Origin: Myxococcales bacterium
Lineage (GTDB): Bacteria; Myxococcota_A; UBA9042; JABWCM01
Direction of reading: 5' to 3'
Length of the DNA stretch: 64,000 nt
Assembly (NCBI GenBank): GCA_013360285.1
Contig: JABWCM010000005.1
Span: 2,149-66,148 of the forward strand
Shown here: in pieces, positions 1 to 64,000 of the stretch
How the letters are laid out: every line of letters begins with the position of its first letter
How positions within the stretch are numbered: position 1 is the first letter of the stretch
Translations under genes and position numbers: made by a program
Notes under the pieces: generated by a model
The model's input: the letters and a program-made list of their open reading frames with translations, nothing else
Told to the model about the DNA's origin: nothing
Databases searched by the model: none

Positions 1-713
1 GCCTTTGCTGCGGCTGCGATCAGCGCCAGCACGGAATTACGCAGGCTTCGACCTTCCCGATCTAGCCACTCACGCACGCGTTCGGTGACGTCGCCGGTTT
101 GCCGACGTGCATCCCGAATTCGTGTCAGCAACTCCGCGGAAAGCAACGGAACCATGGTCTGACGAAGGTTAAGGCCTGCTCGAATCCGTGCGGGCCGGCT
201 CAGTAAGTTCCGCAGAACTTTCCGAACGCCTTTGCCAGGCTGAATCCGGGAACACAAGGATTCAATGAGCGGAATATCCACCCGACGTGTGCGGGCTTTT
301 GGGCTACACACAAGGTCATCCACAGCGGAAACACGCGCTCGTCCACGAATTTCGGCGATTACCAGCGCTTTGCGTAATTCTGCCGGATTGGTTGCCCCAA
401 GTGAGATTGCATATCGAAGTGCGTCCAAATACGGCTCATTCGATCGTGCGCGGCGAATTTCCGTTCGCAGGGTATCCAGTACCGGCTCCATTCGGTGTGG
501 TAAAAGAATGGTTTCCGGCACGTGAGGAACCGAGCCGGACCGAACTCCGCAAATTGTTGCAAGGGCTTCGTCCTCGGTTGCCCACACCCAGTTGTCGAAT
601 GCACGCGAGTCAATCAGTCGAAGACCCCGCAAGAGGGTCAAGTCCGGAGTGGTGCGCGTCGGAGGCCGCGCCTCCTCGGAATCCTGGCGGTCATAGTAAC
701 GTAACGATGTCAT
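1..713 (-). CDS. Hypothetical protein, 3' end outside the window. It is missing from the supplied ORF track.
   Basis: Manual translation of the minus strand from the ATG at 713..711 runs 237 codons to position 1 without a stop (MTSLRYYDRQDSEEARPP...LALIAAAAKA). The frame is Arg/Leu-rich, like other genes here. No family was recognised. Confidence 0.45.
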   Translation of the reverse strand, partial: MTSLRYYDRQDSEEARPPTRTTPDLTLLRGLRLIDSRAFDNWVWATEDEALATICGVRSGSVPHVPETILLPHRMEPVLDTLRTEIRRARSNEPYLDALRYAISLGATNPAELRKALVIAEIRGRARVSAVDDLVCSPKARTRRVDIPLIESLCSRIQPGKGVRKVLRNLLSRPARIRAGLNLRQTMVPLLSAELLTRIRDARRQTGDVTERVREWLDREGRSLRNSVLALIAAAAK

Positions 714-1114
714 TTGCTACCATCCATTTAGTTGTGGTCAACAAGTGCCCACCGTCTGCCAGGGTGGGCGTGTTGCCGATTGGCGTTGGCTCGTTCCAGC
801 GGTACAAATAGGAACATAGGCCGTATGCTTCTTTTGGAATCGCTCTGTGATCAGCGAGAATAAATAAGTTAAACCCGGGTGGGTAACTTAAGCCGTCTTG
901 GGCGTGTTCGTCCTTTCGGCATATACCTGATATTGCCTCAGTCCGTTCCAGCTCGAAGCGCTAAATTACCTTGACCACGCTCATCTTCTTATTGCCGCTA
1001 ATCCTCCCTGAACAAGTCGATTTCAACAATCATCTGCCCGACTGTTTCGAAGCCCATACTCCAATTGACTACGCATCGATGATTCGTCGGACTTTTTGAT
1101 TCCATACATGCCCT

Positions 1115-1273
1115 AAGAGGGTGTTTGGGAAAAAAATAAGCTGCGTGAGCCATTGGCCTACTGCGTCGGTCCTGCCTCGGTCGGCCCATCCTCAGCGTAC
1201 CTTCGGGTACGCCTCCGGTGGGCCTCGGTCGGCAGGCCCGCCTCGTATTTTTTTCACAAACACCCTCTAAACA
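1115..1273. mobile_element. MITE-like element: 25-bp terminal inverted repeats around a structured ~105-bp core
   Basis: Left end AAGAGGGTGTTTGGGAAAAAAATA (1115-1139) and right end TATTTTTTTCACAAACACCCTCTAAACA (1246-1273) are near-perfect reverse complements. The core carries the direct repeat CCTCGGTCGGC twice and a GTACC-UUCG-GGTAC tetraloop hairpin (1197-1210). It is non-coding and sits in the 690-bp gap upstream of the CoA-ligase gene. Confidence 0.5.
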
Positions 1274-1408
1274 TGTAAAATGTTTAGAACTGTGGTTGCT
1301 CAGACGATTTCCTCCGGAACCCCGGCTTTTTCAACAACCTGTTTTGTTTCCTAGAACCAATAGATTTCCGGTGCTTACCGGATGCCCTGTCCACCAAGGA
1401 AAGTCACC

Positions 1409-3016
1409 ATGAACTCCAATTCCACGTTTCCGGACCCCCCCGAGCAACTCAACATTGCGGAGTACTTCCTGGACAGACGTATCGATGAAGGATTGGGTGA
1501 CCATGTTGCTATTTACGGCCACAACGGGCCGTCTTTGACTTATAAGGATGTACAAAACGCTTCGAATCGGCTGGCCAATGTATTTCGCGACCGTGGTCTT
1601 GAAATGGAAAACCGAGTTTTGATCGCACTCCCGGACTGCCACGAATTTGTCATTGCGTGGTTTGCCACCTTGAAATGCGGCGCTGTGTTTACCATGGTCA
1701 ATCCACGAGCCACCGACGCTGACCTGGAATACACCCTTAATTACACCCGAGCGAAGATATTGATTACAAATTACGACATCTTTGTTCGGGTGATGCGCAA
1801 CTTCCACCAAGACAAGCAAACATCGTGCCATCTTCGACATGTGCTTGTGGTGGGAGAACAAGTCTCCGGAGAGCAAAGTTACTCCGACGCAATCCGCCAC
1901 GCCACCCCCTCGTTCACCAATGCGGTTACACATCGAGATGACGTGGCCGGTTGGCTGTTCACTTCGGGCTCCACCGGACACCCCAAAGCGGCGGTGCATT
2001 TGCACCACGACTTTGTATTCAATACCGAGAGATACGCCAAATACGTACTCGGGATCAATCCCCGCGATCGTACATTGAGTGTTCCGCGGCTTTATTTTGG
2101 TTACGCAACCGGAACAAATCTGATGTTTCCGTTTTCGGTAGGTGCTTCCACGGTCTTGTTTGATGCCCACCCAACCGCTGATCTCATGTTTTCGCTCATC
2201 GAGCAGTATCGTCCGACTATTCTGACGGCTGTACCAACCATGATTGCGGCGATGTTGGCGGTTCCTGGGGCAGAAAATTACGATTTGTCGTCGTTGCGTG
2301 CGTGTTTGTCGGCCGGCGAGGCCCTTCCCGAAGAATTGTACCGCCGGTGGATGAACACGTTTGGGGTAGAAATTTTGGACGGTATTGGCTCCGCGGAAAT
2401 GTTTCATATCTACATTACGAATTACCCGGGACAATCGATACCTGGTTCGGTTGGAAAAATCGTGCCCGGTTACAAAACGCGAATTGTGGGTCCGGATGGG
2501 CAAGACGTGGAGCCGGGCATGATTGGCACACTTTGGGTGAATGGTGACAGCGCAGCGGTATGTTACTGGCACGATCATGAGCGTTCAAAGCAGTGTTTGC
2601 GAGGTGATTGGGTTGTTACAAGTGATCAATTTCAACTGGATAACGACGGAAATTACCGTTATTGCGGCAGATTGGATGATATGCTCAAGGTTGGCGGCAT
2701 ATTTGTATCTCCGGTGGAAATTGAAAACTGTCTCCACGAACATGTAGCGGTCGCGGAATGCGCCGTTGTCGGTTACAGCGAGGCAGGGCTTACCAAGCCG
2801 ATGGCTGTTGTGGTCGTCCGTGATGGCGTTACACCGGGCAGCGAACTGGCGGAACAGCTTCAGGCATTTGTTCGTTCGAGGTTGGCACCGTACAAGTATC
2901 CGCGCAAGGTTTTGTTTGTGGCGTCTCTTCCCAAAAATGATCGAGGTAAATTGGACCGAAAAACTCTTTCTTCGATAGCGAATTCTCTTGATTTAAGTTA
3001 CCAAATTCATGGTTAA
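1409..3016 (+). CDS. Benzoate-CoA ligase family AMP-dependent synthetase (aromatic acid-CoA ligase)
   Basis: AMP-binding motif FTSGSTGHPKAAVH. The gate and linker motifs YGxTE-like (GIGSAEM) and LAPYKYPRKVLFVASLPKNDRGKLDRK match the C-terminal end of BadA/BclA-type ligases. AGGAAAG lies 6 nt upstream of the ATG at 1409. Confidence 0.85.
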   Translation: MNSNSTFPDPPEQLNIAEYFLDRRIDEGLGDHVAIYGHNGPSLTYKDVQNASNRLANVFRDRGLEMENRVLIALPDCHEFVIAWFATLKCGAVFTMVNPRATDADLEYTLNYTRAKILITNYDIFVRVMRNFHQDKQTSCHLRHVLVVGEQVSGEQSYSDAIRHATPSFTNAVTHRDDVAGWLFTSGSTGHPKAAVHLHHDFVFNTERYAKYVLGINPRDRTLSVPRLYFGYATGTNLMFPFSVGASTVLFDAHPTADLMFSLIEQYRPTILTAVPTMIAAMLAVPGAENYDLSSLRACLSAGEALPEELYRRWMNTFGVEILDGIGSAEMFHIYITNYPGQSIPGSVGKIVPGYKTRIVGPDGQDVEPGMIGTLWVNGDSAAVCYWHDHERSKQCLRGDWVVTSDQFQLDNDGNYRYCGRLDDMLKVGGIFVSPVEIENCLHEHVAVAECAVVGYSEAGLTKPMAVVVVRDGVTPGSELAEQLQAFVRSRLAPYKYPRKVLFVASLPKNDRGKLDRKTLSSIANSLDLSYQIHG

Positions 3017-3093
3017 ATTGGCAGTTGATGCGGCTGGTGTTTCTGACGTAGTGTCGGAAAGGGATCAATAGAGAACAATTCGAGAGGCGGCAA

Positions 3094-3879
3094 ATGACTT
3101 CCGGCCAGATACATCGCCTTGAGCGCATTTCTTATACGGATTTGATTCCACTGATAGCATTACGTCCGATCGTCTTACTGCCATGGGGCAGTGCTGAGGC
3201 GCATGGACCCCATTTGCCGCTGGGTACCGATGGGATCATCAGCCGAGAGGTAACGCGCCGCGCGGCGGTCCGTCTGGCCAATGAAGATGGGTGTTGCGTG
3301 ATCATTGCGCCGTCTGTGGATTACGGCGTTACGAACTTTGGTGCGGCGTTTCCCGGAACGTTGTCGGTTTCGGATTCTACTGTTTCGAGTCTTGTTGATG
3401 AGATCTGTCGTTCTCTGGGGAAGCATGGCCTTTCTCGGACCTGTATTGTCAACAATCACCTTGAACCAGCACATATTGCTGCGCTGAAGCTTGGGGCGTC
3501 CCGAGCGGCGGCTTCGGGCTGTGTTGTTTGGGTGCCGGATAATACCGAACGACGTTGGGCGACAACGTTGGGCGACGAATTTCGTTCCGGTGCGTGCCAC
3601 GCGGGTCGATATGAAACGTCGTTGGTGTTGGCTGCCGAGCCGCATACGGACGTACTGACCAGGGCGGCCCGCCTGTCACCTAATCCAGCAAGTTTGTCAC
3701 GTGCCATTCGGCTGGGGGCGAGAACTTTTGAGGAAGCTCAGGGCCCCGATGCTTACTTTGGGTGGCCCGCTGATGCGACGGTGGAAGAAGGTGACGCGCT
3801 GTACTCGGCCCTCGTGGAAATGGTTGTTCAGACAATTCGAGAATCAGGGATATCCACCCCGGATTTCTCACGAGTTTAG
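3094..3879 (+). CDS. Creatininase (creatinine amidohydrolase) family protein
   Basis: Family signature LLPWGSAEAHGPHLPLGTDGII near the N-terminus, with His/Glu metal ligands later in the protein. Confidence 0.75.
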   Translation: MTSGQIHRLERISYTDLIPLIALRPIVLLPWGSAEAHGPHLPLGTDGIISREVTRRAAVRLANEDGCCVIIAPSVDYGVTNFGAAFPGTLSVSDSTVSSLVDEICRSLGKHGLSRTCIVNNHLEPAHIAALKLGASRAAASGCVVWVPDNTERRWATTLGDEFRSGACHAGRYETSLVLAAEPHTDVLTRAARLSPNPASLSRAIRLGARTFEEAQGPDAYFGWPADATVEEGDALYSALVEMVVQTIRESGISTPDFSRV

Positions 3880-4068
3880 GATCGCTCTTCCCGTTTGCAA
3901 ACTTGTCGGACCGAAATAAACGTGTTTTGTCGTTAACGTAGTGAGATCTATTGTTGGACAAACAGCATCCACTACACACGAATTTGCTGATGTCTCGCTC
4001 AGTTCGCCTAAAGTCACATAAGAAATGTGGGCTCAGGGCGTTGTTGCGCACCATGGACCTTTTGGGCA

Positions 4069-4710
4069 ATGGAGAATATTTCGATTCGCAGACTGATTAT
4101 TGGGCCATTTGTGGCGGTTTTAGTTGTTTTGACGTCGTCTTTCTGCTCGGCAGACGATGGCAGTATGTTTTTTCAGGTCCACGCGGGTGGAGGGCACTAT
4201 TTCGTTGCCGATGACGTTTCGTTGGATGGCGTTGATGGTGGGGTTGGTGATCGTTCATCTTGGTCTGGTTTTGGGCTTCCGGATATTGGGCTGAATCTCG
4301 GCTCAAATTTGGGAGATTTTCTGGCATTGGAAATTATCTGGGACAATCGCCATCGGATTGCGCAGAATTCAGACATTTATCGGTCTGATATGGGTCTTTC
4401 CTTTGGATTTCGATCTTATCCGCTTGGTCTCGGACCCATTGCGTCATTTGTTGGCATGGGAGCAGGATTGTCCGTTCGCAATATTCAGCCAGGCGAACCC
4501 TGTATTGTTGCCTGTGATAGCCGATCTCAAATTGTAGACGAACTTGTAAGACCCATGCTCGCGGTCGGTATGGGTGTCGAGTGGTACCCGTTCGGGGACG
4601 CGGTGCATTGGCTGGCGCGGTGGGATTGGCGATGGTCGATAGAGACAGCGGGTGGAGAAAACGATCTTTGGATGAGCGTATCTATTGGTTTGGGGGTTCG
4701 GTTACACTAA
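4069..4710 (+). CDS. Hypothetical secreted/outer-membrane protein
   Basis: Signal peptide MENISIRRLIIGPFVAVLVVLTSSFCSA. Alternating Gly/aromatic-rich segments and a C-terminal ...GLGVRLH end are compatible with a small beta-barrel. No family assignment. Confidence 0.45.
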   Translation: MENISIRRLIIGPFVAVLVVLTSSFCSADDGSMFFQVHAGGGHYFVADDVSLDGVDGGVGDRSSWSGFGLPDIGLNLGSNLGDFLALEIIWDNRHRIAQNSDIYRSDMGLSFGFRSYPLGLGPIASFVGMGAGLSVRNIQPGEPCIVACDSRSQIVDELVRPMLAVGMGVEWYPFGDAVHWLARWDWRWSIETAGGENDLWMSVSIGLGVRLH

Positions 4711-4775
4711 ACGCCGAGGACATTGACTGATTTATTTAGAAATTTTGACTTGCTGGGCTCATTTTCAAAAAACGC

Positions 4776-4804
4776 TTGACCGCGTTATCGTTCTCCCGTA
4801 CAGT
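4776..4804 (+). promoter_or_regulatory. Sigma70-like promoter for tRNA-fMet
   Basis: TTGACC (4776-4781), a 17-nt spacer, then TACAGT (4799-4804), about 40 nt upstream of the tRNA 5' end. Confidence 0.45.
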
Positions 4805-4845
4805 GCGGCTCCCATGTCGATGAATGCAATGCAAAATCGACAGTA

Positions 4846-4922
<77 letters not shown>

Positions 4923-4928
4923 AATAAA

Positions 4929-4963
4929 CGGCTCTGAGACACAACTCAGGGCCGTTTTTTTTT
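4929..4963 (+). terminator. Rho-independent terminator after the tRNA
   Basis: GGCTCTGAG-ACACAACT-CTCAGGGCC hairpin followed by T9. Confidence 0.7.
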
Positions 4964-4994
4964 GTTGTGAGAAAGTCTACGGACGCGGGGTGGC

Positions 4995-5140
4995 TGGTGT
5001 TTGTAGATGAATTCCAGGCCCGGGCGGCCTTTGGCTGTCTCGCCCGTAAAAATCCCTGCGCCATATTCCCGATATGATTCAGGATTTTTTCTGACGAGAT
5101 CGATCCTCGAATTCCAACGCTGGTCAGAAGTGTGTGTTAA
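4995..5140. repeat. Partial copy of a ~160-bp MITE-like element (second copy at 19116-19278)
   Basis: A ~110-bp core is shared with the 19.1-kb copy: GGTGTTTGTAGATGAA...GGCGGCCTTTGGCTGTCTCGCCCGTAAAAATCCCTGCGCCATATTCCCGATAT.ATTCAGGATTTTTTCTGACGA. It includes the AAAAATCCCTG...CAGGATTTTT stem. It sits immediately 3' of the tRNA-fMet terminator. Confidence 0.6.
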
Positions 5141-5163
5141 GTTAACGATTTCGGTTGATCCGA

Positions 5164-5829
5164 TCAGTCGCCATCTGCAACACGAAGGGTGCTTAACAAC
5201 GTCTGAATCTGGTTTTCAACACGGTTTACGTTTAGCACCGTATCAATCACGATAGCACGTTGCTCACGTTCCGGGACCAATACGAGGCGCCCTGATCTGC
5301 AGAGTAGATATTCCAATACGTCGTGAATTTCTTTGGACATCCGCATGCCGGGTGCGGGCCAGCGTTCGACATCACCTAAAAACCCGTGGTGGTGAAGTAA
5401 TTCGTTGTTTTTGATTTCCCAATAGTCAAATCGTGACTTCAGAAATACCAAAAAAATCAACATAAAGATAAGAACCGCCCAAACCCAATAAAAGGTCGCG
5501 TTCATGAAGACAGGTTGGTCCATCACGGCTCGAATCGTATCACCGATTCCCGGGTATATTGTGGACAAAAGTCCTAAGATGACCGCGACAAGAACGATCA
5601 AAATGCTCGCAAGTCGACCAAAGTCAAAGGCGATAATGGACAGGTTCACAAACAAGACGAGGCTGAATACCAAACCGCTTGCGCCAGGAGTTTCCGGTGT
5701 CGCTCCGGTGGCGGTAACCCATATTCCGCAAAGGATTGCTGCGAGTAATGATGGATAAAGGAACACGATAGGCGAATAGGACCGAATGACGACTCGGCCC
5801 GGAGGTGGGGATTTGGTGTTCATATTCAT
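5164..5829 (-). CDS. Membrane protein with bacterial PH-like (YdbT/bPH_2-type) C-terminal domain
   Basis: Two to three TM helices (FSLVLFVNLSIIAF..., ATFYWVWAVLIFMLIFLVFL) are followed by a soluble ~90-aa domain (FDYWEIKNNELLHHHGFLGDVERW...). The start is placed at MNMNTKS (5829), because the longer ORF overlaps the divergent gene. Confidence 0.45.
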   Translation of the reverse strand: MNMNTKSPPPGRVVIRSYSPIVFLYPSLLAAILCGIWVTATGATPETPGASGLVFSLVLFVNLSIIAFDFGRLASILIVLVAVILGLLSTIYPGIGDTIRAVMDQPVFMNATFYWVWAVLIFMLIFLVFLKSRFDYWEIKNNELLHHHGFLGDVERWPAPGMRMSKEIHDVLEYLLCRSGRLVLVPEREQRAIVIDTVLNVNRVENQIQTLLSTLRVADGD

Positions 5830-5964
5830 TCTGGCCTCGATTCGGCGGGAAAAAAGGTCCGAAACAACGTAAGAGTGTTGAGTCGGACGTTGCGATTCGG
5901 TGTTATCTTTAGGTATCGGGATGAGTTTGGCAAGTTGGGTGTCGGCAGAATCAGAGGTACAGCG

Positions 5965-8520
5965 ATGCCGATGTTTTGGAGACCACGGGCAAAGGAGGGT
6001 GTTTTGAAAAAAAAAAGGTGGATTGTCTGGACTGCCGTCGTCGCTCTCGGATTTACGCTGGGTGCCGGTACAGCCCTGTCGATTCATTTCTACGTAGATC
6101 ACACACTCAAGAACAAACTGGCCGAAATTGCTCACCGGTTTGGGGCAACGGTGATTGTTGACGGTGTTTCCTTTGGCTACAACGGTCAAATATCAATTCG
6201 GAAACTCGCCTTGTCGTGGCCGAGGGAAGTTGGACTAGAACTCACTCTGAATCGGTTGACTACGCGTATTCATATTGGTGCGCTATTGATGAATATGCAG
6301 CGATTTGATCCGGTAGTAATTGAATCATGTGATGTTTTTGCCCATAACATTCCAAATAACATCGACAGCTTTGTAAAAGATATGAAATTGCGAGTGGCGG
6401 CGCTTCAGGAATTTCGGAGTGTGGACAACCCGTCATCCCCCGACGGTGGGAGGCTGTCCACCACAAGTTTGGAAATCAACATTCGGTCCGGTTCTGTGAC
6501 AGCTTTACGGTCCGACCAGCCCGCAGATAAGATAGTTGATTCGTTGGTTTTTTCTATCGCACGTCATGAAAGTGGCGTCTGGGTCGGTGACGGAACAGTT
6601 GGGGTGAGTCGACGCCCGTCAACGTTGCGCCTAGTCGGTCAGACAGGGCCGGAAGCATTGGTAGAAATACGCAGCAGCAGCCCGTGGGCTCTGTTCGACG
6701 GTGCCGTGTCCTTTACGGGAGTTCGAGCCGAGAAATCCGGACGTATTTCGGTGTTTGATGTGTTGTTTGATTATGCCGTTGCAGGGATGGGACGGGGAAA
6801 CGGTGCGGCGGCGGAAGTAACAGCACAGATTGAGTTTTCACCAGATAAGAAGCCATCGGTAAGTCACATAACAGTTTCCGGTGGTCATTTTGCATTCGTA
6901 TCCGAATATTCGGTGGACGAAATACTAAACCAGTTGCGGCGTCAGTCCGGCCACTCCGGACAGCATTCGGCATTGCCGGTTCTTGCACCCTTGTCCCCCG
7001 ATTCCATTGGGCAGTTGCCTGTCGACTTGGCGCCGGAGTTTGTGGCTTCAGTGAAAGACAGTCACGTTCTACTCACCGATCCAAATCGTTTGTCTGCAAC
7101 CATAAACGTCCACGAGGGGTACGGCACCCGGAACCCAAAAGGGTTGTCAGTGGATGGACACACAGCGGTACATGTCGACGGTTTTCCAGAATTTTCTGGT
7201 CATTTTGGCTTAAAATGGGATGCCAAAGAGCAATTACTCACACAGATTTCGGCGGATATTGACAATGTGTCGATTCCGTCGCTTTTTCGACGGCTGAAAT
7301 TGCCGGCGTGGTCTGCAATTGCTGGAAGTGGTCGTCTGCAGGTGAAGTGGAGTCGTCCACCGTCGTCACGGGCTTTTTTTCCGTCTCATCGGGACGGAGG
7401 ATGGCAAGTTGTTGTTTCTGCTCGAGATTGGGTTATTCTGCACCCAAAAATCTCGCCCCTACCGGTGGTGGTGGATGGATGGCAGGCGACCCTTACCGGA
7501 TCCGTACCGCCTGCCGGAACAAAAGGGATGGTTCAATTTGTTTTTCGTCACGTCGGCGGCGCCCAAGCGTTGGTCGATGTCGTAGTGGACCGTCAATATA
7601 GCCCGCCACGATTGGACGTTTTGTTGCATGTTCCGGAGCAAGACTGTTCAACGCTTGTCGCTGCGATTCCCGCTGGGTTGTTACCTACAATTGGTTCAAA
7701 GTTAGTTGTTACCGGTCGATTTGAGGGTGACCTGAACCTGTTCGAATTTGATTTCGCATATTTTCCAAGGTTGCGGCTCGAATCGAAGGGAACACTTACA
7801 TCATGCAAAATTGAATCGTTGGGTGCGCTTCACGATGAACGTGTTGAGCTGCTGTCCGGGAAGTTCAAGATAGAGGTGGACGAAGGCGATGGTCCCATCG
7901 GAGTTTTTGTCGGTCCGCGTACTCCCGGCTACATGGCGTTTGCGGATATTCCTGAATTGGTACGATCCGGAGCCATCCTAAGTGAAGATGGTGAGTTTTT
8001 TCTGCACGAAGGGATCAGTCTCAAGCTTATTGAAGGCGCGCTGCGACTTGATCTTGCGAAGGGCCGATACGTATACGGAGGCAGCACGATCACGCAACAG
8101 TTGGTAAAAAATTTGTTTGTGGGGCGAAGCAAGAGTTTGGCTAGAAAACTCGAAGAATTGTTTATCGTTCGTAAGTTAGAGCAGACCTTACGTAAAGAAC
8201 GGATACTTGAGTTGTATCTCAACTGCATTGAGTATGGCGTTCACTTGTATGGCATTCGAAATGCGAGTTACCACTACTTCGGAAAAGAACCTCGGGACCT
8301 AACGGGCGTAGAAGTTGCGTTTCTGATGCACCTGAAGACAACACCGAAGGAGGCATGGTACCTTGCAAAGCAGGGAGCGTTGCCGGATAGGTGGAGAAAT
8401 GCGGTGCGTACAAGGATGAGAAAGATGGTGGAACGTGGCAGAATTACGCAAGAGGAATTTGATGCCAGTGCGCCTTATGATCCGATCGCGATGAAGAATG
8501 GCGCTTTGACTTCACAATAA
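5965..8520 (+). CDS. Large membrane-anchored protein with C-terminal GT51 peptidoglycan glycosyltransferase (transglycosylase) domain
   Basis: N-terminal TM helix (WIVWTAVVALGFTLGAG). The last ~200 aa carry the GT51 motifs EDGEFFLHEGISLKLI, GGSTITQQLVKN and RKLEELFIVRKLEQTLRKERILELYLN. The preceding ~650 aa is unassigned. Confidence 0.8.
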   Translation: MPMFWRPRAKEGVLKKKRWIVWTAVVALGFTLGAGTALSIHFYVDHTLKNKLAEIAHRFGATVIVDGVSFGYNGQISIRKLALSWPREVGLELTLNRLTTRIHIGALLMNMQRFDPVVIESCDVFAHNIPNNIDSFVKDMKLRVAALQEFRSVDNPSSPDGGRLSTTSLEINIRSGSVTALRSDQPADKIVDSLVFSIARHESGVWVGDGTVGVSRRPSTLRLVGQTGPEALVEIRSSSPWALFDGAVSFTGVRAEKSGRISVFDVLFDYAVAGMGRGNGAAAEVTAQIEFSPDKKPSVSHITVSGGHFAFVSEYSVDEILNQLRRQSGHSGQHSALPVLAPLSPDSIGQLPVDLAPEFVASVKDSHVLLTDPNRLSATINVHEGYGTRNPKGLSVDGHTAVHVDGFPEFSGHFGLKWDAKEQLLTQISADIDNVSIPSLFRRLKLPAWSAIAGSGRLQVKWSRPPSSRAFFPSHRDGGWQVVVSARDWVILHPKISPLPVVVDGWQATLTGSVPPAGTKGMVQFVFRHVGGAQALVDVVVDRQYSPPRLDVLLHVPEQDCSTLVAAIPAGLLPTIGSKLVVTGRFEGDLNLFEFDFAYFPRLRLESKGTLTSCKIESLGALHDERVELLSGKFKIEVDEGDGPIGVFVGPRTPGYMAFADIPELVRSGAILSEDGEFFLHEGISLKLIEGALRLDLAKGRYVYGGSTITQQLVKNLFVGRSKSLARKLEELFIVRKLEQTLRKERILELYLNCIEYGVHLYGIRNASYHYFGKEPRDLTGVEVAFLMHLKTTPKEAWYLAKQGALPDRWRNAVRTRMRKMVERGRITQEEFDASAPYDPIAMKNGALTSQ

Positions 8521-8575
8521 TGTGTGCTGCCGAGGGTGGTCACAGTGTTGCGGTTTGACTGGCTGAAGGTGGACT

Positions 8576-9343
8576 ATGAGCAGAGTGATATGGGTGGTTG
8601 GTGCAGGTCGGGGAATTGGGCGAGTAGTTGCTGAAACCTTCGCGAATGCCGGTGACAAAGTTGCTCTGGCGTCTCGAACACTGTCCGAGGTGTCGGAAGT
8701 TGCGGCAACCATACGTGCGGCCGGTGGCCAGGCAGAAGCATTTTGCTGTGACGTGGGTAGAACAGAGAGTGTTGAGCAATGCATCGTTGCCGTTCGCGAA
8801 CGATTTGGAGACCCGGACGTTCTGGTTAACAGTGCCGGCATCGCCGAGTCGGCGCCCATTACACGAATGCCGATGGAACTGTGGATGAGGACGCTGGAAA
8901 CCAACCTGACCGGAGCGTTTCGGCTCACTCAGGCTTGTTTGCCGGCAATGGTCGCTAAGAAATGGGGACGGGTGATTCACATTGGCTCCATTGCCAGTAA
9001 GGCTGGAATGAAATACGTAAGCGCCTACTGTGCCTCCAAACACGGGCTTCTTGGATTTGTGCGGGCCGTGGCGCTGGAAGTTGCCGATCGCGGAATTACC
9101 ATCAACGCCATTTGTCCTGCTTATGTTAACAGTCCTATGACCGACGGCAATGTAGAACGTATTTCGCAGGCTACCGGCAGAAGTCCGGAAGATATTTTGG
9201 AACATATGCGCGCAGTGAGCCCGCAGCATCGATTAATCGATTCCGATGAAGTTGCGCAGATGTCCCTGTATCTCGCTTCGGATGCGGCGCGAGGCATCAA
9301 CGGGCAGGGAATCAACATTTGTGGTGGGGCGGTGATGTCATGA
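8576..9343 (+). CDS. SDR family oxidoreductase (3-oxoacyl-ACP reductase-like)
   Basis: Rossmann motif VVGAGRGIGRVVA, the NSAG motif and the catalytic YxxxK (YCASKHG). Confidence 0.85.
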   Translation: MSRVIWVVGAGRGIGRVVAETFANAGDKVALASRTLSEVSEVAATIRAAGGQAEAFCCDVGRTESVEQCIVAVRERFGDPDVLVNSAGIAESAPITRMPMELWMRTLETNLTGAFRLTQACLPAMVAKKWGRVIHIGSIASKAGMKYVSAYCASKHGLLGFVRAVALEVADRGITINAICPAYVNSPMTDGNVERISQATGRSPEDILEHMRAVSPQHRLIDSDEVAQMSLYLASDAARGINGQGINICGGAVMS

Positions 9344-9804
9344 GCCAACTCGATACGGCTCCTATTTTTCCTCTTCACCCCGACGGGTGGCCAAAAGCGC
9401 GTGGGTATACGAACGGCTTTCGTGTCCAATCCGGGTGCGACCTGATTTGCGTCGCTGGACAAATCGGTTGGGATACTGACGGGAAATTCCCCGGTGATGG
9501 AGACGTGGTCGCTCAGTTTAGCCAAGCGCTCGATAACTTTCTTGCTGTTGTTGCAGCCGGGGGCGGCAAACCAACAGATGTTGTGTCCATGACGATCTAC
9601 GTAACCGACATGGACCAGTACATTCGTGGTCGTTCGGAACTGGGTCGAATTTGGCAGCAGCGTTTTGGGCGCCATTATCCCGCCATGGCACTGGTTGGGG
9701 TTTCTGCGTTGGTTGAGAAATTGGCGTTGGTGGAAATACAAGGACTTGCGGCCATTTCGGCCAGTGATGTGACCGCAGAGTCCCATAATGGATGCGAAAG
9801 ATGA
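9340..9804 (+). CDS. RidA/YjgF family protein
   Basis: RidA fold motifs in the GWDTDG.../...TDVVSMTIYVTDMDQY.../...PAMALVGVSAL region. The ATG overlaps the SDR stop (ATGTCATGA). Confidence 0.75.
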   Translation: MSQLDTAPIFPLHPDGWPKARGYTNGFRVQSGCDLICVAGQIGWDTDGKFPGDGDVVAQFSQALDNFLAVVAAGGGKPTDVVSMTIYVTDMDQYIRGRSELGRIWQQRFGRHYPAMALVGVSALVEKLALVEIQGLAAISASDVTAESHNGCER

Positions 9805-10607
9805 CTGAACAGTGCCTCCCGGAAATGGATTGGACTGCGCAATCCGATGAGTTTGGGGTCTTTATTCTTACGTTGAACCGCCCACACAAAAAAAACGCTC
9901 TCACCTTCACGATGTATCGGGAGTTGACCGACTGGTTTGTCGCGCTCGAGCGAAATCACGACGCACGTGTGGTCATCATTCGGGGAGCCGGGAAAGACTT
10001 TTGCTCGGGTGGTGATGTTCGGGAGATTATCGCGCCCCTGCTGGATCGTACCGCTGAACAACTGTTTGAGTTCACACGGATGACCTGCGACTTGATCGAG
10101 GCGATACGTGGTTTGTCTATCCCAGTTTTGGCGGCTGTTGATGGCGTCGCGGTAGGGGCTGGTTCAGTGATTGCGCTGGCCAGTGATATGCGGATTGTGA
10201 CTACACGTGCGCGGTTTGGGTTTTTGTTCGTCAAAGTGGGTCTTTGTGGTGCAGATATGGGGGCTGCGTATTTGCTGCAACGTGTCGTAGGACTCGGTCG
10301 AGCGACCGAAATGCTGATGTTTGGCGATTTTGTCGACGCCACCGACGCGCTAAGTTACGGATTAGCCAACCGGGTAGTTCCGCCGGAAGAATTGATGGAG
10401 ACCACGTTGACCTGGGCACGTCGACTTGCGGCCGGTCCCAGGTTGGGGCTGGCGATGACGAAACGGTCTCTCAACGATGCAATGGGGCTGGATCTGCGTA
10501 CCGCATTGGAGGCGGAGGCTCGAACTCAGGCTTTCTGTATGAAATCCGCCGATTTTCGCGAAGGCCACGACGCGTTTATCGAAAAACGTGGGCCGGTGTT
10601 TCGATAA
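9792..10607 (+). CDS. Enoyl-CoA hydratase/isomerase (crotonase) family protein
   Basis: Crotonase signature VVIIRGAGKDFCSGGDVRE and the oxyanion-hole region AAVDGVAVGAG. Confidence 0.85.
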   Translation: MRKMTEQCLPEMDWTAQSDEFGVFILTLNRPHKKNALTFTMYRELTDWFVALERNHDARVVIIRGAGKDFCSGGDVREIIAPLLDRTAEQLFEFTRMTCDLIEAIRGLSIPVLAAVDGVAVGAGSVIALASDMRIVTTRARFGFLFVKVGLCGADMGAAYLLQRVVGLGRATEMLMFGDFVDATDALSYGLANRVVPPEELMETTLTWARRLAAGPRLGLAMTKRSLNDAMGLDLRTALEAEARTQAFCMKSADFREGHDAFIEKRGPVFR

Positions 10608-10718
10608 TGACCTTCGGATATGGCTTGACACAACTGTGCCGTGATCCGCTGCGAATCGGGTTGCTAATTGAATCGAATTTGTCGTTAAATAAGTTGCGTG
10701 GCGCAGGGTGTTTGGGTA

Positions 10719-11900
10719 ATGAACAGTCCATCCTTTCAATTTCCTTACCTGTTTGATGACCATCACCGCGAGTTGTCCAAAGAACTGGATGCCTTCGTAC
10801 GCGATAACGTAGAGCCCATGGAACATCTTACCGCGGGATGGGACGAGGACCGCGCGGCGATGGAATGGGCAGGAATTCTGCGGAGTTCCGGCTTGGCGGC
10901 CCTGTGTGTCCCGCGTGCTTTCGGCGGCAGGTCTAACCAAGTCGATTTTCGATCCGTGTGCCTCGCCCGCGAAACGATTGCTTGGGGCAGTGGCTTTTGC
11001 GACACGCTGTTCGCGATGCAGGGACTGGGTTCTTATCCCATCACGTTGGCTGGGACCGATGACCAAAAACACCGTTTTCTCCCGGCCGTCGCCCGCGCGG
11101 ACACATTGTGCGCATTTGCGCTGACGGAGGAAGGCGCCGGTAGCGATGTCGGTGGAATAACCACCCAGGCTGTGCGAACAGCCGGAGGTTATTTGGTTAA
11201 CGGGCGGAAGTGTTTCATCAGCAACGCCGGTGTGGCAGATATATACGTGGTTTTCGCCCGTCTCGAGGGAACCGAGAAAACCAACGGAATCGTTGCGTTG
11301 ATTATAACCCCTGGAGATGAAGGGTTTTCGATCATCAAACGCCAACAAGTGATGGCACCTCATCCAATTGGTATTGTTGGTTTTCGTGATTGTTTCGTGC
11401 CCCACGACCGGTTACTAGGGCAGGAAGGACAGGGGTTTCGAATTGCGATGGCAACACTGGATCGATTTCGTCCCGGTGTGGGGGCAGCGGCGTTGGGAAT
11501 GGGGCAGCGTGCCATAGACGAGGCGCTGCACCACTCCCAGACCCGAGTGCAGTTTGGAAAGCCGTTGTTCGACTTTCAAATGGTGCAAGCACAGATCGCG
11601 ACCGCAGCCGTTGACCTCGAGGCGGCTCGGCTTTTGGTTTACCATGCCGCTTGGCACGCCGATCATGCCGGCGACCGCAGAATAACGCTCGAAGCGGCTA
11701 TGGCGAAGCTTCAAGCGACCGAAGCGGCGTTTCGTGCCATTGATACGGGTGTGCAACTGCACGGTGGAAACGGCGTGTTGGTTGGAAGTACCGTAGAGCG
11801 GTTGTATCGGGAGATTCGCGCGCTGCGTATATACGAGGGAACAAGTGAAATTCAGCGATTGGTGATAGCGCGGCATCTGAAAAAGGAAACAAAGACCTAG
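10719..11900 (+). CDS. Acyl-CoA dehydrogenase
   Basis: ACAD N, middle and C-terminal domains, with the [10 protein letters not shown] and QxHGGNG-like (QLHGGNGV) motifs and a catalytic Glu region near the C-terminus ([10 protein letters not shown]). Confidence 0.85.
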
Positions 11901-12072
11901 TTTCCGTTTGCGCCACAACCCCCTAACCGGGATTTCTACCGAGAGCGATGGTCATCGCCCCGAGATTAGGAGAAATCCTGGTTAGATTAGAGCCGCTACT
12001 CCCCGACGACAAATATCGGAGCACCCGATTAGCACGACCTAAAACGGTTTTCCCAAACCGGACGGAGAAAAC

Positions 12073-12792
12073 ATGAAGCTGAAGTTTGAAATTGGAGCAG
12101 GCAAAACGGATTATGAAAAATATCTTCGTACCACCGAACTTCTTTCGTTGCAGAAAAGCCAGGCGGAACGCAGTTGTCCCGACGAACTTCAATTTCAGGT
12201 GGTCCACCAGATAGAAGAATTATGGATGAAACTGGTGCTTTCGGAACTGGAACGTGTTGAAGTTGCGCTCAATGCCGACGAGTTTTTGACCGCGACGCTC
12301 CTCTTACGGCGTATTCAAGAAGTCGAAAGGTTGATGGTTAATAATTTAGCGTTGTTGGATACCATGAGCCCGCTGGAGTATCAGAAAATTCGTATGGGCC
12401 TTGGCAACGGAAGTGGTATGGAATCCCCCGGATTTAACTGGATTTTGAACTATTCTCCGGCGCTCGGGACGGTTTTTGATCGCGTGTTGGCAAGATCGGG
12501 GGTGACCGTCGACGAAATTTATCGGAGCCCTGACACACATCAGCAGTTGTATATGGTGGCTGAAGGTTTATGTGAACACGACCAACAGTTTCACCGATTT
12601 TTGTATCACCATTGGTTGTTGATTCAGCGCATTATTGGTGGGCACGTGTTAAGTCTCAAGGGTGTTGAGGCAAACCAGGTTATGGTGCGTGTGATGCAAC
12701 GTTTTTATCCCGAGCTTTGGTCGGTTCGGGAGCGAATGACCAATGAGTGGAACGAAAAACGTGGTCTTACAAAACCGACCGAGCACGGCTAA
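12073..12792 (+). CDS. Tryptophan 2,3-dioxygenase-like (TDO family) protein, short form
   Basis: N-terminal pattern YEKYLRTTELLSLQ...PDELQFQVVHQIEELWMKL matches the TDO helix A/B signature (YxxYLxLDxLLxxQ...DExxFIxxHQxxELWxK). At 239 aa it is shorter than canonical TDO. Confidence 0.5.
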   Translation: MKLKFEIGAGKTDYEKYLRTTELLSLQKSQAERSCPDELQFQVVHQIEELWMKLVLSELERVEVALNADEFLTATLLLRRIQEVERLMVNNLALLDTMSPLEYQKIRMGLGNGSGMESPGFNWILNYSPALGTVFDRVLARSGVTVDEIYRSPDTHQQLYMVAEGLCEHDQQFHRFLYHHWLLIQRIIGGHVLSLKGVEANQVMVRVMQRFYPELWSVRERMTNEWNEKRGLTKPTEHG

Positions 12793-12847
12793 GCGCAACG
12801 AAATCGTTGGTTTGCAGTAATGTTGGCAAAAGAGAGCAGGTGAATAT

Positions 12848-13246
12848 ATGGCTGTTTCGCCCGAAGTCCGGCATGCGTGTTATCAGTGCAAAGAAGAGTT
12901 GATTTTTGATGTAAAAATTGGCCGCCGCGATATGTGTCCCAATTGTGGCGCCTACTTACATTGTTGTTTTAACTGTAAGTTTTGGGACAAAAACGTTCAC
13001 AACCAATGTACCGAAAACCAAGGTGAATTCATTCGTGATCGAGCAGAGGGCAACTTTTGTTTGTATTTCACTTTCCGCGAAGTGCCCGAAGATACCACTA
13101 CCGACGCGGACCGTGCGCGTGCTAAGTTAGACGCCTTGTTTGGTAAACCCAATGCCGCCGCTCCTTCTGCGGTATCGGGTCCCCCAAAAAAGCTAACGCC
13201 TGAAGAAGAAGCCCGAAAAAAACTCGAGTCTTTGTTCAAAAAATAG
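12848..13246 (+). CDS. Small Cys-rich (zinc-ribbon-like) protein with Lys/Glu-rich C-terminal tail
   Basis: Cysteine spacing CxxC...CxxC...CC..C...C...C. GAGCAGG Shine-Dalgarno upstream. No family recognised. Confidence 0.4.
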   Translation: MAVSPEVRHACYQCKEELIFDVKIGRRDMCPNCGAYLHCCFNCKFWDKNVHNQCTENQGEFIRDRAEGNFCLYFTFREVPEDTTTDADRARAKLDALFGKPNAAAPSAVSGPPKKLTPEEEARKKLESLFKK

Positions 13247-13383
13247 CCTCAACCAGCATTTCTAAAAAAGTTGGCCGTAAGAGTCCCAAGATGTTTAGAA
13301 ATTCGGACTGTGTGGAGGTTGGCGTTTTGTTTGTCGAACCCGGCTGCCTGAGTGCGCTATGTCAATGCCTCCGCGGGCCGAAT

Positions 13384-13407
13384 GTCTTGTCCAAAAAATG
13401 ACAAGAC
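13384..13407. terminator. Bidirectional hairpin terminator between convergent genes
   Basis: GTCTTGTC-CAAAAAAT-GACAAGAC perfect 8-bp stem, directly 3' of the minus-strand gene stop at 13415-13417. Confidence 0.55.
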
Positions 13408-13414
13408 ATGCGGT

Positions 13415-15673
13415 TTAGTGGCCGGGGCTCTGATGAGATGTGGTGTCAAGATGCCGCACAAGTTCCAGAGCGCCTGCATGATTTTGATTGATTTCCAGTG
13501 CTTGTTGGGTATGAAACTTCGCTTCGTCATAACTTTTTGACAAAAGCGCAATTTTGCCGAGTTCTACGTGAACATTGGCCACATCGGAAGGGTTTTGGGC
13601 TAACGCCAGGGTTTCCGACGCCAGAGTTGTTGCTTGGGTAAGCTCTCCGGTTCTTATGAACATTCTCGTTAAGTTAACGCGCGGTCCTGCCGCCCAAGGA
13701 CGTAATTCCACCGCGCGTTGGGTTGCTGTGATCGCGGCAGCAACGTCTCCCATCCGATCCAGCACCGCACCGAGATTGGCAAGTGAACGGTCATAATCGG
13801 GAGCGATGTTGAGGCTCGCGGCGAGTATCGCGGATGCCGATTGTAAACGATTTTGCTGGGCTTCCCACAGAGCCCCCTGCCGAAGGCATTCGGCAATTAA
13901 ATGGGCGCTCTCCAAGGTCGGTGGTGTGTGTAACCATTGCGACCATCGTTTGACGGTGTCCAGCGTATCCGCAAGCGGGTAGGGCGATTGTGGTGCTGCC
14001 GCAGCATCCGCGGAGGGTAGGTTTGGGTTCAAACCCGATAACGTGCCGGAAAACAGTGGGAACGATGGCGTCAACTGAGTTCGCCACAAACTGTCGAAAG
14101 ACGGCTGACCTGTTTCCCAGACCCCGGTAGAGTGGGCTACTGGAACATCGGCCATACTCGCCAGAATCTGCCGCTGCTCCTCGGTGTACATCCAGCGGTT
14201 CGATGCCCGAGCCGCCTGAGATAGACGGAGGGTCCGGTCGGGAATCTGTGATTTGTACAAACGCCCCCATCTGGTTACGGCGTTATGGTCATAGACATGC
14301 GACGAAAAAATGACGGCGACATCCGGGCGGGCTCCATCGACGGCAGTAAGATAAGCAAGTGCCGCGGACATGTCGTCTGACGCCACAAACAGTCGGCCTC
14401 CCGGTGCAGTTTGCTGCAGAATGGCGTGGCCAACGAGGTCCGCATACTGGTCATTTTTCCTGGTTGGACGGTCCGGTGCCGAAATCGTTGGTAGGGCGAG
14501 TAAAATAGCCAATGATGTTAGGCAGATAGACCGAATCAGCGCCGATTTGGGCGCTTTGATACAAATGACATGGTATAGCCAAACCCCGCCATAAGCGGAC
14601 AAGATCGTGGACACAACAATAGACGGTACTGCGGTTTGGCGGTCGACGATTCCCATCGGATTCACCCACACAGAAAACGCACCGTCGATCGCCCAAATAA
14701 ACACCAATGCTGCGGCGAATTTCTTCTGATTCGAACGCCAAACGGCATAAAGTCCGAATATCCCAAAGAATATCAACCATGTCGCTCCTTCCCAAAGCTG
14801 GAGCCAGTATTGCTCCAGCCACATTTGGGTCGTCGCCCAGGAATGAATGCCCATGGAGTCGGCAAACGCCATCCGAATGGAGGCGCCGGACACATGTGCA
14901 ACAAATCGATCCAGTGTTGTGGGGTCTCCCCAGTTCCAAAACGGGTCCGCCAAGGCAGTGAGCGGCAAATACAGATAGACCAAAGGTGCCGTGATGGCTC
15001 CCGCCACGAGAAAACGGGCATCGAGCCCCAAGTATCTACGTTTCGCTGCCGTCGAGATGGATGCCACCACCATCATCACAAGTAATACAAGAATGGGTGT
15101 GGCCAATATATGGGTGCCAACGCCGAACGCGGCTATAAAGTATAGAAACCACCTCAAATAGGGTGCATCTGGATCGTGTGTCCACGCTACAAAGACCGCC
15201 AGAGACAGTGTTATCGCCATCGCGAGCGGGCTGTAGACTTCAGCAGTGGTTGAAATGAGATCAAACGTGGGAGATTGAAGTAAGATACCGACCGATAGGA
15301 TCGCTCCAATCCAGACGGATATCGATGAGATCGTTGGCGGTTTTAGGCGTTCGGCTATTTTTGTAACGGAATAGACACACGCACCTACGGCAACCGATGC
15401 ACATATCACGCTGACCATTGTCACGCGGAAAGCTACGTTTCCCACGGGAATCATGCTCGCTAATTTAGCAAACAACATGTAGGTGGGAAACCCGGTGGGA
15501 TGAGGTACCCCCAGAACGAACCCCGCCGTAGTGAGTTCGCCCGCATCTTTCCAGTACAGGCCGGGAACACAAGACCAAAGAAACCACACAAAAGCAACTC
15601 CGCCGGCAGCGAATGCCATCTGAATTGCTCGCGGTTGGTGAAGTAATTGCTGTTTGAAAAAACGTTCGTGCAC
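13415..15673 (-). CDS. DUF2723-like multi-pass membrane protein with C-terminal TPR repeats (putative PMT/ArnT-fold glycosyltransferase)
   Basis: N-terminus WKDAGELTTAGFVLGVPHPTGFPTYMLFAKL plus ~11 TM helices. The C-terminal ~250 aa hold TPR repeats (LANLGAVLDRMGDVAAAITATQRAVEL...). Confidence 0.55.
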   Translation of the reverse strand: MHERFFKQQLLHQPRAIQMAFAAGGVAFVWFLWSCVPGLYWKDAGELTTAGFVLGVPHPTGFPTYMLFAKLASMIPVGNVAFRVTMVSVICASVAVGACVYSVTKIAERLKPPTISSISVWIGAILSVGILLQSPTFDLISTTAEVYSPLAMAITLSLAVFVAWTHDPDAPYLRWFLYFIAAFGVGTHILATPILVLLVMMVVASISTAAKRRYLGLDARFLVAGAITAPLVYLYLPLTALADPFWNWGDPTTLDRFVAHVSGASIRMAFADSMGIHSWATTQMWLEQYWLQLWEGATWLIFFGIFGLYAVWRSNQKKFAAALVFIWAIDGAFSVWVNPMGIVDRQTAVPSIVVSTILSAYGGVWLYHVICIKAPKSALIRSICLTSLAILLALPTISAPDRPTRKNDQYADLVGHAILQQTAPGGRLFVASDDMSAALAYLTAVDGARPDVAVIFSSHVYDHNAVTRWGRLYKSQIPDRTLRLSQAARASNRWMYTEEQRQILASMADVPVAHSTGVWETGQPSFDSLWRTQLTPSFPLFSGTLSGLNPNLPSADAAAAPQSPYPLADTLDTVKRWSQWLHTPPTLESAHLIAECLRQGALWEAQQNRLQSASAILAASLNIAPDYDRSLANLGAVLDRMGDVAAAITATQRAVELRPWAAGPRVNLTRMFIRTGELTQATTLASETLALAQNPSDVANVHVELGKIALLSKSYDEAKFHTQQALEINQNHAGALELVRHLDTTSHQSPGH

Positions 15674-15681
15674 GAAAGAAA

Positions 15682-17955
15682 TTACGGCACGTAGATTTCG
15701 GAATAGGGAACCAGGTCCGGCGTGTCGGAGTCATTGGACAGATTCATTCCGCCGCTGACCAACACCGCACCTTTAAGCGGGCCGCGGGTGATAAGCGTAG
15801 CCGAATGTCCAAATCGTGGTATCGTCATTTGAACCGTTTCGGCTTCGTACGAATTGGCTTGTGGGTCGTAGAGCAACGCCGTTGACGTGGCACGGTTGTC
15901 GTTGTTGAGGCCGCCGGTGATAAGAATTTTCCCGGTGTTCAGTAACGTTGCGGTGTGGTGGGTGCGAAATGTTGCTGGAGCGCCGCCACTTACCCCGCTT
16001 GTGCTCGCTTCGTCGCCCGCAAGTGTTGGGGTTTCGCCATCGGCATTTTGTAACGTCAACAAGTAGGTCGGTAAATTAGCGGGTCCATCGAACGCCTCCC
16101 CGGAAACGCCGCCAATCGATACCGCTGTGGTGGTCCCCGGAATGCTCACAACACGCGAAAACTTGGCGCGGCGCAACTCGCCCACACCGTTTGCTTCCAA
16201 AGCAACAAAACCACCGGATTTGCTTTCATCGCCGCTGCGAAATAGCTCTCCAACCGGTGCCGTTACGGATTGGGCTCCGCCGATGATGGCGAATGCGTCG
16301 CATGCACCGTCCGCGGCGCGCGCAAAACACGCCGTGGAAGCAGCCGAACGGGCCACGGTGAACACATTGGGATTCACAAGGCAATTTGCCTGTACCGGCG
16401 CCTGAAAAACGCAGTTTGCTACGAGATTTGCGCTGGTGTACTGATTGACTGTTGTCGGAGAAGTGTCCCATTGAGTCGCTGGAGTATCTTTCGGGGCGAA
16501 ACCGCCCGAGAACATAAATTCCGCGTTGTTGCCATTTCGTGCGATGTCAACGGCCTGAAGTGCAATGGGTTGGGGCTCTTTGGCCTTGACAGCGTCTTTG
16601 TTGACGGTGGCTTCGAGCGGATAAACTTTGGCTCTTGGGTTGGATCCGGTGGTATCCAGCAACAGGATGTTGGACAACAAATTGTCGCCGCCGTCAGGTC
16701 CCGTAGCACTTGGCACTAATTTAAGGCGCCGCACTCCGGCGCCATCGGCGGTCACTTTGATATCGGTTGCCCGAAGGCCACCGGACAACGCAAGCAGCAG
16801 GCCATCGCGCGATAACGCCATGGTGTGAAACGCGCGGTTTAGGTCTACCGGTGCAAAACTGGATGCTTCTGCGCCGGAATAGTCCACCGTTTGGAATGTA
16901 AACGTGTCGGGATCGAACAATTCAACCGGGGCGTCTCCTGCGACAAAGTTACCCACGCGTCTAGTCAACCCACCCGTGAACAGGATGTTGCCGTTTTGCA
17001 GGCCGGCCGCTGCATGAAACGCCCGTGGTACAAGGTTGTTTAGCGGAAAGTATGTCCGCAGTGTGCACCGGTTGCCGGTTCCGCAGGTACTATAAGGATA
17101 AATCGCCGAACAATCGTCATCTGCATCGCATTCGGTGGTCAACAACGATTCAAATGGATTATCAACCGTGCATGCCCCGGCATTGCAGCGAATCGGCGCT
17201 CCAGGCAGTGAAGTCAACGCTTTTTGTTCCTCGGTACACTGTTTTTTTAGGTCATTTTTGAATGCGTCGATACACTCGCAGTCTGTGGTACAGGTCGTTA
17301 AAGCGACATTTCGCGTAAAAGTCTCAAGTGCTGCATCCGGTGTTGGAAGTGCCGAAAAATGTCCGACACACAACGGGGAAAGATAGTAGGTACGCGGGTC
17401 ATTTTCCCGAACCTCGACACCGCCTCGAAGTCCGATGAAGGTGCGTTCAGTACAATTGTCATCGCTGAACGCTTCAAACAGCATCGTGATGTTGGCGCGA
17501 GGTTTGATGTCCCCCACCTGAATCACCGTTGCATTTTCCAGACGACCACCGGCGTCTTTACACGCTTGTGCACGGTCGTCTTGCGATGAGTTGCTGACCG
17601 CATCCATTCGAACGTTGGCACCGACACACTGGACGAACGACAAACATCCGTCGGGTGCTTTTCCTTTATCACTGGTGTCAAACAACGCATTTGCAGCCGC
17701 GGGATCGTCGGGAGTTCCATCGAACAACCGAAGTCGGACACTGCGCACATCCGGGTAAGATAACGTAGCCGGACAGGTTGCGGAAAATGCCCCATCTGCC
17801 TTTAACGCCACCGAAACCTGAACCAATCCGTGGGTATCGCCGTTTTCTACCTCAGAACTGGTAGTGCACGCCGCGGCGAGCATGACTGCGCCTATGGAAA
17901 CGTAAATAGCTATGGGCAACTCTGCTGAAGGAAGAGAATTCATCGGTTTGTTCAT
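15682..17955 (-). CDS. Secreted lipoprotein with Kelch-like beta-propeller repeats and a Cys-rich insert
   Basis: Lipobox ...VMLAAAC. Repeated blades LFTGGLT..., ILITGGLNND..., VLVSGGMN.... Translationally coupled to the upstream gene by a 4-bp overlap. Confidence 0.5.
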   Translation of the reverse strand: MNKPMNSLPSAELPIAIYVSIGAVMLAAACTTSSEVENGDTHGLVQVSVALKADGAFSATCPATLSYPDVRSVRLRLFDGTPDDPAAANALFDTSDKGKAPDGCLSFVQCVGANVRMDAVSNSSQDDRAQACKDAGGRLENATVIQVGDIKPRANITMLFEAFSDDNCTERTFIGLRGGVEVRENDPRTYYLSPLCVGHFSALPTPDAALETFTRNVALTTCTTDCECIDAFKNDLKKQCTEEQKALTSLPGAPIRCNAGACTVDNPFESLLTTECDADDDCSAIYPYSTCGTGNRCTLRTYFPLNNLVPRAFHAAAGLQNGNILFTGGLTRRVGNFVAGDAPVELFDPDTFTFQTVDYSGAEASSFAPVDLNRAFHTMALSRDGLLLALSGGLRATDIKVTADGAGVRRLKLVPSATGPDGGDNLLSNILLLDTTGSNPRAKVYPLEATVNKDAVKAKEPQPIALQAVDIARNGNNAEFMFSGGFAPKDTPATQWDTSPTTVNQYTSANLVANCVFQAPVQANCLVNPNVFTVARSAASTACFARAADGACDAFAIIGGAQSVTAPVGELFRSGDESKSGGFVALEANGVGELRRAKFSRVVSIPGTTTAVSIGGVSGEAFDGPANLPTYLLTLQNADGETPTLAGDEASTSGVSGGAPATFRTHHTATLLNTGKILITGGLNNDNRATSTALLYDPQANSYEAETVQMTIPRFGHSATLITRGPLKGAVLVSGGMNLSNDSDTPDLVPYSEIYVP

Positions 17956-18965
17956 TTCAACTGGCTGCGGAGAAGGAAATCTTGATCGGGGCGTTGCCCG
18001 ATTAGAAGGTTCACATTGCCGGTTGCCGCGGCTTCGGAATCAAAAGCGCCGGCCGCGGCGGCGATTCCAACCCCGGCTCCGGCTGCTGCCACCCCAACGG
18101 CGGTCCAAAACCACCACGTCTCATAAAATTCTGGACCGTCTTCTTCTTCATCACCTTTGGGGCCGGTATCTTGTTGACTCCCATCGGTGGGCGTGGGTCC
18201 GGGAGTGACCGCGACATCAGGCGATTTCGACAGGGAAACATTGAGTTCTACATTTTTGTCACGAATAACAAGCTCGCGAATCGCATCGTCGTGACCGTTT
18301 AAGACCAACCGCAGGCTGTATTTGCCTTGTACTTTTGTAAAGGTGGACGGTGTTTTGCCCATATTCTTGTTATCAAGGTACACGGTTGCTCCGCTCGGTT
18401 CCGACAGAATACGTACCGTGACCTCCTTGGGCTCTTCTTTTTTGGGCTCTTCTTTTGGGGGTTCGGGTTTAGGTGCTTCCCCCATCAACGCGACCGCCGC
18501 GATGGCCGTGGTTTTTGCGAGCGCATCGACCGAAGCGGCGCTCTGGTTGTCTTGGGCAACCTGTTCCCCTTTTTTGACATCGATAAGCCGAACCACCAAC
18601 TTAAGACTTCCTTTTTCACCGGTTACTTCGCCAAACAAAACCAGGTCTGCGTTGTTTGTTTTCCCAATGGTTTGAAGACAAGCGGTATCCGGTTCTACAC
18701 ATTCCGCGTCGAACATCAGATCGATGATTTCGGCGTCCGGAGTAGGCAGCGCTTTGTATTTTGGGCGAGCGGTGATTTCTTGAGTGAGGGCTTCGGTGAT
18801 CTTTTTTTGGTCGTTTTTGTCCAGTTTTGAACCAACCACGACCTTCAACGGCAGTACGGACCGTTGTTGCGTTTGCGCGTGGGCGACTGTTGCCCACCAA
18901 GGAATTCCCCCAATCATGGCTAAAACAGCGATGATTATTTTTGTCGATGTCGGCATCCGGTTCAT
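17952..18965 (-). CDS. PEGA domain-containing secreted protein with C-terminal TM anchor
   Basis: Signal peptide. PEGA motif VRILSEPSGATVYLDNKNMGKTP. PEPPKEEPKKEEPKE linker. C-terminal hydrophobic WWFWTAVGVAAAGAGVGIAAAAGA. Confidence 0.6.
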   Translation of the reverse strand: MNRMPTSTKIIIAVLAMIGGIPWWATVAHAQTQQRSVLPLKVVVGSKLDKNDQKKITEALTQEITARPKYKALPTPDAEIIDLMFDAECVEPDTACLQTIGKTNNADLVLFGEVTGEKGSLKLVVRLIDVKKGEQVAQDNQSAASVDALAKTTAIAAVALMGEAPKPEPPKEEPKKEEPKEVTVRILSEPSGATVYLDNKNMGKTPSTFTKVQGKYSLRLVLNGHDDAIRELVIRDKNVELNVSLSKSPDVAVTPGPTPTDGSQQDTGPKGDEEEDGPEFYETWWFWTAVGVAAAGAGVGIAAAAGAFDSEAAATGNVNLLIGQRPDQDFLLRSQLK

Positions 18966-19115
18966 TCTTTCGTCGCCTCTCGGTTTTCGGCTCGACGCCG
19001 AGCCACGGCATGGGATGCTACTCTATGGCAAGAAACAGTGTCAACGCACCGCATAAGATTGCAGGTGGTTTGGGTGCGTCGGGTGATGGGAGTTCTCGCA
19101 AATGGGCACCTACCT

Positions 19116-19278
19116 AGGTGTGTGGTGTTTTTAGATGAAATTTGTGTCCTGGCCGCCTTTGGCCGCCTCGCCCGCAAAAATCCCTGCGGCATATTCCGGA
19201 TATTCCTCAGGATTTTTTCCGACGATTCGGCTCAAATTCGGCTGGCCAAAAATTCCCCTAAAAAACACCACACACCCA
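19116..19278. mobile_element. MITE-like element with perfect 16-bp terminal inverted repeats
   Basis: GGTGTGTGGTGTTTTT at 19117-19132 and its exact reverse complement AAAAACACCACACACC at 19263-19278. The internal ~110 bp match the copy at 4995-5140. It lies between the PEGA gene start and the metalloprotease gene stop. Confidence 0.7.
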
Positions 19279-19280
19279 GC

Positions 19281-22190
19281 TCAGAATCCAGTGCCGCTGA
19301 CAAAATAACATTGCAATATCCCAACTTCGCCTAGGCCGTGGGCGATTCCGAGCCGAAAATGGGTTGCGTGGCCGGTCAACAACGTTGCCGCGGTGCGCAG
19401 TTCTGCTCCAAGACTCATGTGCCAGGGCGCGCTACGGAGCGATTCACCGGTTGCCGTTCCGACGTCAAAAAAGAGCGCAGCGTGTAGCCTTTCTATGAAA
19501 AACGGCAAACTAGTGAATCCATCGTGGATGTACCAGACAGGAAAACGATACTCGATATTAAATAAGTGGATCTGGTCACCGCGAAACGCGTCTGGAACAA
19601 ATCCTCGAAGCAAACCGGCACCGAGCCCACGTTCTTCCAAGATATCTTCGACGAGGTCCCTCTCCGGGATGCCGCCAAGGCGAAACCCTTCTTTTCTTGC
19701 CGGGTCGCCGCCGGAAATTCCCCCGTCGTATCGCAGGGCAAAGACATGGGCTCGAGCGTACGGCATGGCAAAATATTCGTTCCACTGCCATCTGGCGGTA
19801 TACGTTAAACTGTCGGAATCCAATAACGATGTTCTGACAACCAACGATGTGCCGAGTCGGCGACCGGTTTCCGGGCTGATTGAATAATAAAAACTCTCCC
19901 TGTTGTCGTATCTCCAACTAAACGAGAAACTGATATTCGTTGCCCCTGTGGGGACATAGGGGATTCCGGTCGCCGGATCAGGGCGCAAAGACGGGGTCTC
20001 TACCAGGAACCCTTTGGAGATATCGACGCGGAAATTGGTTGTAAATGAGCCGGAATTGTTGGGAAACGGCAACGACACGTCAACAGAGCCGAGTGCGACG
20101 TCTTCATCCACCACAACAGTGGTGAAGGCATCAAATGCAATTCTTGGTCGACGAAACCACGCCGCACTGAGTCCTACCGACGGAATATAGTGCTGATTTC
20201 TGTAAGATAAGGCTATCGACGGAAACGGATTTTCGACGTTCCAGTGAGCACCGATAGACCACGTATGCAATTGTACGGCATCGTTTCCGGTCAATTGGAG
20301 TTGTAGAGTCGCATTATCGGGCGATACAAACCTAAATTCCGGCAACCATGTTGCAGGGTAGAGCGTAAACATAGGATTGTATTCGGATTCAGGATAATGA
20401 ATTTGGTTTGGCGAATACCGCCCCCGGGGGGAGAAGTCTTCAAGTGCGACGGTTTTTTGCGCGGTGTCGGCATCCGGAGACGGCGAAAAATCAAGAGCAC
20501 TTTCTGCAAGGTCCCAGCCTTGTGTGCTGTACCGGCTAAATAGGACCGTGGTTCCGTCGGTGGTTGGGTCGACTGCGCCGGTCAGCGTTCGTGTAATTTG
20601 GTGTTTTTCTTTTGTTTTGATGTCCAGCGCAAACAATTCGGGACCGTCTTCTCCAGAAGCTGCGTAGACAACAATCCGCCCATCCGGCGAAAAACTGGGG
20701 GTCATGTCGGCCGCAGCATCCGCCGTCAAACGTGTTACCTGACCGGTGCCCAGTTCTTTTGTATACAAATCCCACACGTTGTTTTTGTGCATCGCAAACA
20801 CAATCCGGCGCCCATCGGGGCTGAATCGCGGATGGATGACCTGTTGCAGCCCAACCGGTGCGACGAGGTCGGTTTCCTGACCCGTGGACAAATCCCGCAG
20901 CACCAGGCGGGAACGTCCATATTGGGATGTGGCAAATACGATGGACCGGCCGTCCGGAGACGGCGTTGGATCGAGAACCCGTCGCCCCCAAGTCAGCCGG
21001 GTGGTTTGTTGTGTTGCCAGGTCATAACGGAAGAGGTCGTCGAAGTGATATACCGTGTCAAATCGTTCACTTCTGGTGAAATAAACCGACATCCCGTCGG
21101 CACTGAAAACGGGCCTGCCACATCCTCCGCGACAGGTGATTACGTCTTGTTCGACGCCGGTTTTTCGATCTCTTATACGCAACGTGCTGATCTGGTCGCC
21201 GGTCGAAGACCGATACACCAGCAGGCGACCGTCTGGGGACAACGACGGGTTCCGTTGAAACTCGCCTTCGGTGGTCAGCGGTGTACCATTTTTTAATCCG
21301 AGTTGTTCTTGGTTAGTCTTCCATCGACCGTACCGAATCTTCAGATCACGGTGCCAGGTCATTTGCATATCGTCCCACGTCGATCCAAACACCTCTTTTG
21401 CGATCGCGTTGTATCCTATGGGCACCAAACGGCGGCTGTATTTTTGCAAAAATAACCGCAATCGGTCTTCTCCGTAGTTTTCCGCCAGAAATGAGATGAA
21501 TGAACCGCCAAAAGCATACCAACCGGTTCTGCGGGGTTGTTCGTGGGGGCTGCCTCCCAACTGGGCAAAACTGGGCAACGTGTCGCCCAAAGCTGCGGTG
21601 CGTAAATACATTTCGAAAAAAGACCGGTGGTTTCGCCCACCGCCGGTTTTTTGGGTCTCAACCCAGGTCGCGAGGCCCTCGATGAACCAGTTGGGAAGAT
21701 TCTGATGGGGGCGCACCGAGAGCCCGATACTGGTCAATAGGCCAGGAATCCCGTCCACCATGTTTAAATGCAGGATGTGGGTGTATTCGTGATACAGCAG
21801 CATTCGTAGATAGTCGTCGGCATCTCCTAGATCACTGTCGGGACCCGGATGAAACGCCAACAACGTGATCAAATTATATCGGTCAACGGATGCATATCCG
21901 TTGGCGTTGTCGCCCGGGTCCACCAATACAATGTTGGTATGAATCGAATCGGCCGTGCCGAAAAACGGCGCAAGGGCATCGTGGGCTTCCTCGGCTATAT
22001 TGGCCGCTTTTCTTCCAATTTCTTCGGCTGAGGCGGGATAGTGTACCGAAAAGTGTTTTGTACTGATCGTACGCCACGAGATCTTTGGATCTGCCGCCAA
22101 CACCTGGGTGATAAACGCTGACTGCCCCAACAAAATCAGCGGGAAATACATCAAGGCAAAAAGGAATTTCGTTTTGGCGGTAACGGTCAC
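19281..22190 (-). CDS. Secreted zinc metalloprotease (HEXXH) fused to TolB-like beta-propeller and C-terminal beta-barrel
   Basis: HEYTHILH zinc motif. Multiple SPDG/FSPDGR WD40-like repeats (SLSPDGRLLVYRS, FSADGMSVYF, FSPDGRRIVFA, FSPDGRIVVYA). The C-terminus has alternating aromatic and beta-strand character and ends ...YFVSGTGF. GTG start with a signal-like N-terminus. Confidence 0.6.
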   Translation of the reverse strand: MTVTAKTKFLFALMYFPLILLGQSAFITQVLAADPKISWRTISTKHFSVHYPASAEEIGRKAANIAEEAHDALAPFFGTADSIHTNIVLVDPGDNANGYASVDRYNLITLLAFHPGPDSDLGDADDYLRMLLYHEYTHILHLNMVDGIPGLLTSIGLSVRPHQNLPNWFIEGLATWVETQKTGGGRNHRSFFEMYLRTAALGDTLPSFAQLGGSPHEQPRRTGWYAFGGSFISFLAENYGEDRLRLFLQKYSRRLVPIGYNAIAKEVFGSTWDDMQMTWHRDLKIRYGRWKTNQEQLGLKNGTPLTTEGEFQRNPSLSPDGRLLVYRSSTGDQISTLRIRDRKTGVEQDVITCRGGCGRPVFSADGMSVYFTRSERFDTVYHFDDLFRYDLATQQTTRLTWGRRVLDPTPSPDGRSIVFATSQYGRSRLVLRDLSTGQETDLVAPVGLQQVIHPRFSPDGRRIVFAMHKNNVWDLYTKELGTGQVTRLTADAAADMTPSFSPDGRIVVYAASGEDGPELFALDIKTKEKHQITRTLTGAVDPTTDGTTVLFSRYSTQGWDLAESALDFSPSPDADTAQKTVALEDFSPRGRYSPNQIHYPESEYNPMFTLYPATWLPEFRFVSPDNATLQLQLTGNDAVQLHTWSIGAHWNVENPFPSIALSYRNQHYIPSVGLSAAWFRRPRIAFDAFTTVVVDEDVALGSVDVSLPFPNNSGSFTTNFRVDISKGFLVETPSLRPDPATGIPYVPTGATNISFSFSWRYDNRESFYYSISPETGRRLGTSLVVRTSLLDSDSLTYTARWQWNEYFAMPYARAHVFALRYDGGISGGDPARKEGFRLGGIPERDLVEDILEERGLGAGLLRGFVPDAFRGDQIHLFNIEYRFPVWYIHDGFTSLPFFIERLHAALFFDVGTATGESLRSAPWHMSLGAELRTAATLLTGHATHFRLGIAHGLGEVGILQCYFVSGTGF

Positions 22191-22512
22191 AGTTACAAAA
22201 CATACCGAACCGTGTCTCCATTCGATAGTCCGAAGTTGTTCAAATCCGTTTTTTGAATCATGGCACCGGCTTTACACAAGAGTTTGTCAACGCGTTTAAG
22301 CCCATCAGAAAAACCGGCGGGAGTCCGGCGCGGAGATTTTTCCGCGCGAAGCGGCCAAGATGTGGGATTCATCTAACAGCGCCATACACCGTTTCCGTTT
22401 TGTAACCATTTCCCGCTGATTTGCTCTTGCGCGTCTCAAAAAACGTATGGTAACGCTAACCATACGCAAGCTTTAGTACGCTGCGTTTCAGCAACACAAA
22501 CGGAGGTAGAGG

Positions 22513-23310
22513 ATGAGTTTGGATAAAATGATGACCAATCGGCGGCAGTGGTCCGACCATTTGGTTGCTGCCGGGAAGTCCCATGCGCCGGCGTTGGCGG
22601 AGAAACTGGCGGCCGAGTCGTTGGCTTGCGGGATCAACCCTCCCGACGGTCTTGACGCGGTGATTCTTTGGCTGGCCGGCCTGCTCCAGTACCGAACGGG
22701 CGCGATGGTTGCCGCCGAAACTGCCTTGAATCAAGAGGCAGTCGACGATGTGCCCTATCGTGAAGCCCGCGATGGTGCGGCAGTGGAGTTGTACACACTT
22801 CTTTCCGGGGTTCGGACGGCGGCGTCGCTCCAATCGAATGCGCTTGCCGAGAAATGGATGGTCAAAATGCCGGTCCCCGAAACGGCGTCGCTTCTTTATA
22901 CCTACGGCAAAAACGTGTCTGGTGCGTTGTCATCCGACGCCCAAACCTACAAACTGATAGGCGGCCTCACGTTCATTCCTCAAGAAGCCGCCCAGGCCCT
23001 GAAATCCCCTCTCGACACGTTGGGCCAAGCCTTGGACGACCTTGCCCGCGAAGGACACGAATGGAACGCGGCACTCAACCTCCGCGACCTCACCATCGCC
23101 GACTGGGCACGCAGCTATTCCGGGCTCGGACACATTTTCGAAGGGCTCTTTTTATTGGTAAACGAACCCCTGCTGGCCGACCGTGCCCGACCTACGATCC
23201 GCAAACGGCGAGGCGAAGAAATAGCGCCACCGTTACCCACCACTCAAGCCGACGCCGCTACCGTCACCCCGACCGAACCCACAACCGTCACCCCGTCCGA
23301 ACCTGCGTAA
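22513..23310 (+). CDS. Hypothetical protein
   Basis: GGAGG 6 nt upstream of the ATG, good coding statistics and a Pro/Thr-rich C-terminal tail. No family recognised. Confidence 0.45.
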   Translation: MSLDKMMTNRRQWSDHLVAAGKSHAPALAEKLAAESLACGINPPDGLDAVILWLAGLLQYRTGAMVAAETALNQEAVDDVPYREARDGAAVELYTLLSGVRTAASLQSNALAEKWMVKMPVPETASLLYTYGKNVSGALSSDAQTYKLIGGLTFIPQEAAQALKSPLDTLGQALDDLAREGHEWNAALNLRDLTIADWARSYSGLGHIFEGLFLLVNEPLLADRARPTIRKRRGEEIAPPLPTTQADAATVTPTEPTTVTPSEPA

Positions 23311-23395
23311 TTCTCCAATTGCCCGACCGGGAGAGCCGTTTCGGCCGCACGAGGTCACCTCGCGCCGGCGGAAAGGCGTCTTGTGACCCTCCCTT

Positions 23396-23700
23396 TCGTT
23401 TTTCCGAAATGGGAAAGGCGTTGTCGACTATCAAAAGTCGTCTTTCCCAAATGGGAAAGGTGTTTTTTAAACCCGGATCGTGTTGTGTCACCCGGGAAAG
23501 CCTTTTCCAAAAGCCGGAATCGTCTTTTGCCACAAAAAAAGCCGTTGCCGAAAGTCCGGATCGCCTTTCCCAAATGGGAAAGATGTTCGTGAATGCCGGA
23601 GATTGTCTTTCCCACTTGGGAAAGGCGTTTCCGAACGCCAAAAGTCATCTTTCCCAAACAGGAAAGGTGTTCGCGAATGTCAAAGTCGTCTTTCACAGCC
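23396..23700. repeat. Tandem array of ~8 degenerate ~42-bp units, each centred on the palindrome CTTTCCCAAATGGGAAAG
   Basis: Units begin at about 23396, 23441, 23489, 23523, 23565, 23607, 23649 and 23691. The consensus is CTTTCCCAAATGGGAAAGGYGTTYNNGAATGYCNNAGNNTCGT. The array is non-coding and lies between convergent genes. The small FPKWER-repeat ORFs here are translation artefacts of the DNA repeat. Confidence 0.7.
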
Positions 23701-23835
23701 TCAAAGTTTCCGGAAAAAACACGCCGGAGTTTCCGGAACCCACATCCCGCACCAACAGCATGGTACCAAACCCTGACGCCCGGGGTTGTGCCTGCGCGAT
23801 TTCCGACGGGAGTGGTTTTGTTTCCCGTCCCTGCT

Positions 23836-24174
23836 TTATTGCCGCGCTACGCTACTTTCTGCATGAATTCCGCGATCATAGAACACGACCCCGAAGCGGT
23901 CGATGTGTTTCCGCAACTCCTCGTGATCTAGGTCAGCATAAATAGATAAGTCCACGGTATGGGGAATTGGGGAGTCGTCTAGCCGCGTGGCTATTTTGCT
24001 CAGGACGGCGGCGGTCAATTGGGGGCCGATTAAGGTCAGATCGATATCGGAGCCGGGTTTGTGTGTTCCTTTCGCCCGCGAGCCGTAAAGAATCGCTATT
24101 TCCACTTCGGGGAAATCGGCAAGAATCTGCCGGATGGTGCCCAAAATTCTGGGAGATAATCCGAAGGTGTCCAC
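23836..24174 (-). CDS. Minimal nucleotidyltransferase (MNT) antitoxin-type protein
   Basis: GSRAKGTHKPGSDIDL motif (GS...DxD) of the Pol-beta nucleotidyltransferase superfamily. Length 112 aa. Confidence 0.75.
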   Translation of the reverse strand: MDTFGLSPRILGTIRQILADFPEVEIAILYGSRAKGTHKPGSDIDLTLIGPQLTAAVLSKIATRLDDSPIPHTVDLSIYADLDHEELRKHIDRFGVVFYDRGIHAESSVARQ

Positions 24175-24176
24175 GT

Positions 24177-24581
24177 TTACGGCTCTCCACCGAGCCGCGT
24201 TTGCAAAGCCAGAAAAGCCGGATAATAACGGTCGCGGACGTCGGCAAGAATCGATGACGCCACAGCTTGGTTGTATGTGTGGCTGGAAAGGTTACGGGTC
24301 TCGATCATGTCCATCCAGGCTTCACCATCACCAACCAGCCCCCGTTTGAACGCTTCGCGCGCCGTGCTCCGAGACCCGACAATCCCTTGGATTCCTTCCA
24401 TTTCGAGATAATCCTTCAGCACATTCCAAGCGAGTTCGTGGGTGAACTCAAACCCCTGGATCAATCCTTGCTCTTCCAATTTGGAGAGCGGACGCTGTCT
24501 TAACAGTTCAATAGCCTCCGTCAGGCATTGCAGCGCCCGCTGAAAATTACTGAACCGCTGTTTCCATCGAATGTCGGTCAT
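24177..24581 (-). CDS. HEPN domain protein (HI0074-family nucleotidyltransferase substrate-binding protein)
   Basis: 134 aa, HI0074-like pattern (RWKQRFSNFQRAL...EFTHELAWNVLKDYLE). It sits 2 nt upstream of the MNT gene. Confidence 0.7.
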   Translation of the reverse strand: MTDIRWKQRFSNFQRALQCLTEAIELLRQRPLSKLEEQGLIQGFEFTHELAWNVLKDYLEMEGIQGIVGSRSTAREAFKRGLVGDGEAWMDMIETRNLSSHTYNQAVASSILADVRDRYYPAFLALQTRLGGEP

Positions 24582-24584
24582 CGT

Positions 24585-26354
24585 CTAAGGCTCCAATTCG
24601 AAGACTGCAAAACCCTCCAACATTTCGTCCAGTTCGGAATCTTCGTTTGCCGACGGCGAACGGGATGGCGCGGATGGTGGTACCACCGGCGGGGGTGGAG
24701 TCGTGGGTTTGGGTGAGGTGGTTCCGCTGGGCGGGGAGGGAAACGTAAGATCCAACGCCGGCTTTGTCGCAGCCTGTTCAGCAGCTTTCGCGGCAGCGGC
24801 TTGTTGTTTGTCCTTTTTGATTCGAGCTGCCGGAACCAGGTATCCCTCTACCGCTTCTTTTTCGGCCTCCGCCTTTAATTTAACAATGCTTTCCGGTAAC
24901 ATTGTTGTTTGCATTCGTTCAATACGTTTTTCGGCTTCATCTGTCAGAGGCGAACGTAGTTTTTTTAGAATGGGTCTTGCTTGGATAAGGCTTTTGTAGG
25001 CAAGGTCATACTGGTAACGTTCTTCGGCAACATGTGCCAGTTGCATGAGACTTGCTGCTAATCCTCGGTCGTCTTTTAGATACGCTTCGAGTTCGACGGA
25101 ACGTAAATAACAGTCTATTGCCGTGTCATACTCGGCACGAAAAAAATGGACGTTTCCCAATTGGTGTAACGTCGCGGCGACCCCCGGTAGGTCGTTGGCT
25201 GCTTCTTTGATCATCAACGAGTGGTTGTACAAATCCCGTGCTTCAACCCATTGCTGTTTTCTTTCCATCAAGCGGGCTCGATGATGGAGTACGCGGGCCA
25301 TTCTTTGGTTGTCACCTGCTGTTTTTGCCAATTTTTCCGCCTCTTCCAACATGTTTTCCGCTTCTTGAAGTTTGTTACACCTCTCGAGAAGCATGGCGAA
25401 ATGACGGCTCGCGTCGCAGATACGAATCGGGTCTCCGACCACACGTTCTAATTGTAAGGCGATTTCCAAGAGTTTTTCTGCTGCATCGTAGTCGCCATCT
25501 TGGAATCGGAGTGAACCTAGTTTCCCGTTGATCGAAGCGAGTCCCCTTTTTGATGAAGTGGTTTTCCATTGTTGTAACGATTCGTTGTACCAATCCTCGG
25601 CGGCCCGCCGGTCACCTCGATGTTCCGCTACAGCGCCCAATATTTGCAGGGCTTCGGCAACTTCTTCGGTGTGACCTTCACTTTTGAGTTCCTGAATCGC
25701 CGAAAGTACTTTTTCCGCTGATTCGAGATCACCCACCAAAAAAGCGTCTCGGCAAGCCCGAAAGATCACACCACCTCGTTCTGGGCTTTTCGGTCGCTTC
25801 AACGCATCATGAAGGCGTGCCCGGATCGGACCCCATTGCTCGGTGCCCGGAATCGGAGCGTCATTGGCAGAGCCGGCTTCCTCGGAGGGTTGGGTCGTAG
25901 AGGAATTGGAGGTCCAGGAGACACTTTTGTCCCGACGCGAAAAAAGGTCGGGTGCTGCTTCTGCGAGACGGCGACTTTCTGCGCGGGTAAACAAAAAGAC
26001 GGCCCGGAGATTATGGCGGCGGTATTCTCCACGATTTACCGACAAATGTTGCGCTGCACCTTCCGAAAGGACTTTTACCAGACAAAAAACCCTGCGAGAC
26101 CGTTGGGCATCACGCAAAACATCCAGTGGGTCATCGGAATCGTTCAGCGTCAATACTTCCCAACGGACATGTCGAGAGAACCGAACAATCGCCGCTTCGG
26201 CTTCCTCACGGGCGTTTTCATCGTCACATCGTACCAAAACGGTTGCGTCACGATTCTCCGTTACGGCATCGGCTAGTGTTTGCGCGATATCCAACAGTAT
26301 CTGTTTTTTGGCAGAGGTGGACATAAGATGTTCCCGTGTGTTATTCGCCCACAA
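24585..26354 (-). CDS. TPR-repeat protein with an unassigned ~150-aa N-terminal domain and Pro-rich acidic C-terminus
   Basis: At least 8 TPR units in the central ~350 aa. The C-terminus is TTPPPPVVPPSAPS...ELDEMLEGFAVFELEP. Its stop is 3 nt before the HEPN start. Confidence 0.5.
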   Translation of the reverse strand: MWANNTREHLMSTSAKKQILLDIAQTLADAVTENRDATVLVRCDDENAREEAEAAIVRFSRHVRWEVLTLNDSDDPLDVLRDAQRSRRVFCLVKVLSEGAAQHLSVNRGEYRRHNLRAVFLFTRAESRRLAEAAPDLFSRRDKSVSWTSNSSTTQPSEEAGSANDAPIPGTEQWGPIRARLHDALKRPKSPERGGVIFRACRDAFLVGDLESAEKVLSAIQELKSEGHTEEVAEALQILGAVAEHRGDRRAAEDWYNESLQQWKTTSSKRGLASINGKLGSLRFQDGDYDAAEKLLEIALQLERVVGDPIRICDASRHFAMLLERCNKLQEAENMLEEAEKLAKTAGDNQRMARVLHHRARLMERKQQWVEARDLYNHSLMIKEAANDLPGVAATLHQLGNVHFFRAEYDTAIDCYLRSVELEAYLKDDRGLAASLMQLAHVAEERYQYDLAYKSLIQARPILKKLRSPLTDEAEKRIERMQTTMLPESIVKLKAEAEKEAVEGYLVPAARIKKDKQQAAAAKAAEQAATKPALDLTFPSPPSGTTSPKPTTPPPPVVPPSAPSRSPSANEDSELDEMLEGFAVFELEP

Positions 26355-26586
26355 GTCATAGGTTCCAGGTAAATGGTCCGTATCGCGAACCCCTGGGCGG
26401 TGCCGTAACGCCGCGAGCGCTGTGGGTTTACGTATCCCGCTTCAACCACGTCGATTGTGCCGGTGGCGTTTGCGACACCTAATGGTGCTCACTGTAACAA
26501 TCATCAGGAAAAAACGGAACCCATTTGAACGAGGTAAGTGAACGGAGCGTGCAGGAGGGAGGGCGAACGAAGAGGGTAACCGGGTG

Positions 26587-27189
26587 TTATTGCCCGCCGC
26601 CGGCCGGGGGTGCGCCGGTGGGAACCGCTCCGCCCGCTGCGCCGGCGGCCGCGGTTAACGCTGCCATCGATTGTTTTAAGCCGTCGTAGGCTGCTTTACA
26701 GCCGCTTTCCGCGCTGACAAAATAACCTTCCGGAACATTCGGTGGTACATTTTTCTCCATTCCGTCAATTCCCTGAAGCCACGCGCCGCAAGCTTGGCCT
26801 ACGCCCGCAGTATCTTTGTTTTTCTCGCAAAATTCACGGACACCTGACATATACGCTTTACATTCGGGGCCCCACGCTGCACCGGCGTTCGCTGCGGCGC
26901 CTTCGGTGGGTTTGGCTTCTTCGGTCGGTTTGGCTTCTTCGGTTGGTTTGGCTTCCTCGGTCGGTTTGGCCTCTTCCGTTGGTTTGGCCTCTTCCGTTGG
27001 TTTGGCTTCCTCGGTTGGTTTGGCTTCCTCGGTTGGTTTGGCCTCTTCGGTTGGTTTGGCCTCTTCGGTTGTAGCCGCGCCGCCTTTGTTTGAGGCGGGA
27101 GCAGCGGTCTGCTCTTTCTTACATCCCGCGCTCAACGCCATGGCGCCCGCAATCATTGCCACGGTCACGCATCGCATCCACAGTTTCAT
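26587..27189 (-). CDS. Lipoprotein with 9 tandem TEEAKP repeats
   Basis: Lipobox LSAGC. (TEEAKP)x9 is encoded by an 18-bp DNA tandem repeat. The C-terminal domain has 4 Cys. Confidence 0.55.
   Translation of the reverse strand: MKLWMRCVTVAMIAGAMALSAGCKKEQTAAPASNKGGAATTEEAKPTEEAKPTEEAKPTEEAKPTEEAKPTEEAKPTEEAKPTEEAKPTEEAKPTEGAAANAGAAWGPECKAYMSGVREFCEKNKDTAGVGQACGAWLQGIDGMEKNVPPNVPEGYFVSAESGCKAAYDGLKQSMAALTAAAGAAGGAVPTGAPPAGGGQ
26897..27072. repeat. 18-bp tandem repeat (x9-10) inside the lipoprotein gene
   Basis: Repeats of TTCGGTTGGTTTGGCCTC (minus-strand coding for EEAKPT) with synonymous variation. Confidence 0.8.
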
Positions 27190-27371
27190 GCTGGTCTCCT
27201 GGTTTATTGGTAGGTTTTGTGGGCAGCGTTGTCTGCTTTGCGCCACAATGTCAGCCGAACTTGCTCCGCAATTCTACGGTTGTTCAACAAACGGACAATG
27301 GATGCCACATGTCTTCAATTTGCGCAATATTTCGACACCCGTTCTTTTATTCCCAGTGCTGATGCTCGCTT

Positions 27372-28802
27372 TTATGGTGTTTCGAATAGGCGCCGACATA
27401 CGGTCAAGAAGTTTTGCACACCACGATTGTAACCCCGATGGGTTTTGTCACTTACGCGTCGTTTACCCTGCACCCAAACATCTGTAACAGCCCCCGCCGC
27501 TCCGTGCAGAACCAATGACGGTATCAGCGTTGCCCTCGAACATCCGACCAACGATGGGTGATGTAGGTCGACCACCACGAAGTCTGCCGGCAACCCAGGA
27601 CGGAGCAGGGAAGGGTTTTCCACAACGTTTGGGTGCAGGGACCGGCTTCCAGCCACAGTACCGCTGCGCATCAGATGCTCAGGCATGGTGAGCGAGGTGC
27701 CGTTGTCGTGTGCGGATGGGCCGCCAAGGCATATTCTTTGCCCGGTTCGTAACCGTTCACCGGTCTCCAACATTCGCATTTCGCAAAAAGGATCGATGAT
27801 GGCTTGGCTGTCGCTACCGAGCGCCATTGGAATTCTTTTCTGAGCCATGAGTCCGGCCGGCAAAAGCCCGTCTCCCAGGTCGGCTTCGGTCGTGGGGCAT
27901 ACACATACGGTGGTTTGGGTATCGGCAATCCGATCGATTTCGTACTGATTCACATGGGTTGCGTGTACAAGTGTCGTAATTTTCGACAAAACACCCAAAT
28001 TGGCGAGGTATTCGACCGGTCGTAAGCCCGTGTGTGTCAGAGATGCCTCTACTTCCGCGGGTTGTTCTGCTGCATGAATGTGAAACGATATATGGTTTTT
28101 TTCTGCCCATGCGTGAAACCGGACAAGTTCCGATGCGCCGACGGCGCGTATGCTGTGGGGTGCGACTCCCATTCGGCTACACGGGTCGTCTGTGCGTCTT
28201 AAGTAATTTTGTAGACACTCCAAGTCATTGAATATCTGCTCTGGGTCCGGTTCAACAAACCGTCGTTGTCCTCCTTCTGCGGGCGTGTTGGCAAACCCCG
28301 AACGGCAGGTTGCGGTACGTAACAACACGATCCGAATTCCCGCGTCGAGGGCGGCTTGGATGACAATTTTGCCGAGATAGTTGGATTCATCATAGGGGCT
28401 ACCGTCCGGTTGGCGGTGAATATAGTGAAATTCGCCAACCGTTGTGTATCCCGCCAACAACATTTCGACAAAGGCCAGGTAAGTTACTTGATAAAGTTCT
28501 TCGGGGGTCAGTTGGGACACGGCGGTCATCATCATTTGCCGCCAACTCCAGAAATCCTCCCTGAGCGCTGCCTTTTCGTGTGTTCGACCGCGGATGAGGC
28601 GTTGGAATGCGTGGCTATGGGAATTGACGAAGCCCGGAACAATTGCTTTGTTTCGAAATCGTAGGTGGGTTGTAGATACATCGTCCAAAATTTGGCTGGG
28701 ATCAACGAGTGTCCCGGATTCATCAAACGTCAGTTTGCCTCCGTCGAGGACTCTTATGCCGTCGTACAACAAATCGGGCTCAACGGTAACATAACGTGTC
28801 AT
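27372..28802 (-). CDS. Amidohydrolase superfamily deaminase (formimidoylglutamate deiminase/HutF-like)
   Basis: Metal-binding HxH at FVNSHSHAFQRLIRG, then the HIHAAEQ and ..LGSDS.. motifs typical of the HutF/guanine-deaminase subgroup. Confidence 0.6.
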   Translation of the reverse strand: MTRYVTVEPDLLYDGIRVLDGGKLTFDESGTLVDPSQILDDVSTTHLRFRNKAIVPGFVNSHSHAFQRLIRGRTHEKAALREDFWSWRQMMMTAVSQLTPEELYQVTYLAFVEMLLAGYTTVGEFHYIHRQPDGSPYDESNYLGKIVIQAALDAGIRIVLLRTATCRSGFANTPAEGGQRRFVEPDPEQIFNDLECLQNYLRRTDDPCSRMGVAPHSIRAVGASELVRFHAWAEKNHISFHIHAAEQPAEVEASLTHTGLRPVEYLANLGVLSKITTLVHATHVNQYEIDRIADTQTTVCVCPTTEADLGDGLLPAGLMAQKRIPMALGSDSQAIIDPFCEMRMLETGERLRTGQRICLGGPSAHDNGTSLTMPEHLMRSGTVAGSRSLHPNVVENPSLLRPGLPADFVVVDLHHPSLVGCSRATLIPSLVLHGAAGAVTDVWVQGKRRVSDKTHRGYNRGVQNFLTVCRRLFETP

Positions 28803-28820
28803 TTTGTCCCATTCCCGCCT

Positions 28821-30359
28821 TTATTCAACGATGTGGACCTTCAGCATGTTGGTGCCTCCGCGTGGCCAGGGTGGTTGTCCACCGCAGAGTACGAGTAGGT
28901 CTCCCTTTTTGACCATATTTAGTGTTCGCAGCCTCTTTTCGAACAGTGCGACACGGTTGTCGAAATTCATGTTGTCGGTTTCATCCAAAACGATGGGGTA
29001 GGTTCCGTAACTTAACAACAATTCACGCATGACTTGGTTGTCCGTTCCTGCCGCAACAATGGCCATATGCGGTCGGAAACGAGAGATTCTGCGCGCGGAT
29101 GCGCCGCTTGCGGTCACAGCAGCGATCAGATTGCTGCCAATCGCGTCAGCCAACGCAACGACCGAGTGGGCAATTTTGTCGTTGATCTGAGCTAACGCCT
29201 CCGAGTCGGATGCTCCCCGTGCTTCGTAACTGTCCATGAGTACACGGTCATTTTCAGCTTGAGTACGATTCGACGTTCTCCACAACTCCGCCCGCAATGC
29301 GATACGGTGCATCATTTCGATTGTGGCGTGGGGTCTGTCGCCTCGAGATGTTTCACCGGATAACATCACCGCATCGCAGCCGTCCAGAATGGCGTTGAAC
29401 ACATCGGTAACCTCCGCACGCGTCGGTTCGAGGTTAAAAGTCATCGATTCAAGCATCTGCGTTGCGATAATACATGGTTTCGCGGCAACACGACACAAAT
29501 ACGCCAAACGTTTCTGAACTTGGGGTACCTCCTCAATTTCCAACTGCAAACCGAGGTCCCCACGAGCAACCATAATGGCGTCTGCTTCTTCGACGATGGA
29601 ACGGATGTTGGAAACCGCCGAGGCGGTTTCGATTTTGGCAATGAGCGGGACAGGCCGCCGACAGCCCAACGTGTCGCGAATGTAATAACGAATACGCCGC
29701 AGGTCCTCAGCAGAACGGACAAACGAAACGCCCACAAAAGTAACCTGGTTTTCAACGAGAAACTTTAGATCGACCCGATCTTTGGCGGTAAATCCCTCGA
29801 TGTCGAGATCCACTCCGCGAGGAGTAAAGCCCATTCGACTCCGTATTTTCCCACCTACACGTACACGGGCACGAGCTTCGCCATTTTTTGGCGCAAAGAC
29901 GTCCAAAACCACTTCTCCGTCTCCCAGAAGTAACTGAATCGACTGAGAATCGGTGCGACATGCTTGGGAAATTCCATTAAAAACCGCGGTTCCGAGCGGA
30001 TCCGGGATAGGAAGGACATCTGTTGATGCGCTGTCTGGTGCTACGCGAATGACCAAGTCCTGGTGTTGTTCCAGCACATCGTTTTCTTGAGCCAATTGGC
30101 CCACTCTCACCTTGGGTCCTTGCAGGTCCCCCAGTGAGGCGAGACGTGCGCCGGTGTCTGGGACACCGACCGTTTGAAGCCATTGCAGAATTTCGTGCTC
30201 TTTTGCGTAATCTGGATCACAGTGGCTCATGTTTAGCCTTGCTACGTCCATTCCGCACGCGGCGAATTCCTCCAACATTTTTGGATAAGAGCCTCCATGG
30301 TTACGACCAATGGTGGCAACGATTTTGGTTAGGCGTTGTTCGACGGATTTCCAGTGCAT
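28821..30359 (-). CDS. pyk: Pyruvate kinase
   Basis: TKIVATIG N-terminal motif. MVARGDLG active-site motif. Trailing C-terminal regulatory domain. Confidence 0.8.
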   Translation of the reverse strand: MHWKSVEQRLTKIVATIGRNHGGSYPKMLEEFAACGMDVARLNMSHCDPDYAKEHEILQWLQTVGVPDTGARLASLGDLQGPKVRVGQLAQENDVLEQHQDLVIRVAPDSASTDVLPIPDPLGTAVFNGISQACRTDSQSIQLLLGDGEVVLDVFAPKNGEARARVRVGGKIRSRMGFTPRGVDLDIEGFTAKDRVDLKFLVENQVTFVGVSFVRSAEDLRRIRYYIRDTLGCRRPVPLIAKIETASAVSNIRSIVEEADAIMVARGDLGLQLEIEEVPQVQKRLAYLCRVAAKPCIIATQMLESMTFNLEPTRAEVTDVFNAILDGCDAVMLSGETSRGDRPHATIEMMHRIALRAELWRTSNRTQAENDRVLMDSYEARGASDSEALAQINDKIAHSVVALADAIGSNLIAAVTASGASARRISRFRPHMAIVAAGTDNQVMRELLLSYGTYPIVLDETDNMNFDNRVALFEKRLRTLNMVKKGDLLVLCGGQPPWPRGGTNMLKVHIVE

Positions 30360-30400
30360 GTTGTTTCGTTTCGTTATGAATGAGGTCAGCCTTTCTTATG

Positions 30401-31345
30401 TTAGCCTTTGTCAAGAAGCTGAACGTCTTTGACACGGACCTTGACAGGCACTTTGCCGACCAGGACCCGAACCCCACCTTTGCCGTCGAGTTCAACCACC
30501 TGACCGTCTCTTCCGGAAAACAATCCAACGGTGACCTTAACTCGGCTGTTGATTTGCAACTCGGCTGCGTTGGCCTTTTTTGCTTTCTTGTCCTCTTTTA
30601 TTGCCTTCTGGAGGCTAATAAAGTCATTATCACGCCTCCACGACGCGAACGCATAAAGTGACAGCAAGCCGGACAGTGTTTCGCGGACTGTTTGGACTAC
30701 ATTTTCACCGAGGGAGGTTATTTCGTCACGTGACAACGTCCTGACAAATTGTAGCCACTCCCCACCGTTGTCATTGAGTAAGTGGTTCACTGCGGTACGG
30801 ATATGTTTTTCTTCAACATCGAATGGATTCACCGTCACTTCACCGCTTACGAACCGCACACCGGCAGGCAGCATTTTGAGCAGGTCGGTAAACAACTGTC
30901 GTTCGTACGGAACGTCGACTTTTTGTAAAAAATTGCGGAGATCGAGACTGGCGTGTCGATGAATTCCGAACAGGATGTCTAGGCCATTAAAATGAAGTTT
31001 AAGCCCAACAATGGCGTGAAGATGATGAAGTGCGGGATCGCCTACCTGAACTTCTACGGAGTGTTCGCTGTCTATCTTCGCGGTGAGCCGTTTTTGTTCT
31101 TCATGGTTGCGAACCAGAAACACCCACTGAGAATCGACTCGGCGGTGGTTAAAAAGGGTAGGGTGATCATGCGATGACGTTTGTTCTAGGCCGAAAATGG
31201 CTTGGCGTTCGGTCGGGAACACCAGTTTCGCCAACGCCTCGGCGTTTTCCCGTGCTCGCATTCGTTCAAGATTGAAACGATTTGACGTCCATTTTTTCTC
31301 ATCGTATGCGTCGAAGTCTTTTTCGGAAAAGCCTGCAAAACCCAT
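30401..31345 (-). CDS. Hypothetical protein with KOW-like C-terminal motif
   Basis: 314 aa with no family recognised. The C-terminus is VKVTVGLFSGRDGQVVELDGKGGVRVLVGKVPVKVRVKDVQLL. Confidence 0.4.
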   Translation of the reverse strand: MGFAGFSEKDFDAYDEKKWTSNRFNLERMRARENAEALAKLVFPTERQAIFGLEQTSSHDHPTLFNHRRVDSQWVFLVRNHEEQKRLTAKIDSEHSVEVQVGDPALHHLHAIVGLKLHFNGLDILFGIHRHASLDLRNFLQKVDVPYERQLFTDLLKMLPAGVRFVSGEVTVNPFDVEEKHIRTAVNHLLNDNGGEWLQFVRTLSRDEITSLGENVVQTVRETLSGLLSLYAFASWRRDNDFISLQKAIKEDKKAKKANAAELQINSRVKVTVGLFSGRDGQVVELDGKGGVRVLVGKVPVKVRVKDVQLLDKG

Positions 31346-31502
31346 ATAAATCCGCCGCCGTGTATCACCCCTTTACCAACCCGGGCGCAAGATAGCAACC
31401 TCTGGCGCTTTTCGCTACCTCTATGTAGATGGGATCGGACAATTCTGAGAGGGATTGTGACAAAGAACCGGGCGAAGCTCTCATCTCAGAAGTTCTTTAT
31501 GG

Positions 31503-32699
31503 TTACTGTGCCTTGGGGCACTGAACGTCGGTGTATTCGGCGGAGATGACATCACTAAGATAACGACCGGAAGCAAGGAGTCCGGCGAGCTGTTTCGCTT
31601 GATTCTGAGCGGAACCGGGGCCGACGGACTCCTGAATTGGCAATTCGATGGTACCGTGCAAAACCGGAGCGTGGACGATGTGGGTGTGCAACAGATCATG
31701 GCCGATCACAAACGTAAGTTTACGCCCGGTGTGTGTGCTCGTTGCTTCTACAAGTGTTGTCAGTCCGGCCGGGTTCAAACCGATGCGGATAGACGGGCTA
31801 TCGCCGTCGTCGGCTGCTTCGGCCGTAAGCAAATTGTCCTGAGTCAATAACGGCGGATGTTCTACCGATACGAGCCGCCACGTAGGCCTACTGCCGGCGT
31901 GATCTTTTTGGGGATGGGTACGTTCGATGGTGATCGTGGCATTCGGCAGCAAGCCAAACATTTGCTCGGCAAACTGCTTTAGATCTGCGGCGTGGGTGGA
32001 TTCGATTGTTGGGTCTGTTGAATGGTGCGACAGCATAAGTGTTGCGGACTGTTCGGGGTACAATTTGGCGAAATCGGCCAATTTGTTCTCCAATTCCGGT
32101 ACGGTAAAAAGGCCCGAATTTATCCAGGAGACCGAAAACAGATTGTCTTGGCTCAGCCAACGCTGAATGGCGGGTGCATCCGACAACGGGGCTTGGAAGG
32201 TGAGAACGACTCCTTGCCCCGAATGATGCGGTGTGGTGATGACCTCTTTGGCTCCAAGTGCTTCCGCCCGAGCTTTACTAACTTTAGCAACGATGTCGGT
32301 GTCGGTGTTTGCGGTTAACACCGCCAAGGACAAAACACACAGAGTAGGTGCGCCGTTAAGCTGCGTAGGTTGTTCCGAAGACAGAGGATCGAATTCTACG
32401 ATCGGCGTTTTTTGCGGCAGGGATGGGCTCGGCAGAATCGGAACGCCGGGGTCCGATTGGCCGACCCGTTGTTTGAACACCAACTCGTCGACTTGATTGT
32501 CCAAGTCGACAACGGTTTGTTTTAGTTCTTCCAATTCTGATCGTAATCCCCTGACTTCGTTAGATAACTTAGTGAGTTCTGAACTGTGTTGGGGAGGCGG
32601 CGGTGATTTTGAACAGGAACAAACGACCACAACCAGCCACAGCACAAATGTGGGTATTGGTGTGCCTCGAACAAAAGTTCTTAGTTGCGGCCGAATCAT
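31503..32699 (-). CDS. Hypothetical membrane-anchored periplasmic protein with coiled coil
   Basis: N-terminal TM (PTFVLWLVVVVCSCS), then a coiled coil (LRSELEELKQTVVDLDNQVDEL) and a ~300-aa periplasmic domain. Confidence 0.4.
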   Translation of the reverse strand: MIRPQLRTFVRGTPIPTFVLWLVVVVCSCSKSPPPPQHSSELTKLSNEVRGLRSELEELKQTVVDLDNQVDELVFKQRVGQSDPGVPILPSPSLPQKTPIVEFDPLSSEQPTQLNGAPTLCVLSLAVLTANTDTDIVAKVSKARAEALGAKEVITTPHHSGQGVVLTFQAPLSDAPAIQRWLSQDNLFSVSWINSGLFTVPELENKLADFAKLYPEQSATLMLSHHSTDPTIESTHAADLKQFAEQMFGLLPNATITIERTHPQKDHAGSRPTWRLVSVEHPPLLTQDNLLTAEAADDGDSPSIRIGLNPAGLTTLVEATSTHTGRKLTFVIGHDLLHTHIVHAPVLHGTIELPIQESVGPGSAQNQAKQLAGLLASGRYLSDVISAEYTDVQCPKAQ

Positions 32700-33037
32700 G
32701 GTTTTTCGGTATGACGCCGTACCAAAACACCGGCGACGTGATCGGCTGTAAAATGAATGGGAGTACCGGGTTGTAGGCCGCGAATATAATGTGGTTGATT
32801 GTCAAGCAAACCAACGTAAGTGGTGTCGCCTATATCGGTGATTTCCACCCAAAGATACTCGGCACGGGTCTCGTCGTCGGGTCGATTTGTTTTTCGGCAA
32901 AACAACAATTCGGCGTTGTCGCCAACCCGCAAATCAATGGCTGTGGGTACGACCGGCGAATGAGGCGGGAAGGGGCCGGAACCAGCACGTTCGTTCATCG
33001 TTATGATCCACCATTCATCTTTTGTTTCGTGCGCCAT
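32696..33037 (-). CDS. Hypothetical small protein
   Basis: 113 aa. It overlaps the upstream gene by 4 bp, which suggests co-transcription. Confidence 0.4.
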   Translation of the reverse strand: MAHETKDEWWIITMNERAGSGPFPPHSPVVPTAIDLRVGDNAELLFCRKTNRPDDETRAEYLWVEITDIGDTTYVGLLDNQPHYIRGLQPGTPIHFTADHVAGVLVRRHTEKP

Positions 33038-33259
33038 GGTGCGGACCTCCGATTTACGCCAAACCTACATTCCCAAATTTTACGGCGACCAGAAATTCCC
33101 TGCAACCGGTTGGAGACAACGGCAGAAAACTAGGCGGTATTTTCCCCAAGTATGCCGATGAACGAAATAAAACTTTGTGTGAATTCTGATGATGGGAGAG
33201 GGGTTATGGCCGGGTGGAGGTTACCCGGCCAGTTAACTGACCGGGCTGTGAAGCGAACC

Positions 33260-36200
33260 CTAGTCTTTGATGCAGATAATACCAGCGAAGTAACGAACCG
33301 AGGTTGACTCGTTACCGCCTGAGGGCCCGTAGCCGGTACCGACGTTGTTGACGCTCAAGTCGGCGCCGTCAGCACTGGTCGTGTGAAGGTAAGTCGCCGT
33401 TGTTGGCGTTGTACCCTTTACACGCAGATACTCGCGGTATTTGGTGTAGTTTTCCCACTCGCTGTCGCCGCAGCAGGGTCCACCGCCGGGTGGGCAGTGA
33501 TTGCTTGCAGTACCCGATACCATTCCGTTTGGCGAACCCGAGAAGTTGTTGTCGGAATAATAACATTCGTTGATGTTCCGGTTGTTACGCCAGGACGCCT
33601 CATCGATACCACCGCATTTTCCGTCCGCACCTTCTTCGGTACCTTGGGCGTTACACGTCGTGCTGGGGTGATAGGTGTTACACGAAGTGCAGCCCTGAGC
33701 GAAGTTCTGCTGATCCGAAGGCAACATTTTGTCCAACCGCCATTCGCTCATCGTCGGCGTACCGGCATTGGAAGTCGAACCACAACCGGTGTTGCCGTAA
33801 GAGCTGCAACCCCAGGTCCAGGCGACGTTCCAGTTGTAGCCGGACCATCCGCATTGATTGTGATACGCTTTCTGGCCGGAAACAACGATGTTCCCGTTTG
33901 CCACCTTACGTGCGGCATACTCGGCTGCGGTTGCCCAGTGCCAACCGGTCGGGCATTGGTAATCATAAGTCGGGTTCCAAATCGTCGATTTGGCAATGGC
34001 ATACGCGATGTTGGGATCGGCCAAACTGACACGCCAACCGCCACAGTTATCCGATGTGTCCATCCAGGCCAATGGTCCGGCGGAAACATTTTTCTTACAC
34101 ATAATACCGGCAAACGAAGTGATGGTTTCGTCGGCGCCGGAATCAAGGAATGCGTCGTAGTTACCCGCATGTTTGTATCGACCGGTGACATTGGAGTCGG
34201 AGAACCGGAAATAAGTTCGTGACCGACCACGCCATACATAAGCCGACCATCCACACATGTCGTGATAGGCGTATGGACCTTGGTTGTAGTTGCCAAGTCC
34301 GGTTTTGAAACTCGCGTCCCCTTCCGCGGTGGTCATCCAGTGGTAACCATCTGGGCAAGTGTACACTTTGTTGGGGTTCCACAAGGTGCTTTTGGACACC
34401 ATGTAATACACATCCGGGTCAAAGAACGACTGACGGAAACCGCCGCAGTTGTCGCTGCGATCCCACCAATCCAGGGGGCCTTCAACGTAGTTGTCCTGGA
34501 TACAAACAATACCGGCAAAGCTCGTGAGAGTTCCATCCGTAGCGTGGGCCGACGTTTCATGGGACTCCGAGTGCAGGTAGCGGTTGTTGGTTGCCGAATC
34601 GGAGAACCGGAAGTACGTACGGGTTTGACCATGCCATACCTGGGCACTCCAACCGCATTGGTTCGAGTAGCGGTAAAACGAGCCGGTAGACGGTTGATTG
34701 TCCATGATCGCTTTGTATTCCGCCGAAGAAGCCCAGTGATAACCGGTCGGGCACTGGTAGGGATAGGTTTTATTCCAAACGTTTTGGCGCGCCACGGCGT
34801 ACCGGATTTGGGGTGCCCAAGAAGATTGGCGGAACCCTTTGCAGTCATCGTCGGTCAGCATCCAATCGGTCGTGCCCGGCTTCGGATACGGATCGTCGGT
34901 GATTTTCTTACAGATAATACCCGCAAAGTTAGCCGTTGTTGAGTTGGTCGTACCACGATATTGTTCGTAGTCGCCGGCGTGCATGTACCAGTTGTCAACG
35001 GCCGAGTTGGCAGTGCGGAAGAAATAACGGTTGAGACCCGACGCACCCCACACATAACCGTTCCAGCCGCAAGTACTGTAGTAGTTGTAATGGGTTGCGC
35101 TGTTGCTCGTGGTGAATGCCGCCTGAACGTCGGCGGTGGTTGCCCATACATAACCGGCGGGACAAGCATAGGGATAGGTTTTGTCCCATGTTCCCGACTT
35201 GGCAACGGCGAAGTAAAAACGCGGATCCCATTGGCTCTGGCGGAAACCACCGCAGTAATCGGTTTTATCCATCCAGTCGGTCGGGTCGGCTGCCGGATCC
35301 ACGTCGGCTTTGCAAACGATACCGGCGAAGTATTCGCTGCTTGCACCGTTGGCGATGTCGAACTGCACGGTGTAGGGATCGGCGTTACCCGCGTGTTTGT
35401 GGGCCAAAGTGGTCCCGTCTTTGAACGAATCGGCAAACCGGAAATGGTGGCGGGTCAAACCGTCGTTGAGTGCGCTGTAGCTGTTCCAGCCACACATATT
35501 CTGGTAAACACGGACACCTTCGTTGTTGGTCGTCTTAAACACCGAATAAGCTTCGGCGGTGGTTGCCCAATGATAACCGGTGGGGCATTGATAGTTGATG
35601 TTGGGGTCGTACCAGTTTTTGCGGGCAACGGCATAGTAGAATCGGCTATCAAACGTGCTTTGACGCCAACCATTACAACTGTCCTCGGTCAGCATCCAAT
35701 CCAGTGGCCCCGGAGTAGCCGTCGAGATACAGATAATCCCAGCGAAATCCTGAAGGGACATGGTGGTGCTGGTGGAGGTACCATCATACGACGTGGAGTC
35801 TTTATAAAAGCCGCTGTTCAGTTTGGAGTCGGAAGTACGGAACCAACGGCGATTTTTTCCACCCCACACCGTGCCGCTCCAACCGCATTGATTCTGGTAA
35901 ACCAACGCACCGGCTGCTTGTGGCCCGTTAAAAATCGCTTTCGCTTGATTTGTGGTCATCGGCACAAAGCCATTCGGGCAAGTATAGTTATAGTTCGGAT
36001 CCCACTGATTGGACTTCGCAACGGCATACCAAACGCGGGTATCCCACGTGCTTTGACGGAACCCACCACATTCATCGGTGGTGTCCATCCATGACGGCAT
36101 CAGATCCTGCCCACAGAGTTTGGGATTCGGTGTCGCAATGCCGCCGGAATATTCGCAGCGGTTACCCGGAGCGTAATAAACCCATTCACCGCCTGAAAGC

Positions 36201-37504
36201 ATGCTAAACGAGCTGGCGAGTTTCATGTGGGTGTCGGCCATGTATACATCCCGTTGGCAAACCTGCGTAGGCATCGCAGCGTTGCAAATGGCTTTTTGCA
36301 TCGATGGCGTCGCCGCGGCAAGGTTGTCCAACTTGTCGTTGAGGGTGTCTACTTGGTCCTGCGACGCGTAATAAGAAGCCGGTTGGCCACCTAAGGTCAA
36401 CGCGTCGGTCGAATCCCACACCGGTGAATAGTGGTATCCGTCCACCTTATCTGAGTCATTCGCGTAGTTAACCGTAATATTGTCGGGAATTTGAGCGTCC
36501 GTAGCAGTACCTGTCAACTCACTAAAGTTACTGATGGTCGCGTCATTTTGGCAGGTCCAGCCGGCGGCGCCATACTTCAGGATCTGGCCGGCCGCGCAGG
36601 TGGAGAGAAGACCAAACGACGTACCGGTCAGCGCCACACCGCCGTTGGCGGACGCGGTGTAAACCTGTCCAACGTTAATGCAGGTAGCGGTTCCATCCTG
36701 ATTGATCTTCATGATGGCGCCACCGGTGCAAGTCGTAGTGACCCGGCGTTGCACGTAGGTGTCGTCGATGTGGAAAATCGACCCGCTGGCGGTGAGCCCG
36801 GTACCCGCAAAGTATTGGGGACCTTCGTCATCGGTGCCGTCGGCAAAGTCCGACGGGATTCCGGTGAGTTGCGACCAGTCAACGGTGGCATTTCCGCTGT
36901 TCAGCAGGGTTTTCCAAGAGGTGCCGTCACAAAACGACAACATTCCCTGGTAATAACGGATGGTACCGGCAGCACCGGAGACGCACGCGTCGGTTGTTGG
37001 ACCCACTTGCAGGGTTCCAGACAGCGCCAAGGCATCTGCGTCCAGGTCGCCGACTTCGATGTCGTCGCCTACTTGCAGGAAGTCCGACGCGGGTACCCCG
37101 CCGAGAAACTGAGCGTCACCAGCGAGAACAGCAAATGGAACCGACAGAATTTTCTGTCGTGGCGCCAGGGCTTCGCCTTCAATAATGATCTCCAGCCAAA
37201 GGTCCGATTGGGACATCAACGCACTATCAAGTGCCGACGGTGTTCCACCAGACAAAACCAAACTCATGGTACCATCGGCCACCGCAACATCCTCAAACAC
37301 ACTGGATGTCCAGATTGCGCCGGCACCACCATCGGGCGCTGGGTAAATTTTTGCCTGAACCGTTGCCAGAACCCCGTCATAAGGGGATCCAGCCTGGTTA
37401 AGTTGCCCTGTATAGGGGACGGCCACTGGCACTGCCAAGGCCGGAGCCTGGAGCGCCATCATCAGGGCTAACGCTCCCAACAGTCGAAATCGAATCGAAC
37501 GCAT
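33260..37504 (-). CDS. Giant secreted protein (1,414 aa), paralog A: fibre-like N-terminal region, then six tandem ~125-aa Cys/Trp-rich modules and a Cys-rich C-terminus
   Basis: Signal peptide MRSIRFRLLGALALMMALQAPALA, with GGAGGTG upstream of the ATG at 37504. Six modules each begin D[WT]MxT[DE]DxC[GK]G[FW]RQS.[WF]D.R.[WY]YAV[AS][KR] and then contain YxCPxGYHWATT.E, QCGWSGY.W, YFRFSDS and FAGI[IV]C[IK]. About 60-75% identical to the 45928-50184 protein. Confidence 0.7.
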   Translation of the reverse strand: MRSIRFRLLGALALMMALQAPALAVPVAVPYTGQLNQAGSPYDGVLATVQAKIYPAPDGGAGAIWTSSVFEDVAVADGTMSLVLSGGTPSALDSALMSQSDLWLEIIIEGEALAPRQKILSVPFAVLAGDAQFLGGVPASDFLQVGDDIEVGDLDADALALSGTLQVGPTTDACVSGAAGTIRYYQGMLSFCDGTSWKTLLNSGNATVDWSQLTGIPSDFADGTDDEGPQYFAGTGLTASGSIFHIDDTYVQRRVTTTCTGGAIMKINQDGTATCINVGQVYTASANGGVALTGTSFGLLSTCAAGQILKYGAAGWTCQNDATISNFSELTGTATDAQIPDNITVNYANDSDKVDGYHYSPVWDSTDALTLGGQPASYYASQDQVDTLNDKLDNLAAATPSMQKAICNAAMPTQVCQRDVYMADTHMKLASSFSMLSGGEWVYYAPGNRCEYSGGIATPNPKLCGQDLMPSWMDTTDECGGFRQSTWDTRVWYAVAKSNQWDPNYNYTCPNGFVPMTTNQAKAIFNGPQAAGALVYQNQCGWSGTVWGGKNRRWFRTSDSKLNSGFYKDSTSYDGTSTSTTMSLQDFAGIICISTATPGPLDWMLTEDSCNGWRQSTFDSRFYYAVARKNWYDPNINYQCPTGYHWATTAEAYSVFKTTNNEGVRVYQNMCGWNSYSALNDGLTRHHFRFADSFKDGTTLAHKHAGNADPYTVQFDIANGASSEYFAGIVCKADVDPAADPTDWMDKTDYCGGFRQSQWDPRFYFAVAKSGTWDKTYPYACPAGYVWATTADVQAAFTTSNSATHYNYYSTCGWNGYVWGASGLNRYFFRTANSAVDNWYMHAGDYEQYRGTTNSTTANFAGIICKKITDDPYPKPGTTDWMLTDDDCKGFRQSSWAPQIRYAVARQNVWNKTYPYQCPTGYHWASSAEYKAIMDNQPSTGSFYRYSNQCGWSAQVWHGQTRTYFRFSDSATNNRYLHSESHETSAHATDGTLTSFAGIVCIQDNYVEGPLDWWDRSDNCGGFRQSFFDPDVYYMVSKSTLWNPNKVYTCPDGYHWMTTAEGDASFKTGLGNYNQGPYAYHDMCGWSAYVWRGRSRTYFRFSDSNVTGRYKHAGNYDAFLDSGADETITSFAGIMCKKNVSAGPLAWMDTSDNCGGWRVSLADPNIAYAIAKSTIWNPTYDYQCPTGWHWATAAEYAARKVANGNIVVSGQKAYHNQCGWSGYNWNVAWTWGCSSYGNTGCGSTSNAGTPTMSEWRLDKMLPSDQQNFAQGCTSCNTYHPSTTCNAQGTEEGADGKCGGIDEASWRNNRNINECYYSDNNFSGSPNGMVSGTASNHCPPGGGPCCGDSEWENYTKYREYLRVKGTTPTTATYLHTTSADGADLSVNNVGTGYGPSGGNESTSVRYFAGIICIKD

Positions 37505-37760
37505 CTCCGCACCTCCGCTACGTGGTTGGGGAACCTGCGCAGAATCCCCGGGGTTCACTGCACATATCACAGTCTCTCCGTACTCTCGCGTCACGGAAAG
37601 TTCAGAATAACTGTTTCTGCCCATTGATCCGGGATCTGCGAGCGCCAGTAATTTGCCGCCAGTCTTGGTACCCATCGAAACGCCTCTGCCAAATTGTCAA
37701 TAACACATCAAACACGCACCACGTCGTTCCGGCGCGGCTTTCACCGCACCCAGTTTTGGG

Positions 37761-40700
37761 CTACGGGCAAATCCCGCAGTCGGAAGGACAAAACGAACAA
37801 TACTCGTAACTTTCACAAATGCCGTTCCCGCAGTCATACAACTCGCAGGAATCAACACAGTTATTTCCGTTTGCATCGGGTGCAACCGGTAATTTTAGCG
37901 CATAGTAGATCACCAACTGCACGTCGATTACGTTCAAATTCGTATCACAGTTGAGATCGCCAATTGTTGTCGGTCCGATCAAACACGCTGGAAGCGGACC
38001 GGTGTCGCCGACAAGAAAATACAAAGCCAATAGTGATGTACATTGCGCATCGACTACGTTTGTCATGCCGTCGCCGGTGACATCGCCTTTGAAGAGGCAC
38101 GCGCAACCTTCATCGAAACTTTCGTCGCAGTCGTTATCGGAGTCATCACAGAACTCAAAGTTCCGTCCATGAATTTCGTCAACGATTCCACTACTATACA
38201 GGTCGAGAATATCTGCGGAGTCAAGCGCAAACTCGTAAAGTGCGATCTGATCAATGAGACCATTAAACACTCCACCGTTTCCGGTAAACCCGACAACAAA
38301 ATAGCCTTGAGTCGTAAGCAGTGAATCGCCGTCGCCAGGATCCGACGCACAAATTTCGCTACCATCAACGTAAAGTTTACAACCGTCCACCGACCCGCAG
38401 GAAAGGGCGACATGATGCCAAGCGTCATCGGCCACAACAGGTCCTTGACCGGAACACGTCGCTGTGCCGCCGGCAGTGGCAACGGAATAGGACAGTTTTC
38501 CTCCAGTGACGTTGAGTGTGCGGTCGTAACCACCCACTCCAAGTGGTGTGCCGGCCGACGCCATCATGATGCCACCGTTGGTGGCGGTTTTAATGTAGGC
38601 GGTCAACGTGAAGTTCGACTCAGGAATATTGGCGGTAGAGCTAAGATAACCGCCGAAACCGGATAACTTAAGCGCACCACCCTGATAGCCGCTGGCACTA
38701 AGTGTTGCCGGTGGAACCGCTGCGGCATTGTTTCCTGTGCCGGAGCCGTCGATGATTTGTGTGCTCAGCACATCGAATTCCCATAGCGCCACGGGCCCGG
38801 TGTTAACACACTCAATGCCTGTGATCGCCGAAACACAATCCAGTCTGCCGTCTTCACAGAGGTCGGCATCTCCGGCGTCGCACAATGTTCCGATGGTGGG
38901 ATCTTGTGTACCTACGCAGTTTCCAGCCACACATTGATCTGACAGTGTACAAACGTTGCCGTCGGTACACGGGCCAGGGGTCGCGGCATAAATGCACCCA
39001 CTGTTCACGTTGCAGGTGTCTGATGTGCACACGTTGTTGTCGTTGCAGACGGAGTTGTTGGGTGTGTATTGGCAGCCAAATGTTGGGCTGCAGCTATCGG
39101 TTGTGCAAGCGATGTTATCGACACACACCAAACCTTCGTTTTTGCATCCGACACCGGACTCACAACTATCCAGCGTACAAGCGTTGTTGTCATTGCAACT
39201 GGTGACGATTCCGGTCGGTGTGCAGATTCCGTCGATGCAGAACGCCAGTGCCACACAGGGGTCTCCATGGTCGCACGTAAAGAGGTTGTCGAAGTAGACA
39301 CACCCGGTTCCGGGTACACATACGTCGTTTGTGCAGGGATTGCCATCGTTACAATCGAGCGGCACATTAGGAAGGCAACCGAAGAACGAATCACATGTTG
39401 GAACGGTGCATATGTTGCCGTCTTCGCAGTCAGGCGCGGGGCCACTTACGCAGCCGATGTCTGAAATGCAGGTGTCGATCCCGGTGCAGAAATCCCCGTC
39501 TCCGCAGACTACTTCCGTACCCACACAGTAACCGGATACGCATTTGTCACTTTCTGTACAGGTATCGCCGTCATCGCACGCGGCTCCCGGCGTATCGCAA
39601 AATACTGCCGGTACACCGGTAAAGATGGTGCTGTCTTCGACTTCTACGATCAACGGTACCGCGCCGGGTCCGCTTGCTACTACCGACGTCGCGACGACCG
39701 GAGCTGGTTTGGATGGATCGATGTCGGCACTCAGCACAAAGGTCAGTGCCAAAAACACCGGATCACCATCTATTCCACCGGGAATTTCGTATGCGTCCGT
39801 AATCGGTGCGGTCGGTGTACCAAAATTCAGCATCGCGAGGGTTGCAGCTCCGCTCCAGTTGGAGGGGGTACCTGGAGCCATCAACAAGAGATGTCCCGAA
39901 GGCAGGGCAACCGATGGAGGGTAGGTTGGTACACATGTCTCGCATGCGGTCAGTTTTTGCGCTGTCAGCGAAGGAGGATAGGCGAGACTCAGTTGAAGGG
40001 CCGAAGCGTTTGGCTCAGGTTGTTGGCGGCGAGCTAGTTTCAACAAACAAACCGCAGTAGAACCGGCGTTTCCGCTGATTTGGCAAAGAACATTTTCGGT
40101 TACGTTGTAGCAGAACTCCGGAGCATAGATGCAGCCGGTTGCGCTGTTGCACTCCTCTTGTGTACACGGGTCGCCGTCGTCGCAAGAATGCGGCGGATAG
40201 GTACATCCCGCCAAGGGATCGCATGTATCATCCGTGCACAAGTCGTTGTCGTTGCATATAACAACCGTAGACGAATCACAGGCTCCGGCACTGTCACAGG
40301 TGTCGATGGTGCATTGATTGCCGTCTTCGCAATCAGGGGACGGGCCAGCCTGGCACCCGAGAGAGGGGAGGCAAAATTCGATCCCATTACAAAAGTCGCC
40401 ATCGTCACAACTGGTCGTGGTTCCGACACATACTCCGGCTACACACGTGTCGTTGGTGGTGCACAAGTCTAGGTCATCACAAGCGCTGCCGTTTTCTGCG
40501 CACAAGGTCGTGTACGCATCCGTTACGATAAGGTTGTTTTCGACCGTCGCTTTGAGCGGAACGGCTTGCGCGCCGGTGGCAATCACGTTGGTGGCTTTGA
40601 CAAACACTGGAGTCTCTGGTGCAACGTCTTGCTCCAGAGTGAAGAAGCCAACGAGATACTCGACGTCGCCTACCGTCGTCAGTCCGTCCACGTAGCCGGT

Positions 40701-43700
40701 TGTCAACGGGGAATCCGAACCGCTGAAATCCAGGGACAACAAATTTCCGGAACCACTCCAGGCGCCAGGTGTGCTCGGCGACAGCGCGACGGTATGGCCG
40801 GTAGAAAGTGGTGCGGGCGGAGTGGGGAACGCACAACCCGAGCACTCCTTAAACATGCTCAATGTTGCGGTATTCGGGTAACTTAGCGTCATTTGTATGG
40901 ACGAAGCAGATTCTTGATCAACTGTTCGTTTTGCAATACGAATTAGGCATTCCTGTACGCTGCCTGCGGACCCCGACAATTTACAAATCACATCTGTGTC
41001 GTTCGGGTCGTAACACGCCAGAGGCTGATGAATGCAGCCTTGCACTGGGTGGCACGAATCGGCTGTACAGTCGTTTCCGTCATCACACGACAGTCCTGGA
41101 TTGTTGATACATCCCACCGCGGGATTACAGGTGTCGGTGGTACAGGCGTCATTGTCATCGCAGTCGGTTGCTCCCGAAACAAAACACCCGGTTAAATCAT
41201 CACAGCTTTCGGTTGTGCACGGATCTGAATCAGCGCAGTTGGGAGATGGGCCAGACACACAACCAGCCAAGGAATCGCAGAGTTCAAGGCCATTGCAGAA
41301 CAGTCCGTCGTCGCATTCGATTTGTTGTCCAACACAAAACCCGGTAACACAAATGTCTCCGCTGGTGCACGCATTTCCGTCATCACATGGCATGCCGGAA
41401 GCAGCGCAGGAAACCGGATACTCGCCGGTTAAAATCACGCCATCCTCAATCGAAGCGTCGAGCGGATACGCTCCTGGTCCTGTGGCAAGAATCCCGGAGC
41501 CAACAACGGCAATCGCGTTGTCGAGTGCCACATTTTCGACCAGGGTAAAATGCGCAATTACAAATACGGGGTCACCCTGAATCGCGCCACCGTCCATGTA
41601 TGCCGATGTGATCGCGTCGTCTGGATTGGTGAGGTTCACAATTGCGAAAGTGCCGGTTCCAGACCAGGAAGCAAGGTTTGGTGGAGCGAAGCCGACGGTA
41701 TGTCCGTTCACGAGTGTATTCAGTGGTGGAATGGTGCCCGGACAACCGTCGCAGCGAGTAAGATAAGACAGGGTGGCGCCGTTTCCGTAACTTAACGTTA
41801 GTTGAAGTGCGGCGGCATTGTCTTCAGAAAAATCCCGTCGAGCGAGTCGCAGCGGGCATGTTACCGTTTCTCCGGCGAGACCGCTCAGTTCACACAACGT
41901 GTTCTGGTCATAGGTAGGGTCATAACAAAAGAGAGGAACATATTCGCAGCCCACCGAAGGTACGCAAATGTCGTCGGTACATGCATCTCCGTCGACACAG
42001 GTCGCCGAAATATCATCATAAACACAACCGATAGCCGAGTCGCAGGAATCGGCGGTACAAGCGTTGTTGTCATCGCATACAACTGTCGGTAGTGACACAC
42101 AACCCAGAACGGGGTCACATCCGTCGTTTGTGCACGCATCGCCGTCGTCACAATTGGGGACTGGTTGCGATTCACACCCTGTAGCCGCGTAACAGGACTC
42201 CAGCCCATTACAAAAGTCGCCGTCGTCACACGTTATCGGCGCACCGACGCACAATCCGCCGATACACAGGTCACCGCTGGTGCAAGCGTCGCCATCATCA
42301 CACGGAACCCCGCTGTCTTCGCACACTACGGTATACGGATTCGTTACGATGATCGTATCAATGACCTCGACGCTCATCGGTGATGCGGTGCTGTTCGCTG
42401 CGAGAATATCGTTCGCCACTACATGTAAGGGAGCGGAAGGTAGTATGTCGGACGCCAGCGTAAACCACGCGACAAACAAAGTCGCATCGCCGTTTACCGT
42501 GGGGCCAGTCATCCATGCGTCCGTTAGTGGATCCGTTTCTCCGGAGAGCGGAAGGGCCAAAATCGTTCCCGACCCGGACCAAGCGTCGAGTGTCGGCGGA
42601 TTTAGCCCCACGATCTGCCCGTGCGGAAGCGGCGAAGGGGGAACCGGCGCTGGGCAGGCTTCACACGCGGTAAAATGCGTGATTTCCGCTTCCGCCGGAT
42701 CGAACGTTAACGAAAGCTGTACACTGGATGCTGCGGACTGCGCCATCGCACCGCGCGCGAGCCGGACAATGCAAGGAACTGTAGCACCCGAGGTCCCCGA
42801 CAAGGAGCATACAGTGTTGGCGGGTACGGTTGGGTCATAACAAAACAGCGGCGTGTAAACACACTTTCCCGGTGCTTCGCAGATCTCGCTAGTACAAACA
42901 TCACCATCGTCGCATAGCCCGGCGATTTGGTTGTTTTGGCATCCGGTTGCAGGGTTACAGGTGTCTGTCGTACAGGTGTTGTTGTCGTCGCAGTCCACGA
43001 TGCCGCTGGGTAGACACCCGATGTCGTCATCACACAATTCGGTGGTGCACAAATCGCCATCGTTGCAATCGGGAACAGGACCGGACAGGCAGCCGCTCGA
43101 CGGCACACAGACTTCGATTCCGTTGCAGAAATCTCCGTCGTTACAGTTCACAGGTTGGCCCGCACACACACCGGCAACACATAAGTCTGACGTCGTACAG
43201 AGGTTGTTGTCATTACATGGGGCACCGGGTGTGGCACACGTTACCGTATTGTCACTTACAACAATAACCTTGTCTCCGTTTACGCTCGCCATCATCGGAA
43301 CAGCACCCGCACGGGCTACTGTGATATTGCCCGCACGAACATAAATGGGATTCGCTGCGTCGACATTTGCGGTCAGTTGAATGTTTGCGACCACAAACAT
43401 GGCTTCCCCGTTCAAAGTCCCGCCGTCGTAGTAGCCGTCCAACAGGGCGGTATCGGGGGCTCCAACATGAAGCGCTAGGATGGTGCCGTTCGTTGTCCAA
43501 GCAGACGGATTAATGGGGGATAACGACAGGATATGACCGCTGGACAGGGTTGTTGCAGGCGGAAACGTCGGCAAACAACCATCGCACTCCGTAAAGTGAG
43601 CTAGTGCGGTGTTTGACGGAAGTATCAGGCCAATTTGGGTGCTTACGGGTAACGACGTTGCAGCGTCTTTTCGCGCAAGTCGTATGGGGCAAGCCACCGT

Positions 43701-44819
43701 GCTGCCGGCGGTCCCCCAAAGTGAACACAGTGCGTCGTCCGGTACCGTAGGGTCAAAACAAAACAGCGGCGTATGAGAACAACCCGCTGGGCCCCCGCAA
43801 ACGTCGGCGGTGCATACGTCTCCGTCGTCACAGACCGAAGCATCGGGTGTGTATGTACAACCTGTAACCGGGTTGCAACTGTCTATTGTACATGTGTCGT
43901 TGTCATCGCAGACCGTCGGCGTCCCAAAATGACAGCCGGCAGCAGGATTACACAGGTTTGCAGTGCACGGAAGGCCGTCGTCACAGGTAGCTGGGGTCCC
44001 CTGCGCGCAGGAACCGCCCGAACAATAATCAATGCCGTCACAAAAATCGCCGTCATCACAACTTACAGCTATACCAATGCAGTAGCCCGCAAGACAGGTG
44101 TCTCCTGTGGTGCAGGGATCGCTGTCGTTACATGGCGCACCATTAAAAGGGCACGCCGGCGGAAGAAGAGTGGTAATAATTCCATCTGTGGTTTTCGTAA
44201 TTAGCGGAATGGCGCCTGTGCCACTTGCGACCGCACCGGTAACGACAACCAACTTCGGGTTTGCAGCATCGACGGTTTCGCCCAACACAAAGTTTGCTAC
44301 CAGCACGACTGGATCGCCAACCAGCAAACCATTGTCCATGTGCGCATTTGACAAAGGGGGGGCATCAGGATCAAAGCTCAGCAGCAACAGGGTGCCGGTA
44401 CCGGGCCAGTCGTTCGGATCATCGGGGGACAGTGACACGATCTGCCCCGTATCAATGGAGATAGCCGGAGGAAATGAGACTGGGCAACCCTCACATTCAG
44501 TAAACGACTGTAGGCTAAGACCTTGAGGAAAATCGAATTCAAGTTGGAGTGCTATAGCGCCGTCTTGGCTCGGATTGGCGCCTGCAACACGGATGGGGCA
44601 GGAAACGGTCGAGCCGGCAGGCCCGCTGATTTCGCACAAGACGTTCGGTTCAATTGCTATGGCGTTAGCGGCACAAAAAACAACCGATGCGGCGACCATC
44701 GTGGCGACCGCCGTGTGGCAGTGGGCCAAATGCCGACCGTTTTCTGCGGCTTGGCGCCCTACCCATCGACACCGATTGACGGTGCTGGCAATGATGTTGA
44801 CAGCGGCATTCGCCGACAT
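37761..44819 (-). CDS. Giant secreted scaffoldin-like protein (~2,350 aa): 8 cohesin-like modules alternating with CDDGxxCTxDxC repeats, then LamG and a C-terminal dockerin pair
   Basis: Eight ~165-aa modules (LCEISGPAGSTVSCPIRVAG...ALQLEFDFPQGLSLQSFTEC...) resemble type-I cohesin (G.TV.VPV.....G.I...DF...YD...L). Each is followed by 6-7 copies of a ~24-aa repeat C[DN]DG[DN].CT.D.C.P..GC. A LamG-like region (LWEFDV...AWHHVALS...LYVDG) follows. The C-terminal dockerin segments are GDVTGDGMTNVVDAQ and GDLNCDTNLNVIDVQ. The start is placed at the ATG at 44819, with AGGAAAGG 6 nt upstream. The alternative is 44699. Confidence 0.65.
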   Translation of the reverse strand: MSANAAVNIIASTVNRCRWVGRQAAENGRHLAHCHTAVATMVAASVVFCAANAIAIEPNVLCEISGPAGSTVSCPIRVAGANPSQDGAIALQLEFDFPQGLSLQSFTECEGCPVSFPPAISIDTGQIVSLSPDDPNDWPGTGTLLLLSFDPDAPPLSNAHMDNGLLVGDPVVLVANFVLGETVDAANPKLVVVTGAVASGTGAIPLITKTTDGIITTLLPPACPFNGAPCNDSDPCTTGDTCLAGYCIGIAVSCDDGDFCDGIDYCSGGSCAQGTPATCDDGLPCTANLCNPAAGCHFGTPTVCDDNDTCTIDSCNPVTGCTYTPDASVCDDGDVCTADVCGGPAGCSHTPLFCFDPTVPDDALCSLWGTAGSTVACPIRLARKDAATSLPVSTQIGLILPSNTALAHFTECDGCLPTFPPATTLSSGHILSLSPINPSAWTTNGTILALHVGAPDTALLDGYYDGGTLNGEAMFVVANIQLTANVDAANPIYVRAGNITVARAGAVPMMASVNGDKVIVVSDNTVTCATPGAPCNDNNLCTTSDLCVAGVCAGQPVNCNDGDFCNGIEVCVPSSGCLSGPVPDCNDGDLCTTELCDDDIGCLPSGIVDCDDNNTCTTDTCNPATGCQNNQIAGLCDDGDVCTSEICEAPGKCVYTPLFCYDPTVPANTVCSLSGTSGATVPCIVRLARGAMAQSAASSVQLSLTFDPAEAEITHFTACEACPAPVPPSPLPHGQIVGLNPPTLDAWSGSGTILALPLSGETDPLTDAWMTGPTVNGDATLFVAWFTLASDILPSAPLHVVANDILAANSTASPMSVEVIDTIIVTNPYTVVCEDSGVPCDDGDACTSGDLCIGGLCVGAPITCDDGDFCNGLESCYAATGCESQPVPNCDDGDACTNDGCDPVLGCVSLPTVVCDDNNACTADSCDSAIGCVYDDISATCVDGDACTDDICVPSVGCEYVPLFCYDPTYDQNTLCELSGLAGETVTCPLRLARRDFSEDNAAALQLTLSYGNGATLSYLTRCDGCPGTIPPLNTLVNGHTVGFAPPNLASWSGTGTFAIVNLTNPDDAITSAYMDGGAIQGDPVFVIAHFTLVENVALDNAIAVVGSGILATGPGAYPLDASIEDGVILTGEYPVSCAASGMPCDDGNACTSGDICVTGFCVGQQIECDDGLFCNGLELCDSLAGCVSGPSPNCADSDPCTTESCDDLTGCFVSGATDCDDNDACTTDTCNPAVGCINNPGLSCDDGNDCTADSCHPVQGCIHQPLACYDPNDTDVICKLSGSAGSVQECLIRIAKRTVDQESASSIQMTLSYPNTATLSMFKECSGCAFPTPPAPLSTGHTVALSPSTPGAWSGSGNLLSLDFSGSDSPLTTGYVDGLTTVGDVEYLVGFFTLEQDVAPETPVFVKATNVIATGAQAVPLKATVENNLIVTDAYTTLCAENGSACDDLDLCTTNDTCVAGVCVGTTTSCDDGDFCNGIEFCLPSLGCQAGPSPDCEDGNQCTIDTCDSAGACDSSTVVICNDNDLCTDDTCDPLAGCTYPPHSCDDGDPCTQEECNSATGCIYAPEFCYNVTENVLCQISGNAGSTAVCLLKLARRQQPEPNASALQLSLAYPPSLTAQKLTACETCVPTYPPSVALPSGHLLLMAPGTPSNWSGAATLAMLNFGTPTAPITDAYEIPGGIDGDPVFLALTFVLSADIDPSKPAPVVATSVVASGPGAVPLIVEVEDSTIFTGVPAVFCDTPGAACDDGDTCTESDKCVSGYCVGTEVVCGDGDFCTGIDTCISDIGCVSGPAPDCEDGNICTVPTCDSFFGCLPNVPLDCNDGNPCTNDVCVPGTGCVYFDNLFTCDHGDPCVALAFCIDGICTPTGIVTSCNDNNACTLDSCESGVGCKNEGLVCVDNIACTTDSCSPTFGCQYTPNNSVCNDNNVCTSDTCNVNSGCIYAATPGPCTDGNVCTLSDQCVAGNCVGTQDPTIGTLCDAGDADLCEDGRLDCVSAITGIECVNTGPVALWEFDVLSTQIIDGSGTGNNAAAVPPATLSASGYQGGALKLSGFGGYLSSTANIPESNFTLTAYIKTATNGGIMMASAGTPLGVGGYDRTLNVTGGKLSYSVATAGGTATCSGQGPVVADDAWHHVALSCGSVDGCKLYVDGSEICASDPGDGDSLLTTQGYFVVGFTGNGGVFNGLIDQIALYEFALDSADILDLYSSGIVDEIHGRNFEFCDDSDNDCDESFDEGCACLFKGDVTGDGMTNVVDAQCTSLLALYFLVGDTGPLPACLIGPTTIGDLNCDTNLNVIDVQLVIYYALKLPVAPDANGNNCVDSCELYDCGNGICESYEYCSFCPSDCGICP

Positions 44820-45137
44820 GTTGCCCTTTCCTTGCGCCGTTTCTGGGTCACCTGAACCCACCGCGGCACCTAAACCGTCATTAAGCCAACATTTGGACAA
44901 GACCAGGTGGCTTGTCGCCGTTTCTCCGCGCGTACCCTGCGTTTTCTTCGCAGCTTTCGGTGCTGACGCACCCAAAGACGCTGTCGGGTCTGGAGGCTTA
45001 AGTTAGCGTGGGTCCGCTAAATGCTTGTTCGCTTTGGTTTTGCTACAACATTTCTGACGGAGCCTACGTGATATCGTAATGCACGGAACTACGAGCGAGC
45101 TGAGTAAACGAGCGCACTCGCGCAAATATCCATTCGC

Positions 45138-45773
45138 TTAGGGAATTTCTTGAGGAATTCCTTCGCTCTTCGGTTTTAGTTCAAATTCTGCGCCACCGTC
45201 TGGGCTGGCAGACGATCCTGTCGTCGCGGCACCGGTTCCGATTGCGCGTAAGCTAAACCCACCCCCGGTTGACTCACCGGTGGAATAAATCGGCAACACC
45301 ATCGGCAACGGGACATACCCGAGTGGTTGACACGGTGCCGCACAACCAGTGCCGGACGGGTCCACTCCGCTCGAAAGCGGCTGATTGAGTGCCAATGTGA
45401 TCAGAATGTTTACGTCGATGACGTTGACTGTTCCGGAGCAGTTCACATCTGCTTTGGACAGGGGTTGCGCCGCACAGGCGGGAGCTGCGCCAACTTGTCC
45501 ACCCAATTCCCATAGGGACAATATGATCCCACAATGGGCATCAATTACGTTGACATTGCCGTCGCCATTAATGTCGCCAAGTGGGCTGAGAATGACCCCG
45601 TTGAACGGGTTTACGCACTCGTTGGCGGCGGCCGTGCCGGCAACGGCGGTCACGAGTGCAATGCAAAATAGTCCTACGCCTGTCGCTGTGAAACCGCGAC
45701 GCTCACTGTATCTCGTGGCGCCACTGGCACCGTTTCGGCCATTCATATTGTGTGCACCCATTTGCGCTTTCAT
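45138..45773 (-). CDS. Small secreted dockerin-repeat protein
   Basis: TM/signal GVGLFCIALVTAVAGTAAA. Two Ca-binding dockerin-type segments, GDINGDGNVNVIDAHCGIILSLW and ADVNCSGTVNVIDVNILITLAL. GGGAGG lies 5 nt upstream of the ATG at 45773. Confidence 0.55.
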   Translation of the reverse strand: MKAQMGAHNMNGRNGASGATRYSERRGFTATGVGLFCIALVTAVAGTAAANECVNPFNGVILSPLGDINGDGNVNVIDAHCGIILSLWELGGQVGAAPACAAQPLSKADVNCSGTVNVIDVNILITLALNQPLSSGVDPSGTGCAAPCQPLGYVPLPMVLPIYSTGESTGGGFSLRAIGTGAATTGSSASPDGGAEFELKPKSEGIPQEIP

Positions 45774-45927
45774 TGAAACCTCCCGAACGATATAACCTCG
45801 TACGGTCATTGATGGCATTTTTTCGGACGCCCGGTACCGGGTGAGAACTTTACTTTATGGAATTGGAGCTGTTCGTGCTGGGTCGACTTCGCTGTCGGCC
45901 CAGCACCTACGTTGGAACAACGAATCA

Positions 45928-48900
45928 CTACAGTTTGATGCAGACAATTCCGGCGAACTGGTCCTGCCCGGTGTAGTTTTCCACGGGCTGATTATCGTTG
46001 TCGGCGGCATCTTTGGCCGTATTGTTGGTTTTGGAATCAGCGAATCGGAACCAACGACGTGTAAGTGTACGTCCCTGAATTTCGCTGTTACCGCAACACA
46101 CGCCGTTGTAGCAATGGTCGCCATACGTACCTGAGACAATGTTCTTCGGAGTTCCAGAAACGCTGTTTGGCGACCAGTAGCAGTCATTTAACTCCTGACC
46201 ATTTCGCCACCGGGGCTCGTCAATTCCGCCGCATTTTCCATCCGGACCGGAAGTGGTTCCGGAAGACTGGCACGTGCTGGTGTAATTTTGACATTGTGTA
46301 CAGCCAAACGCGAAGTCCGACGCTGCGGTCATGATTTGTCCCATAGTCGGTGACGGAGATGCGGTGCCCGAACCACAGCCGGCCTGGCCGTAGGAGCTGC
46401 ATCCCATCTGCCACAGTGGGTTCCAGTTGGAACCGCTCCAACCACATTCGCCCCAGTAGGTGTTGGCTGGGAAACTCGGGTTGTTGTTGAAAGCAACTTC
46501 GCCGGAATTGGCCCACTTATAACCCGCGGGACAAGCATAGGTACGGTCACGGTCCCACACGGAACTTTTTGATACCACGTACAATACGTTCGGGTGGGAA
46601 GATGAAGTACGCATGCCACCACAGTTATCGGAGGTGTCGACCCAGTCGAGAGCACCGGCGGCTGCGTCTTTCATACACAGAATGCCCGCAAAGTTAGATG
46701 TGGTGTCGGTAATATTAGCAGTGATATATGCTTCGGGTTCGTCCACGTGTTTGTATCGCAGCGTCAAGTTGGAGTCGGCGAAACGGAAGTAGTGACGGAG
46801 TAGTCCGTGCCATTGATTGTTTGGCACCGTGTAGTCTTGTGATGTTGTCCAACCACACTCTCCGCGATAAGAACGCTGCGCTTCGTTGATGATGTTTGCG
46901 GTGTTGTATTCTGCACCAAGGCGGAACACCACGTTTGCTTCGTTGGTCGTCATCCAATGGAATCCCGGCGGACAAACATAGGTTTCGGGGTTGTTTTTGG
47001 CCCACGTGTTGTTCCGGGCGATTGCGTAGTAGACCCGCGGATCCCACGCCGACTGACGAAACCCGCCGCAGTTGTCGGTTTTGTCCATCCATGCGGTTTG
47101 ATCAGCAGGTGGGGAGTTGGAAAGACATACGATACCCGCAAAGCTGGTCATCGGAGTCGAGCCAAAGGTCGAATAGAGGGTTGGTTCGGCGTGCGCCGCG
47201 TCGAAATATCGTTTTGTGCCGGAATCGCCTGTGTTCCAGGTATCGGAGAAAAAGAAATACTGACGATAACGATTTTCCCAGTTGTAAGCGCTCCAACCAC
47301 ATTGGCCATGATATTTGTAATAGTTTGTGCTGCTGCCGACCATCAAGTTGTCGACTTCGGTGGAAGCCGCCCAGTGGTAACCCGTGGGACATGTGTACGT
47401 ATAACCCGGCTTGAAAATGTTTTGTCGAGACACAGCAAAACGAATCCGCGCATTCCAGGTAGACTCACGGAAACCTTTGCAGTCGTCGCTGGTTTCCATC
47501 CACTCCGTGGTTCCTACCGGCGGATAAGCAGGCGTTCCTGTTTTTTTGCAGACAATTCCTGCAAATTCACTGGTTGCGCCGGACGTGGTGCCTCGGTAAG
47601 AATCGGCATCTGCGGCGTTCATGTAACGATTGGTTCCGGTGACGTCCGGTTTGATTCGGAAATAAACACGTTGTACGCCGTTCCAATACTGGCCGCTTGT
47701 TGAAGACCATCCGCATTGGTTGCCATATACACGTTGGTCAGACGAGGGGTTGGACGTGGTGAATGCAGCGTCAATTTCGGCGCCCGTCGCCCACGTATAG
47801 CCTGCCGGACATTGGTAGTCCAAGGCTGGGTTCCAAGTCGTAGATTTCGACACCGCGAAGTAGAAGTTGGGGTCCCATGAACTCTGACGGAAACCGCCGC
47901 AGTAGTCGCTGGTATCCATCCAGTCGGTCGGAGATACGGTCGGATCTTCTTTCATGCAGACAATGCCGGCAAATTCGGTCAGGGTTTTGTCATCGAACTG
48001 AACGGTATACATTTCACCGTTGCCCGAATGTTTGTATGCGCCGGTCGCCAATCCCTCGAACGAATCTTTGAAACGGAAGTAGTACCGGTTCATGCCGTTT
48101 GCCTGCATGTCGTAGCCGGTCCAGCCACATTTGCCGTTGTAAACCGTTCCCTGATTCAACGTCGTTTTGAACACGGCGTACGCTTCTGCGGTGGTAGCCC
48201 ATTTGAAGCCCGTGGGACATTGATAATTGAAGCCATATTCATACACGTTACGACGAGCAACCGCATAGTAGAACCGGCTGTCAAACTCACTTTGTTTGAA
48301 ACCGCCACAAAGGTCCTCGGTGAGCATCCAGTCCAATGGACCTGCCGGCGTTTTGGAGATACACACCATTCCAGCGAAGTTGGTCAACGTGCCGGATGTG
48401 GGCAACCCAAATCCGTCTGCGTGTGTGGAGTCTTTATAATAGTACTGTGACTTGCCTGAATCTTTGTAGCGGAAGTAGGTTTTGGTTTGGTTTTTCCAAA
48501 CGTTGCTCTGCCAGCCGCATTGGTTTTGGTAGGTTTTAGCACCGGCATTGTTTGCGCCTTTAAAAATCTGCTTCGCTTGTTCGACGGTCATTGCGTCGAA
48601 CCCTGCCGGACACTCGTAGTTGTAGGCCGGATCCCAGACGTTGCTTTTGGAGACCGCGTACCAAACCCGCGTATCCCAAGTGCTTTGACGGAATCCACCA
48701 CACAGGTCGGTGGTGTCCATCCAGGACGGCATCAGGTCCTTCGCACATTGTTCCGGAGCAGGTGTCTCGATTCCACCTTGGTATTCGCAGCGATCTTCCG
48801 AAGCGTTGTAGCTCCATGTGCCGCCGGACAACAACATCATCGAATACGGATCCATGGATGGATCGGCACCCGCCATGTGAACACTCCGTTTGCAGACTTT

Positions 48901-50184
48901 TGTCGGCAACGAATTCTGGCACAGGGCTGTTTTTTCGGCCGGCGTGAGCGCTGGGTCCGGAAATCCACCGGTTGCCGCGTCGATCGCTGAAATGGCCGAC
49001 GATGTGGCAAATTGATCGGGGGCGAGGCCTTGTAGGGTTTCCGAATCGGTGGAGTCCCACACCGGACTATAATGATGGCCGTCAACTGTGTCGGCGTCTT
49101 TGGACCAGCCTACGGTCAGCGCGTCGGAAATCTGACCGTCCGACATGCTGCCACCGATGGAACCGAAGGTTGTGTTGTTGGTGTCGTTGGCGCAGTTCCA
49201 TGCCCCAGCAGACCACTTCAACAACTGGCCGGTCGTACACGGCTTCAGACCAAGCGCGTTGCCGGACAACTGCATGCCGCCGCTGGCGCTCACCGTATAA
49301 ACATTGCCGACCGGTGCGCATACCGCTGTTCCGTCGGAATTGATGGTGCGCATCGCTTGACCGCTGGGACATTCGGTGCCCACACGCCGTTGGAATTGCG
49401 CCACGTCAACATAAAACCCGGCACCTTGAGCGTAGAGCCCGATGCCTGGATAGTACAGATACTCCGTGGAGTCATCCGTTCCGTCGGCGATGGTCCCCGG
49501 AATGTTTCCGACGTCGTTCCAATTCAACGAGGTCAGCGGTGCCGCCGGGTCGATTTCTTGCCACGACGCACCGTCGCAGTACTCGAGGAGTTTCGAGGCG
49601 GATACGTACCGAACAACGCCGGCGTTGTCCATGTCACAGTCGGTGTCGCCCCAGCCGATTTTGGCGCCTGCGTTGACACTTGCGCTTCCGCTGGCAGTGA
49701 CCGCTTGCACCGTTGCGGAATCTCCCATCTGCAGGAAGTCGGCCGGCATCATGCCGTCGAGTGCCTGTGCGTCGTGGGCTTCTACCGCGAACGGTTGAGA
49801 GCGTAGTCGCTGACGAGGCAGCAACTTATTGCCGTCAATGGTGAATTCAATCCACAAGTCGTTCGATGTCAGCGCATCTGTTCCGAATTGAGGAGTGCCG
49901 CCCGTCAAAACTAGGCTAAATCGACCGTCGGCAACTGGAATGTCTTCCAAGGTCGAGGACATCCATACCAACCCGGTATCTCCCGAAGAAGATGCCACGT
50001 TGAATATACGAACCTGGACCGCTGAAAGTACGCCGGTGTAATCGGCGTCATTCAACTGGAGCCGGCCGAAGTACGGCATTTGTGCCGGTGCGGCGAAAGC
50101 TGGGACAGTGGTTCCGAGCGCAAGCGCTGCGGCTAGGACATAAAGGTAAGGATTGCGACTACCGCGCTTCTTCATCTGCATCAC
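45928..50184 (-). CDS. Giant secreted protein (1,418 aa), paralog B of 33260-37504
   Basis: Same architecture as paralog A: signal peptide, VPYTGQL/MPYFGRL N-terminal region, six D.M.T.D.CGGFRQS modules, and a shared C-terminus CGGIDE..WRN......CY...N..SG.P...VSGT...HC.....CCG.SE. Confidence 0.7.
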   Translation of the reverse strand: MMQMKKRGSRNPYLYVLAAALALGTTVPAFAAPAQMPYFGRLQLNDADYTGVLSAVQVRIFNVASSSGDTGLVWMSSTLEDIPVADGRFSLVLTGGTPQFGTDALTSNDLWIEFTIDGNKLLPRQRLRSQPFAVEAHDAQALDGMMPADFLQMGDSATVQAVTASGSASVNAGAKIGWGDTDCDMDNAGVVRYVSASKLLEYCDGASWQEIDPAAPLTSLNWNDVGNIPGTIADGTDDSTEYLYYPGIGLYAQGAGFYVDVAQFQRRVGTECPSGQAMRTINSDGTAVCAPVGNVYTVSASGGMQLSGNALGLKPCTTGQLLKWSAGAWNCANDTNNTTFGSIGGSMSDGQISDALTVGWSKDADTVDGHHYSPVWDSTDSETLQGLAPDQFATSSAISAIDAATGGFPDPALTPAEKTALCQNSLPTKVCKRSVHMAGADPSMDPYSMMLLSGGTWSYNASEDRCEYQGGIETPAPEQCAKDLMPSWMDTTDLCGGFRQSTWDTRVWYAVSKSNVWDPAYNYECPAGFDAMTVEQAKQIFKGANNAGAKTYQNQCGWQSNVWKNQTKTYFRYKDSGKSQYYYKDSTHADGFGLPTSGTLTNFAGMVCISKTPAGPLDWMLTEDLCGGFKQSEFDSRFYYAVARRNVYEYGFNYQCPTGFKWATTAEAYAVFKTTLNQGTVYNGKCGWTGYDMQANGMNRYYFRFKDSFEGLATGAYKHSGNGEMYTVQFDDKTLTEFAGIVCMKEDPTVSPTDWMDTSDYCGGFRQSSWDPNFYFAVSKSTTWNPALDYQCPAGYTWATGAEIDAAFTTSNPSSDQRVYGNQCGWSSTSGQYWNGVQRVYFRIKPDVTGTNRYMNAADADSYRGTTSGATSEFAGIVCKKTGTPAYPPVGTTEWMETSDDCKGFRESTWNARIRFAVSRQNIFKPGYTYTCPTGYHWAASTEVDNLMVGSSTNYYKYHGQCGWSAYNWENRYRQYFFFSDTWNTGDSGTKRYFDAAHAEPTLYSTFGSTPMTSFAGIVCLSNSPPADQTAWMDKTDNCGGFRQSAWDPRVYYAIARNNTWAKNNPETYVCPPGFHWMTTNEANVVFRLGAEYNTANIINEAQRSYRGECGWTTSQDYTVPNNQWHGLLRHYFRFADSNLTLRYKHVDEPEAYITANITDTTSNFAGILCMKDAAAGALDWVDTSDNCGGMRTSSSHPNVLYVVSKSSVWDRDRTYACPAGYKWANSGEVAFNNNPSFPANTYWGECGWSGSNWNPLWQMGCSSYGQAGCGSGTASPSPTMGQIMTAASDFAFGCTQCQNYTSTCQSSGTTSGPDGKCGGIDEPRWRNGQELNDCYWSPNSVSGTPKNIVSGTYGDHCYNGVCCGNSEIQGRTLTRRWFRFADSKTNNTAKDAADNDNQPVENYTGQDQFAGIVCIKL

Positions 50185-50462
50185 CTCGGTGAGCTACAGC
50201 GGTTGGGCTGTCCGATTCAACCCTGGGCACTCTGGCGTGAGTGTTCCGGGCTCGGTGCCTTCCATCTCGCTAGGCGGAGCGAACGTACCACGGGATGTTT
50301 TGGTTTGGAAGAGAGAAAATGGGAGTTACAAAAAAAATTTTTTCCGAGCGGAATTTTCACATCGGTTCGTGGGTTTTGGCCACCTTAAGTCCTTGTTATT
50401 GTGTGAAGATCGCGTGTGTAACTGTTGTTACAAATAAGCGGAATCGGCGGCGTTTGTGATCG

Positions 50463-53400
50463 CTAAAATACCGGGTTGGAGACTACGCAGCGTACGTGAG
50501 CGGACGAGGTTTTCGTGGCGAATCCCGTACCGCCATAATATTGATACGCTACCCACGCCTGTGACGGGAAAACGTCCAAAGTCGTCGACGACCAATACTG
50601 TTTGTTGGCCGCGGATCCGAACACGGTTGTGTCGATTGCGCCGTCGTAAACATTGTTTTGTAATGACGCCAATTCGGAAATCGTTGGCAATCTCCAGAGA
50701 TCGAGGTCAGCATCGGTCAGATTTTCGCAGTGCGATAGTGCATTTGTCCATGAATCGGCCGGACCGGGGTCGGTTTGCCACAATAGATCTGTCCAGGGAT
50801 CGAAGGCCACCGTCGTCTCGGCGATTTTCGCCGTAAAAAAGCGATGCGGAACCGTTTGTGGTTGTCCTTGTCCGTTGACACAAACGATGCCCAGTTTCGC
50901 CGTCTCATCGGAGATTGCAACAAGTCGCCCGTCGTAGGCGTCGACAGTCCACCTCGATCCGGCGAATGCCTGCGTATTGGTCCACAATAAATCCGAAGAA
51001 GATGCGGATGTTGCGGCTGGGTGAACAAGGGCCGGGTCGTGTTTGCCAAAATGTATCAAAGTCCACAATTCGTGCCACGAAGGCACTCTCCACGGCTGTC
51101 CATCAATCAAATCCCCATAATTTGTGCATATTGTTGTTGCCGACGAGTAGGAACCTTTTGCAGTAGATACGGGCGACCAGAAAAGACCGGTCTCATTGTC
51201 GGCCCAAACCTGCCCTGACACGCCGGTTAATGTGAGCTTCTGCATTCGATTTGGCGAAAACCAATCCTCTTCCAGGTTAAGTTGTCCATCCTGGCCGCAA
51301 CCGGGTGTAAGGCCACACTGTTCCGTGGGAGGATTGCATATCAGCACCAAATCCGGTTGCGATGCGGAATAACATTTTTGTTGGCCGGTATCCGGTGGCC
51401 ACGGCATCGCAAACGGAAGCCCATTTGGCTGACCGGCGGGTATCCAGGTGACTCCGGACGGCAGGGGGTGAGGTAAGGCGATACACATCCCCGTGTCACA
51501 AACGCCTGTCGCCGATCCCACTGCCGTACACGGTTGTGCATCCATCGGTTTTGGATTAAACGCGCATTTTCCCGTTTCTGAGTCGCAATTGTCGATTGTG
51601 CATGCCAGACCGTCGTTGCAATTAACCAACGTTGTTCCTGGTACACATTTCCCAACCTTACAACTGTCTCCAACTGTACACGCATTGTTATCCGTACATG
51701 CCCCCAAAATCGGGGTAAATACGCATCCTTTGGTGACAGAGCAGGTATCGGCGGTACACGCTTCGTTGTCGTTGCAAACGGTGGGCGTTCCTGGTTTGCA
51801 TTTGCCGAATTCACAATGATCCGGCGCAGAACACGGATTTCCATCGTCGCAAGAGAGCGACGATTGTGCGGCCACAAAAAAACACCCGAGCAATGGGTCA
51901 CACTCGTCGAAGGTGCACACCTCGTTGTCGTTACAAACAAGTGTGGTCAATGCTTCGCAGGTTCCGTTTTGGCAGCTTTCGGACGTTGTACAGAGGTTGT
52001 TGTCGTCGCACAGCGTGCCGGTGAGTGGTATCGGGGTGGCGCAGCCAGTATCGACATCGCACGGGGTTTCCATACATGGATTGCCGTCGGAACAATCGAG
52101 CGGCGTCCCTCCCGCGCAGATGTTTTCGAAACAAACCGTGTCGGTTGTGCAAGCATCCCCATCGTCGCACGCGGCGCCATTTTCCACCGCAACGTACTCA
52201 CAAACGCCGTTTTTACACGAATCGTTGCTGCAGGGGTTGTCGTCATTGCAATTGACGGATTCTTGGCCTACGCATGCGCCGTTTTTGCAGATATCGCCGG
52301 TTGTACACAAGTCATCGTCGTTGCAGGCTGTGCCCGAGATCTCAACAAAAGTGCAACCACTTGTGGGATCACAACCATTTTCCGTACACTCGTCGCTGTC
52401 CTCACAGGTCTTTGGTTTTCCTCCTGTGCATACCCCATTGTTGCATAAGTCTTCGACCGTACAGGGATTGTTGTCTTCGCAAACCTCGCCATCGACGGCA
52501 ATATAAGAGCATCCCATGGTATCTAAACACGTGTCGGCGGTGCACGGGTTTTGGTCATCGCAGGTTTTGGGTTTGCCGCCGGTGCATTCGCTGTTTTCAC
52601 ATACACCGCCGGCAAGGCACAGCCCGGGACCGTCGCACAATCCACCATTCAGCGGTTCATACGCGCAGCCAACTTCCGGGTCGCATAGGTCTTTTGTGCA
52701 CGGGTTTTCATCATTGCAGTCGAATAACCACGTTCCCATACACAAACCACGTGTACACTTGTCGGATTCGGTGCAAGGTTCGCCATCATCACACGGAACA
52801 CCTGTTATGGCTTCAAATGAACATCCAACTTCAGGTACACACGAATCTTCCGTACAAGGGTTGTTATCTTCACAAATTGTTGGTGTATCTGAGCGACATG
52901 TCCCCTTGTTACACACCTCGTTCGCAGAGCATATATCGCCGTCATCACAGGGCTGCCCCGTCGCCGGAATGGAGACGCAATCGCCTTGCTCATTACATTC
53001 CTCAGTAGTGCAGACGTTGTTGTCGTCACAATCGCTGGGGTCACACGTTGTCGCCGCGTCCCCGGTGGTGTCTTCGTTGTGTGCCGTGTCATCGAACTCG
53101 TCTTCGCCGGTATCATCGGTGCTGTCGGCAACGGTTGCTGTATCGCCTCCGGTGTCGGAAATGAGATCCGAACCTTCCACGTCACCCAGTTGGTCGCCGG
53201 ACTGTGTATCCTCCGGCGTGGTTACGTCCGGATTGGCAACGTCAATCGAGACGTCGTCCTTGATGTTTGTGTCCTCCTCAACGACACATTTGCCGGCGAT
53301 GCAGGTTTCTCCCAATTGGCACCCGGGAGTTAAAGCAACAAATTCTTCTCCCGTGGACGAACATTGATAAGGGTTTCCGTCAATACAACTTTTTTGGTTT

Positions 53401-53534
53401 GGAGTGCACAAATCGTCTTCGACAACAACGGCACATGCGGCGGACATCGTGGTTGTGAACAGAATCAACAACGACATCTGACGGAATTGGGTTACGATTT
53501 TAAACGGATTCCGTTTTACTGACGTTTGCGTCAT
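50463..53534 (-). CDS. Secreted Cys-rich repeat protein (1,023 aa) with two C-terminal DUF1566 (Lcl C-terminal-type) domains
   Basis: Acidic linker, then ~14 CDDxNxCTxDxC-type repeats identical in style to those of the scaffoldin-like protein. The C-terminal DUF1566 motifs are WRVPSWHELWTL...IVCV and WRLPTISELASL...YWSSTTLDVFPSQAWVAYQYYGGTGFATKTSSAHVRCV. Confidence 0.65.
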   Translation of the reverse strand: MTQTSVKRNPFKIVTQFRQMSLLILFTTTMSAACAVVVEDDLCTPNQKSCIDGNPYQCSSTGEEFVALTPGCQLGETCIAGKCVVEEDTNIKDDVSIDVANPDVTTPEDTQSGDQLGDVEGSDLISDTGGDTATVADSTDDTGEDEFDDTAHNEDTTGDAATTCDPSDCDDNNVCTTEECNEQGDCVSIPATGQPCDDGDICSANEVCNKGTCRSDTPTICEDNNPCTEDSCVPEVGCSFEAITGVPCDDGEPCTESDKCTRGLCMGTWLFDCNDENPCTKDLCDPEVGCAYEPLNGGLCDGPGLCLAGGVCENSECTGGKPKTCDDQNPCTADTCLDTMGCSYIAVDGEVCEDNNPCTVEDLCNNGVCTGGKPKTCEDSDECTENGCDPTSGCTFVEISGTACNDDDLCTTGDICKNGACVGQESVNCNDDNPCSNDSCKNGVCEYVAVENGAACDDGDACTTDTVCFENICAGGTPLDCSDGNPCMETPCDVDTGCATPIPLTGTLCDDNNLCTTSESCQNGTCEALTTLVCNDNEVCTFDECDPLLGCFFVAAQSSLSCDDGNPCSAPDHCEFGKCKPGTPTVCNDNEACTADTCSVTKGCVFTPILGACTDNNACTVGDSCKVGKCVPGTTLVNCNDGLACTIDNCDSETGKCAFNPKPMDAQPCTAVGSATGVCDTGMCIALPHPLPSGVTWIPAGQPNGLPFAMPWPPDTGQQKCYSASQPDLVLICNPPTEQCGLTPGCGQDGQLNLEEDWFSPNRMQKLTLTGVSGQVWADNETGLFWSPVSTAKGSYSSATTICTNYGDLIDGQPWRVPSWHELWTLIHFGKHDPALVHPAATSASSSDLLWTNTQAFAGSRWTVDAYDGRLVAISDETAKLGIVCVNGQGQPQTVPHRFFTAKIAETTVAFDPWTDLLWQTDPGPADSWTNALSHCENLTDADLDLWRLPTISELASLQNNVYDGAIDTTVFGSAANKQYWSSTTLDVFPSQAWVAYQYYGGTGFATKTSSAHVRCVVSNPVF

Positions 53535-53569
53535 TGCAGCACCCCGGTTTTTGCGAAAAGAAGCGAAAT

Positions 53570-56314
53570 TTAGGATCGAATGTTGCTGTCTTTACGCAAT
53601 CCCAGCAACGCAGGCAGCACGACCACCGAGGCGATCAAACAAGCTATAACTCCCAACACCAACGTTTGCCCAAGCGATTGTAAGCCGCGGTGTTGGGCCG
53701 CCCCCAGCGCTCCAAATGCGGCCACGGTGGTCAACGACGAAATCGTGATCGCTTTACCCGCGGTTTTCACCAGAAGGTGGGGCGTCACACCTTCACGCAG
53801 CCGATGGACCATGTGTACACCGCTATCCACACCAATGCCTAAAATCAGTGGAATTGCGACAATGTTGGCGAAATTGTAGCCGATACTGAGCAGGTTCATC
53901 AATCCGACCATCCACACCGTACCCACAAAAAGCGGTAAAATGGCGAGTATTGTGTGCCGAATGGTGCGGAAATCGATAAACACAAGCAGAATGATTGCGC
54001 AAATTGCAAGGATTGCCGAACGTTCAAGCCCATCCCTCAGCAGATTGCCCCATGCCAAGTATGTAATGGGCAATCCAGTAATGTCGGGCGCCAGCGGAAC
54101 AACGAATTCCCGGAAGCGCGCCATAAACTGGGGGTCGGCAATGGAGCCTTTTGGGAATACACGTACTGCGAAACGCTGTTCTCCGGTTTCCCGTTTCCGC
54201 CAATAGGTTTGTAATAATTCGTCGGGTAGATCCTGCACCACCATGTGCACCTTGCCCGACCGAATCGTTGTGAGAGCATCGTTCATGATTCCGTCGAGTA
54301 TAACGTCGAACCTGGCCACGTACTTAGATAACGTATCGGAGTCCACTTTTCGAAGTGCTTCAGCGGTTTGTTTACATTCGAGGGCAATCTTTTGGACAAC
54401 CGAAAGAAACCTCTCCTGTTTGTGGACGCGTAATGTTAACGGTAGGTCAAGTTCGGCATAGGCTGCAAGTTTGTCCAATTCGGCAACCAGCGTGTCCGAC
54501 TGATGCGATTTTGGTAGGGAAAACTCGAGTTGCGGGAGTTGATTCAGTTTTTTACTGACCAACGTAAGCAACTGCTCCTTTTCGGGATCCGTCGGCGGCA
54601 GATAAGTTGCGATCGATTCGACGCGCGCCACGAGATCGGGTCGTTTAGACAAAGCTGCCCCCAATTCTTGCGCGTGGGCAACGCTGTCGGTAACAACGGC
54701 TGCAAAATCGGGACTGAACACGTTTTCTTCACGAAGCTGTTGTAATGCCAACAATGCCGGCTCGTCGTCGGGCAACAATTCCGCAACATCGAAACTGAAC
54801 TCAAGTGGGCGAATCAGGGTGCCTATGCCCACTGTAGCGACCACTGCAGTAATCAGAATCCAGCGCTGAGTGGATTTTCGGTTTTTTTGTGTTTTTTCAT
54901 TTGGTGAATTGATCGAAGTGGGATGGGGCAGGTTGGTTGTTCCCTGGCGGTGCCGGAGCGAAAGGCTTACCAGCACGCAAGGTAACAACGTTAAGGCTGC
55001 AGCCAGTACGAACAACAAACCTGCTGCGGACAACAGTCCCAGTTCCACCATCCCCGTGAAATCGCTATACGCTGCGGCCAAGAAAGCGGCGATGGTCGTC
55101 ATTCCTCCTGTAAAGACGCCGATTCCGGTTCCCATCAAGGTTGTCGTAATGGCATCCGTTGCGTCCACACCGTTGGCTCGCTCTTCGCGAAATCGTGCGA
55201 TGATATGGATCGAAAAATCGATACCCAGGCCGACCAGAAAGGAAAAAAACGCCGACGACAACATGTTGATCTGCCCGATTGTCGCTGCGCACAAGCCGAG
55301 CGTAACGATGATTCCTACAACGAGCGGAATCATTGCAATCGCGGTCGTGACTACCGAGCGATAAGCGATCGCGAAGATCAACATCACTAAGATAACCGAA
55401 GCAATACTCGTTCCGATGACATCCCGAATCATAAGCCGCATTTCCGCGGCGATGGTCGCCGGATAACCCGTCACGCCAACCTGCAGCTCAGGGTGCGGAA
55501 TCGAATCAATTGTTTTCAAAATCTCATCGGTAAACGCCCGCAGTGCTTCGGATTGATCGCTGTCGGACGCGGGTTGTACAAACAAAAACACCAACTTTCC
55601 GTCATGGCTGCTAAGATAACCGTGATCATCTACGCCCGCACTGGTCAGTTTTTCCCGGTGGTGTTCCGATACCAATGCCAACTCAGACCAATCCGGAATT
55701 GTCAACGCGTCGCGCAGCACACCAAACGTCTTGGAAACAGCATCGGTTGTTTTGACGATATCCAATTGAATGTCTGCTAAGTGCCCCAGCCCTTCCGTTT
55801 CGCCGTCCTCCAGTTTGGCTAGGTTCTCGTTGAGTCGGCGAATCACGTCGGTCAGCCCAGTTATGACAACTGGGTCTTTGGAATCCCATTTCAGGTCTCC
55901 CAAGGCAGTCGTTAAGTCATAAAAAGACTGCAATGACTCCTTGTCGGCGTATAGCAGCGCAAACGGTTGAAACTGTTTAGGTTCGATGCGATAGATCACC
56001 GCACCGATCGAATCGGTTCGTCTTCGTAACTCATGGGCCAATAAGTCGGCAAACTTACGGTTCTGTTCAGGATTTTCCCCGTCTATCACCACCACGTTGT
56101 TCAATGTGGCGCCAAATTCGCGGCCGAAGGCCCGAAAACGTCTGGAGTCAGGATCGTTTTCGCCGACCATGCCTTGCCGGGACGTGTCGACACCTAACCC
56201 AAACCACGCCAAACAGATCACGGACACGACCATCAGCGCCGCCCATACCACGTAGACCGACCGGCGATGGTGCGTGGCCGATGTCAGCGAGAGTTCAAGT
56301 AGTTTACGTCGCAC
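53570..56314 (-). CDS. MMPL/RND-superfamily exporter (HpnN-like)
   Basis: 914 aa with two repeats of (large periplasmic loop plus 6 TM bundle). Sterol-sensing-domain-like TM cores (GIGVDSGVHMVHRL, LGIDFSIHIIARF). It lies 35 bp upstream of the DUF1566 gene. Confidence 0.7.
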   Translation of the reverse strand: MRRKLLELSLTSATHHRRSVYVVWAALMVVSVICLAWFGLGVDTSRQGMVGENDPDSRRFRAFGREFGATLNNVVVIDGENPEQNRKFADLLAHELRRRTDSIGAVIYRIEPKQFQPFALLYADKESLQSFYDLTTALGDLKWDSKDPVVITGLTDVIRRLNENLAKLEDGETEGLGHLADIQLDIVKTTDAVSKTFGVLRDALTIPDWSELALVSEHHREKLTSAGVDDHGYLSSHDGKLVFLFVQPASDSDQSEALRAFTDEILKTIDSIPHPELQVGVTGYPATIAAEMRLMIRDVIGTSIASVILVMLIFAIAYRSVVTTAIAMIPLVVGIIVTLGLCAATIGQINMLSSAFFSFLVGLGIDFSIHIIARFREERANGVDATDAITTTLMGTGIGVFTGGMTTIAAFLAAAYSDFTGMVELGLLSAAGLLFVLAAALTLLPCVLVSLSLRHRQGTTNLPHPTSINSPNEKTQKNRKSTQRWILITAVVATVGIGTLIRPLEFSFDVAELLPDDEPALLALQQLREENVFSPDFAAVVTDSVAHAQELGAALSKRPDLVARVESIATYLPPTDPEKEQLLTLVSKKLNQLPQLEFSLPKSHQSDTLVAELDKLAAYAELDLPLTLRVHKQERFLSVVQKIALECKQTAEALRKVDSDTLSKYVARFDVILDGIMNDALTTIRSGKVHMVVQDLPDELLQTYWRKRETGEQRFAVRVFPKGSIADPQFMARFREFVVPLAPDITGLPITYLAWGNLLRDGLERSAILAICAIILLVFIDFRTIRHTILAILPLFVGTVWMVGLMNLLSIGYNFANIVAIPLILGIGVDSGVHMVHRLREGVTPHLLVKTAGKAITISSLTTVAAFGALGAAQHRGLQSLGQTLVLGVIACLIASVVVLPALLGLRKDSNIRS

Positions 56315-56580
56315 CTGATTTTCTCCCGTACAAAAGAAGTAGTGGGCGGGGGCTAAAAGCCTGTGCCCGTAGGTTTCTGATGGGTGACGGCGCGGAGATG
56401 CGCCGCCGGCGGCGCACTGTAGTAATTTCGTGGTTAATGAGCAAGAACGGCTGCGGGTTATTGAGTAAACCCACCGACAGACAATGGCTTTTGGAAAACC
56501 AACGGGGCGGTGCTTATGTGTAATTTAACGCTTGGTGGGCCGCGAGAGCAGGGGTACGTCGGTGGGTAATTCCGGCTGAA

Positions 56581-59500
56581 TTATGGGCAGTTACATGCGG
56601 AATCGCAATCGAGTGCCGCTTCCGAGACGCAGATTTCGTCCCAGGTGACTTCACAACAAAAATCGTCGAGAGCACAAACACACGACTGGCAATCCGCATC
56701 GGAACACCCCAGTCCGCCGTTTGCAAAACAACAATCGTTTGCAGCCTCACATCCGCAGTCGGTATCGCAAGCGGTTTGTGCAACCGTCGCACAACTGTCC
56801 GTCCACTCCGTGGTGCAGCAGGTATCGTCGATATCGCACACACACGCGGTACATCCGGTTACCGCGCAGCCCGGGGTTCCGTTCGCCGCGCAACAGTCCC
56901 CTTCCGGAGCCGCGCCGCAGCCGCATGCCGCCGAGCAGTCACCCGCCGCAAACTGCACACACACTTCGTCCCAGCCGACATCACAGCAGAAATCGTCATT
57001 TGTGCACACGCAGCTTTGACATGCGGGTGTTTCGCAACCCGGCTCAATGTGGGGTGCGCAGCAATCACCAGTTGCAAAGACACCAAAACACCCACACAAC
57101 GGTCCACAATCTTCGGCCGCAATCGTTACACACAACTCGTCCCAGGAAACACTGCAGCAAAAGTCGTCGAGTGCACACACGCAGGATTCACATTCGGCGT
57201 CGTCGCACCCAGGCTCCCCTTTCGGTGCACAACAATCCGAATTGGGACACCCACACTCGGTGCAGTTGGATGCGGCTTCCGCAACACACAGACCATCCCA
57301 GGTGACATCGCAGCAGAACGTATCGAGAGCACATACGCAGTCTTGGCAAAGCGGGTTACCACACCCAGGGGTATCCAGTGCCGTGCAACAATCTCCAGCC
57401 CCGAAATCAGGGCAATCACACACATCGTTGCAACCGGCCGATGCCTCCGCGACACACAGGTTGTCCCATCCGGTCGAGCAGCAAAACGGGTCATTACCAC
57501 AGACGCAGGATTGGCAGAGTTCATCTTTGCACCCAGCGGCACCCGTCGGGACACAACAGGAGCCTTCGCCCGGCTGGGAGATACACTGGCACGCATCATT
57601 GCAGTCCAGCGCCGCCTGACTTACACACAGGTTGTCCCACGCGGTGTCACAGCAGAACGGATCTGCAGCGCAGACGCATGCTTCGCACGCCGGTGCATTA
57701 CATCCTGGACCATTGTTGGGTAAACAGCAGTCGCCCGCGTCACACAAACACACCGAGTTGCATTCCAATCCGGCTTCACCTACACAGATGCTGTCCCACG
57801 CCGTGTCGCAACAGAAGCCATCCAGGCCACATACACACGCCTCACAGGCAGGGTTGTTACATCCTGTGTCATCATGGCTGCCACAGCAGTCGTTTGCGGG
57901 GCATCCACAAGCGGAACCACACTGGTCCGAAGCAATCGACACACACAGGCTATCCCATGCGGTACCGCAACAGAACGCATCGGTGCTGCAGACACAATTC
58001 TGGCACGGTAAGTTATCACATCCAGCCGTTGTGTGAGTGAAACAGCAATCCTCTGTGCCGGCGAACGGCTGGCACGAACAGGCTGCGTTACACTCTATTC
58101 CGGCCGTTGCCACACACAGGTTGTCCCAACCCACATCGCAACAGAACGAGTCCAGGTTGCAGACGCATTCCGAACAGTCCGCATCGTCGCAGCCGGCGCT
58201 GCTGTGGGGTTGGCAGCAGTCTTCGCTGTTGCACAAACAGGACGCATTGCAGTCCTCTGACCCGGCAGCGTCAACGCATAACGTATCCCACGCGGTGTCG
58301 CAGCAGAATGTGTCCAATGAACACACACAGTCAGTACATGCCACGTTGTCACAGCCCGGGACAGAGCTTGCGGTACAACAATCACCTGGCGGGCAGGAGC
58401 ATTGGCCAGCACAAGTGGTCTGTGCTTCACCGGCGCAGACGTCGTCCCACATCGTGTCGCAGCAGAAAGAATCCGCGGCGCATACACATGCTTCGCAGTC
58501 GAATGTTCCACACCCCGGGGACCCATTTGCCGAACAACAATCGCCGACACCACACCCACAGAAGTCCGCGCAGTTGTCTTTGGCACTGGCTACACACGCC
58601 GTATCCCAAGCGATACCGCAGCAGAAACCATCCAGGGCACACACACACCCTTCACACGAGTCGTCTTCGCATCCCGGAGAATTGTGGTCATCACAACAGG
58701 GTTGGTTACACAAACAGGGTCCGTCGACGTTCACCACACTGATTTGGCCGCGGAGTTCACCGTTGGGATACAGATCCGAGTGAATGTTGACATACAGGTT
58801 TCCAGCCACGAGTTCCGTGAGCAAAGTCGGCGTCAACAATGCGCTTCCGATTTTCGGCGTGCCGTCGGGTAACGGAATCACCACCGGGCCATTTTCGCCG
58901 GGCGGCGCCTGATGGATATGAGCGGCGATTTCCACGCCATCGAGATCTTTGTACGTGATTACGTAACTTAGCATCATGCCGTTTAATGTGAACGTTGCCG
59001 TTCCGGATCCTCCGGACGGAACCGGTGGATTATGCTGGCTTCCTTGGGGGGTTGCCGTAATGGACTGAGAAACCGCGCACAAACCGGTCGCTACGCTGAC
59101 ACAAAATTCGTCCCACGCCGAATCACAGCAAAACGGGTCGGCATTACACACACACGTTTCGCATTGGAAATTGGTGCATCCACCGATGTCGCTGGTCGAG
59201 CAGCAGTCACTTTGTGCTGGACAATCCAATCCGCACAAGGTTTGGGCTTCGGAAACACAGATCGAGTCCCATGCTTGTTCGCAGCAGAACGGGTCGAGAT
59301 TGCATACGCAGGTTTCCACCGCACTGTCGGAGCAACCGAGGTTGGTCCCGGCATCACAACAATCACCTTTGCACGCTCCAAATTGGCCGGCCAAGGAAGC
59401 ACAAGCACTTCCCCAGGTATCCGTACAGCAGGCGGCGTTAATCGAACACACCAACAACGTGGTCGTGTTGTCCTGGCAGCCGGGTGTTCCGTTGGCGCTG

Positions 59501-64000: not shown

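Follow-up and report, generated by a model that had tools for sequence, protein, structure and literature searches.

The window analysed here is a 64,000-nt (64-kb) stretch of a Myxococcales bacterium contig, near the start of which two divergent genes are separated by a 695-nt region (Table 1). One of them encodes an AMP-binding enzyme of the benzoate-CoA-ligase family and is followed by a creatininase-family gene. The product of the other, upstream gene has no detectable homologue among 5.8 billion database proteins. Since this gene is 92% identical to its counterpart on a related contig, L006, and shows low dN/dS against it, sequence comparison indicates that it is a real, lineage-restricted gene. 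Database relatives of the CoA ligase were found at 100%, 99%, and 87% identity, with the next at 61% and below, and the organism is thus thinly sampled.

Within the intergenic region, and 141 nt upstream of the CoA-ligase ATG (1409), positions 1116 to 1268 make up a long palindrome that is nearly perfect. The two inverted arms, at 1116-1145 and 1239-1268, span 30 nt with 87% complementarity, and their outer 23 nt contain one mismatch. The limits of the element were refined to 1117-1267, or 151 nt with GAG...CTC termini, and its terminal inverted repeats measure 22 to 30 nt. In the element, a stem with A/T tracts encloses an imperfect palindrome rich in G+C, with A7 and T7 bracketing the hairpin, and both arms carry an additional GGGT/ACCC block. 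Inside the core, the 12-mer GCCTCGGTCGGC occurs as a direct repeat at 1174-1185 and 1222-1233, and the apex of the fold is GCGTACC (1195-1201)-TTCG-GGTACGC (1206-1212). The whole region is predicted to fold into a single long hairpin on the plus strand (-80.5 kcal/mol, z -7.5) and on the minus strand (-83.4 kcal/mol, z -6.9), and 0 of 200 shuffles folded as well in either case. Open frames in the element are only short read-throughs of the palindrome, with no credible coding capacity and no transposase gene. The first-pass annotation of this DNA had described a MITE-like element with inverted-repeat termini, internal direct repeats, and a UUCG-capped hairpin upstream of the CoA-ligase operon, and each of these structural features was recovered.

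Table 1. Features of the element, its flanks, and the two neighbouring genes in the window
Feature	Position	Strand	Basis or remark
Divergent upstream gene	1..713	-	Runs off window start; 92% identical to L006 gene
Left putative target-site duplication, TAA	1114..1116	.	Sequence; C at 1113; fits C/TNA/G rule
Probable MITE body, 151 nt, GAG...CTC	1117..1267	.	Inverted repeat, fold, family match in termini, spacing, and architecture
Left terminal inverted repeat, GAGGGTGTTTGGGAAAAAAATA	1117..1138	+	GAG-N-TTTG-N-AAAA form, as in IS5-family ends (PMC4596501)
GC-rich imperfect-palindrome core with GCCTCGGTCGGC repeats and tip hairpin	1139..1245	.	Repeat search, fold
Right terminal inverted repeat, TATTTTTTTCACAAACACCCTC (as plus strand)	1246..1267	-	Unchanged in strains L001 and L005
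Sigma-70-like match, TTCACA (right arm)-17 nt-TAAAAT (flank)	1253..1281	+	Consensus match only
Palindrome, TCTAAACAT-N5-ATGTTTAGA, 9-bp arms	1266..1288	.	-9.3 kcal/mol, z -5.8; weak in L006
Right putative target-site duplication, TAA	1268..1270	.	Sequence
Benzoate-CoA-ligase-family AMP-binding enzyme gene	1409..3016	+	Downstream context

The element is flanked by the same three nucleotides on both sides and can be read as TAA/GAGGGTGTTTGGG...CACAAACACCCTC/TAA with a C before the left TAA, which gives the context C/TAA/.../TAA/A. The search for target-site duplications that the first-pass annotation had proposed thus returned a candidate, TAA. Taken alone this match is weak, because about 1 in 16 sites would match after T-A pairing is discounted. 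When the element was compared with the window by blastn, no second copy was found in the 64 kb. Short matches at 5995 and 10705 were both rejected as ribosome-binding-site/start regions of genes; the one at 10705 is conserved in this role in the relative L074.

JGI metagenome contigs were scanned for inverted pairs of the inner arm motif (GTTTGKGAAAAAA-N105-135-TTTTTTCMCRAAC), and the arrangement was found on 64 contigs. These represent 55 distinct flank groups, and their flanking DNA has a median G+C content of 64%. One 143-nt family, the main family, is carried by 55 of the 64 contigs, in two or three copies on some of them; its copies are a median of 97.9% identical to the consensus and fold into a long hairpin at -73 to -78 kcal/mol. 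Its ends run past the search pattern to GAG...CTC. In longer variants of this family, GC-rich hairpin modules that have loops of TTCG or GAAG are nested. The same arms also occur with wholly different cores at four loci (L016, L031, L046, and L056), each with its own 3-bp duplication and a strong hairpin fold. Three of these (L031, L046, and L056) have GAG...CTC ends, and L016 begins with GCG. Because these four loci share arms and differ in cores, the arm type goes with many cores.

The flanks of the metagenome copies define the target. The same 3 nt stand on both sides of the element on 52 of the 64 contigs and at 39 of the 47 unique main-family loci with complete flanks, and at 38 of these 47 the duplicated triplet is TNA; nearly all of the flanking triplets are TCA, TGA, TAA, or TTA. 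T-N-A is present at 44 to 46 of the 47 loci; a C precedes the duplication at 43 and a G follows it at 37. The flanking TNA is a target duplication and not part of the inverted repeat, since its middle base is repeated (TGA...TGA, TCA...TCA) rather than complemented. The target of the main family is C/TNA/G, with TNA duplicated. A one-sided empty site was found in addition: L018 and L036 share 91.6% identity over 1.8 kb, with homology that stops exactly at the TCA beside the element end. Among L007 to L070, an open frame of 80 codons or more has the duplicated TNA as its stop codon at 22 of 57 loci of the 143-nt family, compared with a stop-codon rate of 19% at control CTNAG sites on the same contigs. 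Many copies thus lie exactly at gene ends, where the duplication restores the stop.

Several features that the search pattern did not impose are common to the window element and the main family: both end in GAG...CTC, both have a duplicated TNA at their flanks, and both form a long hairpin in which an A/T-tract stem surrounds an imperfect palindrome rich in G+C. The arm motifs are 113 nt apart in both. Alignable sequence between the two is confined to the arms and does not extend over the whole element; the similarity of the cores is not significant, as 49 of 500 shuffles scored as well. Since the window element has the GGGT/ACCC block in its arms and a core unlike that of the main family, it is, as far as its sequence tells, a separate lineage with the same arm type. 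The exact GGGT/ACCC variant was not found elsewhere among the matches listed for the genome, viral, plasmid, and metagenome collections. At least three one-arm matches in genome contigs were set aside as chance, as they have no partner arm. Scans of viral contigs returned no arm-motif match, and the plasmid collection returned no match for the window element. For the main family, the plasmid collection held only a 49-nt match of its centre to an Aeromonas record without annotation. The centre matches five places in an Aeromonas caviae record at 88%, and it has a sub-threshold Rfam match to the Xanthomonas sRNA sX9 (24 bits, where the gathering score is 44). These matches of the centre and the nested modules of longer variants were noted at L025:5810-5858, L008:694-947, L030:26-212, and L042:7394-7754.

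The locus was compared with that of close strains from other samples. Over 3.65 kb, L001 and L005 match the window at 99.9% and 99.8% identity; each of the two contigs begins within the element and has its other end in the tRNA-Met gene. Right arm and flank are the same in all three, and the bases behind them, at the start of both contigs, depart from the window: L001 has GCCACTGTCTCGCTCGCCGC followed by TATTTTTTT, L005 has CCGT followed by TATTTTTTT, and the window has ...GGCAGGCCCGCCTCG followed by TATTTTTTT. The subterminal TCGCTCGC of L001 matches the main family. A further contig from the same sample agrees with the window right up to its final base, which makes junk contig ends unlikely, and the core therefore probably does differ between near-identical strains. 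The stretches concerned, L001:1-20 and L005:1-4 against window 1225-1245, form a local hotspot of change. The change was possibly brought about by copy replacement, gene conversion, or template switching at the palindrome, and this variation hints at current activity. Short-read contigs of the near-identical strains break inside the element, inside a second repeat family of the window (B1 and B2, described below), and in the tRNA gene; breaks of this kind are what repeated DNA shows.

More distant relatives carry the same arm type. L006, whose CoA ligase is 87% identical, covers the whole intergenic region and has an element at about the same place, where conserved blocks in the same order enclose segments of similar length (141 nt, against 136 nt). 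Its arms, GTTCGTGAAAAAAT and ATTTTTTCACAAAC, are 130 nt apart. The element ends in the canonical ...ATTTTTTCACAAACTC, and its left arm continues with GTGAAAAAATCGTCG, as in some main-family copies. Its core cannot be aligned with that of the window and folds weakly (z -1.2 to -2.4). Synonymous divergence between L006 and the window is 1.1 to 1.6, and fourfold-degenerate sites are 41 to 50% identical. Because unconstrained DNA should not align at such divergence, the arms are either constrained or younger than the split. The first-pass annotation had held that conservation of position across relatives, as part of a leader or riboswitch, would count against a MITE. An element does indeed lie at about the same position in this relative, but since its core is unalignable and its end subtype is different, it is not a conserved leader or riboswitch. 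In L074, whose acyl-CoA dehydrogenase is 81% identical, the contig starts inside another member (L074:1-26, ...ATTTTTTCACAAACTC/AGA), which lies 158 nt upstream of that gene. In the window, the corresponding intergenic region (10608-10718, 111 nt) is free of any such element, and the window's own strains have none there either. With members in L006 and L074, the arm type is present at more than one locus in the clade.

No empty site was found for the window insertion, since L001, L005, and L006 all carry an element here. Three contigs whose CoA ligases are 59 to 61% identical (L071, L082, and L083) were rejected as donors of an empty site, as they have other upstream genes and short intergenic regions. 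The short alignments between L006 and the window fit one insertion or two. We lean toward an independent insertion or a replacement, because the end subtypes differ on both arms, the arms are too intact for the divergence, the window duplication is intact, and the reconstructed empty sites can be aligned with insertion points about 12 nt apart.

From these comparisons, window positions 1117 to 1267 are probably a MITE that was presumably mobilised in trans by a DDE transposase of the IS5/PIF-Harbinger type and that has no demonstrable core function. The MITE reading of the first-pass annotation is thereby upheld by a dispersed arm-sharing family with 3-bp duplications, by common termini and spacing, and by members at two loci in related lineages. 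Within the IS5 family, the IS1031 group of ISfinder has GAG ends and 3-bp repeats. Mobilisation of the IS5/PIF type is suggested by the C/TNA/G target with its 3-bp duplication, a combination that occurs in the PIF/Harbinger-IS5 superfamily (PMC4482050), and by ends that resemble the GAGACCTTTGCAAAA type known from the IS5 family, which has been described together with MITEs derived from such elements (PMC4596501). Under this model, the terminal repeats of about 22 bp (GAG..GTTTGKGAAAAAAA) would be the binding sites of the transposase, which would cut the element out and paste it into C/TNA/G-like targets. Insertion would duplicate the central TNA, here TAA. Owing to its GC-rich palindromic core, the element as RNA or as single-stranded DNA is a very stable hairpin. 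The window and 375 kb of fetched loci yielded neither a transposase with matching ends nor a parent insertion sequence (sought as long end pairs and as long repeats between loci); what lies between the longer end pairs is lipoprotein genes or nested repeats and no transposase. MITEs as such are well known, and the main value of the finding lies in correct annotation of this DNA as selfish repeat DNA, not as a riboswitch or a special promoter device.

Some features of the element would also suit a locus-specific regulatory structure kept by selection. Such a structure would act between the divergent genes as an intrinsic terminator or insulator for both directions, or it would provide two inverted protein-binding sites, one on each side of the CoA-ligase promoter. 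Like a bidirectional intrinsic terminator, the element has a GC-rich hairpin between an A-run and a T-run, and a terminator-like site was called at 1217-1242 with a T-run after it. A promoter-like site overlaps the right arm, and the L006 arms lie at about the same place in spite of the synonymous divergence. We nevertheless regard this explanation as unlikely. It leaves unaccounted for the 12 to 14 bp over which the arms pair beyond the A/T tracts and the TAA direct repeat that bounds the element. The same arms, GAG...CTC ends, and TNA duplications recur as a mobile family at about 47 unrelated loci in other bacteria, and the L074 member lies at a different locus. In addition, the L006 element has hardly any fold and carries canonical arm ends, not those of the window subtype, and the two genes are divergent, so that no terminator is needed here. 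A structured RNA, be it a small RNA gene or, for the CoA-ligase operon, a riboswitch, an attenuator, or a long 5' leader, would explain the very stable fold, the U-run past the hairpin, and the site upstream of a catabolic gene. This is very unlikely, as Rfam offers no family match, with none at the gathering threshold and only a chance-level match at E up to 10, and as the core is neither conserved in the 87% relative nor constant between strains that are 99.9% identical. The best promoter match, moreover, lies downstream of the hairpin, within the right arm, and both strands fold equally well, as a DNA palindrome should.

REP-type repeats are usually frequent in a genome, and the element does not recur in 64 kb. 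This speaks against a REPIN, a doublet of REP sequences that a RAYT transposase moves. The intergenic site, the length of about 150 nt, and the long imperfect hairpin are what a REPIN, or else an IS200/IS605-type palindrome-associated element, would show. To our knowledge, neither class has target duplications or terminal inverted repeats bound by a DDE enzyme, whereas the arm-sharing family has TNA duplications at 38 of 47 loci and the window element has TAA on both sides; we consider a REPIN or IS200/IS605 origin extremely unlikely. Two further candidates were rejected. In an inversion switch, what L001 carries behind the right arm should be what the window carries behind the left arm, in reverse complement, which it is not. 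In an integron attC site, the arm ends should fit RYYYAAC/GTTRRRY, which they do not, and there is no integron context. As an extension of the MITE reading, the site upstream of the CoA-ligase gene might be a landing pad at which members of the MITE superfamily are actively replaced in recurrent fashion. This is suggested by near-identical strains that differ in the core behind an identical right arm and duplication, by the other end subtype that the 87% relative carries about 12 nt off, and by the -35 hexamer that the arm would supply to the operon promoter, but on balance we find it rather doubtful. If true, it would mean that ongoing transposition or hairpin-driven gene conversion is rewiring a catabolic promoter in an uncultured lineage.

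The hairpin of the probable MITE, with A7 and T7 on its sides, could end read-through transcription on either strand. The element also lies directly against the likely promoter of the aromatic-acid CoA-ligase gene, to which it may lend the -35 element. The sigma-70-like match scores 10 of 12 and is the sole such site in 600-1500. In a hybrid promoter of this kind, the T-tract and TTCACA of the right arm would act as the -35 part, 17 bp before the TAAAAT of the flank. In L006, the spacing between TTCACA and TAAAAT is 26 nt rather than 17, so the hybrid promoter, if there is one, is not conserved. The palindrome at the right border (Table 1) looks like an operator; it overlaps the element end, the TAA duplication, and the -10-like TAAAAT, and its left half is partly MITE sequence. 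Just upstream of the L006 element, L006:993-1036 holds a strong terminator-like hairpin with a T-run (-20 kcal/mol, z -3.2). A conserved terminator at this position was rejected, as the homologous window stretch (1055-1098) no longer folds.

The element was also compared with known systems. Like IS5-derived MITEs such as ATR/ISNme1 of Neisseria and MITEPgRS/BrickBuilt of Porphyromonas gingivalis (PMC4596501), it is short, non-coding, intergenic, and predicted to form a long stem-loop, and its ends have GAG followed by ...TTTG/TTGC...AAAA (GAGACCTTTGCAAAA in ISNme1, GAGGGTGTTTGGGAAAA in the window). Some IS5-derived MITEs carry promoter activity (PMC4596501). Unlike these, the window element shows no sequence identity with them past the general form of the arms and has no parent insertion sequence among the loci searched here, and the duplications of BrickBuilt are irregular whereas those described here are strictly 3-bp TNA (PMC4596501). 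The NuwaII group of the PHIS superfamily has the same C/TNA/G pattern as the metagenome family (PMC4482050), and the window fits it with C/TAA. The PHIS/NuwaII and Tourist groups differ in being eukaryotic, and the likeness here comes from target and ends, with no transposase found. Tourist MITEs of plants have a TAA/TTA duplication and GG..TGTTTGG ends, which may resemble the ends of the window element.

Correia elements of Neisseria are MITEs of about 100 to 150 nt with terminal repeats of about 25 bp that lie next to genes and give rise to hairpin RNAs. They can supply promoter or terminator signals, as experiments have shown, and they duplicate TA. The window element resembles them in size, terminal-repeat length, gene-adjacent site, and hairpin folding. 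It differs in that Correia elements have a TA duplication and unrelated ends, and that its own effects are only inferred. No paper containing the arm sequence was found in the literature searched. The arm type spans bacteria of 54 to 66% G+C, and GAG..TTTGKGAAAAAA with a C/TNA/G target marks a widespread MITE superfamily, apparently one without an earlier description.

The window also holds the second repeat family, with one copy at about 4988-5125 (B1) and the other at 19114-19279 (B2). The two align with each other, with cores that are 75 to 88% alike and arms of about 33 nt (GGTGTGTGGTGTTTTTAGATGAAA...). In the first-pass annotation, their ends had been taken as related to those of the element upstream of the CoA-ligase gene. 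This kinship found no support: B1 and B2 are separate and share only an 8-mer with it, GGTGTTTG or GGTGTTTT, of which GGTGTTTG stands at the end of the B family. The blastn comparison of the element with the window gave no other match to B1 or B2, and a broader GGTGTTTG-related motif is not enriched in the window (19 matches, with 13.6 expected from shuffles). No TNA duplication was seen at B2.

B1 follows directly on the tRNA-Met terminator and is degenerate at its right end. B2 directly adjoins the stop codon of a 969-aa gene (19281-22190) and seems to be absent from the 81% relative L074, where the intergenic region measures 183 nt, against 316 nt in the window. One strain contig spans exactly from inside B1 (5048) to inside B2 (19140), which indicates that short-read contigs of this organism break at repeats. 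Elsewhere in the window, at 23400-23700, there are about six copies of the palindrome CTTTCCCAAATGGGAAAG, in both orientations, each followed by a GGTGTT(C/T)G-like sequence.

Follow-up and report, generated by a model that had tools for sequence, protein, structure and literature searches.

The MITEs of prokaryotes are described as elements of less than 500 bp with terminal inverted repeats (TIRs) of 4–30 bp and direct repeats (DRs) that wane with age, whose transcripts fold stably and many of whose copies are truncated and lack TIRs or DRs (PMC10969869). Two such families, Chunjie of Geobacter uraniireducens and QMITE2 of Coxiella burnetii, are 100–250 bp long with TIRs, noncoding and intergenic, with a transcript predicted to form a long stable hairpin, and occur as full-length copies mixed with truncated ones that are missing a TIR or DR (PMC10969869). 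The 160-nt palindromic repeat described here, from an uncultured myxobacterium, shares their size, TIRs, noncoding and intergenic nature, predicted hairpin and mixture of full-length and truncated copies, and fits the published description of a prokaryotic MITE (PMC10969869). It has no sequence similarity to Chunjie or QMITE2 and an exact DR was not seen; at least seven copies are documented, from the window analysed, a contig that runs past it and translated proteins of the genome, as against copy numbers of 38–95 in those two families (PMC10969869).

Other described repeats resemble it in part. Correia repeat-enclosed elements of Neisseria are likewise palindromic, ~100–160 bp long, bounded by TIRs and often located near gene ends, with TA at the junctions, and their hairpin, when present in transcripts, can be a site of processing or stability; they are unrelated to our repeat in sequence and host, and their 26-bp TIRs, clear TA duplication, IHF site and outward promoters were not shown here. 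ERIC/IRU elements (127 bp) share with it an imperfect palindrome, a similar length and a place in transcribed intergenic DNA, often at gene 3′ ends, and are classed as a MITE despite an unknown transposase. They differ in sequence and taxon, and ERIC is conserved across bacterial families whereas the present family is found in one MAG only. RUP of Streptococcus pneumoniae and other IS630-derived MITEs are again ~100–160 bp long with TIRs, but the TA duplication is imperfect here (TA/CA). Finally, the abundant REP/BIME sequences, which are associated with RAYT, are palindromic and extragenic, as our repeat is, and leave no target duplication, yet they are units of 20–40 nt with a conserved GTAG head in clustered arrays. 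Our unit is 160 nt long, lacks such a head and is found as isolated copies at separate places, and does not belong among them.

The stretch of DNA analysed (‘the window’) comprises 64 kb of a 69,166-nt contig of a Myxococcales bacterium MAG, and its own proteins are NUN12211–NUN12243 (locus tags HUU55_). Copy A of the repeat lies at 19117–19276 on the plus strand (nhmmer E 7.6e-49), is full length at 160 nt, and belongs to a small non-coding repeat family dispersed in the intergenic DNA of this one genome. At least seven copies are known, and these (A–G) each occupy an intergenic locus of their own and are spread over at least four contigs. Its strand was set by the better alignment to copies B and G; identity to B is 77% in the plus orientation and 67.5% when reverse-complemented. 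The perfect 16-bp TIRs claimed for it by an earlier, sequence-only reading are indeed exact: the left TIR, GGTGTGTGGTGTTTTT (19117–19132, plus strand), is the reverse complement of the right TIR (19261–19276, minus strand; AAAAACACCACACACC when read on the plus strand). The arms are not 147 bp apart, as that reading had it, but have 128 nt between them and lie 144 nt from start to start. The whole of copy A is an imperfect palindrome in which complementarity runs imperfectly from end to end, and a repeat search returned it as the longest inverted repeat of the window (70-nt arms, 70% complementarity).

On the minus strand the copy A region folds at −89.6 kcal/mol (z −8.2) and on the plus strand at −69.9 kcal/mol (z −6.9), and on neither strand was any of 200 shuffles as good. 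The best-conserved core of the element is a central stem-loop (19176–19217, plus strand; fold z −2.6) with arms AAAAATCCCTG (19176–19186) and CAGGATTTTT (19208–19217). A stem with a 21-nt loop had been proposed here, and the loop stands, but the stem is not the unbulged one described: it carries a one-base bulge, the exact complement of its arm being CAGGGATTTTT. An internal 10-nt tandem duplication, TGGCCGCCTT / TGGCCGCCTC (19150–19169, plus strand), is found in copies A, B and G; copy C has the unit only once, and the alignment shows a 10-nt gap there. G+C content is 53.7% overall, and neither copy A nor the element sites are notably AT-rich, in contrast to many MITEs, a point against that classification.

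Copy A occupies part of the 315-nt spacer between two minus-strand genes, directly behind the upstream one (19281–22190; NUN12225.1), whose 969-aa product is PD40/Tricorn-like, has a C-terminus like that of Omp85 and contains an HEYTH motif. The downstream gene (17952–18965; NUN12224.1) encodes a 337-aa PEGA-domain protein. The stop codon of the 969-aa gene (19281–19283), which had been placed 3 bp away, is 4 nt from the element. A sigma-70-like promoter of the PEGA gene, TTGACA-18-TAGCAT (19015–19044, minus strand), lies 72 nt downstream of copy A and is kept in a sister species. No U-tract follows the hairpin of copy A, which is thus not a canonical intrinsic terminator. Elsewhere in the window, successive genes on the minus strand at 33260–60021 encode very large secreted proteins (1,023–2,404 aa) made up of cysteine-rich repeats, one with Dicty_CTDC/Lcl_C matches and another with a CHRD match, and these supply most of the direct-repeat families of the window.

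Three further copies are known from their DNA, two of them in the window. Copy B (4989–5145, plus strand; nhmmer E 5e-46) stands beside a tRNA-Met(CAT) gene (4846–4922, plus strand) and starts 31 nt past the intrinsic terminator of that gene (4926–4957). The earlier observation that its interior matches that of copy A is borne out (87% identity over the 71-nt core, 77% over 141 nt at 4989–5129), though the copy is not complete: its left end, GGTGGCTGGTGTTTGT, matches at 13 of 16 positions, and its right end is decayed, with the right inverted repeat missing. By eye, the neighbouring tRNA has an anticodon stem with the three G:C pairs typical of initiators and a U/G wobble pair at positions 1/72. 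Bacterial initiator tRNAs, such as E. coli tRNAfMet, usually have a C-A mismatch at these positions.

Copy C (22241–22390, minus strand; ~52–61% identity to A) is an old relic in which the left end and core survive. It sits upstream of the 969-aa gene, between this gene and the divergent gene at 22513, and is matched by a profile that was built without it (nhmmer E 4e-7, 22390–22276); like B, it has lost the right end. Behind the neighbouring gene (22513–23310), non-coding DNA at 23398–23700 holds ~6 copies of an 18-bp palindrome, CTTTCCCAAATGGGAAAG, mostly 41–42 bp apart, an array that looks like a set of candidate binding sites for a dimeric DNA-binding protein. Beyond A, B and C, nhmmer found no copies in the 64-kb window. 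Copy G lies ~2.6 kb past the window end, on a Logan contig that reaches 2.7 kb beyond the window (L057:16063–16179; nhmmer E 2e-36; 79% identity to A), and lies 27 nt after the stop codon of ychF. The left ends of B, C and G can all be aligned to that of A, and the ends of the family share a consensus of ~16–17 nt, GGTG-NN-TGGTGTTTTT.

Two other stretches near the start of the window deserve mention. At 905–941, CCTTTCGGCATATACCTGATATTGCCTCAG resembles the loop region of the element's core at a level that is not significant (nhmmer E 0.05), and may be a tiny relic of the element. It adjoins a second, unrelated palindromic element of ~153 nt (1116–1268) with TIRs AGAGGGTGTTTG(G/T)GAAAAAAATA and a GC-rich hairpin interior (fold −63 to −66 kcal/mol, z −3.4 / −4.9). 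With GAGGGTG counted as the first bases of the repeat, this element has exact TAA...TAA flanks; GGTGTTT is common to its ends and to those of the copy A element, and it is probably another MITE family.

The remaining three copies, D, E and F, are known from accidental translations of the repeat in annotated proteins and not from their DNA. Protein databases were queried with a concatenate of the element's reading frames and, by exhaustive phmmer, with a 98-aa ORF that spans the element, and both queries (against 5.8 and 1.84 billion representative sequences) matched one MAG only, the one from which the window derives; two further protein matches, P0132 and P0133, were discarded as unrelated repetitive translations. 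Copy D (NUN13815.1, HUU55_09270; E 5e-13; on a 26,394-nt contig) aligns to A without indels from terminus to terminus, from CVVFF at the right end to KKH at the left, and back-translation allows its two ends to match each other at up to 14 of 16 positions. Copy F (NUN15040.1, HUU55_15530; E 6e-17; on a 31,016-nt contig) retains the right terminus as a GGTGGCTGG variant; it ends in ...KKTPAT followed by a stop, which corresponds to AAAAAAACACCAGCCACC + T(A/G)(A/G), the same variant as in the left end of B. Copy E (NUN15906.1, HUU55_19955; E 3e-5; on a 10,307-nt contig) starts at the edge of the GenBank contig, inside the element core. On the evidence of these translations, both ends are retained in at least one of D, E and F and probably in two.

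These translations also define what the three annotated proteins are. NUN15040.1, a 51-aa ‘hypothetical protein’, is wholly element-derived; NUN15906.1 is a partial protein that starts inside copy E, an annotation artefact; and in NUN13815.1 the first ~100 aa, read through copy D, are a spurious extension, the true start of the protein being probably the lipoprotein-like VNRWTLLALLFVLIAC.

The element is neither absent elsewhere nor unconserved at its ends, the two findings against which the sequence-only reading had staked its claim: there are seven copies, and D has both termini. These copies bear equally on whether copy A might be a hairpin that arose by chance, a terminator that occurs only once or an error of assembly, a suspicion that the MAG origin of the window, and nothing more, would raise. 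Chance alone would produce a perfect inverted repeat of 16 nt inside 200 nt only ~0.003 times per 64 kb (an estimate, 64000 × 200 / 4^16), and four to five runs, each assembled independently from short reads, gave the same sequence ends. Together, the family copies and the independent assemblies refute this reading, to which we assign a negligible probability.

The same assemblies show how the repeat behaves when short reads are joined. Short-read contigs that run into a young copy (A, B or G) all terminate within it: at copy A, contigs of four runs break 24–27 nt inside the left end and those of two runs 26–27 nt inside the right end; at copy B, one contig begins in the core; and at copy G, one contig terminates 117 nt into the element. 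The relic C, by contrast with these young copies, is assembled through unbroken. The contigs with breaks at A, B or G (Logan L001–L005, L007, L056 and L057) are all from the same species as the window. Breaks of this kind are the behaviour of a multi-copy repeat in de Bruijn assemblies, and they therefore point to further near-identical copies in the genome or population. An inversion or deletion variant was considered for the breaks at copy A, and we use the breaks only as repeat-type assembly failure. The break points at copy A lie 24–27 nt in, against 30 nt expected for k=31, and their positions differ between samples; strain variants, shared flank bases or a drop of coverage in the hairpin may account for this offset.

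A comparison with a sister species, represented by contig L006 (SRR27317614), shows that the locus can exist without the element. There, an orthologue of the 969-aa gene (77% amino acid identity) is again followed by the PEGA gene, and only 61 nt separate its stop codon and the conserved block, as compared with 210 nt in the window. The coding end and the promoter-to-start region align well, and the orthologous spacer has no similarity to the element; nor is any copy C-like sequence detectable upstream of the L006 orthologue. Copy A is thus polymorphic, present in the window and absent in L006, although the diverged spacer hides the exact empty site and the absence in L006 could also be a deletion there, which counts against taking it as a sign of mobility. 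Directly after the orthologous stop codon, L006:3346–3356 reads GGCACCACACC, in which the 9-mer CACCACACC resembles the element terminus CACCACACACC. Such a 9-mer is estimated to occur by chance in 60 nt with a probability of roughly 5e-4, and it may be coincidental or a footprint left by a copy since lost.

We consider it probable, with a good measure of confidence, that copy A is a full-length non-autonomous DNA transposon, a MITE of the DDE type, whose family is, on present public data, confined to one uncultured Myxococcales lineage. The original call of a MITE-like element thereby gains support from the copies, at least seven in number and dispersed in one genome, from the conserved ends, and from the absence of the element in the sister species. 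At 160 nt the element is below the ~500 bp that bounds MITEs; its TIRs are conserved among copies (16/16 in A, both ends in D, the right end in F); and it has no transposase or conserved coding capacity, database ‘homologues’ being confined to element-derived stretches in three proteins of this one MAG. Against the reading, the 64-kb window and the fetched loci showed neither an autonomous element nor a transposase that shares these ends.

The flanks speak less plainly. The earlier reading had proposed a look at the flanks for target-site duplications of 2–9 bp, and no exact one is present at A, nor at D by back-translation. Copy A, the only copy with both flanks sequenced, is flanked by CTA on the left (19114–19116, plus strand, directly outside the left end) and by CAG at the mirror position outside the right end (19277–19279; CTG read inward), which gives TA versus CA, or CTAG versus CCAG (3/4). 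CTA makes up 0.49% of trinucleotides in the window DNA, and yet it adjoins two of the five sequenced ends, those on the left of A and G (P ~2e-4), while CTN adjoins three of the five (P ~7e-4); the right ends of D and F, which are protein-derived, are compatible with CTA/TAG. These CTA/CTG flanks could mean that the inverted repeat reaches 3 nt further out, or they could be what is left of a CTAG/TA target, and the presence of so rare a trinucleotide at the ends hints at a target of the CTAG/TA type. Elements of the IS630 family, and some of the IS5 family, typically use a target of this type. If insertion were of the IS630 type, with TA inside a CTAG-like site as its target, the CTA/TAG flanks seen here would be accounted for; set beside the TA duplication, typically within CTAG, of IS630/Tc1-mariner elements, C-TA adjoins the left ends of A and G and CA-G follows the right end of A, all this with a single copy that has both flanks. 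On the target reading, a TA or CTAG duplication at copy A would since have been altered by one substitution.

It is with these flanks that a spread of the palindrome by some route other than DDE cut-and-paste has to be weighed – as a REP/BIME-like sequence moved by RAYT (Y1), as a palindrome-associated element derived from IS200/IS605, or by recombination or gene conversion. Such routes leave no target-site duplication and so fit the flanks of copy A, which lacks an exact one; the folding of the entire element into one long hairpin and the absence of a DDE partner from the window are also what they would lead one to expect. On the other hand, the length of the element far exceeds that of REPs, there is neither a conserved 5′ GTAG nor a clustered alternating array, and the CTA/CTN flanks fit a TA/CTAG target. 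The best-conserved features of the family, moreover, are true TIRs with a sharp boundary, which is the signature of a DDE transposon, and it is usual for MITEs to lose their direct repeats gradually as copies age (PMC10969869). We therefore hold these other routes to be unlikely, and the DDE-type MITE remains the preferred reading.

The repeat might alternatively be supposed to encode a small protein, either from the conserved ATG in TAGATGAA (57 aa in A) or as a 51-aa ORF of the NUN15040.1 type. An ATG does lie within GATGAA in A, B and C and can be inferred there in D, E and F, and one copy has been annotated in GenBank as a 51-aa protein. Yet peptides of the ATG frame are 33–50% identical between copies, as expected of unselected sequence at 60–77% nucleotide identity; an indel of 10 nt is present in C, GATGAA is replaced by GATTCG in G, and the frame that is open differs from copy to copy. 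The ATG-frame peptides of A, B and C had no candidates in a database of 5.8 billion protein sequences (90%-identity clusters). The ORFs on both strands that had earlier been called spurious are present, and none of the element's ORFs has a Pfam match. With frames unconserved, an indel in C and no Pfam match, we reject the small-protein reading as very improbable.

More is to be said for the family being primarily a functional RNA or cis-regulatory module (a 3′-UTR stabiliser, a terminator or an sRNA gene) that is kept by selection and is not selfish DNA. The very stable fold of copy A begins 4–5 nt past a stop codon, the minus strand, which is the transcribed one, folds better by 12–20 kcal/mol, and copies B and G likewise lie just downstream of genes. 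The folding advantage of the minus strand must be discounted as a sign of RNA selection, for G-U pairs show no strand bias (4 vs 3). Furthermore, B and C fold no better than shuffles (z −0.8 / −0.5 for B), the two central-stem substitutions in G are uncompensated, copies occur in both orientations and upstream (C, D, E) as well as downstream (A, B, G) of genes, copy A has no U-tract after it, and the sister species manages without the element at the orthologous locus. In Rfam 15, the only match in the window at gathering score is the tRNA, and a relaxed scan of 19050–19350 returned only noise (E>6). The base changes between copies are not compensatory, and the family is under neither coding nor RNA-structure constraint. 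A primary role in RNA is, on this evidence, quite improbable.

A variant of this idea would join mobility with function, in that the family could be a lineage-specific mobile hairpin module which enters CTAG-like sites behind stop codons and terminators and serves the host as a portable 3′-end RNA stabiliser or read-through barrier; alternatively, the family could depend on a type of transposase not yet linked to MITEs, and such a transposase would explain the absence of an exact duplication. Copies A, G and B do lie at short distances behind gene ends, namely 4 nt from a stop codon, 27 nt from that of ychF and 31 nt from the tRNA terminator. We regard either version as a rather unlikely elaboration.

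Returning to the DDE-type MITE, the history of copy A may be pictured as follows. A transposase encoded elsewhere in the genome would bind the ~16–17-nt termini (GGTG-NN-TGGTGTTTTT), would excise the element and would reinsert it between genes, where the target is probably CTAG/TA-like. Point mutation and the loss of one end would then erode the copies, a course along which the present copies could be placed as intact (A, D and F), at least partly intact (G), without the right end (B) and relic (C). Copy A would have inserted between the PD40/Omp85-like gene, 4 nt behind its stop codon, and the promoter that the PEGA gene has for itself. Were copy A transcribed, it would give the mRNA of the PD40 gene a 3′ end in the form of a hairpin of ~−80 kcal/mol, which could, as a side effect, make the transcript more stable or hinder read-through.

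The distribution of the family appears narrow. A left-end pattern that matches A, B and C, GGTGNNTGGNGNTNNTAGATGAAN{20,50}AAAAATC, had no matches in 185,579 species genomes and none in JGI metagenomes, and plasmid and phage collections gave only a 34-nt chance match. A core pattern, AAAAATCYCYGCGN{5,35}TTTTTCYGAYG, had 18 metagenome and 30 genome matches, which are scattered over taxa, score at most 17.5 bits against the family profile and were dismissed as chance. Both pattern scans are strict, such that copy G fails both and diverged families are missed, and the collections evidently do not include the source genome. As far as public data go, the family thus seems to be restricted to one uncultured Myxococcales lineage. 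We found no specific report in the literature on MITEs in Myxococcales, and our verdict is that the family was not previously described and is an ordinary MITE-like repeat, a known kind of bacterial genome feature.

What the family adds is therefore a lineage-restricted member of the MITE-like repeats, one that challenges no current view. The usual question that it raises concerns expression – does a hairpin 4 nt past a stop codon alter the two envelope-protein genes between which it lies? For this organism, the repeat explains the breaks of short-read assemblies at these sites, accounts for three faulty GenBank annotations in the MAG, and provides a marker for tracking strains of this uncultured Myxococcales lineage.

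Follow-up and report, generated by a model that had tools for sequence, protein, structure and literature searches.

BIMEs consist of palindromic units in alternating orientation, with conserved linker motifs between them, and lie at the 3′ ends of transcription units. The centromere of the F plasmid, sopC, comprises 12 tandem 43-bp repeats, each of which holds a 7-bp inverted repeat bound by SopB. Type III toxin-antitoxin RNAs (ToxI-like) are built from near-identical repeats of 34–45 nt directly upstream of a ToxN/AbiQ-type gene, with a terminator between the two. CRISPR arrays combine near-identical repeats of 23–50 bp with unique spacers of similar length.

The CGTC-tagged REPs carry this tetranucleotide (or TGTC/CCTC) unpaired at one end of a palindrome with a stem of 8–9 bp that starts with two A/T pairs, a loop of 4–5 nt and a 3-nt tail that is mostly CCA (PMC3733652; Di Nocera et al., 2013). 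They are found mostly downstream of genes, between convergent ORFs, and form families of 20 to thousands of dispersed units per genome; head-to-head dimers predominate, head-to-tail arrangements are negligible, and clusters are rare, the known cases being dRS3 of Neisseria and those of Wolbachia (PMC3733652). The roles proposed for REP/BIME elements are termination, mRNA stability and supercoiling (PMC3733652). BrickBuilt of Porphyromonas gingivalis, a minisatellite/MITE made of 23-nt tandem repeats, has a leader, a tail and terminal inverted repeats and is present in 19 copies per genome (PMC4596501). In BvgA-type arrays, dimers in head-to-head orientation occupy one helix face at 22-bp intervals, at three to six sites upstream of a promoter (PMC7250471). 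TIGR arrays consist of 5–15 units of ∼36 nt beside a tas gene and end in a terminator; alternating edge and loop repeats (8–12 nt, UG...CCA) surround two variable spacers of ∼9 nt, and the Tas protein has a Nop domain (PMC12045711).

Here we analysed an array of short palindromes in a 64-kb window, by which we mean the whole stretch of DNA that was studied. The array is real but ordinary-looking, and it most resembles repeat clusters of the REP/BIME type. In the literature searched, we found no direct precedent for its motif or for palindromic arrays with a 42-bp period.

Anatomy of the array

The array extends from about 23354 to 23750 and consists of about nine non-coding head-to-tail units of 41 or 42 bp each (Table 1). 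A sequence-only reading of the window had placed about eight palindromic 42-bp units at 23396–23700. The location and the period hold; the true extent is slightly longer and includes two half-units, and the palindrome CTTTCCC-N4-GGGAAAG is intact in only five of the nine units (U1, U2, U5, U6, and U7), U0, U3, U4, and U8 being degenerate. When TTTCCCAAATGGGAAA was searched for with up to three mismatches, 10 strand-matches were seen in the 64-kb window where 1.06 are expected by chance, and 10 or more were reached in 0 of 100 shuffles. Nine of the 10 fall inside the array, at five sites (23401, 23443, 23566, 23608, and 23650). The self-identity of the array is highest at lags of 42 (0.45) and 41 (0.43) and rises again near 83 and 124; half-period echoes are seen at 62 and 103. 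Successive units are spaced by 42, 41, 41, 41, 42, 42, and 41 bp, giving a mean of 41.4 bp, and alignment of the nine units (U0–U8, 23354–23727) yields the consensus TCGTCTTTCCCAAnnGGGAAAGnnGTTnnCGAAnGnCnnAn. Pairwise identity among the units is only 34–80%, which explains why Tandem Repeats Finder was silent at the array.

Across U1–U8, conservation of the core exceeds that of the linker only moderately (79% versus 67%). The five good units show 93% identity to the consensus in the core and 75% elsewhere, and these units were picked for their good cores. The linker, ∼20 bp in length, is a decayed TTTCC...GGAA copy of the palindrome and occurs in two subtypes, ...CAAAAGT (U1, U6, U7) and ...CCGGAT (U2–U5; that of U5 is also written ...CCGGAG). 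The block formed by U1 and U2 is 81% identical to that formed by U6 and U7, suggesting that duplication of two-unit blocks accounts for at least part of its growth. At the 3′ end it closes with two 23-bp TTTCCGGAA half-units. The heads of the units read CGTC (U2, U4, U8), TGTC (U6), CGTT (U1), CGCC (U5), and CATC (U7), and the symmetry of U2, U5, and U6 extends to the 2-bp centre (CCCA-NN-TGGG). A CRISPR array, which the sequence-only reading had already dismissed, was rejected on the same grounds of degenerate repeats and lack of unique spacers: the total period of 41/42 bp is too short, and the linkers are homologous to one another within their two subtypes.

Table 1. Coordinates of the array units, the neighbouring genes and the insertion that holds them (window positions).
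Feature	Position	Strand	Description
Lineage-specific insertion	22191–24581		∼2.4 kb; orf265, array, MNT and HEPN, between the TPR and PD40 genes
orf265	22513–23310	+	all-helical orphan protein, upstream of the array
U0	23354–23395	+	degenerate first unit; right arm GGAAAGGCG retained; R1 match of 21.8 bits; repeat D4
U1	23396–23437	+	palindrome TTTCCGAAATGGGAAA with 1 mismatch; linker ...CAAAAGT; plus-strand hairpin of −11.2 kcal/mol
U2	23438–23478	+	perfect palindrome; 10-bp stem followed by TTTTTT; terminator match 23439–23462, tail TTTTTTAAAC
U3	23479–23519	+	degenerate, left arm lost; holds the sole SNP between assemblies (23506 T>C, L009)
U4	23520–23560	+	degenerate (CTTTTGCCACAAAAAAAG); from unit alignment and R1 model
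U5	23561–23602	+	perfect palindrome; linker ...CCGGAG; from alignment, R1 and folding
U6	23603–23644	+	palindrome with CT centre (CTTTCCCACTTGGGAAAG); D1 repeat family
U7	23645–23685	+	palindrome TTTCCCAAACAGGAAA; minus-strand terminator match 23666–23649, tail ATGACTTTTG, toward the MNT operon
U8	23686–23727	+	degenerate last unit; R1 match of 25.3 bits
Two 23-bp half-units (AGTTTCCGGAA...)	23705–23749		D6; include a minus-strand hairpin CCGGAAACTCCGG and T run, terminator match 23736–23724
MNT nucleotidyltransferase	23836–24174	−	matches of the MNT–HEPN pair: Pfam Polbeta/NTP_transf_2 and NTase_sub_bind; TIGR01987 and MntA
HEPN / HI0074-type	24177–24581	−	forms a pair with MNT, convergent with orf265
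TPR protein	24585–26354	−	in the same minus-strand three-gene operon as HEPN and MNT

On the plus strand the stem of the good units can be extended to 10 bp by G·T pairs (CGTCTTTCCC/GGGAAAGGCG), and the hairpins of the five good units have folding energies of −10.9 to −14.3 kcal/mol. Terminator-like units face both bordering genes: U2 on the plus strand is directed toward orf265, and U7 and the hairpin at 23736–23724 on the minus strand toward the MNT operon. Stem covariation was not detected within the array, where 75.6% of cells were paired versus 72.2% after shuffling, and 63 of 500 shuffles scored as high. The ratio of G·T to A·C is 8 to 2 in the five good units and 12:9 across all hairpin-like sites of the array when the half-units are included, and the skew is inconsistent across 31 other array loci. 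With no compensatory change and a ratio of only 12:9, nothing points to selection on RNA, and the symmetry that reaches the centre, of which an RNA hairpin can make no use, counts against it. Among the 63 distinct loops of all families, 30 have complementary outer bases, compared with the 25% expected. These patterns favour a palindrome at the DNA level, or one that arose through inverted duplication, rather than an RNA structure under selection. A search of positions 22000–25000 against Rfam returned sub-threshold chance matches only, and no promoter was found upstream of the array.

The units share with the CGTC-tagged REPs the CGTC/TGTC head, a stem in which A/T pairs are followed by G/C pairs, a 4-nt loop, a 3′/convergent location and the possibility of clustering. 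They differ from them in that the stem is 6–8 bp long, with a core of 6–7 bp, the tail is GGC or GGT and not CCA, all units are arranged head-to-tail, a single locus is present in 64 kb, and a conserved 20-bp linker, itself a decayed palindrome, forms part of each unit. The C and CG of the unit heads can pair with the 3′ side, so that the CGTC head is not clearly unpaired. The sequence-only reading had offered a BIME/REP-like cluster as one explanation; the head, the stem that starts with A/T, the 4-nt loop and the 3′/3′ position bear this out, whereas dispersal, head-to-head dimers and the CCA tail do not. As stem length, tail, dimers and dispersal all disagree, we call the element REP/BIME-like rather than a member of the REPs. 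The 3′/3′ position and the conserved linkers also match BIMEs; the orientation does not alternate, though the palindrome is near-symmetric and a second palindrome, now decayed, makes up the linker. Like BrickBuilt, the array is intergenic, with tandem units of ∼21–23 nt that lack spacers, have predicted stem-loops and vary in length, but its repeat sequence bears no relation to that of BrickBuilt, and neither a leader, a tail, terminal inverted repeats nor additional copies were observed.

Genomic setting, relatives and strains

The gap that holds the array (23311–23835) separates two convergent genes, orf265 on the plus strand and the MNT gene, which like the HEPN and TPR genes is on the minus strand. 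The 3′/3′ arrangement described in the sequence-only reading is thus correct. Within about 5 kb the neighbours are genes for PD40/Omp85-like, orf265, MNT, HEPN, TPR and amidohydrolase proteins. The array had also been noted as adjoining a TPR-HEPN-MNT module, and the proximity is real; a functional link between the two was not found.

Relatives were compared for presence or absence of the array. In a syntenic relative (L177, on a contig labelled Myxococcota JABWCM01) the PD40 protein is 42% identical and the gene order amidohydrolase–TPR–PD40–orf337–orf757–orf752 is retained. There the TPR gene directly abuts the PD40 gene, and HEPN, MNT, orf265 and the array are all absent. This adjacency without the four features marks the corresponding part of the window as a lineage-specific insertion (Table 1), and the array lies at the junction of its two halves. 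The sequence of a closer relative (L176, 77% identity) ends 268 bp before the junction. Eight independent Logan assemblies contain the gap. Their full-length copies are 100% identical save for a single SNP in U3, and the number of array units is constant between the sampled strains, which come from several sample series.

To look for further copies we used a covariance model of the unit (R1), run unfiltered over the whole 64-kb window. The model matched the nine array units at E-values of 1e-9 to 1e-3, along with three weaker reverse-strand echoes within the array, and nothing else in the window at E<1. Other clusters of the palindrome, for which a search had been proposed, were therefore not found within the 64 kb, and the element is not dispersed there at a REP-like density.

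The protein encoded by orf265 has no family match in Pfam, NCBIfam, PADLOC, PHROGs or PDB sequences, and its AlphaFold model, with a mean pLDDT of 38, is too poor for a fold search. A search of 5.8 billion proteins yielded a single paralog, the segment of which matches 22392–23279 of the window at 77.5% nucleotide identity; the match stops ∼30 nt short of the stop codon. No array-like sequence is present over the next 240 nt beyond the paralog, which indicates that the array was not duplicated along with the gene.

Related 21/42-bp arrays in metagenomes

We searched for pairs of TTTCCC-N4-GGGAAA palindromes 22–30 bp apart, a pattern that allows periods of 38–46. In the metagenome collection 93 stretches matched, and in the viral collection one, a non-array pair. 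True tandem arrays of 3–13 units with a period of 21/42 bp were present at ∼51 loci in ∼27 clusters with unrelated flanks; the other allowed periods (20/40, 23/46, 38, 39, and 45) were much rarer. Also among these rarer periods is a 22-bp family, dispersed on at least 18 contigs of one metagenome, and two of its clusters lie downstream of gene pairs encoding ∼1,140 and 630 residues. To judge from these sizes alone, the proteins may be of the SusC/SusD type. The array loci vary widely in G+C and gene content and, by sample name or composition, appear to include gut Bacteroidales-like, soil and AT-rich cases. The linker of the window array is absent from the other loci, which R1 matches only marginally (E ∼0.004). 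A search for the 18-mer CTTTCCCAAATGGGAAAG in a genome collection that does not include the source genome gave 57 single unrelated matches, mostly lone terminator-like hairpins or coding sequence.

No neighbour gene family is shared over the 27 array loci, as judged by all-against-all BLASTP of the flanking ORFs and by Pfam (149 ORFs). Both comparisons gave only scattered matches, to glycosyltransferases, three response regulators, two GerE domains, a GlnRS and a fadD-like gene; of these, only the response regulators and glycosyltransferases recurred, with a few cases each. At three clusters the array lies upstream of distantly related fn3 proteins of ∼205 residues, to which orf265 is unrelated. 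The arrays are upstream of genes at some loci and abut gene 3′ ends at others. Calling of flanking genes by GC3 was unreliable, having taken the antisense strand of the response regulator at L091, and was left out of any upstream/downstream statistics. The number of units varies between strains, from 4.5 to 9.4 in one cluster (L114) and five versus six in another (L105/L129). At two loci (L157, L174) the arms change in sequence along one and the same array, yet palindromy and the period of 21 bp are maintained.

The window array might be a decayed member of a widespread and apparently undescribed class of phased 21/42-bp TTTCC(C)-N4-6-(G)GGAAA arrays, a proposal that we regard as rather unlikely. 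If it were true, the class would span at least 27 unrelated loci and would be either a platform for a broadly conserved DNA-binding or topology protein or the footprint of an unknown mechanism that generates repeats. The preference for 21/42 bp across unrelated bacteria is a wider and more useful observation than the window array, which on its own is of minor importance: a lineage-specific repeat cluster in partial decay that probably serves as terminator/insulator. Confirmation of the preference by controls would suggest that helical phasing constrains, at the level of DNA, a class of bacterial minisatellites that has been discussed mainly as RNA hairpins, and would supply a simple sequence signature for finding them.

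Origin and function of the array

We tentatively prefer to read the array as a REP/BIME-like hairpin minisatellite, the outer units of which terminate and insulate convergent transcription. A hairpin module of ∼21 bp (head CGTC, stem TTTCCC/GGGAAA, 4-nt loop) would have been multiplied head-to-tail into about nine 41/42-bp units, each made up of one strong and one decayed palindrome, and the array would have diverged afterwards. U2 with its U-tract may act as the intrinsic terminator for orf265, and U7 together with the CCGGAAACTCCGG hairpin may do so for the MNT/HEPN operon. Further hairpins could serve as back-up terminator and insulator, and possibly as a stabiliser of 3′ ends, in line with the proposals made for REP/BIME clusters. 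U3, U4, and U8, the inner units, are in decay and probably lack a function of their own. The data show the anatomy of the array, its non-coding nature, its position, its place in an insertion, its lack of local dispersal and its constancy between strains; that it terminates or insulates transcription, and that it arose by tandem duplication, is what we infer from them. The related arrays, which often abut gene 3′ ends and differ between strains in their number of units in the manner of minisatellites, count for this reading. Against it count the lack of compensatory change in the stems, the head-to-tail arrangement, the missing CCA tail and the modest extra conservation of the core. In addition, efficient termination at U2 and at the hairpin at 23736 would leave most of the array untranscribed; the 21/42-bp preference of the related arrays is not explained by hairpins or terminators; and a single locus in 64 kb fits poorly with the dispersed REP families.

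A helically phased operator array is possible, although on balance we think it unlikely. A dimeric protein encoded elsewhere would bind TTTCCC(A)-NN-(T)GGGAAA cooperatively on one face of the helix, every four turns, or every two if the weak half-units count, and the array would act as a nucleation, roadblock or titration site; SopB on the 43-bp repeats of sopC is one parallel. The mean spacing is near four helical turns of 10.4 bp, half-period echoes occur at 62 and 103 bp, and the linkers carry decayed palindrome copies. The symmetry of U2, U5, and U6 up to the 2-bp centre, the excess of complementary outer loop bases and the lack of strand bias in G·T versus A·C also speak for this reading. 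Elsewhere, ∼27–30 of ∼48 clusters have the 21/42 period, where others within 38–46 were possible, and the arrays at L091 (NarL/GerE type) and L122 are directly upstream of response-regulator genes. The BvgA-type arrays provide a precedent (PMC7250471), being similar in their inverted TTTCC-type half-sites at two-helical-turn spacing and their mixture of strong and weak sites.

Unlike the BvgA arrays, however, the window array has nine units between two gene ends, with no promoter to control and no regulator nearby. No DNA-binding gene is adjacent; orf265 has no recognisable fold or family, and its paralog lacks an array; nor is any neighbour gene family common to the 27 array loci. The change of arm sequence within the arrays of L157 and L174 argues against one fixed protein specificity, and the site has been lost in three or four of the nine window units. 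An iterated protein-binding array had been proposed in the sequence-only reading as well, and the phasing and the symmetry to the centre speak for that part of it; the partition version, modelled on sopC, finds no ParA or ParB nearby. In geometry the array comes very close to sopC, with its tandem units of ∼42–43 bp, its 16-bp palindrome with 7-bp arms and its position directly downstream of a gene, but divergence among the units is strong and orf265, upstream, shows no sign of being a ParB. A sopC-type centromere was rejected, as neither ParA nor ParB is adjacent and the locus is on a chromosome with conserved synteny to L177.

The array may also be a neutral by-product, a doubtful but possible outcome: a hairpin where two inserted segments meet would have grown by replication slippage or unequal recombination, and the copies would have been decaying since. 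The divergence of the units and the loss of the palindrome in three or four of them agree with this, as do the absence of stem covariation and the position of the array within a lineage-specific insertion that the syntenic relative lacks. No close 42-bp relative was found in 1.84 billion protein-cluster representatives (searched via the array ORF) or in 96 fetched loci, and the related families act as variable-number repeats. What speaks against it is that five palindromes are still near-perfect, although the contrast between their cores and the rest (93% versus 75%) comes from units chosen for good cores. The symmetrical placing of terminator-like units toward both genes, and the constancy of the array across the eight assemblies, also count against it.

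Compared with these, the reading of the array as a functional RNA is very improbable. Its transcript would provide TIGR-type guides read by a Tas-like orf265, a type III antitoxin for HEPN, or a protein-sponge sRNA. TIGR-Tas was given serious thought in view of the small, all-helical orphan gene that immediately precedes the array on the same strand, and the nine units of 41–42 nt come near the size and number of TIGR arrays (36 nt, 5–15 units; PMC12045711), which likewise adjoin the gene of a small helical protein and end in a terminator. However, each window unit is one palindrome of 18–22 bp plus a partly conserved linker, and, by eye, neither alternating UG...CCA edge/loop repeats nor CCA-N9-TG intervals occur on either strand. 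The variable positions are few and confined to the two shared linker types, which differ from unique 9-nt spacers. The orf265 protein has no Nop match in Pfam, NCBIfam or PDB sequences, and its paralog comes without an array. TIGR-Tas was rejected for the lack of box C/D repeats, variable 9-nt spacer pairs and a detectable Nop domain. A type III antitoxin was rejected too, even though a HEPN RNase toxin gene adjoins the array: the divergence of the repeats is far too great for such an RNA, the array comes after both neighbouring operons rather than before a toxin gene, and a ToxN-like gene is missing. The chance-level Rfam matches, the absence of an upstream promoter and the lack of covariation weigh against any RNA of this kind.

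That the array encodes a 14-residue repeat (RLSQMGKxF...), in the frame of an ORF at 22854–23945, is hardly credible: frame +0 is open across the array and the 123-bp spacing from U2 to U5 keeps the good units in frame, but the ORF overlaps orf265 in another frame and MNT in antisense, has no Pfam match, shows mostly non-synonymous codon differences between units (by eye) and, in an exhaustive phmmer search of 1.84 billion representatives, found only itself and unrelated repeat proteins. The reverse strand yields a similar peptide because the DNA is palindromic, and the equivalent long ORFs over arrays at other loci are antisense artefacts. Public pipelines had called genes of 178 and 84 residues here (P0003 and P0004, both in the protein collection), and in doing so mis-called the array as protein genes.

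Inserted DNA separating the TPR and PD40 genes

The orphan gene orf265, the palindromic array and the MNT and HEPN genes together constitute a 2.4-kb insertion (window 22191-24581), as compared with the syntenic Myxococcota relative L177 (8533-12982), in which the TPR and PD40 genes adjoin each other. An ORF further along the window, orf219 (26587-27246, minus strand), is likewise missing in L177. The 18-bp tandem repeat listed in the table falls within this ORF and would therefore encode a 6-residue repeat.

Approximately 120 nt of the DNA 5′ of orf265 (window 22392-22512) are kept in the locus of its paralog (L075 116-237). The 77.5% identity between orf265 and the paralog is the figure for the whole segment, these ~120 nt included. 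The window copy of the upstream stretch contains an 8-bp inverted repeat, CGTATGGT-N7-ACCATACG. The conserved stretch could be a common promoter or 5′ leader of the orphan gene family.

Two proteins deposited by public gene calling, P0003 and P0004, consist of the translated array plus the antisense strand of MNT, and they are very probably spurious.

Coordinates of features in the window and at related loci
Feature	Sequence	Position	Strand	Description
MITE-like element	window	1116-1268		~153 bp; terminal inverted repeats ~22 bp, AGAGGGTGTTTG(G/T)GAAAAAAATA
P0003	window	23409-23945	+	gene-caller protein, 178 residues
P0004	window	23677-23931	+	gene-caller protein, 84 residues
18-bp tandem repeat	window	26901-27071		CTTCGGTTGGTTTGGCTT; 9.5 copies, 91% matches
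fn3-protein locus	L084	3297-3911
fn3-protein locus	L157	146-865	-
fn3-protein locus	L164	1507-2130

A dispersed MITE-like element

The MITE-like element was matched exactly at both ends (chance expectation 0.01). Copies of its ends flank short contigs carrying the orf265 paralog in 8 assemblies (L074-L081). As these end copies bound the paralog contigs, we infer that the element is dispersed in the genome and breaks assemblies.

Palindromic arrays at other loci

Within single arrays the palindrome arms can switch. At L157 (860-1500, reverse strand) TTTTCCC-N4-GGGAAAA units change to AGTCCT-GCAT-AGGATT units, and at L174 (308-764) the same units change to ATTTCGAG-ACT-CTGGAAAT units. In both arrays the changes hit the two arms together, and the 21/42-bp period and the palindromy are retained through the switches.

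The sole recurring association of an array with a gene was the pairing with fn3-domain proteins at L084, L157 and L164, where 80-400 bp separate the array from the protein gene downstream of it and the flanking DNA of the three loci is unrelated. The proteins, ~205-240 residues in length, are distantly related (15-24% identity); in each, the N-terminal part is helical and the C terminus carries the fn3 domain.

A dispersed family of 22-bp units, AAAAGTTTCCC-N4-GGGAAAC, was found 4-6 in tandem on at least 18 contigs of a single metagenome, OHBE01 (loci L092, L103, L107, L111, L119, L123, L125, L131, L133, L141, L143, L150, L155, L160, L161, L169 and L171). This family resembles BrickBuilt, the Porphyromonas gingivalis minisatellite/MITE, or REP clusters. 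Two of the clusters lie directly downstream of ORF pairs of ~1,140 and ~630 residues, sizes which, as the only basis for the assignment, suggest SusC/SusD-like proteins.

Follow-up and report, generated by a model that had tools for sequence, protein, structure and literature searches.

Link modules and other compact C-type-lectin-like domains (CTLDs), such as those of LYVE-1, CD44, TSG-6 and aggrecan G1, are extracellular domains of about 100 aa that contain two disulfides and bind polysaccharide, and in collectins and attractin the CTLD is placed after stalk-type regions. Known mosaic adhesive trimers (MATs) have one trimeric tip each. MATs are surface-displayed, prey-binding trimers, and their tips include a C-type lectin fold (PMC10769870). 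The C-terminal domain of Legionella Lcl (Lcl-CTD; Lcl_C/DUF1566) is a CTLD-like binder of glycosaminoglycans, including sulfated ones, and is built without disulfides (PMC11162425). Here we compare with these systems two large paralogous genes, A and B, located in the window (the whole 64,000-nucleotide stretch of DNA analysed).

Two paralogous genes with six modules each

Gene A is read from Met58 of the open reading frame 33260-37675, based on the list of reading frames and its translation, and a GGAGG lies about 8-12 nt 5' of its ATG (37504); an exact look-up of the gene returned no record. Modules make up its C-terminal two thirds and are absent from the N-terminal third. The second module-bearing paralogue is gene B, not the adjoining 2404-aa giant; a cohesin-like reading of the ~160-aa repeat in that giant found no support in Pfam. 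The features are as follows.

33260..37504, minus strand: gene A coding sequence, 1414 aa
37433..37504, minus strand: putative Sec signal peptide of A (MRSIRFRLLGALALMMALQAPALA), read from the sequence by eye
37061..37432 (approximate), minus strand: candidate N-terminal MAT-like anchor domain of A, from a partial, sub-threshold NF053851 match
36101..37060, minus strand: shaft region of A, colinear with B, with a small conserved four-Cys segment at its end, adjoining module 1
35723..36100, minus strand: module A1, HMM 176.7 bits
35306..35707, minus strand: module A2, HMM 169.0 bits
34904..35284, minus strand: module A3, HMM 172.1 bits
34496..34873, minus strand: module A4, HMM 180.3 bits
34091..34477, minus strand: module A5, HMM 182.9 bits, the copy modelled with AlphaFold2
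33266..34075, minus strand: module A6, core split by an insert, HMM match broken up into profile positions 2-80 and 72-126
33449..33820, minus strand: Cys-rich insert in A6, ~124 aa, from an alignment of six orthologous sixth modules
45928..50184, minus strand: gene B, colinear with A over its full length at 47% identity, start GTG 50184 or a nearby ATG
48355..48732, minus strand: module B1, alignment and HMM
47950..48339, minus strand: module B2, alignment and HMM
47542..47931, minus strand: module B3, alignment and HMM
47119..47511, minus strand: module B4, alignment and HMM
46669..47100, minus strand: module B5, alignment and HMM
45934..46653, minus strand: module B6 with Cys-rich insert, alignment and HMM

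The first-pass annotation had proposed that each of two large paralogues contains six copies of a ~125-aa module, and our alignment bears this out, since all 12 copies can be aligned, with pairwise protein identities of 34-61%. Ten of the 12 are 126-144 aa long; an HMM built from these uninterrupted copies gives every one of them 158-183 bits and, in a six-frame scan of the window, found the module nowhere outside genes A and B. The linkers between modules are short (5-12 aa) and Pro-rich. As had also been claimed, four Cys are invariant in the 12-copy alignment, together with W4, D9, G13, S17, Y39, P42, G44, Y71, G76, W77, F90 and F122-A123-G124, a set that contains the expected invariant Trp and Tyr (W4, Y39, Y71, W77). 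Aromatic residues (W, Y and F) account for 15-21% of the ten uninterrupted modules. A polar cluster is conserved too (D9, R15/Q16/S17, R87, D94/S95 and the K/H of YKHAG), while loops 57-70, 78-86 and 104-120 vary. The conserved residues could be purely structural rather than a binding site. The string quoted earlier as an example of the module is present in A1, but it starts SW and not DW.

The earlier picture of six equal repeats per gene was right in number but overlooked that the sixth copy is split. In both A and B this module is interrupted by a Cys-rich insert of ~125 aa, which accounts for the lengths of A6 (270 aa) and B6 (240 aa). The insert separates the strand that follows QCGW from the R.YFRF strand, contains 10 Cys that are invariant across six orthologues, and has no match in Pfam. 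An AlphaFold2 model of module 6 is confident for the core, with pLDDT <50 in the insert.

Four further genes from Myxococcota MAGs (one in L005, two in L006, one in L007) encode exactly six modules, again with the sixth split, in genomes of 69-71% GC versus 54% here. Across the resulting set of six genes from four genomes, the nearest relative of a module is the same-position module of another protein in 35 of 36 cases. Judged by these comparisons, the six-module array is a fixed arrangement of long standing. Such constancy, in the number of modules and in the sequence kept at each position, also suits a structural rod.

Distribution and predicted fold of the module family

The module had been described as falling outside any named family, and every sequence search agreed. 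None of the ten window modules or 43 diverse members had a match in Pfam-A (2025 copy) at E ≤ 10, and the whole proteins A and B gave only noise. The module was unmatched in NCBIfam release 20, where the sole match in A and B was a weak one to Bdello_MAT_N. A search of PDB sequences with a 10-sequence module profile found nothing, and the 43-sequence profile recovered only all-helical AlkF-type chance matches (E 0.26). The module motifs GGFRQS, FAGIVC, YFRFSDS and QCGWSGY were not found in literature full text, and nothing relevant was found in the literature on VPLPA-CTERM or on CTLDs and Myxococcota adhesins. We read the module as a compact extracellular domain of ~126 aa whose family had no name so far. 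At E ≤ 1e-3 the family comprises 460 clusters from bacteria and eukaryotes, and the most strongly conserved module residues are identical in the two groups. The eukaryotic members, like the MAT-type look of the whole proteins, had escaped the first-pass annotation.

Across the family, the module is typically within 1-3 residues of the C-terminus. It follows Dicty_CTDC repeats (P0045, P0065), DUF4215 (P0028), collagen and five Ig domains (P0165), Ig I-set domains (P0033, P0039), or Kelch and Ephrin_rec_like domains (P0139), and it also occurs alongside PKD and bacterial Ig domains. Some carriers combine K/E-rich helical N-termini (recognised only by eye) with the module, while in others a lone module has a signal peptide on one side and a PEP-CTERM/VPLPA-CTERM sorting tag on the other; the RefSeq label of carriers, 'VPLPA-CTERM sorting domain-containing protein', names only this tag. 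In giant proteins of oomycete type the module is internal, ~600 aa from the C-terminus. The placement after collagen and Ig (P0165), after K/E-rich helical regions and after Kelch and Ephrin_rec_like (P0139) resembles the collectin- and attractin-type architectures. However, the module belongs to a different domain family, as neither the ten window modules nor the 43 members match Lectin_C (PF00059), and the EPN, QPD and WND Ca2+/sugar motifs are absent from all 12 modules.

It had further been suggested that AlphaFold might return a C-type-lectin-like fold with two disulfides. The fold part of this suggestion received a confident AlphaFold2 model of module A5 (pLDDT 93.3, pTM 0.88), the structural neighbours of which were, by our own classification, only C-type-lectin-like folds, 8q4e (Lcl_C/DUF1566) among them; Foldseek gave no matches in PDB or BFVD. 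We predict a distant C-type-lectin-like fold, a class assignment that is weak but consistent, in which a two-stranded N-terminal extension would precede a one-helix CTLD-like core. The disulfides are backed by the family alignment. Of 141 domains, 103 have all four Cys, seven have lost C1 and C3 but kept C2 and C4, one shows the reverse, and ~17, mostly from PEP-CTERM proteins, have lost all four. Because the Cys are lost in pairs across the family, we infer two disulfides, C1-C3 and C2-C4. The module would resemble the Link module and compact CTLDs in being a small extracellular domain with two disulfides. It differs from them in that it has no sequence similarity to the Link family (no Xlink, PF00193, match for the ten window modules or 43 members), and in that its model has only one clear helix and an additional ~40-aa N-terminal β extension bearing the CGGFRQS motif; disulfide pairing in CTLD and Link domains is nested, unlike the C1-C3/C2-C4 pairing proposed here.

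The N-terminal region and Bdellovibrio MATs

The match to Bdello_MAT_N (NF053851) reaches 20.6 bits in A (E 3e-4) and 29.6 bits in B (E 5e-7), below the cut-off of 60 bits, and spans profile positions ~115-160 of 162, about a third. Higher scores are reached by P0161 (42.9 bits) and P0162 (41.7 bits), and among the N-terminal-region homologues of A and B both halves of the profile are covered. All four scores lie below the cut-off and point to related domains outside the curated family. The N-terminal regions of A and B had no match in Pfam or PHROGs, nor did a search of PDB sequences with the N-terminal region find any.

P0160-P0163 carry an A/B-type N-terminal region with unrelated C-termini and share the layout of A, in which the signal peptide is followed by A-x-A and then (V/A)P..Y.G.L. 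The shaft motifs QRRV..C..G..I...DGT..C and TDAQIPDNITVNYA.xSDKVDG.H.S of A are common to P0160 and P0161, and phage tail-fibre-like segments occur in P0161 and P0162. The combination that marks MATs, a conserved N-terminal domain with interchangeable C-terminal tips, is thus found in P0160-P0163. Like the MAT fibres of Bdellovibrio bacteriovorus (e.g. Bd2740), the products of A and B would start with a signal peptide and a conserved N-terminal domain (here only weakly matched by NF053851), continue as a fibre shaft and finish in a variable C-terminal part for binding. They differ in that the N-terminal match is partial and sub-threshold, in that the host is Myxococcota-like rather than Bdellovibrio, and in that the tip consists of six tandem modules whereas that of a MAT is one trimeric cap; in PDB sequence searches the solved MAT tips showed no similarity to the module.

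Proposed function and its alternatives

We propose that A and B encode adhesive fibres that are secreted and displayed on the cell surface and that follow the MAT plan, with the six-module tip providing the ligand-binding units, and we put the probability of this reading at roughly 55%. From N- to C-terminus, each chain would begin with a signal peptide and a conserved anchor domain, go on to a ~300-aa shaft that bears tail-fibre-like motifs and end with the six modules, which with their short Pro-rich linkers would replace the single tip domain. The predicted fold and the domain architectures suggest that the module binds carbohydrates or surfaces, the ligands probably being glycans or other cell-surface polymers. 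Six modules per chain would give high avidity, with eighteen per fibre if A and B are trimeric like MATs. Module 6 may be the most distal and specialised unit; its insert would sit at the loop equivalent to the 'long loop' with which canonical C-type lectins bind their ligands. Points against this reading are that Ca2+/sugar motifs are missing from the modules, that the NF053851 matches are partial and sub-threshold, that known MATs have a single tip and that the module is internal in the oomycete-type giants.

Alternatively, the six modules could be mainly a rigid beads-on-a-string stalk, with ligand contacted only through the Cys-rich insert of the last module. The fixed number and the position-specific sequence kept in six genes from four genomes fit such a stalk, as do the short linkers, the restriction of a large conserved insert to module 6 and the internal position of the module in giant eukaryotic proteins. 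However, most other architectures have a single module at the extreme C-terminus behind Ig, collagen or Dicty_CTDC, and a single C-terminal module behind recognised stalk domains occupies the position of a head, not a spacer. In addition, the module is the sole functional domain of those PEP-CTERM proteins that carry one copy, and we consider the stalk unlikely.

An extracellular but non-adhesive role, as a self-assembling matrix or S-layer-like block, an APT-like receptor-binding domain of a toxin or a small catalytic domain, is improbable. PEP-CTERM proteins are often tied to exopolysaccharide and matrix loci, which would suit a matrix block, but toxin and enzyme domains were absent from every architecture examined, the module is much smaller than FGE-like domains and its conserved residues form no recognisable catalytic set.

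It is very doubtful that the module is a divergent member of DUF1566/Lcl_C (PF07603). The neighbouring gene at 50463-53534 encodes a Dicty_CTDC protein ending in Lcl_C domains (108 bits; the PF07603 gathering score is 34.9 bits), and these occupy the position that the module has after Dicty_CTDC repeats in its own carriers. If the fold predicted for the module is right, the two families would also be alike in a CTLD-like fold without Ca2+/sugar motifs. Both can cap a repetitive stalk of collagen or Dicty_CTDC as its C-terminal head. The first-pass annotation had seen a resemblance to DUF1566 in sequence, but this did not hold: none of the ten window modules or 43 diverse members matches PF07603 at E ≤ 10, and hhalign of the A1 profile with the second Lcl_C domain of the neighbour gave a probability of 0.05% over one aligned column, so that neither HMM nor profile-profile similarity links them. 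Furthermore, disulfides are absent from Lcl-CTD (PMC11162425), an obligate trimer, whereas the module has two inferred disulfides and occurs in six tandem copies. Finally, collapsed repeats or another assembly artefact, which the first-pass annotation had named as a possible refutation, and a chance pattern can be set aside, since the DNA of the copies is only ~60-76% alike, in short stretches, neither a TRF tandem repeat nor a near-identical DNA repeat was found, protein identities and per-module HMM scores are as given above, and the six-module layout recurs in independent MAGs whose GC content differs strongly.

Read as fibre adhesins, A and B would place adhesive fibres of MAT type beyond Bdellovibrio, in a Myxococcota-like lineage that is uncultivated, and their six-module tip is a candidate for cell-surface or prey recognition. 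Naming the module would annotate several hundred protein clusters across bacteria and eukaryotes, and would add to the C-type-lectin-like folds a distinct branch with one helix, an N-terminal β extension and C1-C3/C2-C4 disulfides. More tentatively, and with the odds against it, the module may found a family of lectin-like heads for recognition that spans kingdoms, deployed as exosortase-sorted single domains in marine bacteria, in giant surface proteins of oomycete-type protists, in the tandem Ig-module gene arrays of an animal-like organism in ENA ERZ18545485 and ERZ21742408 and, in the Myxococcota-like lineage, on MAT-type fibres with up to 18 prey- or substrate-binding sites. If this were true, a second predatory phylum would use chimeric fibres for recognition in the style of Bdellovibrio, in a novel design with several tips.

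Genes A and B and their locus

The whole of 33260-37504 is a single gene, A, which begins at Met58 of a longer ORF (33260-37675). Its ATG has GGAGG just upstream and its product opens with the signal-peptide-like sequence MRSIRFRLLGALALMMALQAPALA. The paralogous gene B encodes a protein 47% identical to A and colinear with it from end to end. The two genes are not adjacent, as a 2404-aa protein unrelated to their products and a 226-aa dockerin protein intervene.

Features of the A/B locus
33260-37504, minus strand: gene A
33449-33820 (A) and 46000-46400 (B), approximate, minus strand: Cys-rich insert of the sixth module, ~124 aa
36101-36300, approximate, minus strand: conserved 4-Cys segment (ORF residues ~460-525 of A; residues ~420-485 of B)
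37761-44975, minus strand: 2404-aa protein with Dicty_CTDC repeats and, C-terminally, LamG_3 and a weak dockerin match
45138-45818, minus strand: 226-aa protein bearing a type I dockerin domain (27.5 bits), located between the 2404-aa protein and gene B
45928-50184, minus strand: gene B
50463-53534, minus strand: 1023-aa protein; seven stretches match Dicty_CTDC, followed C-terminally by two Lcl_C (DUF1566) domains (108 bits)
53570-56314, minus strand: MMPL/RND-type transporter, upstream neighbour
56581-60021, minus strand: CHRD-domain protein of 1146 aa, upstream neighbour
60163-62151, plus strand: DUF4331 plus cupredoxin protein, upstream neighbour
62161-63990, minus strand: hybrid PAS histidine kinase with receiver domain, upstream neighbour

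The 226-aa dockerin protein and the dockerin-like end of the 2404-aa giant hint at a dockerin-based assembly system. The giant itself has six super-repeats of ~305 aa, each a ~160-aa module followed by Dicty_CTDC Cys repeats, with the motif CxxSGxAGSTVxCPIRLA at aa 114, 417, 723, 1028, 1331 and 1631. The ~160-aa unit has no Pfam match at E ≤ 1 and is a second unrecognised module at the locus; a cohesin-like identity was suspected for it but found no support. Since the window's pyruvate kinase is only 43% identical to its closest named relatives, which are 'Myxococcales bacterium' MAGs, we regard the organism as a Myxococcota-like member of a poorly sampled lineage.

A new module family and its six-module array

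The first-pass annotation had described a module of ~125 aa, with four invariant Cys, repeated six times in each of two paralogues, which it could not place in a named family. Regular expressions and MAFFT indeed delimit six modules in A and six in B. Ten are uninterrupted (126-144 aa), while the sixth modules, of 270 aa in A and 240 aa in B, are the same domain split by the Cys-rich insert. Any two modules are 34-61% identical; the four Cys, W4, D9, G13, S17, Y39, P42, G44, Y71, G76, W77, F90 and F122-A123-G124 are invariant. The ten uninterrupted copies each score 158-183 bits against the HMM made from them, and a six-frame scan finds no copy in the window outside A and B. Repeat collapse or another assembly artefact is excluded because the copies share only short stretches of DNA at 60-76% identity and TRF reports no tandem array.

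The module family is new. Pfam-A gives no match, even at E ≤ 10, for whole A or B, the ten modules or 43 diverse family members; NCBIfam leaves the modules unmatched; PDB sequence searches with 10- and 43-sequence profiles return chance matches only (E 0.26); and full-text search of the literature for the module motifs found no paper. RefSeq labels single-module carriers by their sorting signal alone. The sequence resemblance to DUF1566 that had also been suggested did not hold up, as hhalign of the module against the genuine Lcl_C domain of the 50463-53534 protein finds no similarity.

Profile search and genome scan found four additional genes with the A/B layout in Myxococcota MAGs, one of them (P0015) on a contig labelled 'Myxococcota_JABWCM01'. 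In 'Myxococcales bacterium AMX-MBFR-64' two array genes stand in tandem and one alone. The GC content of these MAGs is 69-71%, against 54% in the window. All six array genes encode six modules with the sixth split, and the closest relative of a module is, in 35 of 36 cases, the same-position module of another protein (mean identity 54-59% at the same position versus 46% otherwise). From this position-specific kinship it follows that the array is old and fixed, and that it arose before A and B were duplicated and before these lineages diverged.

The sixth-module insert separates the strand that follows QCGW from the R.YFRF strand. It carries 10 Cys invariant in six orthologues, together with conserved W, G and N, and has no Pfam match. 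AlphaFold2 places it at pLDDT below 50 within a confident flanking core. From the order of secondary structures, its position would be that of the ligand-binding 'long loop' of canonical C-type lectins, and it may form a small disulfide-rich subdomain at the protein's distal end. Smaller insertions occur near this site in B5 and some other family members. The 4-Cys segment directly precedes module 1 in both proteins, with the consensus C..(A/S).(M/L)PT.VC(Q/K)R.V(Y/H)MA ... (N/D)RCEY.GGI.TP.P..C..DLMPSWMD, and may link the shaft to the module array as a small domain.

Fold, disulfides and family spread

The AlphaFold2 model of module A5, from a 21-sequence alignment, has pLDDT 93.3 and pTM 0.88. 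It shows a short N-terminal β extension made up of strands 14-16 and 23-28. After this come a strand, a single helix (50-56) and a C-terminal half rich in β structure, whose last element is the FAGIVC strand. Foldseek returned nothing from PDB or BFVD. The list of structural neighbours is consistent, hence a C-type-lectin-like fold class is credible and superfold membership likely; we judge from the low structural scores that the module would be a very divergent branch of these folds. The fold suggested in the first-pass annotation stands as likely, without the DUF1566 sequence link, and joint loss of Cys supports two disulfides.

Cys patterns among 141 full-length domains
All four present: 103/141
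C1 and C3 lost, C2 and C4 kept: 7/141
C2 and C4 lost, C1 and C3 kept: 1/141
Only C4 kept: 8/141
All four lost, mostly PEP-CTERM proteins: about 17/141

As these Cys are lost together, the census points to C1-C3 and C2-C4 pairing. The latter bond seems plausible since C2 is positioned immediately ahead of the first core strand (CPxG) and C4 belongs to the last strand (FAGIVC).

When 1.84 billion representative proteins were searched exhaustively with the family profile, 460 clusters passed E ≤ 1e-3 and 306 passed E ≤ 1e-10.

Architectures of module-bearing proteins
1: Myxococcota six-module proteins
2: ~185 aa; signal peptide, one or two modules, PEP-CTERM or VPLPA-CTERM tag
3: Dicty_CTDC or DUF4215 Cys-repeat stalk, single C-terminal module
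4: bacterial proteins with PKD, bacterial Ig or TSP3 domains
5: megabase animal-genome-like contigs; module a separate exon after Ig exons, in tandem gene arrays
6: Kelch plus Ephrin_rec_like repeats, then C-terminal module (P0139)
7: K/E-rich N-terminus (helical by eye only), then C-terminal module
8: giants of 2-8 thousand aa with internal module, one from the oomycete Aphanomyces stellatus, another protein labelled 'ELWxxDGT repeat protein'

The partner domains are all extracellular, and in most architectures only 1-3 residues separate the end of the module from the C-terminus. The second architecture occurs in Rhodobacterales, including Pacificoceanicola onchidii and Puniceibacterium sediminis, and in a Pseudomonadota MAG (GCA_039815465.1). 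There, at 8001-8561 of the contig, a module lacking all four Cys sits between signal peptide and VPLPA-CTERM tag, and the gene adjoins an exopolysaccharide-export locus (Poly_export, Bac_transf, TPR protein). The stalk-and-head plan of the 50463-53534 protein recurs in the family members P0045 and P0065, where the new module replaces Lcl_C. Two animal-genome-like contigs of 41-45% GC (ENA ERZ21742408, 1.94 Mb; ERZ18545485, 1.02 Mb) carry Ig I-set exons and retrotransposon reverse transcriptase; the module exon follows runs of Ig exons, and the latter contig has five module copies in 20 kb. The predicted protein P0165 consists of collagen, five Ig domains and then the module.

Putative multi-tip fibre adhesins

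The N-terminal regions of A and B match Bdello_MAT_N (NF053851), the N-terminal profile of the Bdellovibrio mosaic adhesive trimer (MAT) fibres, in part, at 20.6 bits (E 3e-4) and 29.6 bits (E 5e-7), where the cut-off is 60. P0160-P0163, the four homologues that the database search gave for this region, have a signal peptide followed by a (V/A)P..Y.G.L start and reach up to 42.9 bits over both profile halves; their C-termini are unrelated, two carrying phage tail-fibre-like segments. Bdellovibrio MATs are described as trimeric fibres on the cell surface whose N-terminal domain is invariant and whose adhesive tips can be swapped; one such tip, that of Bd2740, has a C-type lectin fold (PMC10769870). 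Given these matches, the layout and tips of the homologues and the described MAT plan, A and B may work like MAT fibres: on sequence evidence they appear MAT-fibre-like, yet they fall below the curated membership threshold, and they would be a new multi-tip version of such fibres.

We propose that A and B are secreted fibre adhesins whose six modules in tandem would bind cell-surface or matrix polymers multivalently, because of the fold class, the two disulfides, the high aromatic content (W+Y+F 15-21% in uninterrupted modules) and the 'head' position that follows stalk domains. The module takes this position across many unrelated architectures, standing where Lcl_C or a C-type-lectin-like domain is found elsewhere. 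The C-terminal domain of Legionella Lcl binds sulfated glycosaminoglycans without Ca2+ motifs (PMC11162425), so such heads can bind glycans non-canonically. The main rival holds that modules 1-5 are a rigid spacer and that module 6, with its insert, alone binds. We favour A and B as putative multivalent surface fibre adhesins, for which binding, trimer formation and surface display are all proposed. The module would be a new family of domains among the C-type-lectin-like folds. This leaves existing concepts unchanged, but it helps annotation and research on Myxococcota that are predatory or surface-attached.

Follow-up and report, generated by a model that had tools for sequence, protein, structure and literature searches.

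A scaffoldin-like gene in a Myxococcales genome: six cohesin-fold modules, Dicty_CTDC spacers, a LamG domain and a dockerin

The gene and its module order

Minus-strand positions 37761-44975 of the window (the whole 64-kb stretch of DNA analysed here) form a single open reading frame, in which the ATG at 44819 yields a product of 2,352 residues. This product is 100% identical to the NCBI hypothetical protein HUU55_01225 from a Myxococcales bacterium metagenome-assembled genome (MAG). A Shine-Dalgarno-like motif, AAGGAAAGG, lies 6 nt 5' of the ATG. An ortholog at another locus (L001) shares 79% identity with HUU55_01225 with zero gaps and retains the entire module arrangement; wherever dS could be computed, the domains give a dN/dS of roughly 0.1 or below, dS being saturated in 10 of the 16 regions compared. 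The gene at 37761..44819 is real. Scanning 33-51 kb for promoters and terminators gave counts at the level of shuffled sequence, which carry no information on operon structure. The features of the gene are listed below, with the evidence for each in brackets.

37761..44819, minus strand: whole gene, 2,352 aa plus stop, six-cohesin-fold/Dicty_CTDC/LamG/dockerin protein (ORF, NCBI identity, Shine-Dalgarno-like motif, ortholog)
44655..44819, minus strand: probable Sec signal peptide (aa 1-55) with a long n-region and a hydrophobic core, VATMVAASVVFCAANAIA, probably cleaved ahead of IEPN (read from sequence, ortholog)
44133..44654, minus strand: cohesin-fold module 1 (aa 56-229) (HMM domain, alignment; 81% identity to ortholog)
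43752..44132, minus strand: spacer 1, five Dicty_CTDC repeats (aa 230-356), 21 Cys (Pfam, Cys pattern)
43218..43751, minus strand: cohesin-fold module 2 (aa 357-534) (HMM domain, alignment; 71% identity to ortholog)
42834..43217, minus strand: spacer 2, five Dicty_CTDC repeats (aa 535-662) (Pfam, Cys pattern)
42303..42833, minus strand: cohesin-fold module 3 (aa 663-839) (HMM domain, alignment; 73% identity to ortholog)
41919..42302, minus strand: spacer 3, five Dicty_CTDC repeats (aa 840-967) (Pfam, Cys pattern)
41388..41918, minus strand: cohesin-fold module 4 (aa 968-1144), the one whose structure was modelled
41007..41387, minus strand: spacer 4, five Dicty_CTDC repeats (aa 1145-1271) (Pfam, Cys pattern)
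40482..41006, minus strand: cohesin-fold module 5 (aa 1272-1446) (HMM domain, alignment; 77% identity to ortholog)
40107..40481, minus strand: spacer 5, five Dicty_CTDC repeats (aa 1447-1571) (Pfam, Cys pattern)
39579..40106, minus strand: cohesin-fold module 6 (aa 1572-1747), the most strongly conserved of the six (HMM domain, alignment; 89% identity to ortholog)
38793..39578, minus strand: long stalk, nine Dicty_CTDC repeats plus a Cys-rich tail (aa 1748-2009), 40 Cys (Cys pattern)
38208..38639, minus strand: Laminin_G_3/concanavalin-A-like lectin domain (aa 2061-2204) (Pfam PF13385; 88% identity to ortholog)
37839..38105, minus strand: dockerin, six-Cys variant (aa 2239-2327), Ca-loop/helix repeats DVTGDGMTNVVD and DLNCDTNLNVID
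37764..37838, minus strand: C-terminal Cys cluster YDCGNGICESYEYCSFCPSDCGICP (96% identity to ortholog; model confidence low)

The signal peptide is the region least conserved in the ortholog (49% identity), which retains a hydrophobic core with an ANASA end followed by the same IEPN. Because of this probable signal peptide, HUU55_01225 is likely secreted. No membrane or cell-wall anchor was identified for the protein, and Pfam finds no SLH domain, sortase signal or similar anchoring domain in it or in its neighbours.

From the N-terminus, the signal peptide is followed by six module-plus-spacer units with five repeats per spacer, the sixth run being longer, and then by Laminin_G_3, one dockerin and the Cys cluster. 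An earlier note on this DNA had described a scaffoldin-like architecture, and it had the kind of architecture right and the counts wrong. The ordered alternation of a β-rich module with Cys/Asp-rich repeats of about 24 residues is present, as are the LamG domain and the final Cys cluster that it quoted. The eight units it proposed are in fact six, both by the motif C.[IL][SW]G..G and by HMM domains; the modules measure about 175-178 residues instead of about 165; and spacers 1-5 hold exactly five repeats each, not six or seven, only the last run being longer. Its "double dockerin segment" is a genuine dockerin, consisting of one module with the usual two Ca-loop/helix repeats.

The six units align at 33-41% identity with 21 invariant columns, and the module/repeat pattern is far beyond chance. 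A tandem-repeat search of the gene at the DNA level returned just a trivial 25-bp repeat, which rules out an assembly artefact or a recent duplication as the source of the array. The six modules are ancient intragenic duplicates.

Module folds and family assignments

The predicted structure of the module is the flattened β-sandwich (jelly-roll) of cohesins. Two independent structure searches both place cohesins at the top, cleanly apart from every other fold. The best Foldseek match is 2xdh, a cohesin from Archaeoglobus fulgidus, and 1ohz, 3kcp and 4fl4 are among the fold matches. Identity between the modules and solved cohesins is only about 10-19%, and the modules carry conserved cysteines at C9, C21, the C56-x-x-C59 pair and C171.

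None of the six window modules matches Pfam Cohesin (PF00963) even at an E-value of 10, let alone at the gathering score. The description of the modules as cohesin-like is nevertheless borne out by homologous modules in paralogs, which exceed the Pfam cut-off of 24.1 bits (P0010, 40.6; P0007, 38.2; P0142, 31.7); the passing matches span only positions ~5-53 of the 139 in the profile, and 4 of 24 modules match individually. PDB sequences searched with six-module and 24-module profiles gave no match at E 10, and the link between the modules and solved cohesins is therefore absent by sequence alone. A word-indexed protein search with the six-module alignment likewise returned no match; the module family was recovered only through a full-length query and an exhaustive HMMER search.

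Spacers 1-5 each comprise five repeats of 24-27 residues, with four Cys per repeat plus one extra Cys, and the pattern counts 34 repeats in total. Pfam assigns them to Dicty_CTDC (PF00526) with a score of 183.9 bits, where the cut-off is 27, and 16 separate stretches exceed it. The earlier note had called them Myxococcus-type cysteine-rich repeats, each of which may be a small disulfide knot. NCBIfam, searched with the whole protein at E-values up to 0.1, returned no family; on the assumption that the release contains TIGR02232, which we take to be the model of the Myxococcus cysteine-rich repeat, that label was dropped. A PDB sequence search with the Dicty_CTDC run matched no solved structure. 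Dicty_CTDC is the Cys-rich 24-residue repeat of Dictyostelium, found in slime-mould extracellular matrix and spore-coat proteins. The window repeats belong to the same Pfam family and share its four Cys per ~24-27 residues, yet they are bacterial and form regular five-repeat spacers between cohesin-fold modules.

Toward the C-terminus, PF13385 matches the LamG domain with an E-value of 5.8e-15 (score 56.2 bits, cut-off 27.6) over profile positions 10-150 of 151. The dockerin, 98% identical to that of the ortholog, contains the two tandem segments of about 22 residues that define dockerins, each an intact Ca-binding loop (general form D-x-[ND]-x-D...[ND]-x-x-D) and then a helix, with a Thr at position 3 of the first loop. 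Its model has the dockerin fold, with helices at residues 30-44 and 72-82 after the loops. Pfam dockerin (PF00404) scores 23.9 bits on the isolated segment, against a cut-off of 22.9, but with the full-length protein as query the score is 14.6 bits (E 0.04); six of seven family members give Pfam dockerin matches. The variant is distinguished by six extra conserved Cys and an inter-repeat segment longer than in clostridial dockerins.

Dockerin carriers and linkage to the module

Two further genes in the window encode the same dockerin variant.

45138..45773, minus strand: adjacent upstream gene for a small secreted protein, which consists of a signal peptide, a dockerin of this variant at 45324-45599 and a tail of ~60 aa (Pfam, dockerin HMM, synteny)
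56581..60021, minus strand: 1,146-aa protein with an N-terminal dockerin (59596-59871), a Cys cluster, CHRD and many Cys-rich repeats of ~40 aa (dockerin HMM, 138 bits)

The dockerin of the adjacent gene scores 27.5 bits with Pfam Dockerin_1 (cut-off 22.9) and 127 bits with the dockerin HMM. The order of small dockerin gene followed by scaffold is kept at the ortholog locus, where the small protein shows just four differences in ~160 mature residues. The CHRD protein is encoded 12 kb upstream of the HUU55_01225 gene, and its dockerin is followed by the same Cys cluster that ends HUU55_01225. Three dockerin carriers and six modules thus lie within one 64-kb window, and the two neighbouring products are candidate ligands of the cohesin modules. 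A flanking 1,471-aa protein has no match in the PDB.

Beyond the window, the module family is small (371 representative clusters) and is found mostly in Myxococcota MAGs. The dockerin variant occurs in 27 of 153 module proteins, compared with 1 of 110 Dicty_CTDC proteins that have no module (Fisher p ~4e-7 and 3e-6). Natural fusions of dockerin and module are as short as 316 aa (P0215), and the gene adjoining the paralog P0004 encodes both together. Paralogs in the same MAG have 3-8 modules. This strong association, statistical as well as positional, argues against a giant adhesin or stalk whose modules act as rigid β-sandwich spacers or bind non-protein ligands, and whose dockerin is a Ca-stabilised module with some other partner, the two never pairing. 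The clustering of three carriers with the six-module gene, the conserved synteny and the clear separation of cohesins from other folds in both structure searches weigh in the same direction, and we regard this explanation as rather unlikely.

The position of the module within family proteins bears on another alternative. In 129 of 153 proteins (93 of the 115 with a Met start) no more than 12 residues follow the last module, which is therefore C-terminal, as would be expected of a sorting or anchoring domain in a secretion or surface-attachment pathway, with the six internal copies a derived, repurposed expansion. Many family members have 2-8 copies, however, most of them internal, and none of the six in HUU55_01225 is C-terminal. 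The module matches no known sorting-domain family, and the combination of N-terminal dockerin and C-terminal module is equally well explained by head-to-tail assembly. A primary role in sorting appears highly improbable to us.

In Myxococcota MAGs the dockerin is found on proteins with Cys-rich repeats. Of the metagenomic carriers, the ten that match this variant most strongly contain RCC1, β-helix, LTD, TSP3, pentapeptide or no domain; only these ten were used because a looser dockerin DNA pattern mixed canonical and Cys-type dockerins. A strict pattern finds only four loci in GTDB genomes, and a word-indexed search with the dockerin profile only 16 short fragments. Among 63 family members, a Pfam survey identifies Dicty_CTDC, LTD, DUF4215, MopE and TSP3 and no hydrolase, and the 64-kb window contains no dockerin fused to a catalytic domain or glycoside hydrolase. 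The modules could in principle recruit dockerin-tagged hydrolases encoded elsewhere, for example predatory or polymer-degrading ones, with LamG targeting the substrate as CBM3 does in CipA. In having several cohesins, a single binding module and a dockerin at its end, the protein does parallel a primary scaffoldin. The wider, loose metagenomic sample includes one Peptidase_S8 and one FGE-sulfatase protein, and the visible genome amounts to 64 kb, which leaves room for dockerin-fused enzymes elsewhere. Against this stand zero catalytic fusions in the window, the 63 family members, the Myxococcota MAG carriers and the ten strongest carriers, and we consider an enzyme scaffold improbable.

Comparison with known systems and proposed function

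In CipA, a primary scaffoldin of C. thermocellum, nine type I cohesins are combined with a CBM3 and, at the C-terminus, an X-dockerin. HUU55_01225 resembles such clostridial scaffoldins in combining several cohesin-fold modules, one ligand-binding module and a terminal dockerin of two Ca repeats in a single, probably secreted chain, with dockerin-bearing genes nearby. It differs in the low identity of its modules to solved cohesins, their invisibility to Pfam and their conserved Cys; in its five-repeat Dicty_CTDC runs, where clostridial linkers are flexible and Pro/Thr-rich; in having LamG in place of CBM3; and in a dockerin with additional Cys and a longer inter-repeat segment. The window shows no dockerin-fused glycoside hydrolase, the protein and its neighbours show no SLH or sortase anchor, and the host is a Gram-negative Myxococcales MAG. 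Set against an operational definition of the cellulosome (PMC11557425), the protein supplies the multiple cohesins, six in one chain, as recognized by fold and family HMM and not by the CDD/Pfam profiles of that work. A dockerin-fused glycoside hydrolase was absent from the window, the sampled family members and the carriers, and HUU55_01225 and its neighbours include no cell-surface anchoring scaffoldin.

Parallels also exist among non-cellulosomal proteins. Like the A. fulgidus cohesin 2xdh and the proteins of ANME archaea, HUU55_01225 comes from a host not known as a cellulose degrader. ANME proteins combine a dockerin with up to five cohesins and are thought to act in surface assembly or cell-cell interaction, and the carriers there are often substrate-binding proteins (PMC9012536). 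The scaffoldin-like arrangement of one dockerin and several cohesins is shared. The window protein, in contrast, belongs to another phylum, has six modules and is accompanied by carriers that are Cys-rich repeat proteins; its presumably disulfide-rich spacers and Cys-reinforced dockerin are not described in PMC9012536. Our literature search for cohesins or dockerins in Myxococcota found no paper on such proteins.

We propose, with a probability of roughly 55%, that HUU55_01225 is a non-cellulosomal relative of cellulosome scaffolds, probably serving surface or matrix assembly and not an enzyme complex. Pairing of the modules with the dockerin is inferred from their co-occurrence and by analogy with characterised families. 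The six modules would be Ca-dependent sockets that accept this dockerin variant. Partners would plug into them, first of all the small protein encoded next to the scaffold and the CHRD protein, while the C-terminal dockerin of HUU55_01225 itself would plug into a cohesin module on a different member of the family. LamG may recognise a surface ligand such as a glycan. The spacers, rich in Cys, would form disulfide-bonded rods in place of the flexible clostridial Pro/Thr linkers, which would suit an oxidising extracellular milieu. The result would be a multivalent and perhaps branched assembly, outside the cell or on its surface, whose role is structural or adhesive; it would not be an enzyme-concentrating cellulosome, because no carrier of the dockerin variant seen here has a catalytic domain. 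We note that the C-terminal bias of the module is not required by such sockets and could point to another role.

A more speculative extension, which we offer tentatively, concerns the family as a whole. Since most members have a C-terminal module and many a matching N-terminal dockerin, head-to-tail chains are possible. The family might then be a self-assembling extracellular polymer, with HUU55_01225, having six sockets and one plug, as a branching hub that cross-links chains and the dockerin proteins encoded nearby, giving a matrix or surface coat that depends on Ca and is stiffened by disulfides. If true, this would be a bacterial matrix made from cellulosome parts and slime-mould-type Cys repeats in uncultured Myxococcota.

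Few protein-protein connectors are known to be as strong as cohesin-dockerin pairs, which have found wide use in engineering; to our knowledge, little has been described of their roles beyond cellulose degradation. HUU55_01225 is annotated as hypothetical and shows no Pfam cohesin, so standard profile scans miss its cohesin subfamily. The locus offers a concrete Gram-negative test case, with six divergent putative sockets, three nearby plugs and spacers predicted to be disulfide-bonded. Should the pairs bind, they would constitute a set of orthogonal, oxidation-adapted connectors, and would suggest that Myxococcota use the cellulosome toolkit structurally, to build a matrix.

Organization and conservation of the 2,352-residue protein

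The main gene lies within a single minus-strand ORF (37761-44975). Its start at 44819 (MSANAAV...) gives a 2,352-residue product with 100% identity to HUU55_01225, a 'hypothetical protein' of a Myxococcales bacterium MAG at NCBI. The ORF continues for 156 nt 5' of this annotated ATG (44820-44975, minus strand), up to a TTG. The ATG is favored because a Shine-Dalgarno-like motif, AAGGAAAGG, lies 6 nt upstream and because the ortholog encoded at L001, a locus from a Logan assembly, is annotated with this start. Residues 1-55 are read as a putative Sec signal peptide whose n-region is long; cleavage would leave a mature protein beginning directly at module 1 (IEPNVLCEISG...).

An earlier note described eight cohesin-like modules alternating with runs of six or seven Cys/Asp repeats. 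The alternation is confirmed, but the signature C-x-[IL]-[SW]-G-x-x-G occurs only six times, with a period of ~305 residues, and a module-derived profile finds exactly six domains, as it does in the ortholog. The modules are 176-178 residues long with 33-41% pairwise identity, and the 21 invariant columns of the six-module alignment include C9, C21, the C56-x-x-C59 pair, W85, and C171. Spacers 1-5 (125-128 residues each) hold exactly five repeats rather than six or seven; each repeat has 24-27 residues and four Cys, and each spacer has one additional Cys in a closing L-F-C-Y-D motif. The sixth run spans 262 residues, with nine repeats and a Cys-rich tail, and the whole protein contains 197 Cys. 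The spacer repeats match Pfam Dicty_CTDC (183.9 bits); an NCBIfam search of the protein returned no family, and the five-repeat run matched no solved structure in the PDB by sequence.

Repeats at the same position resemble one another across different spacers, and the duplicated unit is therefore the whole 305-residue block. A search for DNA-level repeats found none. The earlier note had proposed comparing the modules with each other and with databases: the closest non-orthologous relative of each is a sister module in the same protein (124-139 bits, vs 89-113 for the best module elsewhere). Together, these observations point to an expansion that is intragenic and old.

The LamG domain predicted by the note is solidly assigned (Laminin_G_3, E 5.8e-15). 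The C-terminal segment has a dockerin fold with Ca-loop motifs; what had been called a double dockerin is one dockerin with two loop-helix repeats, DVTGDGMTNVVD and DLNCDTNLNVID. It narrowly passes the Pfam Dockerin_1 cut-off when isolated (23.9 vs 22.9 bits) and falls under the threshold within the full-length protein (14.6 bits). The segment aligns with like segments of other proteins as a distinct variant that has six conserved Cys and closes with a Q-C-x-D-x-C-E motif, and a profile of this variant matches only dockerins in the PDB, weakly (E 0.0025 and weaker). The terminal Cys cluster (C-G-N-G-I-C...C-P-S-D-C-G-I-C-P) is poorly modeled; the same cluster follows the dockerin in a CHRD protein of the window and is found repeated in a related MAG protein.

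The L001 ortholog is identical in length and aligns without gaps at 79% identity. With dS saturated in most regions, dN/dS is given only where computable; values for the domains are ~0.1 or less (0.01-0.12), and the signal peptide region is an exception (0.55). Conservation is highest in the dockerin (98% identity, dN/dS 0.01), followed by the Cys cluster at the C-terminus (96%), module 6 (89%), and LamG (88%), while modules 2-5 and the spacers range from 71 to 80%. The gene is under purifying selection, and its architecture is real, ordered, and conserved.

Fold and family of the modules

Pfam and NCBIfam searches with the six modules gave no match, even at E 10, nor did module profiles match PDB sequences. 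The AlphaFold2 model of module 4, built from an alignment of the six modules, is confident and all-beta (pLDDT 83.4, pTM 0.80). In an independent Foldseek comparison, the first 23 entries are cohesins, led by 2xdh, a non-cellulosomal cohesin from Archaeoglobus fulgidus; neither disorder nor a Big/Cadherin-type repeat, which the note had named as grounds for rejection, was seen. Clearly homologous modules in three database proteins exceed the Pfam Cohesin threshold of 24.1 bits (P0010, 40.6; P0007, 38.2; P0142, 31.7), with matches spanning only the N-terminal third of that profile. By these results, the modules adopt a cohesin fold and form a divergent, Cys-bearing cohesin subfamily. We consider it highly probable that this is a dockerin-bearing protein with six cohesin-fold modules.

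The module family is small. When 1.84 billion cluster representatives were searched exhaustively with HMMER and a profile of 24 modules, 371 proteins were recovered at E <=1e-3 (303 at E <=1e-10), and canonical cohesins were not reached. Where a source is named, the family proteins are attributed to Myxococcales MAGs. The MAG that encodes the main protein has at least three more multi-module paralogs, with eight (P0003), five to six (P0004), and three modules (P0010); the gene downstream of P0004 encodes an N-terminal dockerin and a module.

Two Dicty_CTDC-rich giants, P0043 and P0064, have Pfam-detectable cohesins that the module profile misses, together with a different Cys-containing dockerin-like segment (CGDVNGDSSVNIVDALLTAQ...). 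Cys repeats, cohesins, and dockerins therefore seem, from these sequences, to have been combined more than once.

The dockerin variant and its carriers

Scanned in all six frames with the module and dockerin-variant profiles, the window yields six modules, all within the main gene, and three dockerins of one variant, one in the main gene and two in neighbors:

45138-45773, minus strand: small secreted protein, dockerin plus ~60-residue tail, immediately upstream of the main gene (Pfam Dockerin_1, 27.5 bits)
56581-60021, minus strand: 1,146-residue CHRD/Cys-repeat protein with an N-terminal dockerin of the same variant (six-frame profile scan)

All genes from ~33 to 60 kb are on one strand. L001 keeps the gene order of large repeat protein, small dockerin protein, six-module protein, and large repeat protein. 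As read from the sequences, the small dockerin protein differs from its L001 counterpart at 4 of ~160 mature residues. Its tail (45138-45340, minus strand; ...CAAPCQPLGYVPLPMVLPIYSTGESTGGGFSLRAIGTG...EFELKPKSEGIPQEIP) has no family match and differs at one residue, vs only 79% identity for the adjoining 2,352-residue protein.

Other genes of the neighborhood are:

33260-37675 and 45928-50184, minus strand: paralogous proteins of ~1,420-1,470 residues on either side of the dockerin/cohesin gene pair
50463-53534, minus strand: 1,023-residue protein, a long Dicty_CTDC run followed by two Lcl_C (DUF1566) domains, sharing the strand and the cluster of Cys-rich secreted proteins
53570-56314, minus strand: MMPL/RND-type transporter, between the Dicty_CTDC/Lcl_C and CHRD-dockerin genes
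60163-62151, plus strand: DUF4331 protein whose C-terminal domain is a plastocyanin/azurin-type cupredoxin, adjoining the CHRD-dockerin gene on the opposite strand

The flanking paralogs have in common an N-terminal region and a ~130-residue Cys/Trp-rich repeat present in 6-7 copies (DWM.T.D.CGGFRQS.WD.R.YAV.K...CP.GY.WAT..E...FAGI[VI]C). Pfam gave no match for either, and the downstream one, which was searched against the PDB, has no sequence match there. The downstream paralog is also present in L001, where the upstream gene is partial. In the CHRD protein, the dockerin and CHRD are followed by ~15-20 copies of a ~40-residue repeat (DCC....PGC....C..CVC..D.FCC...WD..CV) that also occurs in dockerin proteins of the Myxococcales MAG AMX-MBFR-64 (loci L006 and L007).

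Module and dockerin variant are associated both genomically and within proteins. The variant is present in 27 of 153 module-bearing proteins, mostly at the N-terminus, and in 1 of 110 Dicty_CTDC-rich proteins that lack a module (Fisher p ~4e-7 in the unbiased full-length-query set, ~3e-6 overall). Minimal natural fusions include P0215, a signal-dockerin-module protein of 316 residues, and P0248, arranged as dockerin-Dicty repeats-module. A passive beta-sandwich adhesin with no cohesin-dockerin pairing appears unlikely beside this association. In 129 of the 153 module proteins, the final module lies at the C-terminus, ending within 12 residues of it. Together with the mostly N-terminal dockerin, this bias is suggestive of either head-to-tail assembly or C-terminal sorting; we regard sorting as a very improbable role for the module.

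The dockerin-variant carriers seen here are non-enzymatic. At four GTDB MAG loci they are proteins of Cys-rich repeats; in metagenomes, the ten strongest carriers either lack Pfam domains or have RCC1, beta-helix, LTD, TSP3, or pentapeptide domains. Other domains among 63 family members are Dicty_CTDC (40), the lamin-tail domain (9), DUF4215, MopE-type motifs, and TSP3; none of the 63 showed a hydrolase domain. A looser metagenomic sample, which also catches ordinary dockerins, includes one subtilase and one FGE-sulfatase protein. A true enzyme scaffold, with its cargo encoded beyond the window, is doubtful and less probable than the passive adhesin.

Proposed function and relation to known systems

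We propose that the modules are sockets for the six-Cys dockerin variant, and that their ligands would be the neighboring small dockerin protein and the CHRD protein. The protein's own dockerin may attach it to another multi-module protein, LamG could direct it to a glycan or surface, and the Cys-rich spacers would act as stiff, disulfide-bonded rods. The product would be a multivalent structural or adhesive assembly. We put the probability of this whole reading at roughly 55%. The qualitative interpretation of the earlier note is retained, its counts give way to six units and five repeats, and its functional reading stays a proposal.

The protein resembles scaffoldins in architecture: it has several cohesins and a single binding module, and a dockerin stands at its end. 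It fails the operational definition of a cellulosome (PMC11557425), as no glycoside hydrolase fused to a dockerin was found, and no SLH or sortase anchor was found in the protein. The nearest described cases are non-cellulosomal cohesin-dockerin proteins, such as those of ANME archaea, which combine one dockerin with up to five cohesins and have no known role (PMC9012536). A literature search of partial coverage, without the 2009 survey of non-cellulosomal modules, found no paper on the features that are new here: a divergent Cys-bearing cohesin subfamily that Pfam does not detect in this protein, a six-Cys dockerin variant, regular five-repeat Dicty_CTDC spacers, a Myxococcota host, and a family polarity of N-terminal dockerin and C-terminal module.
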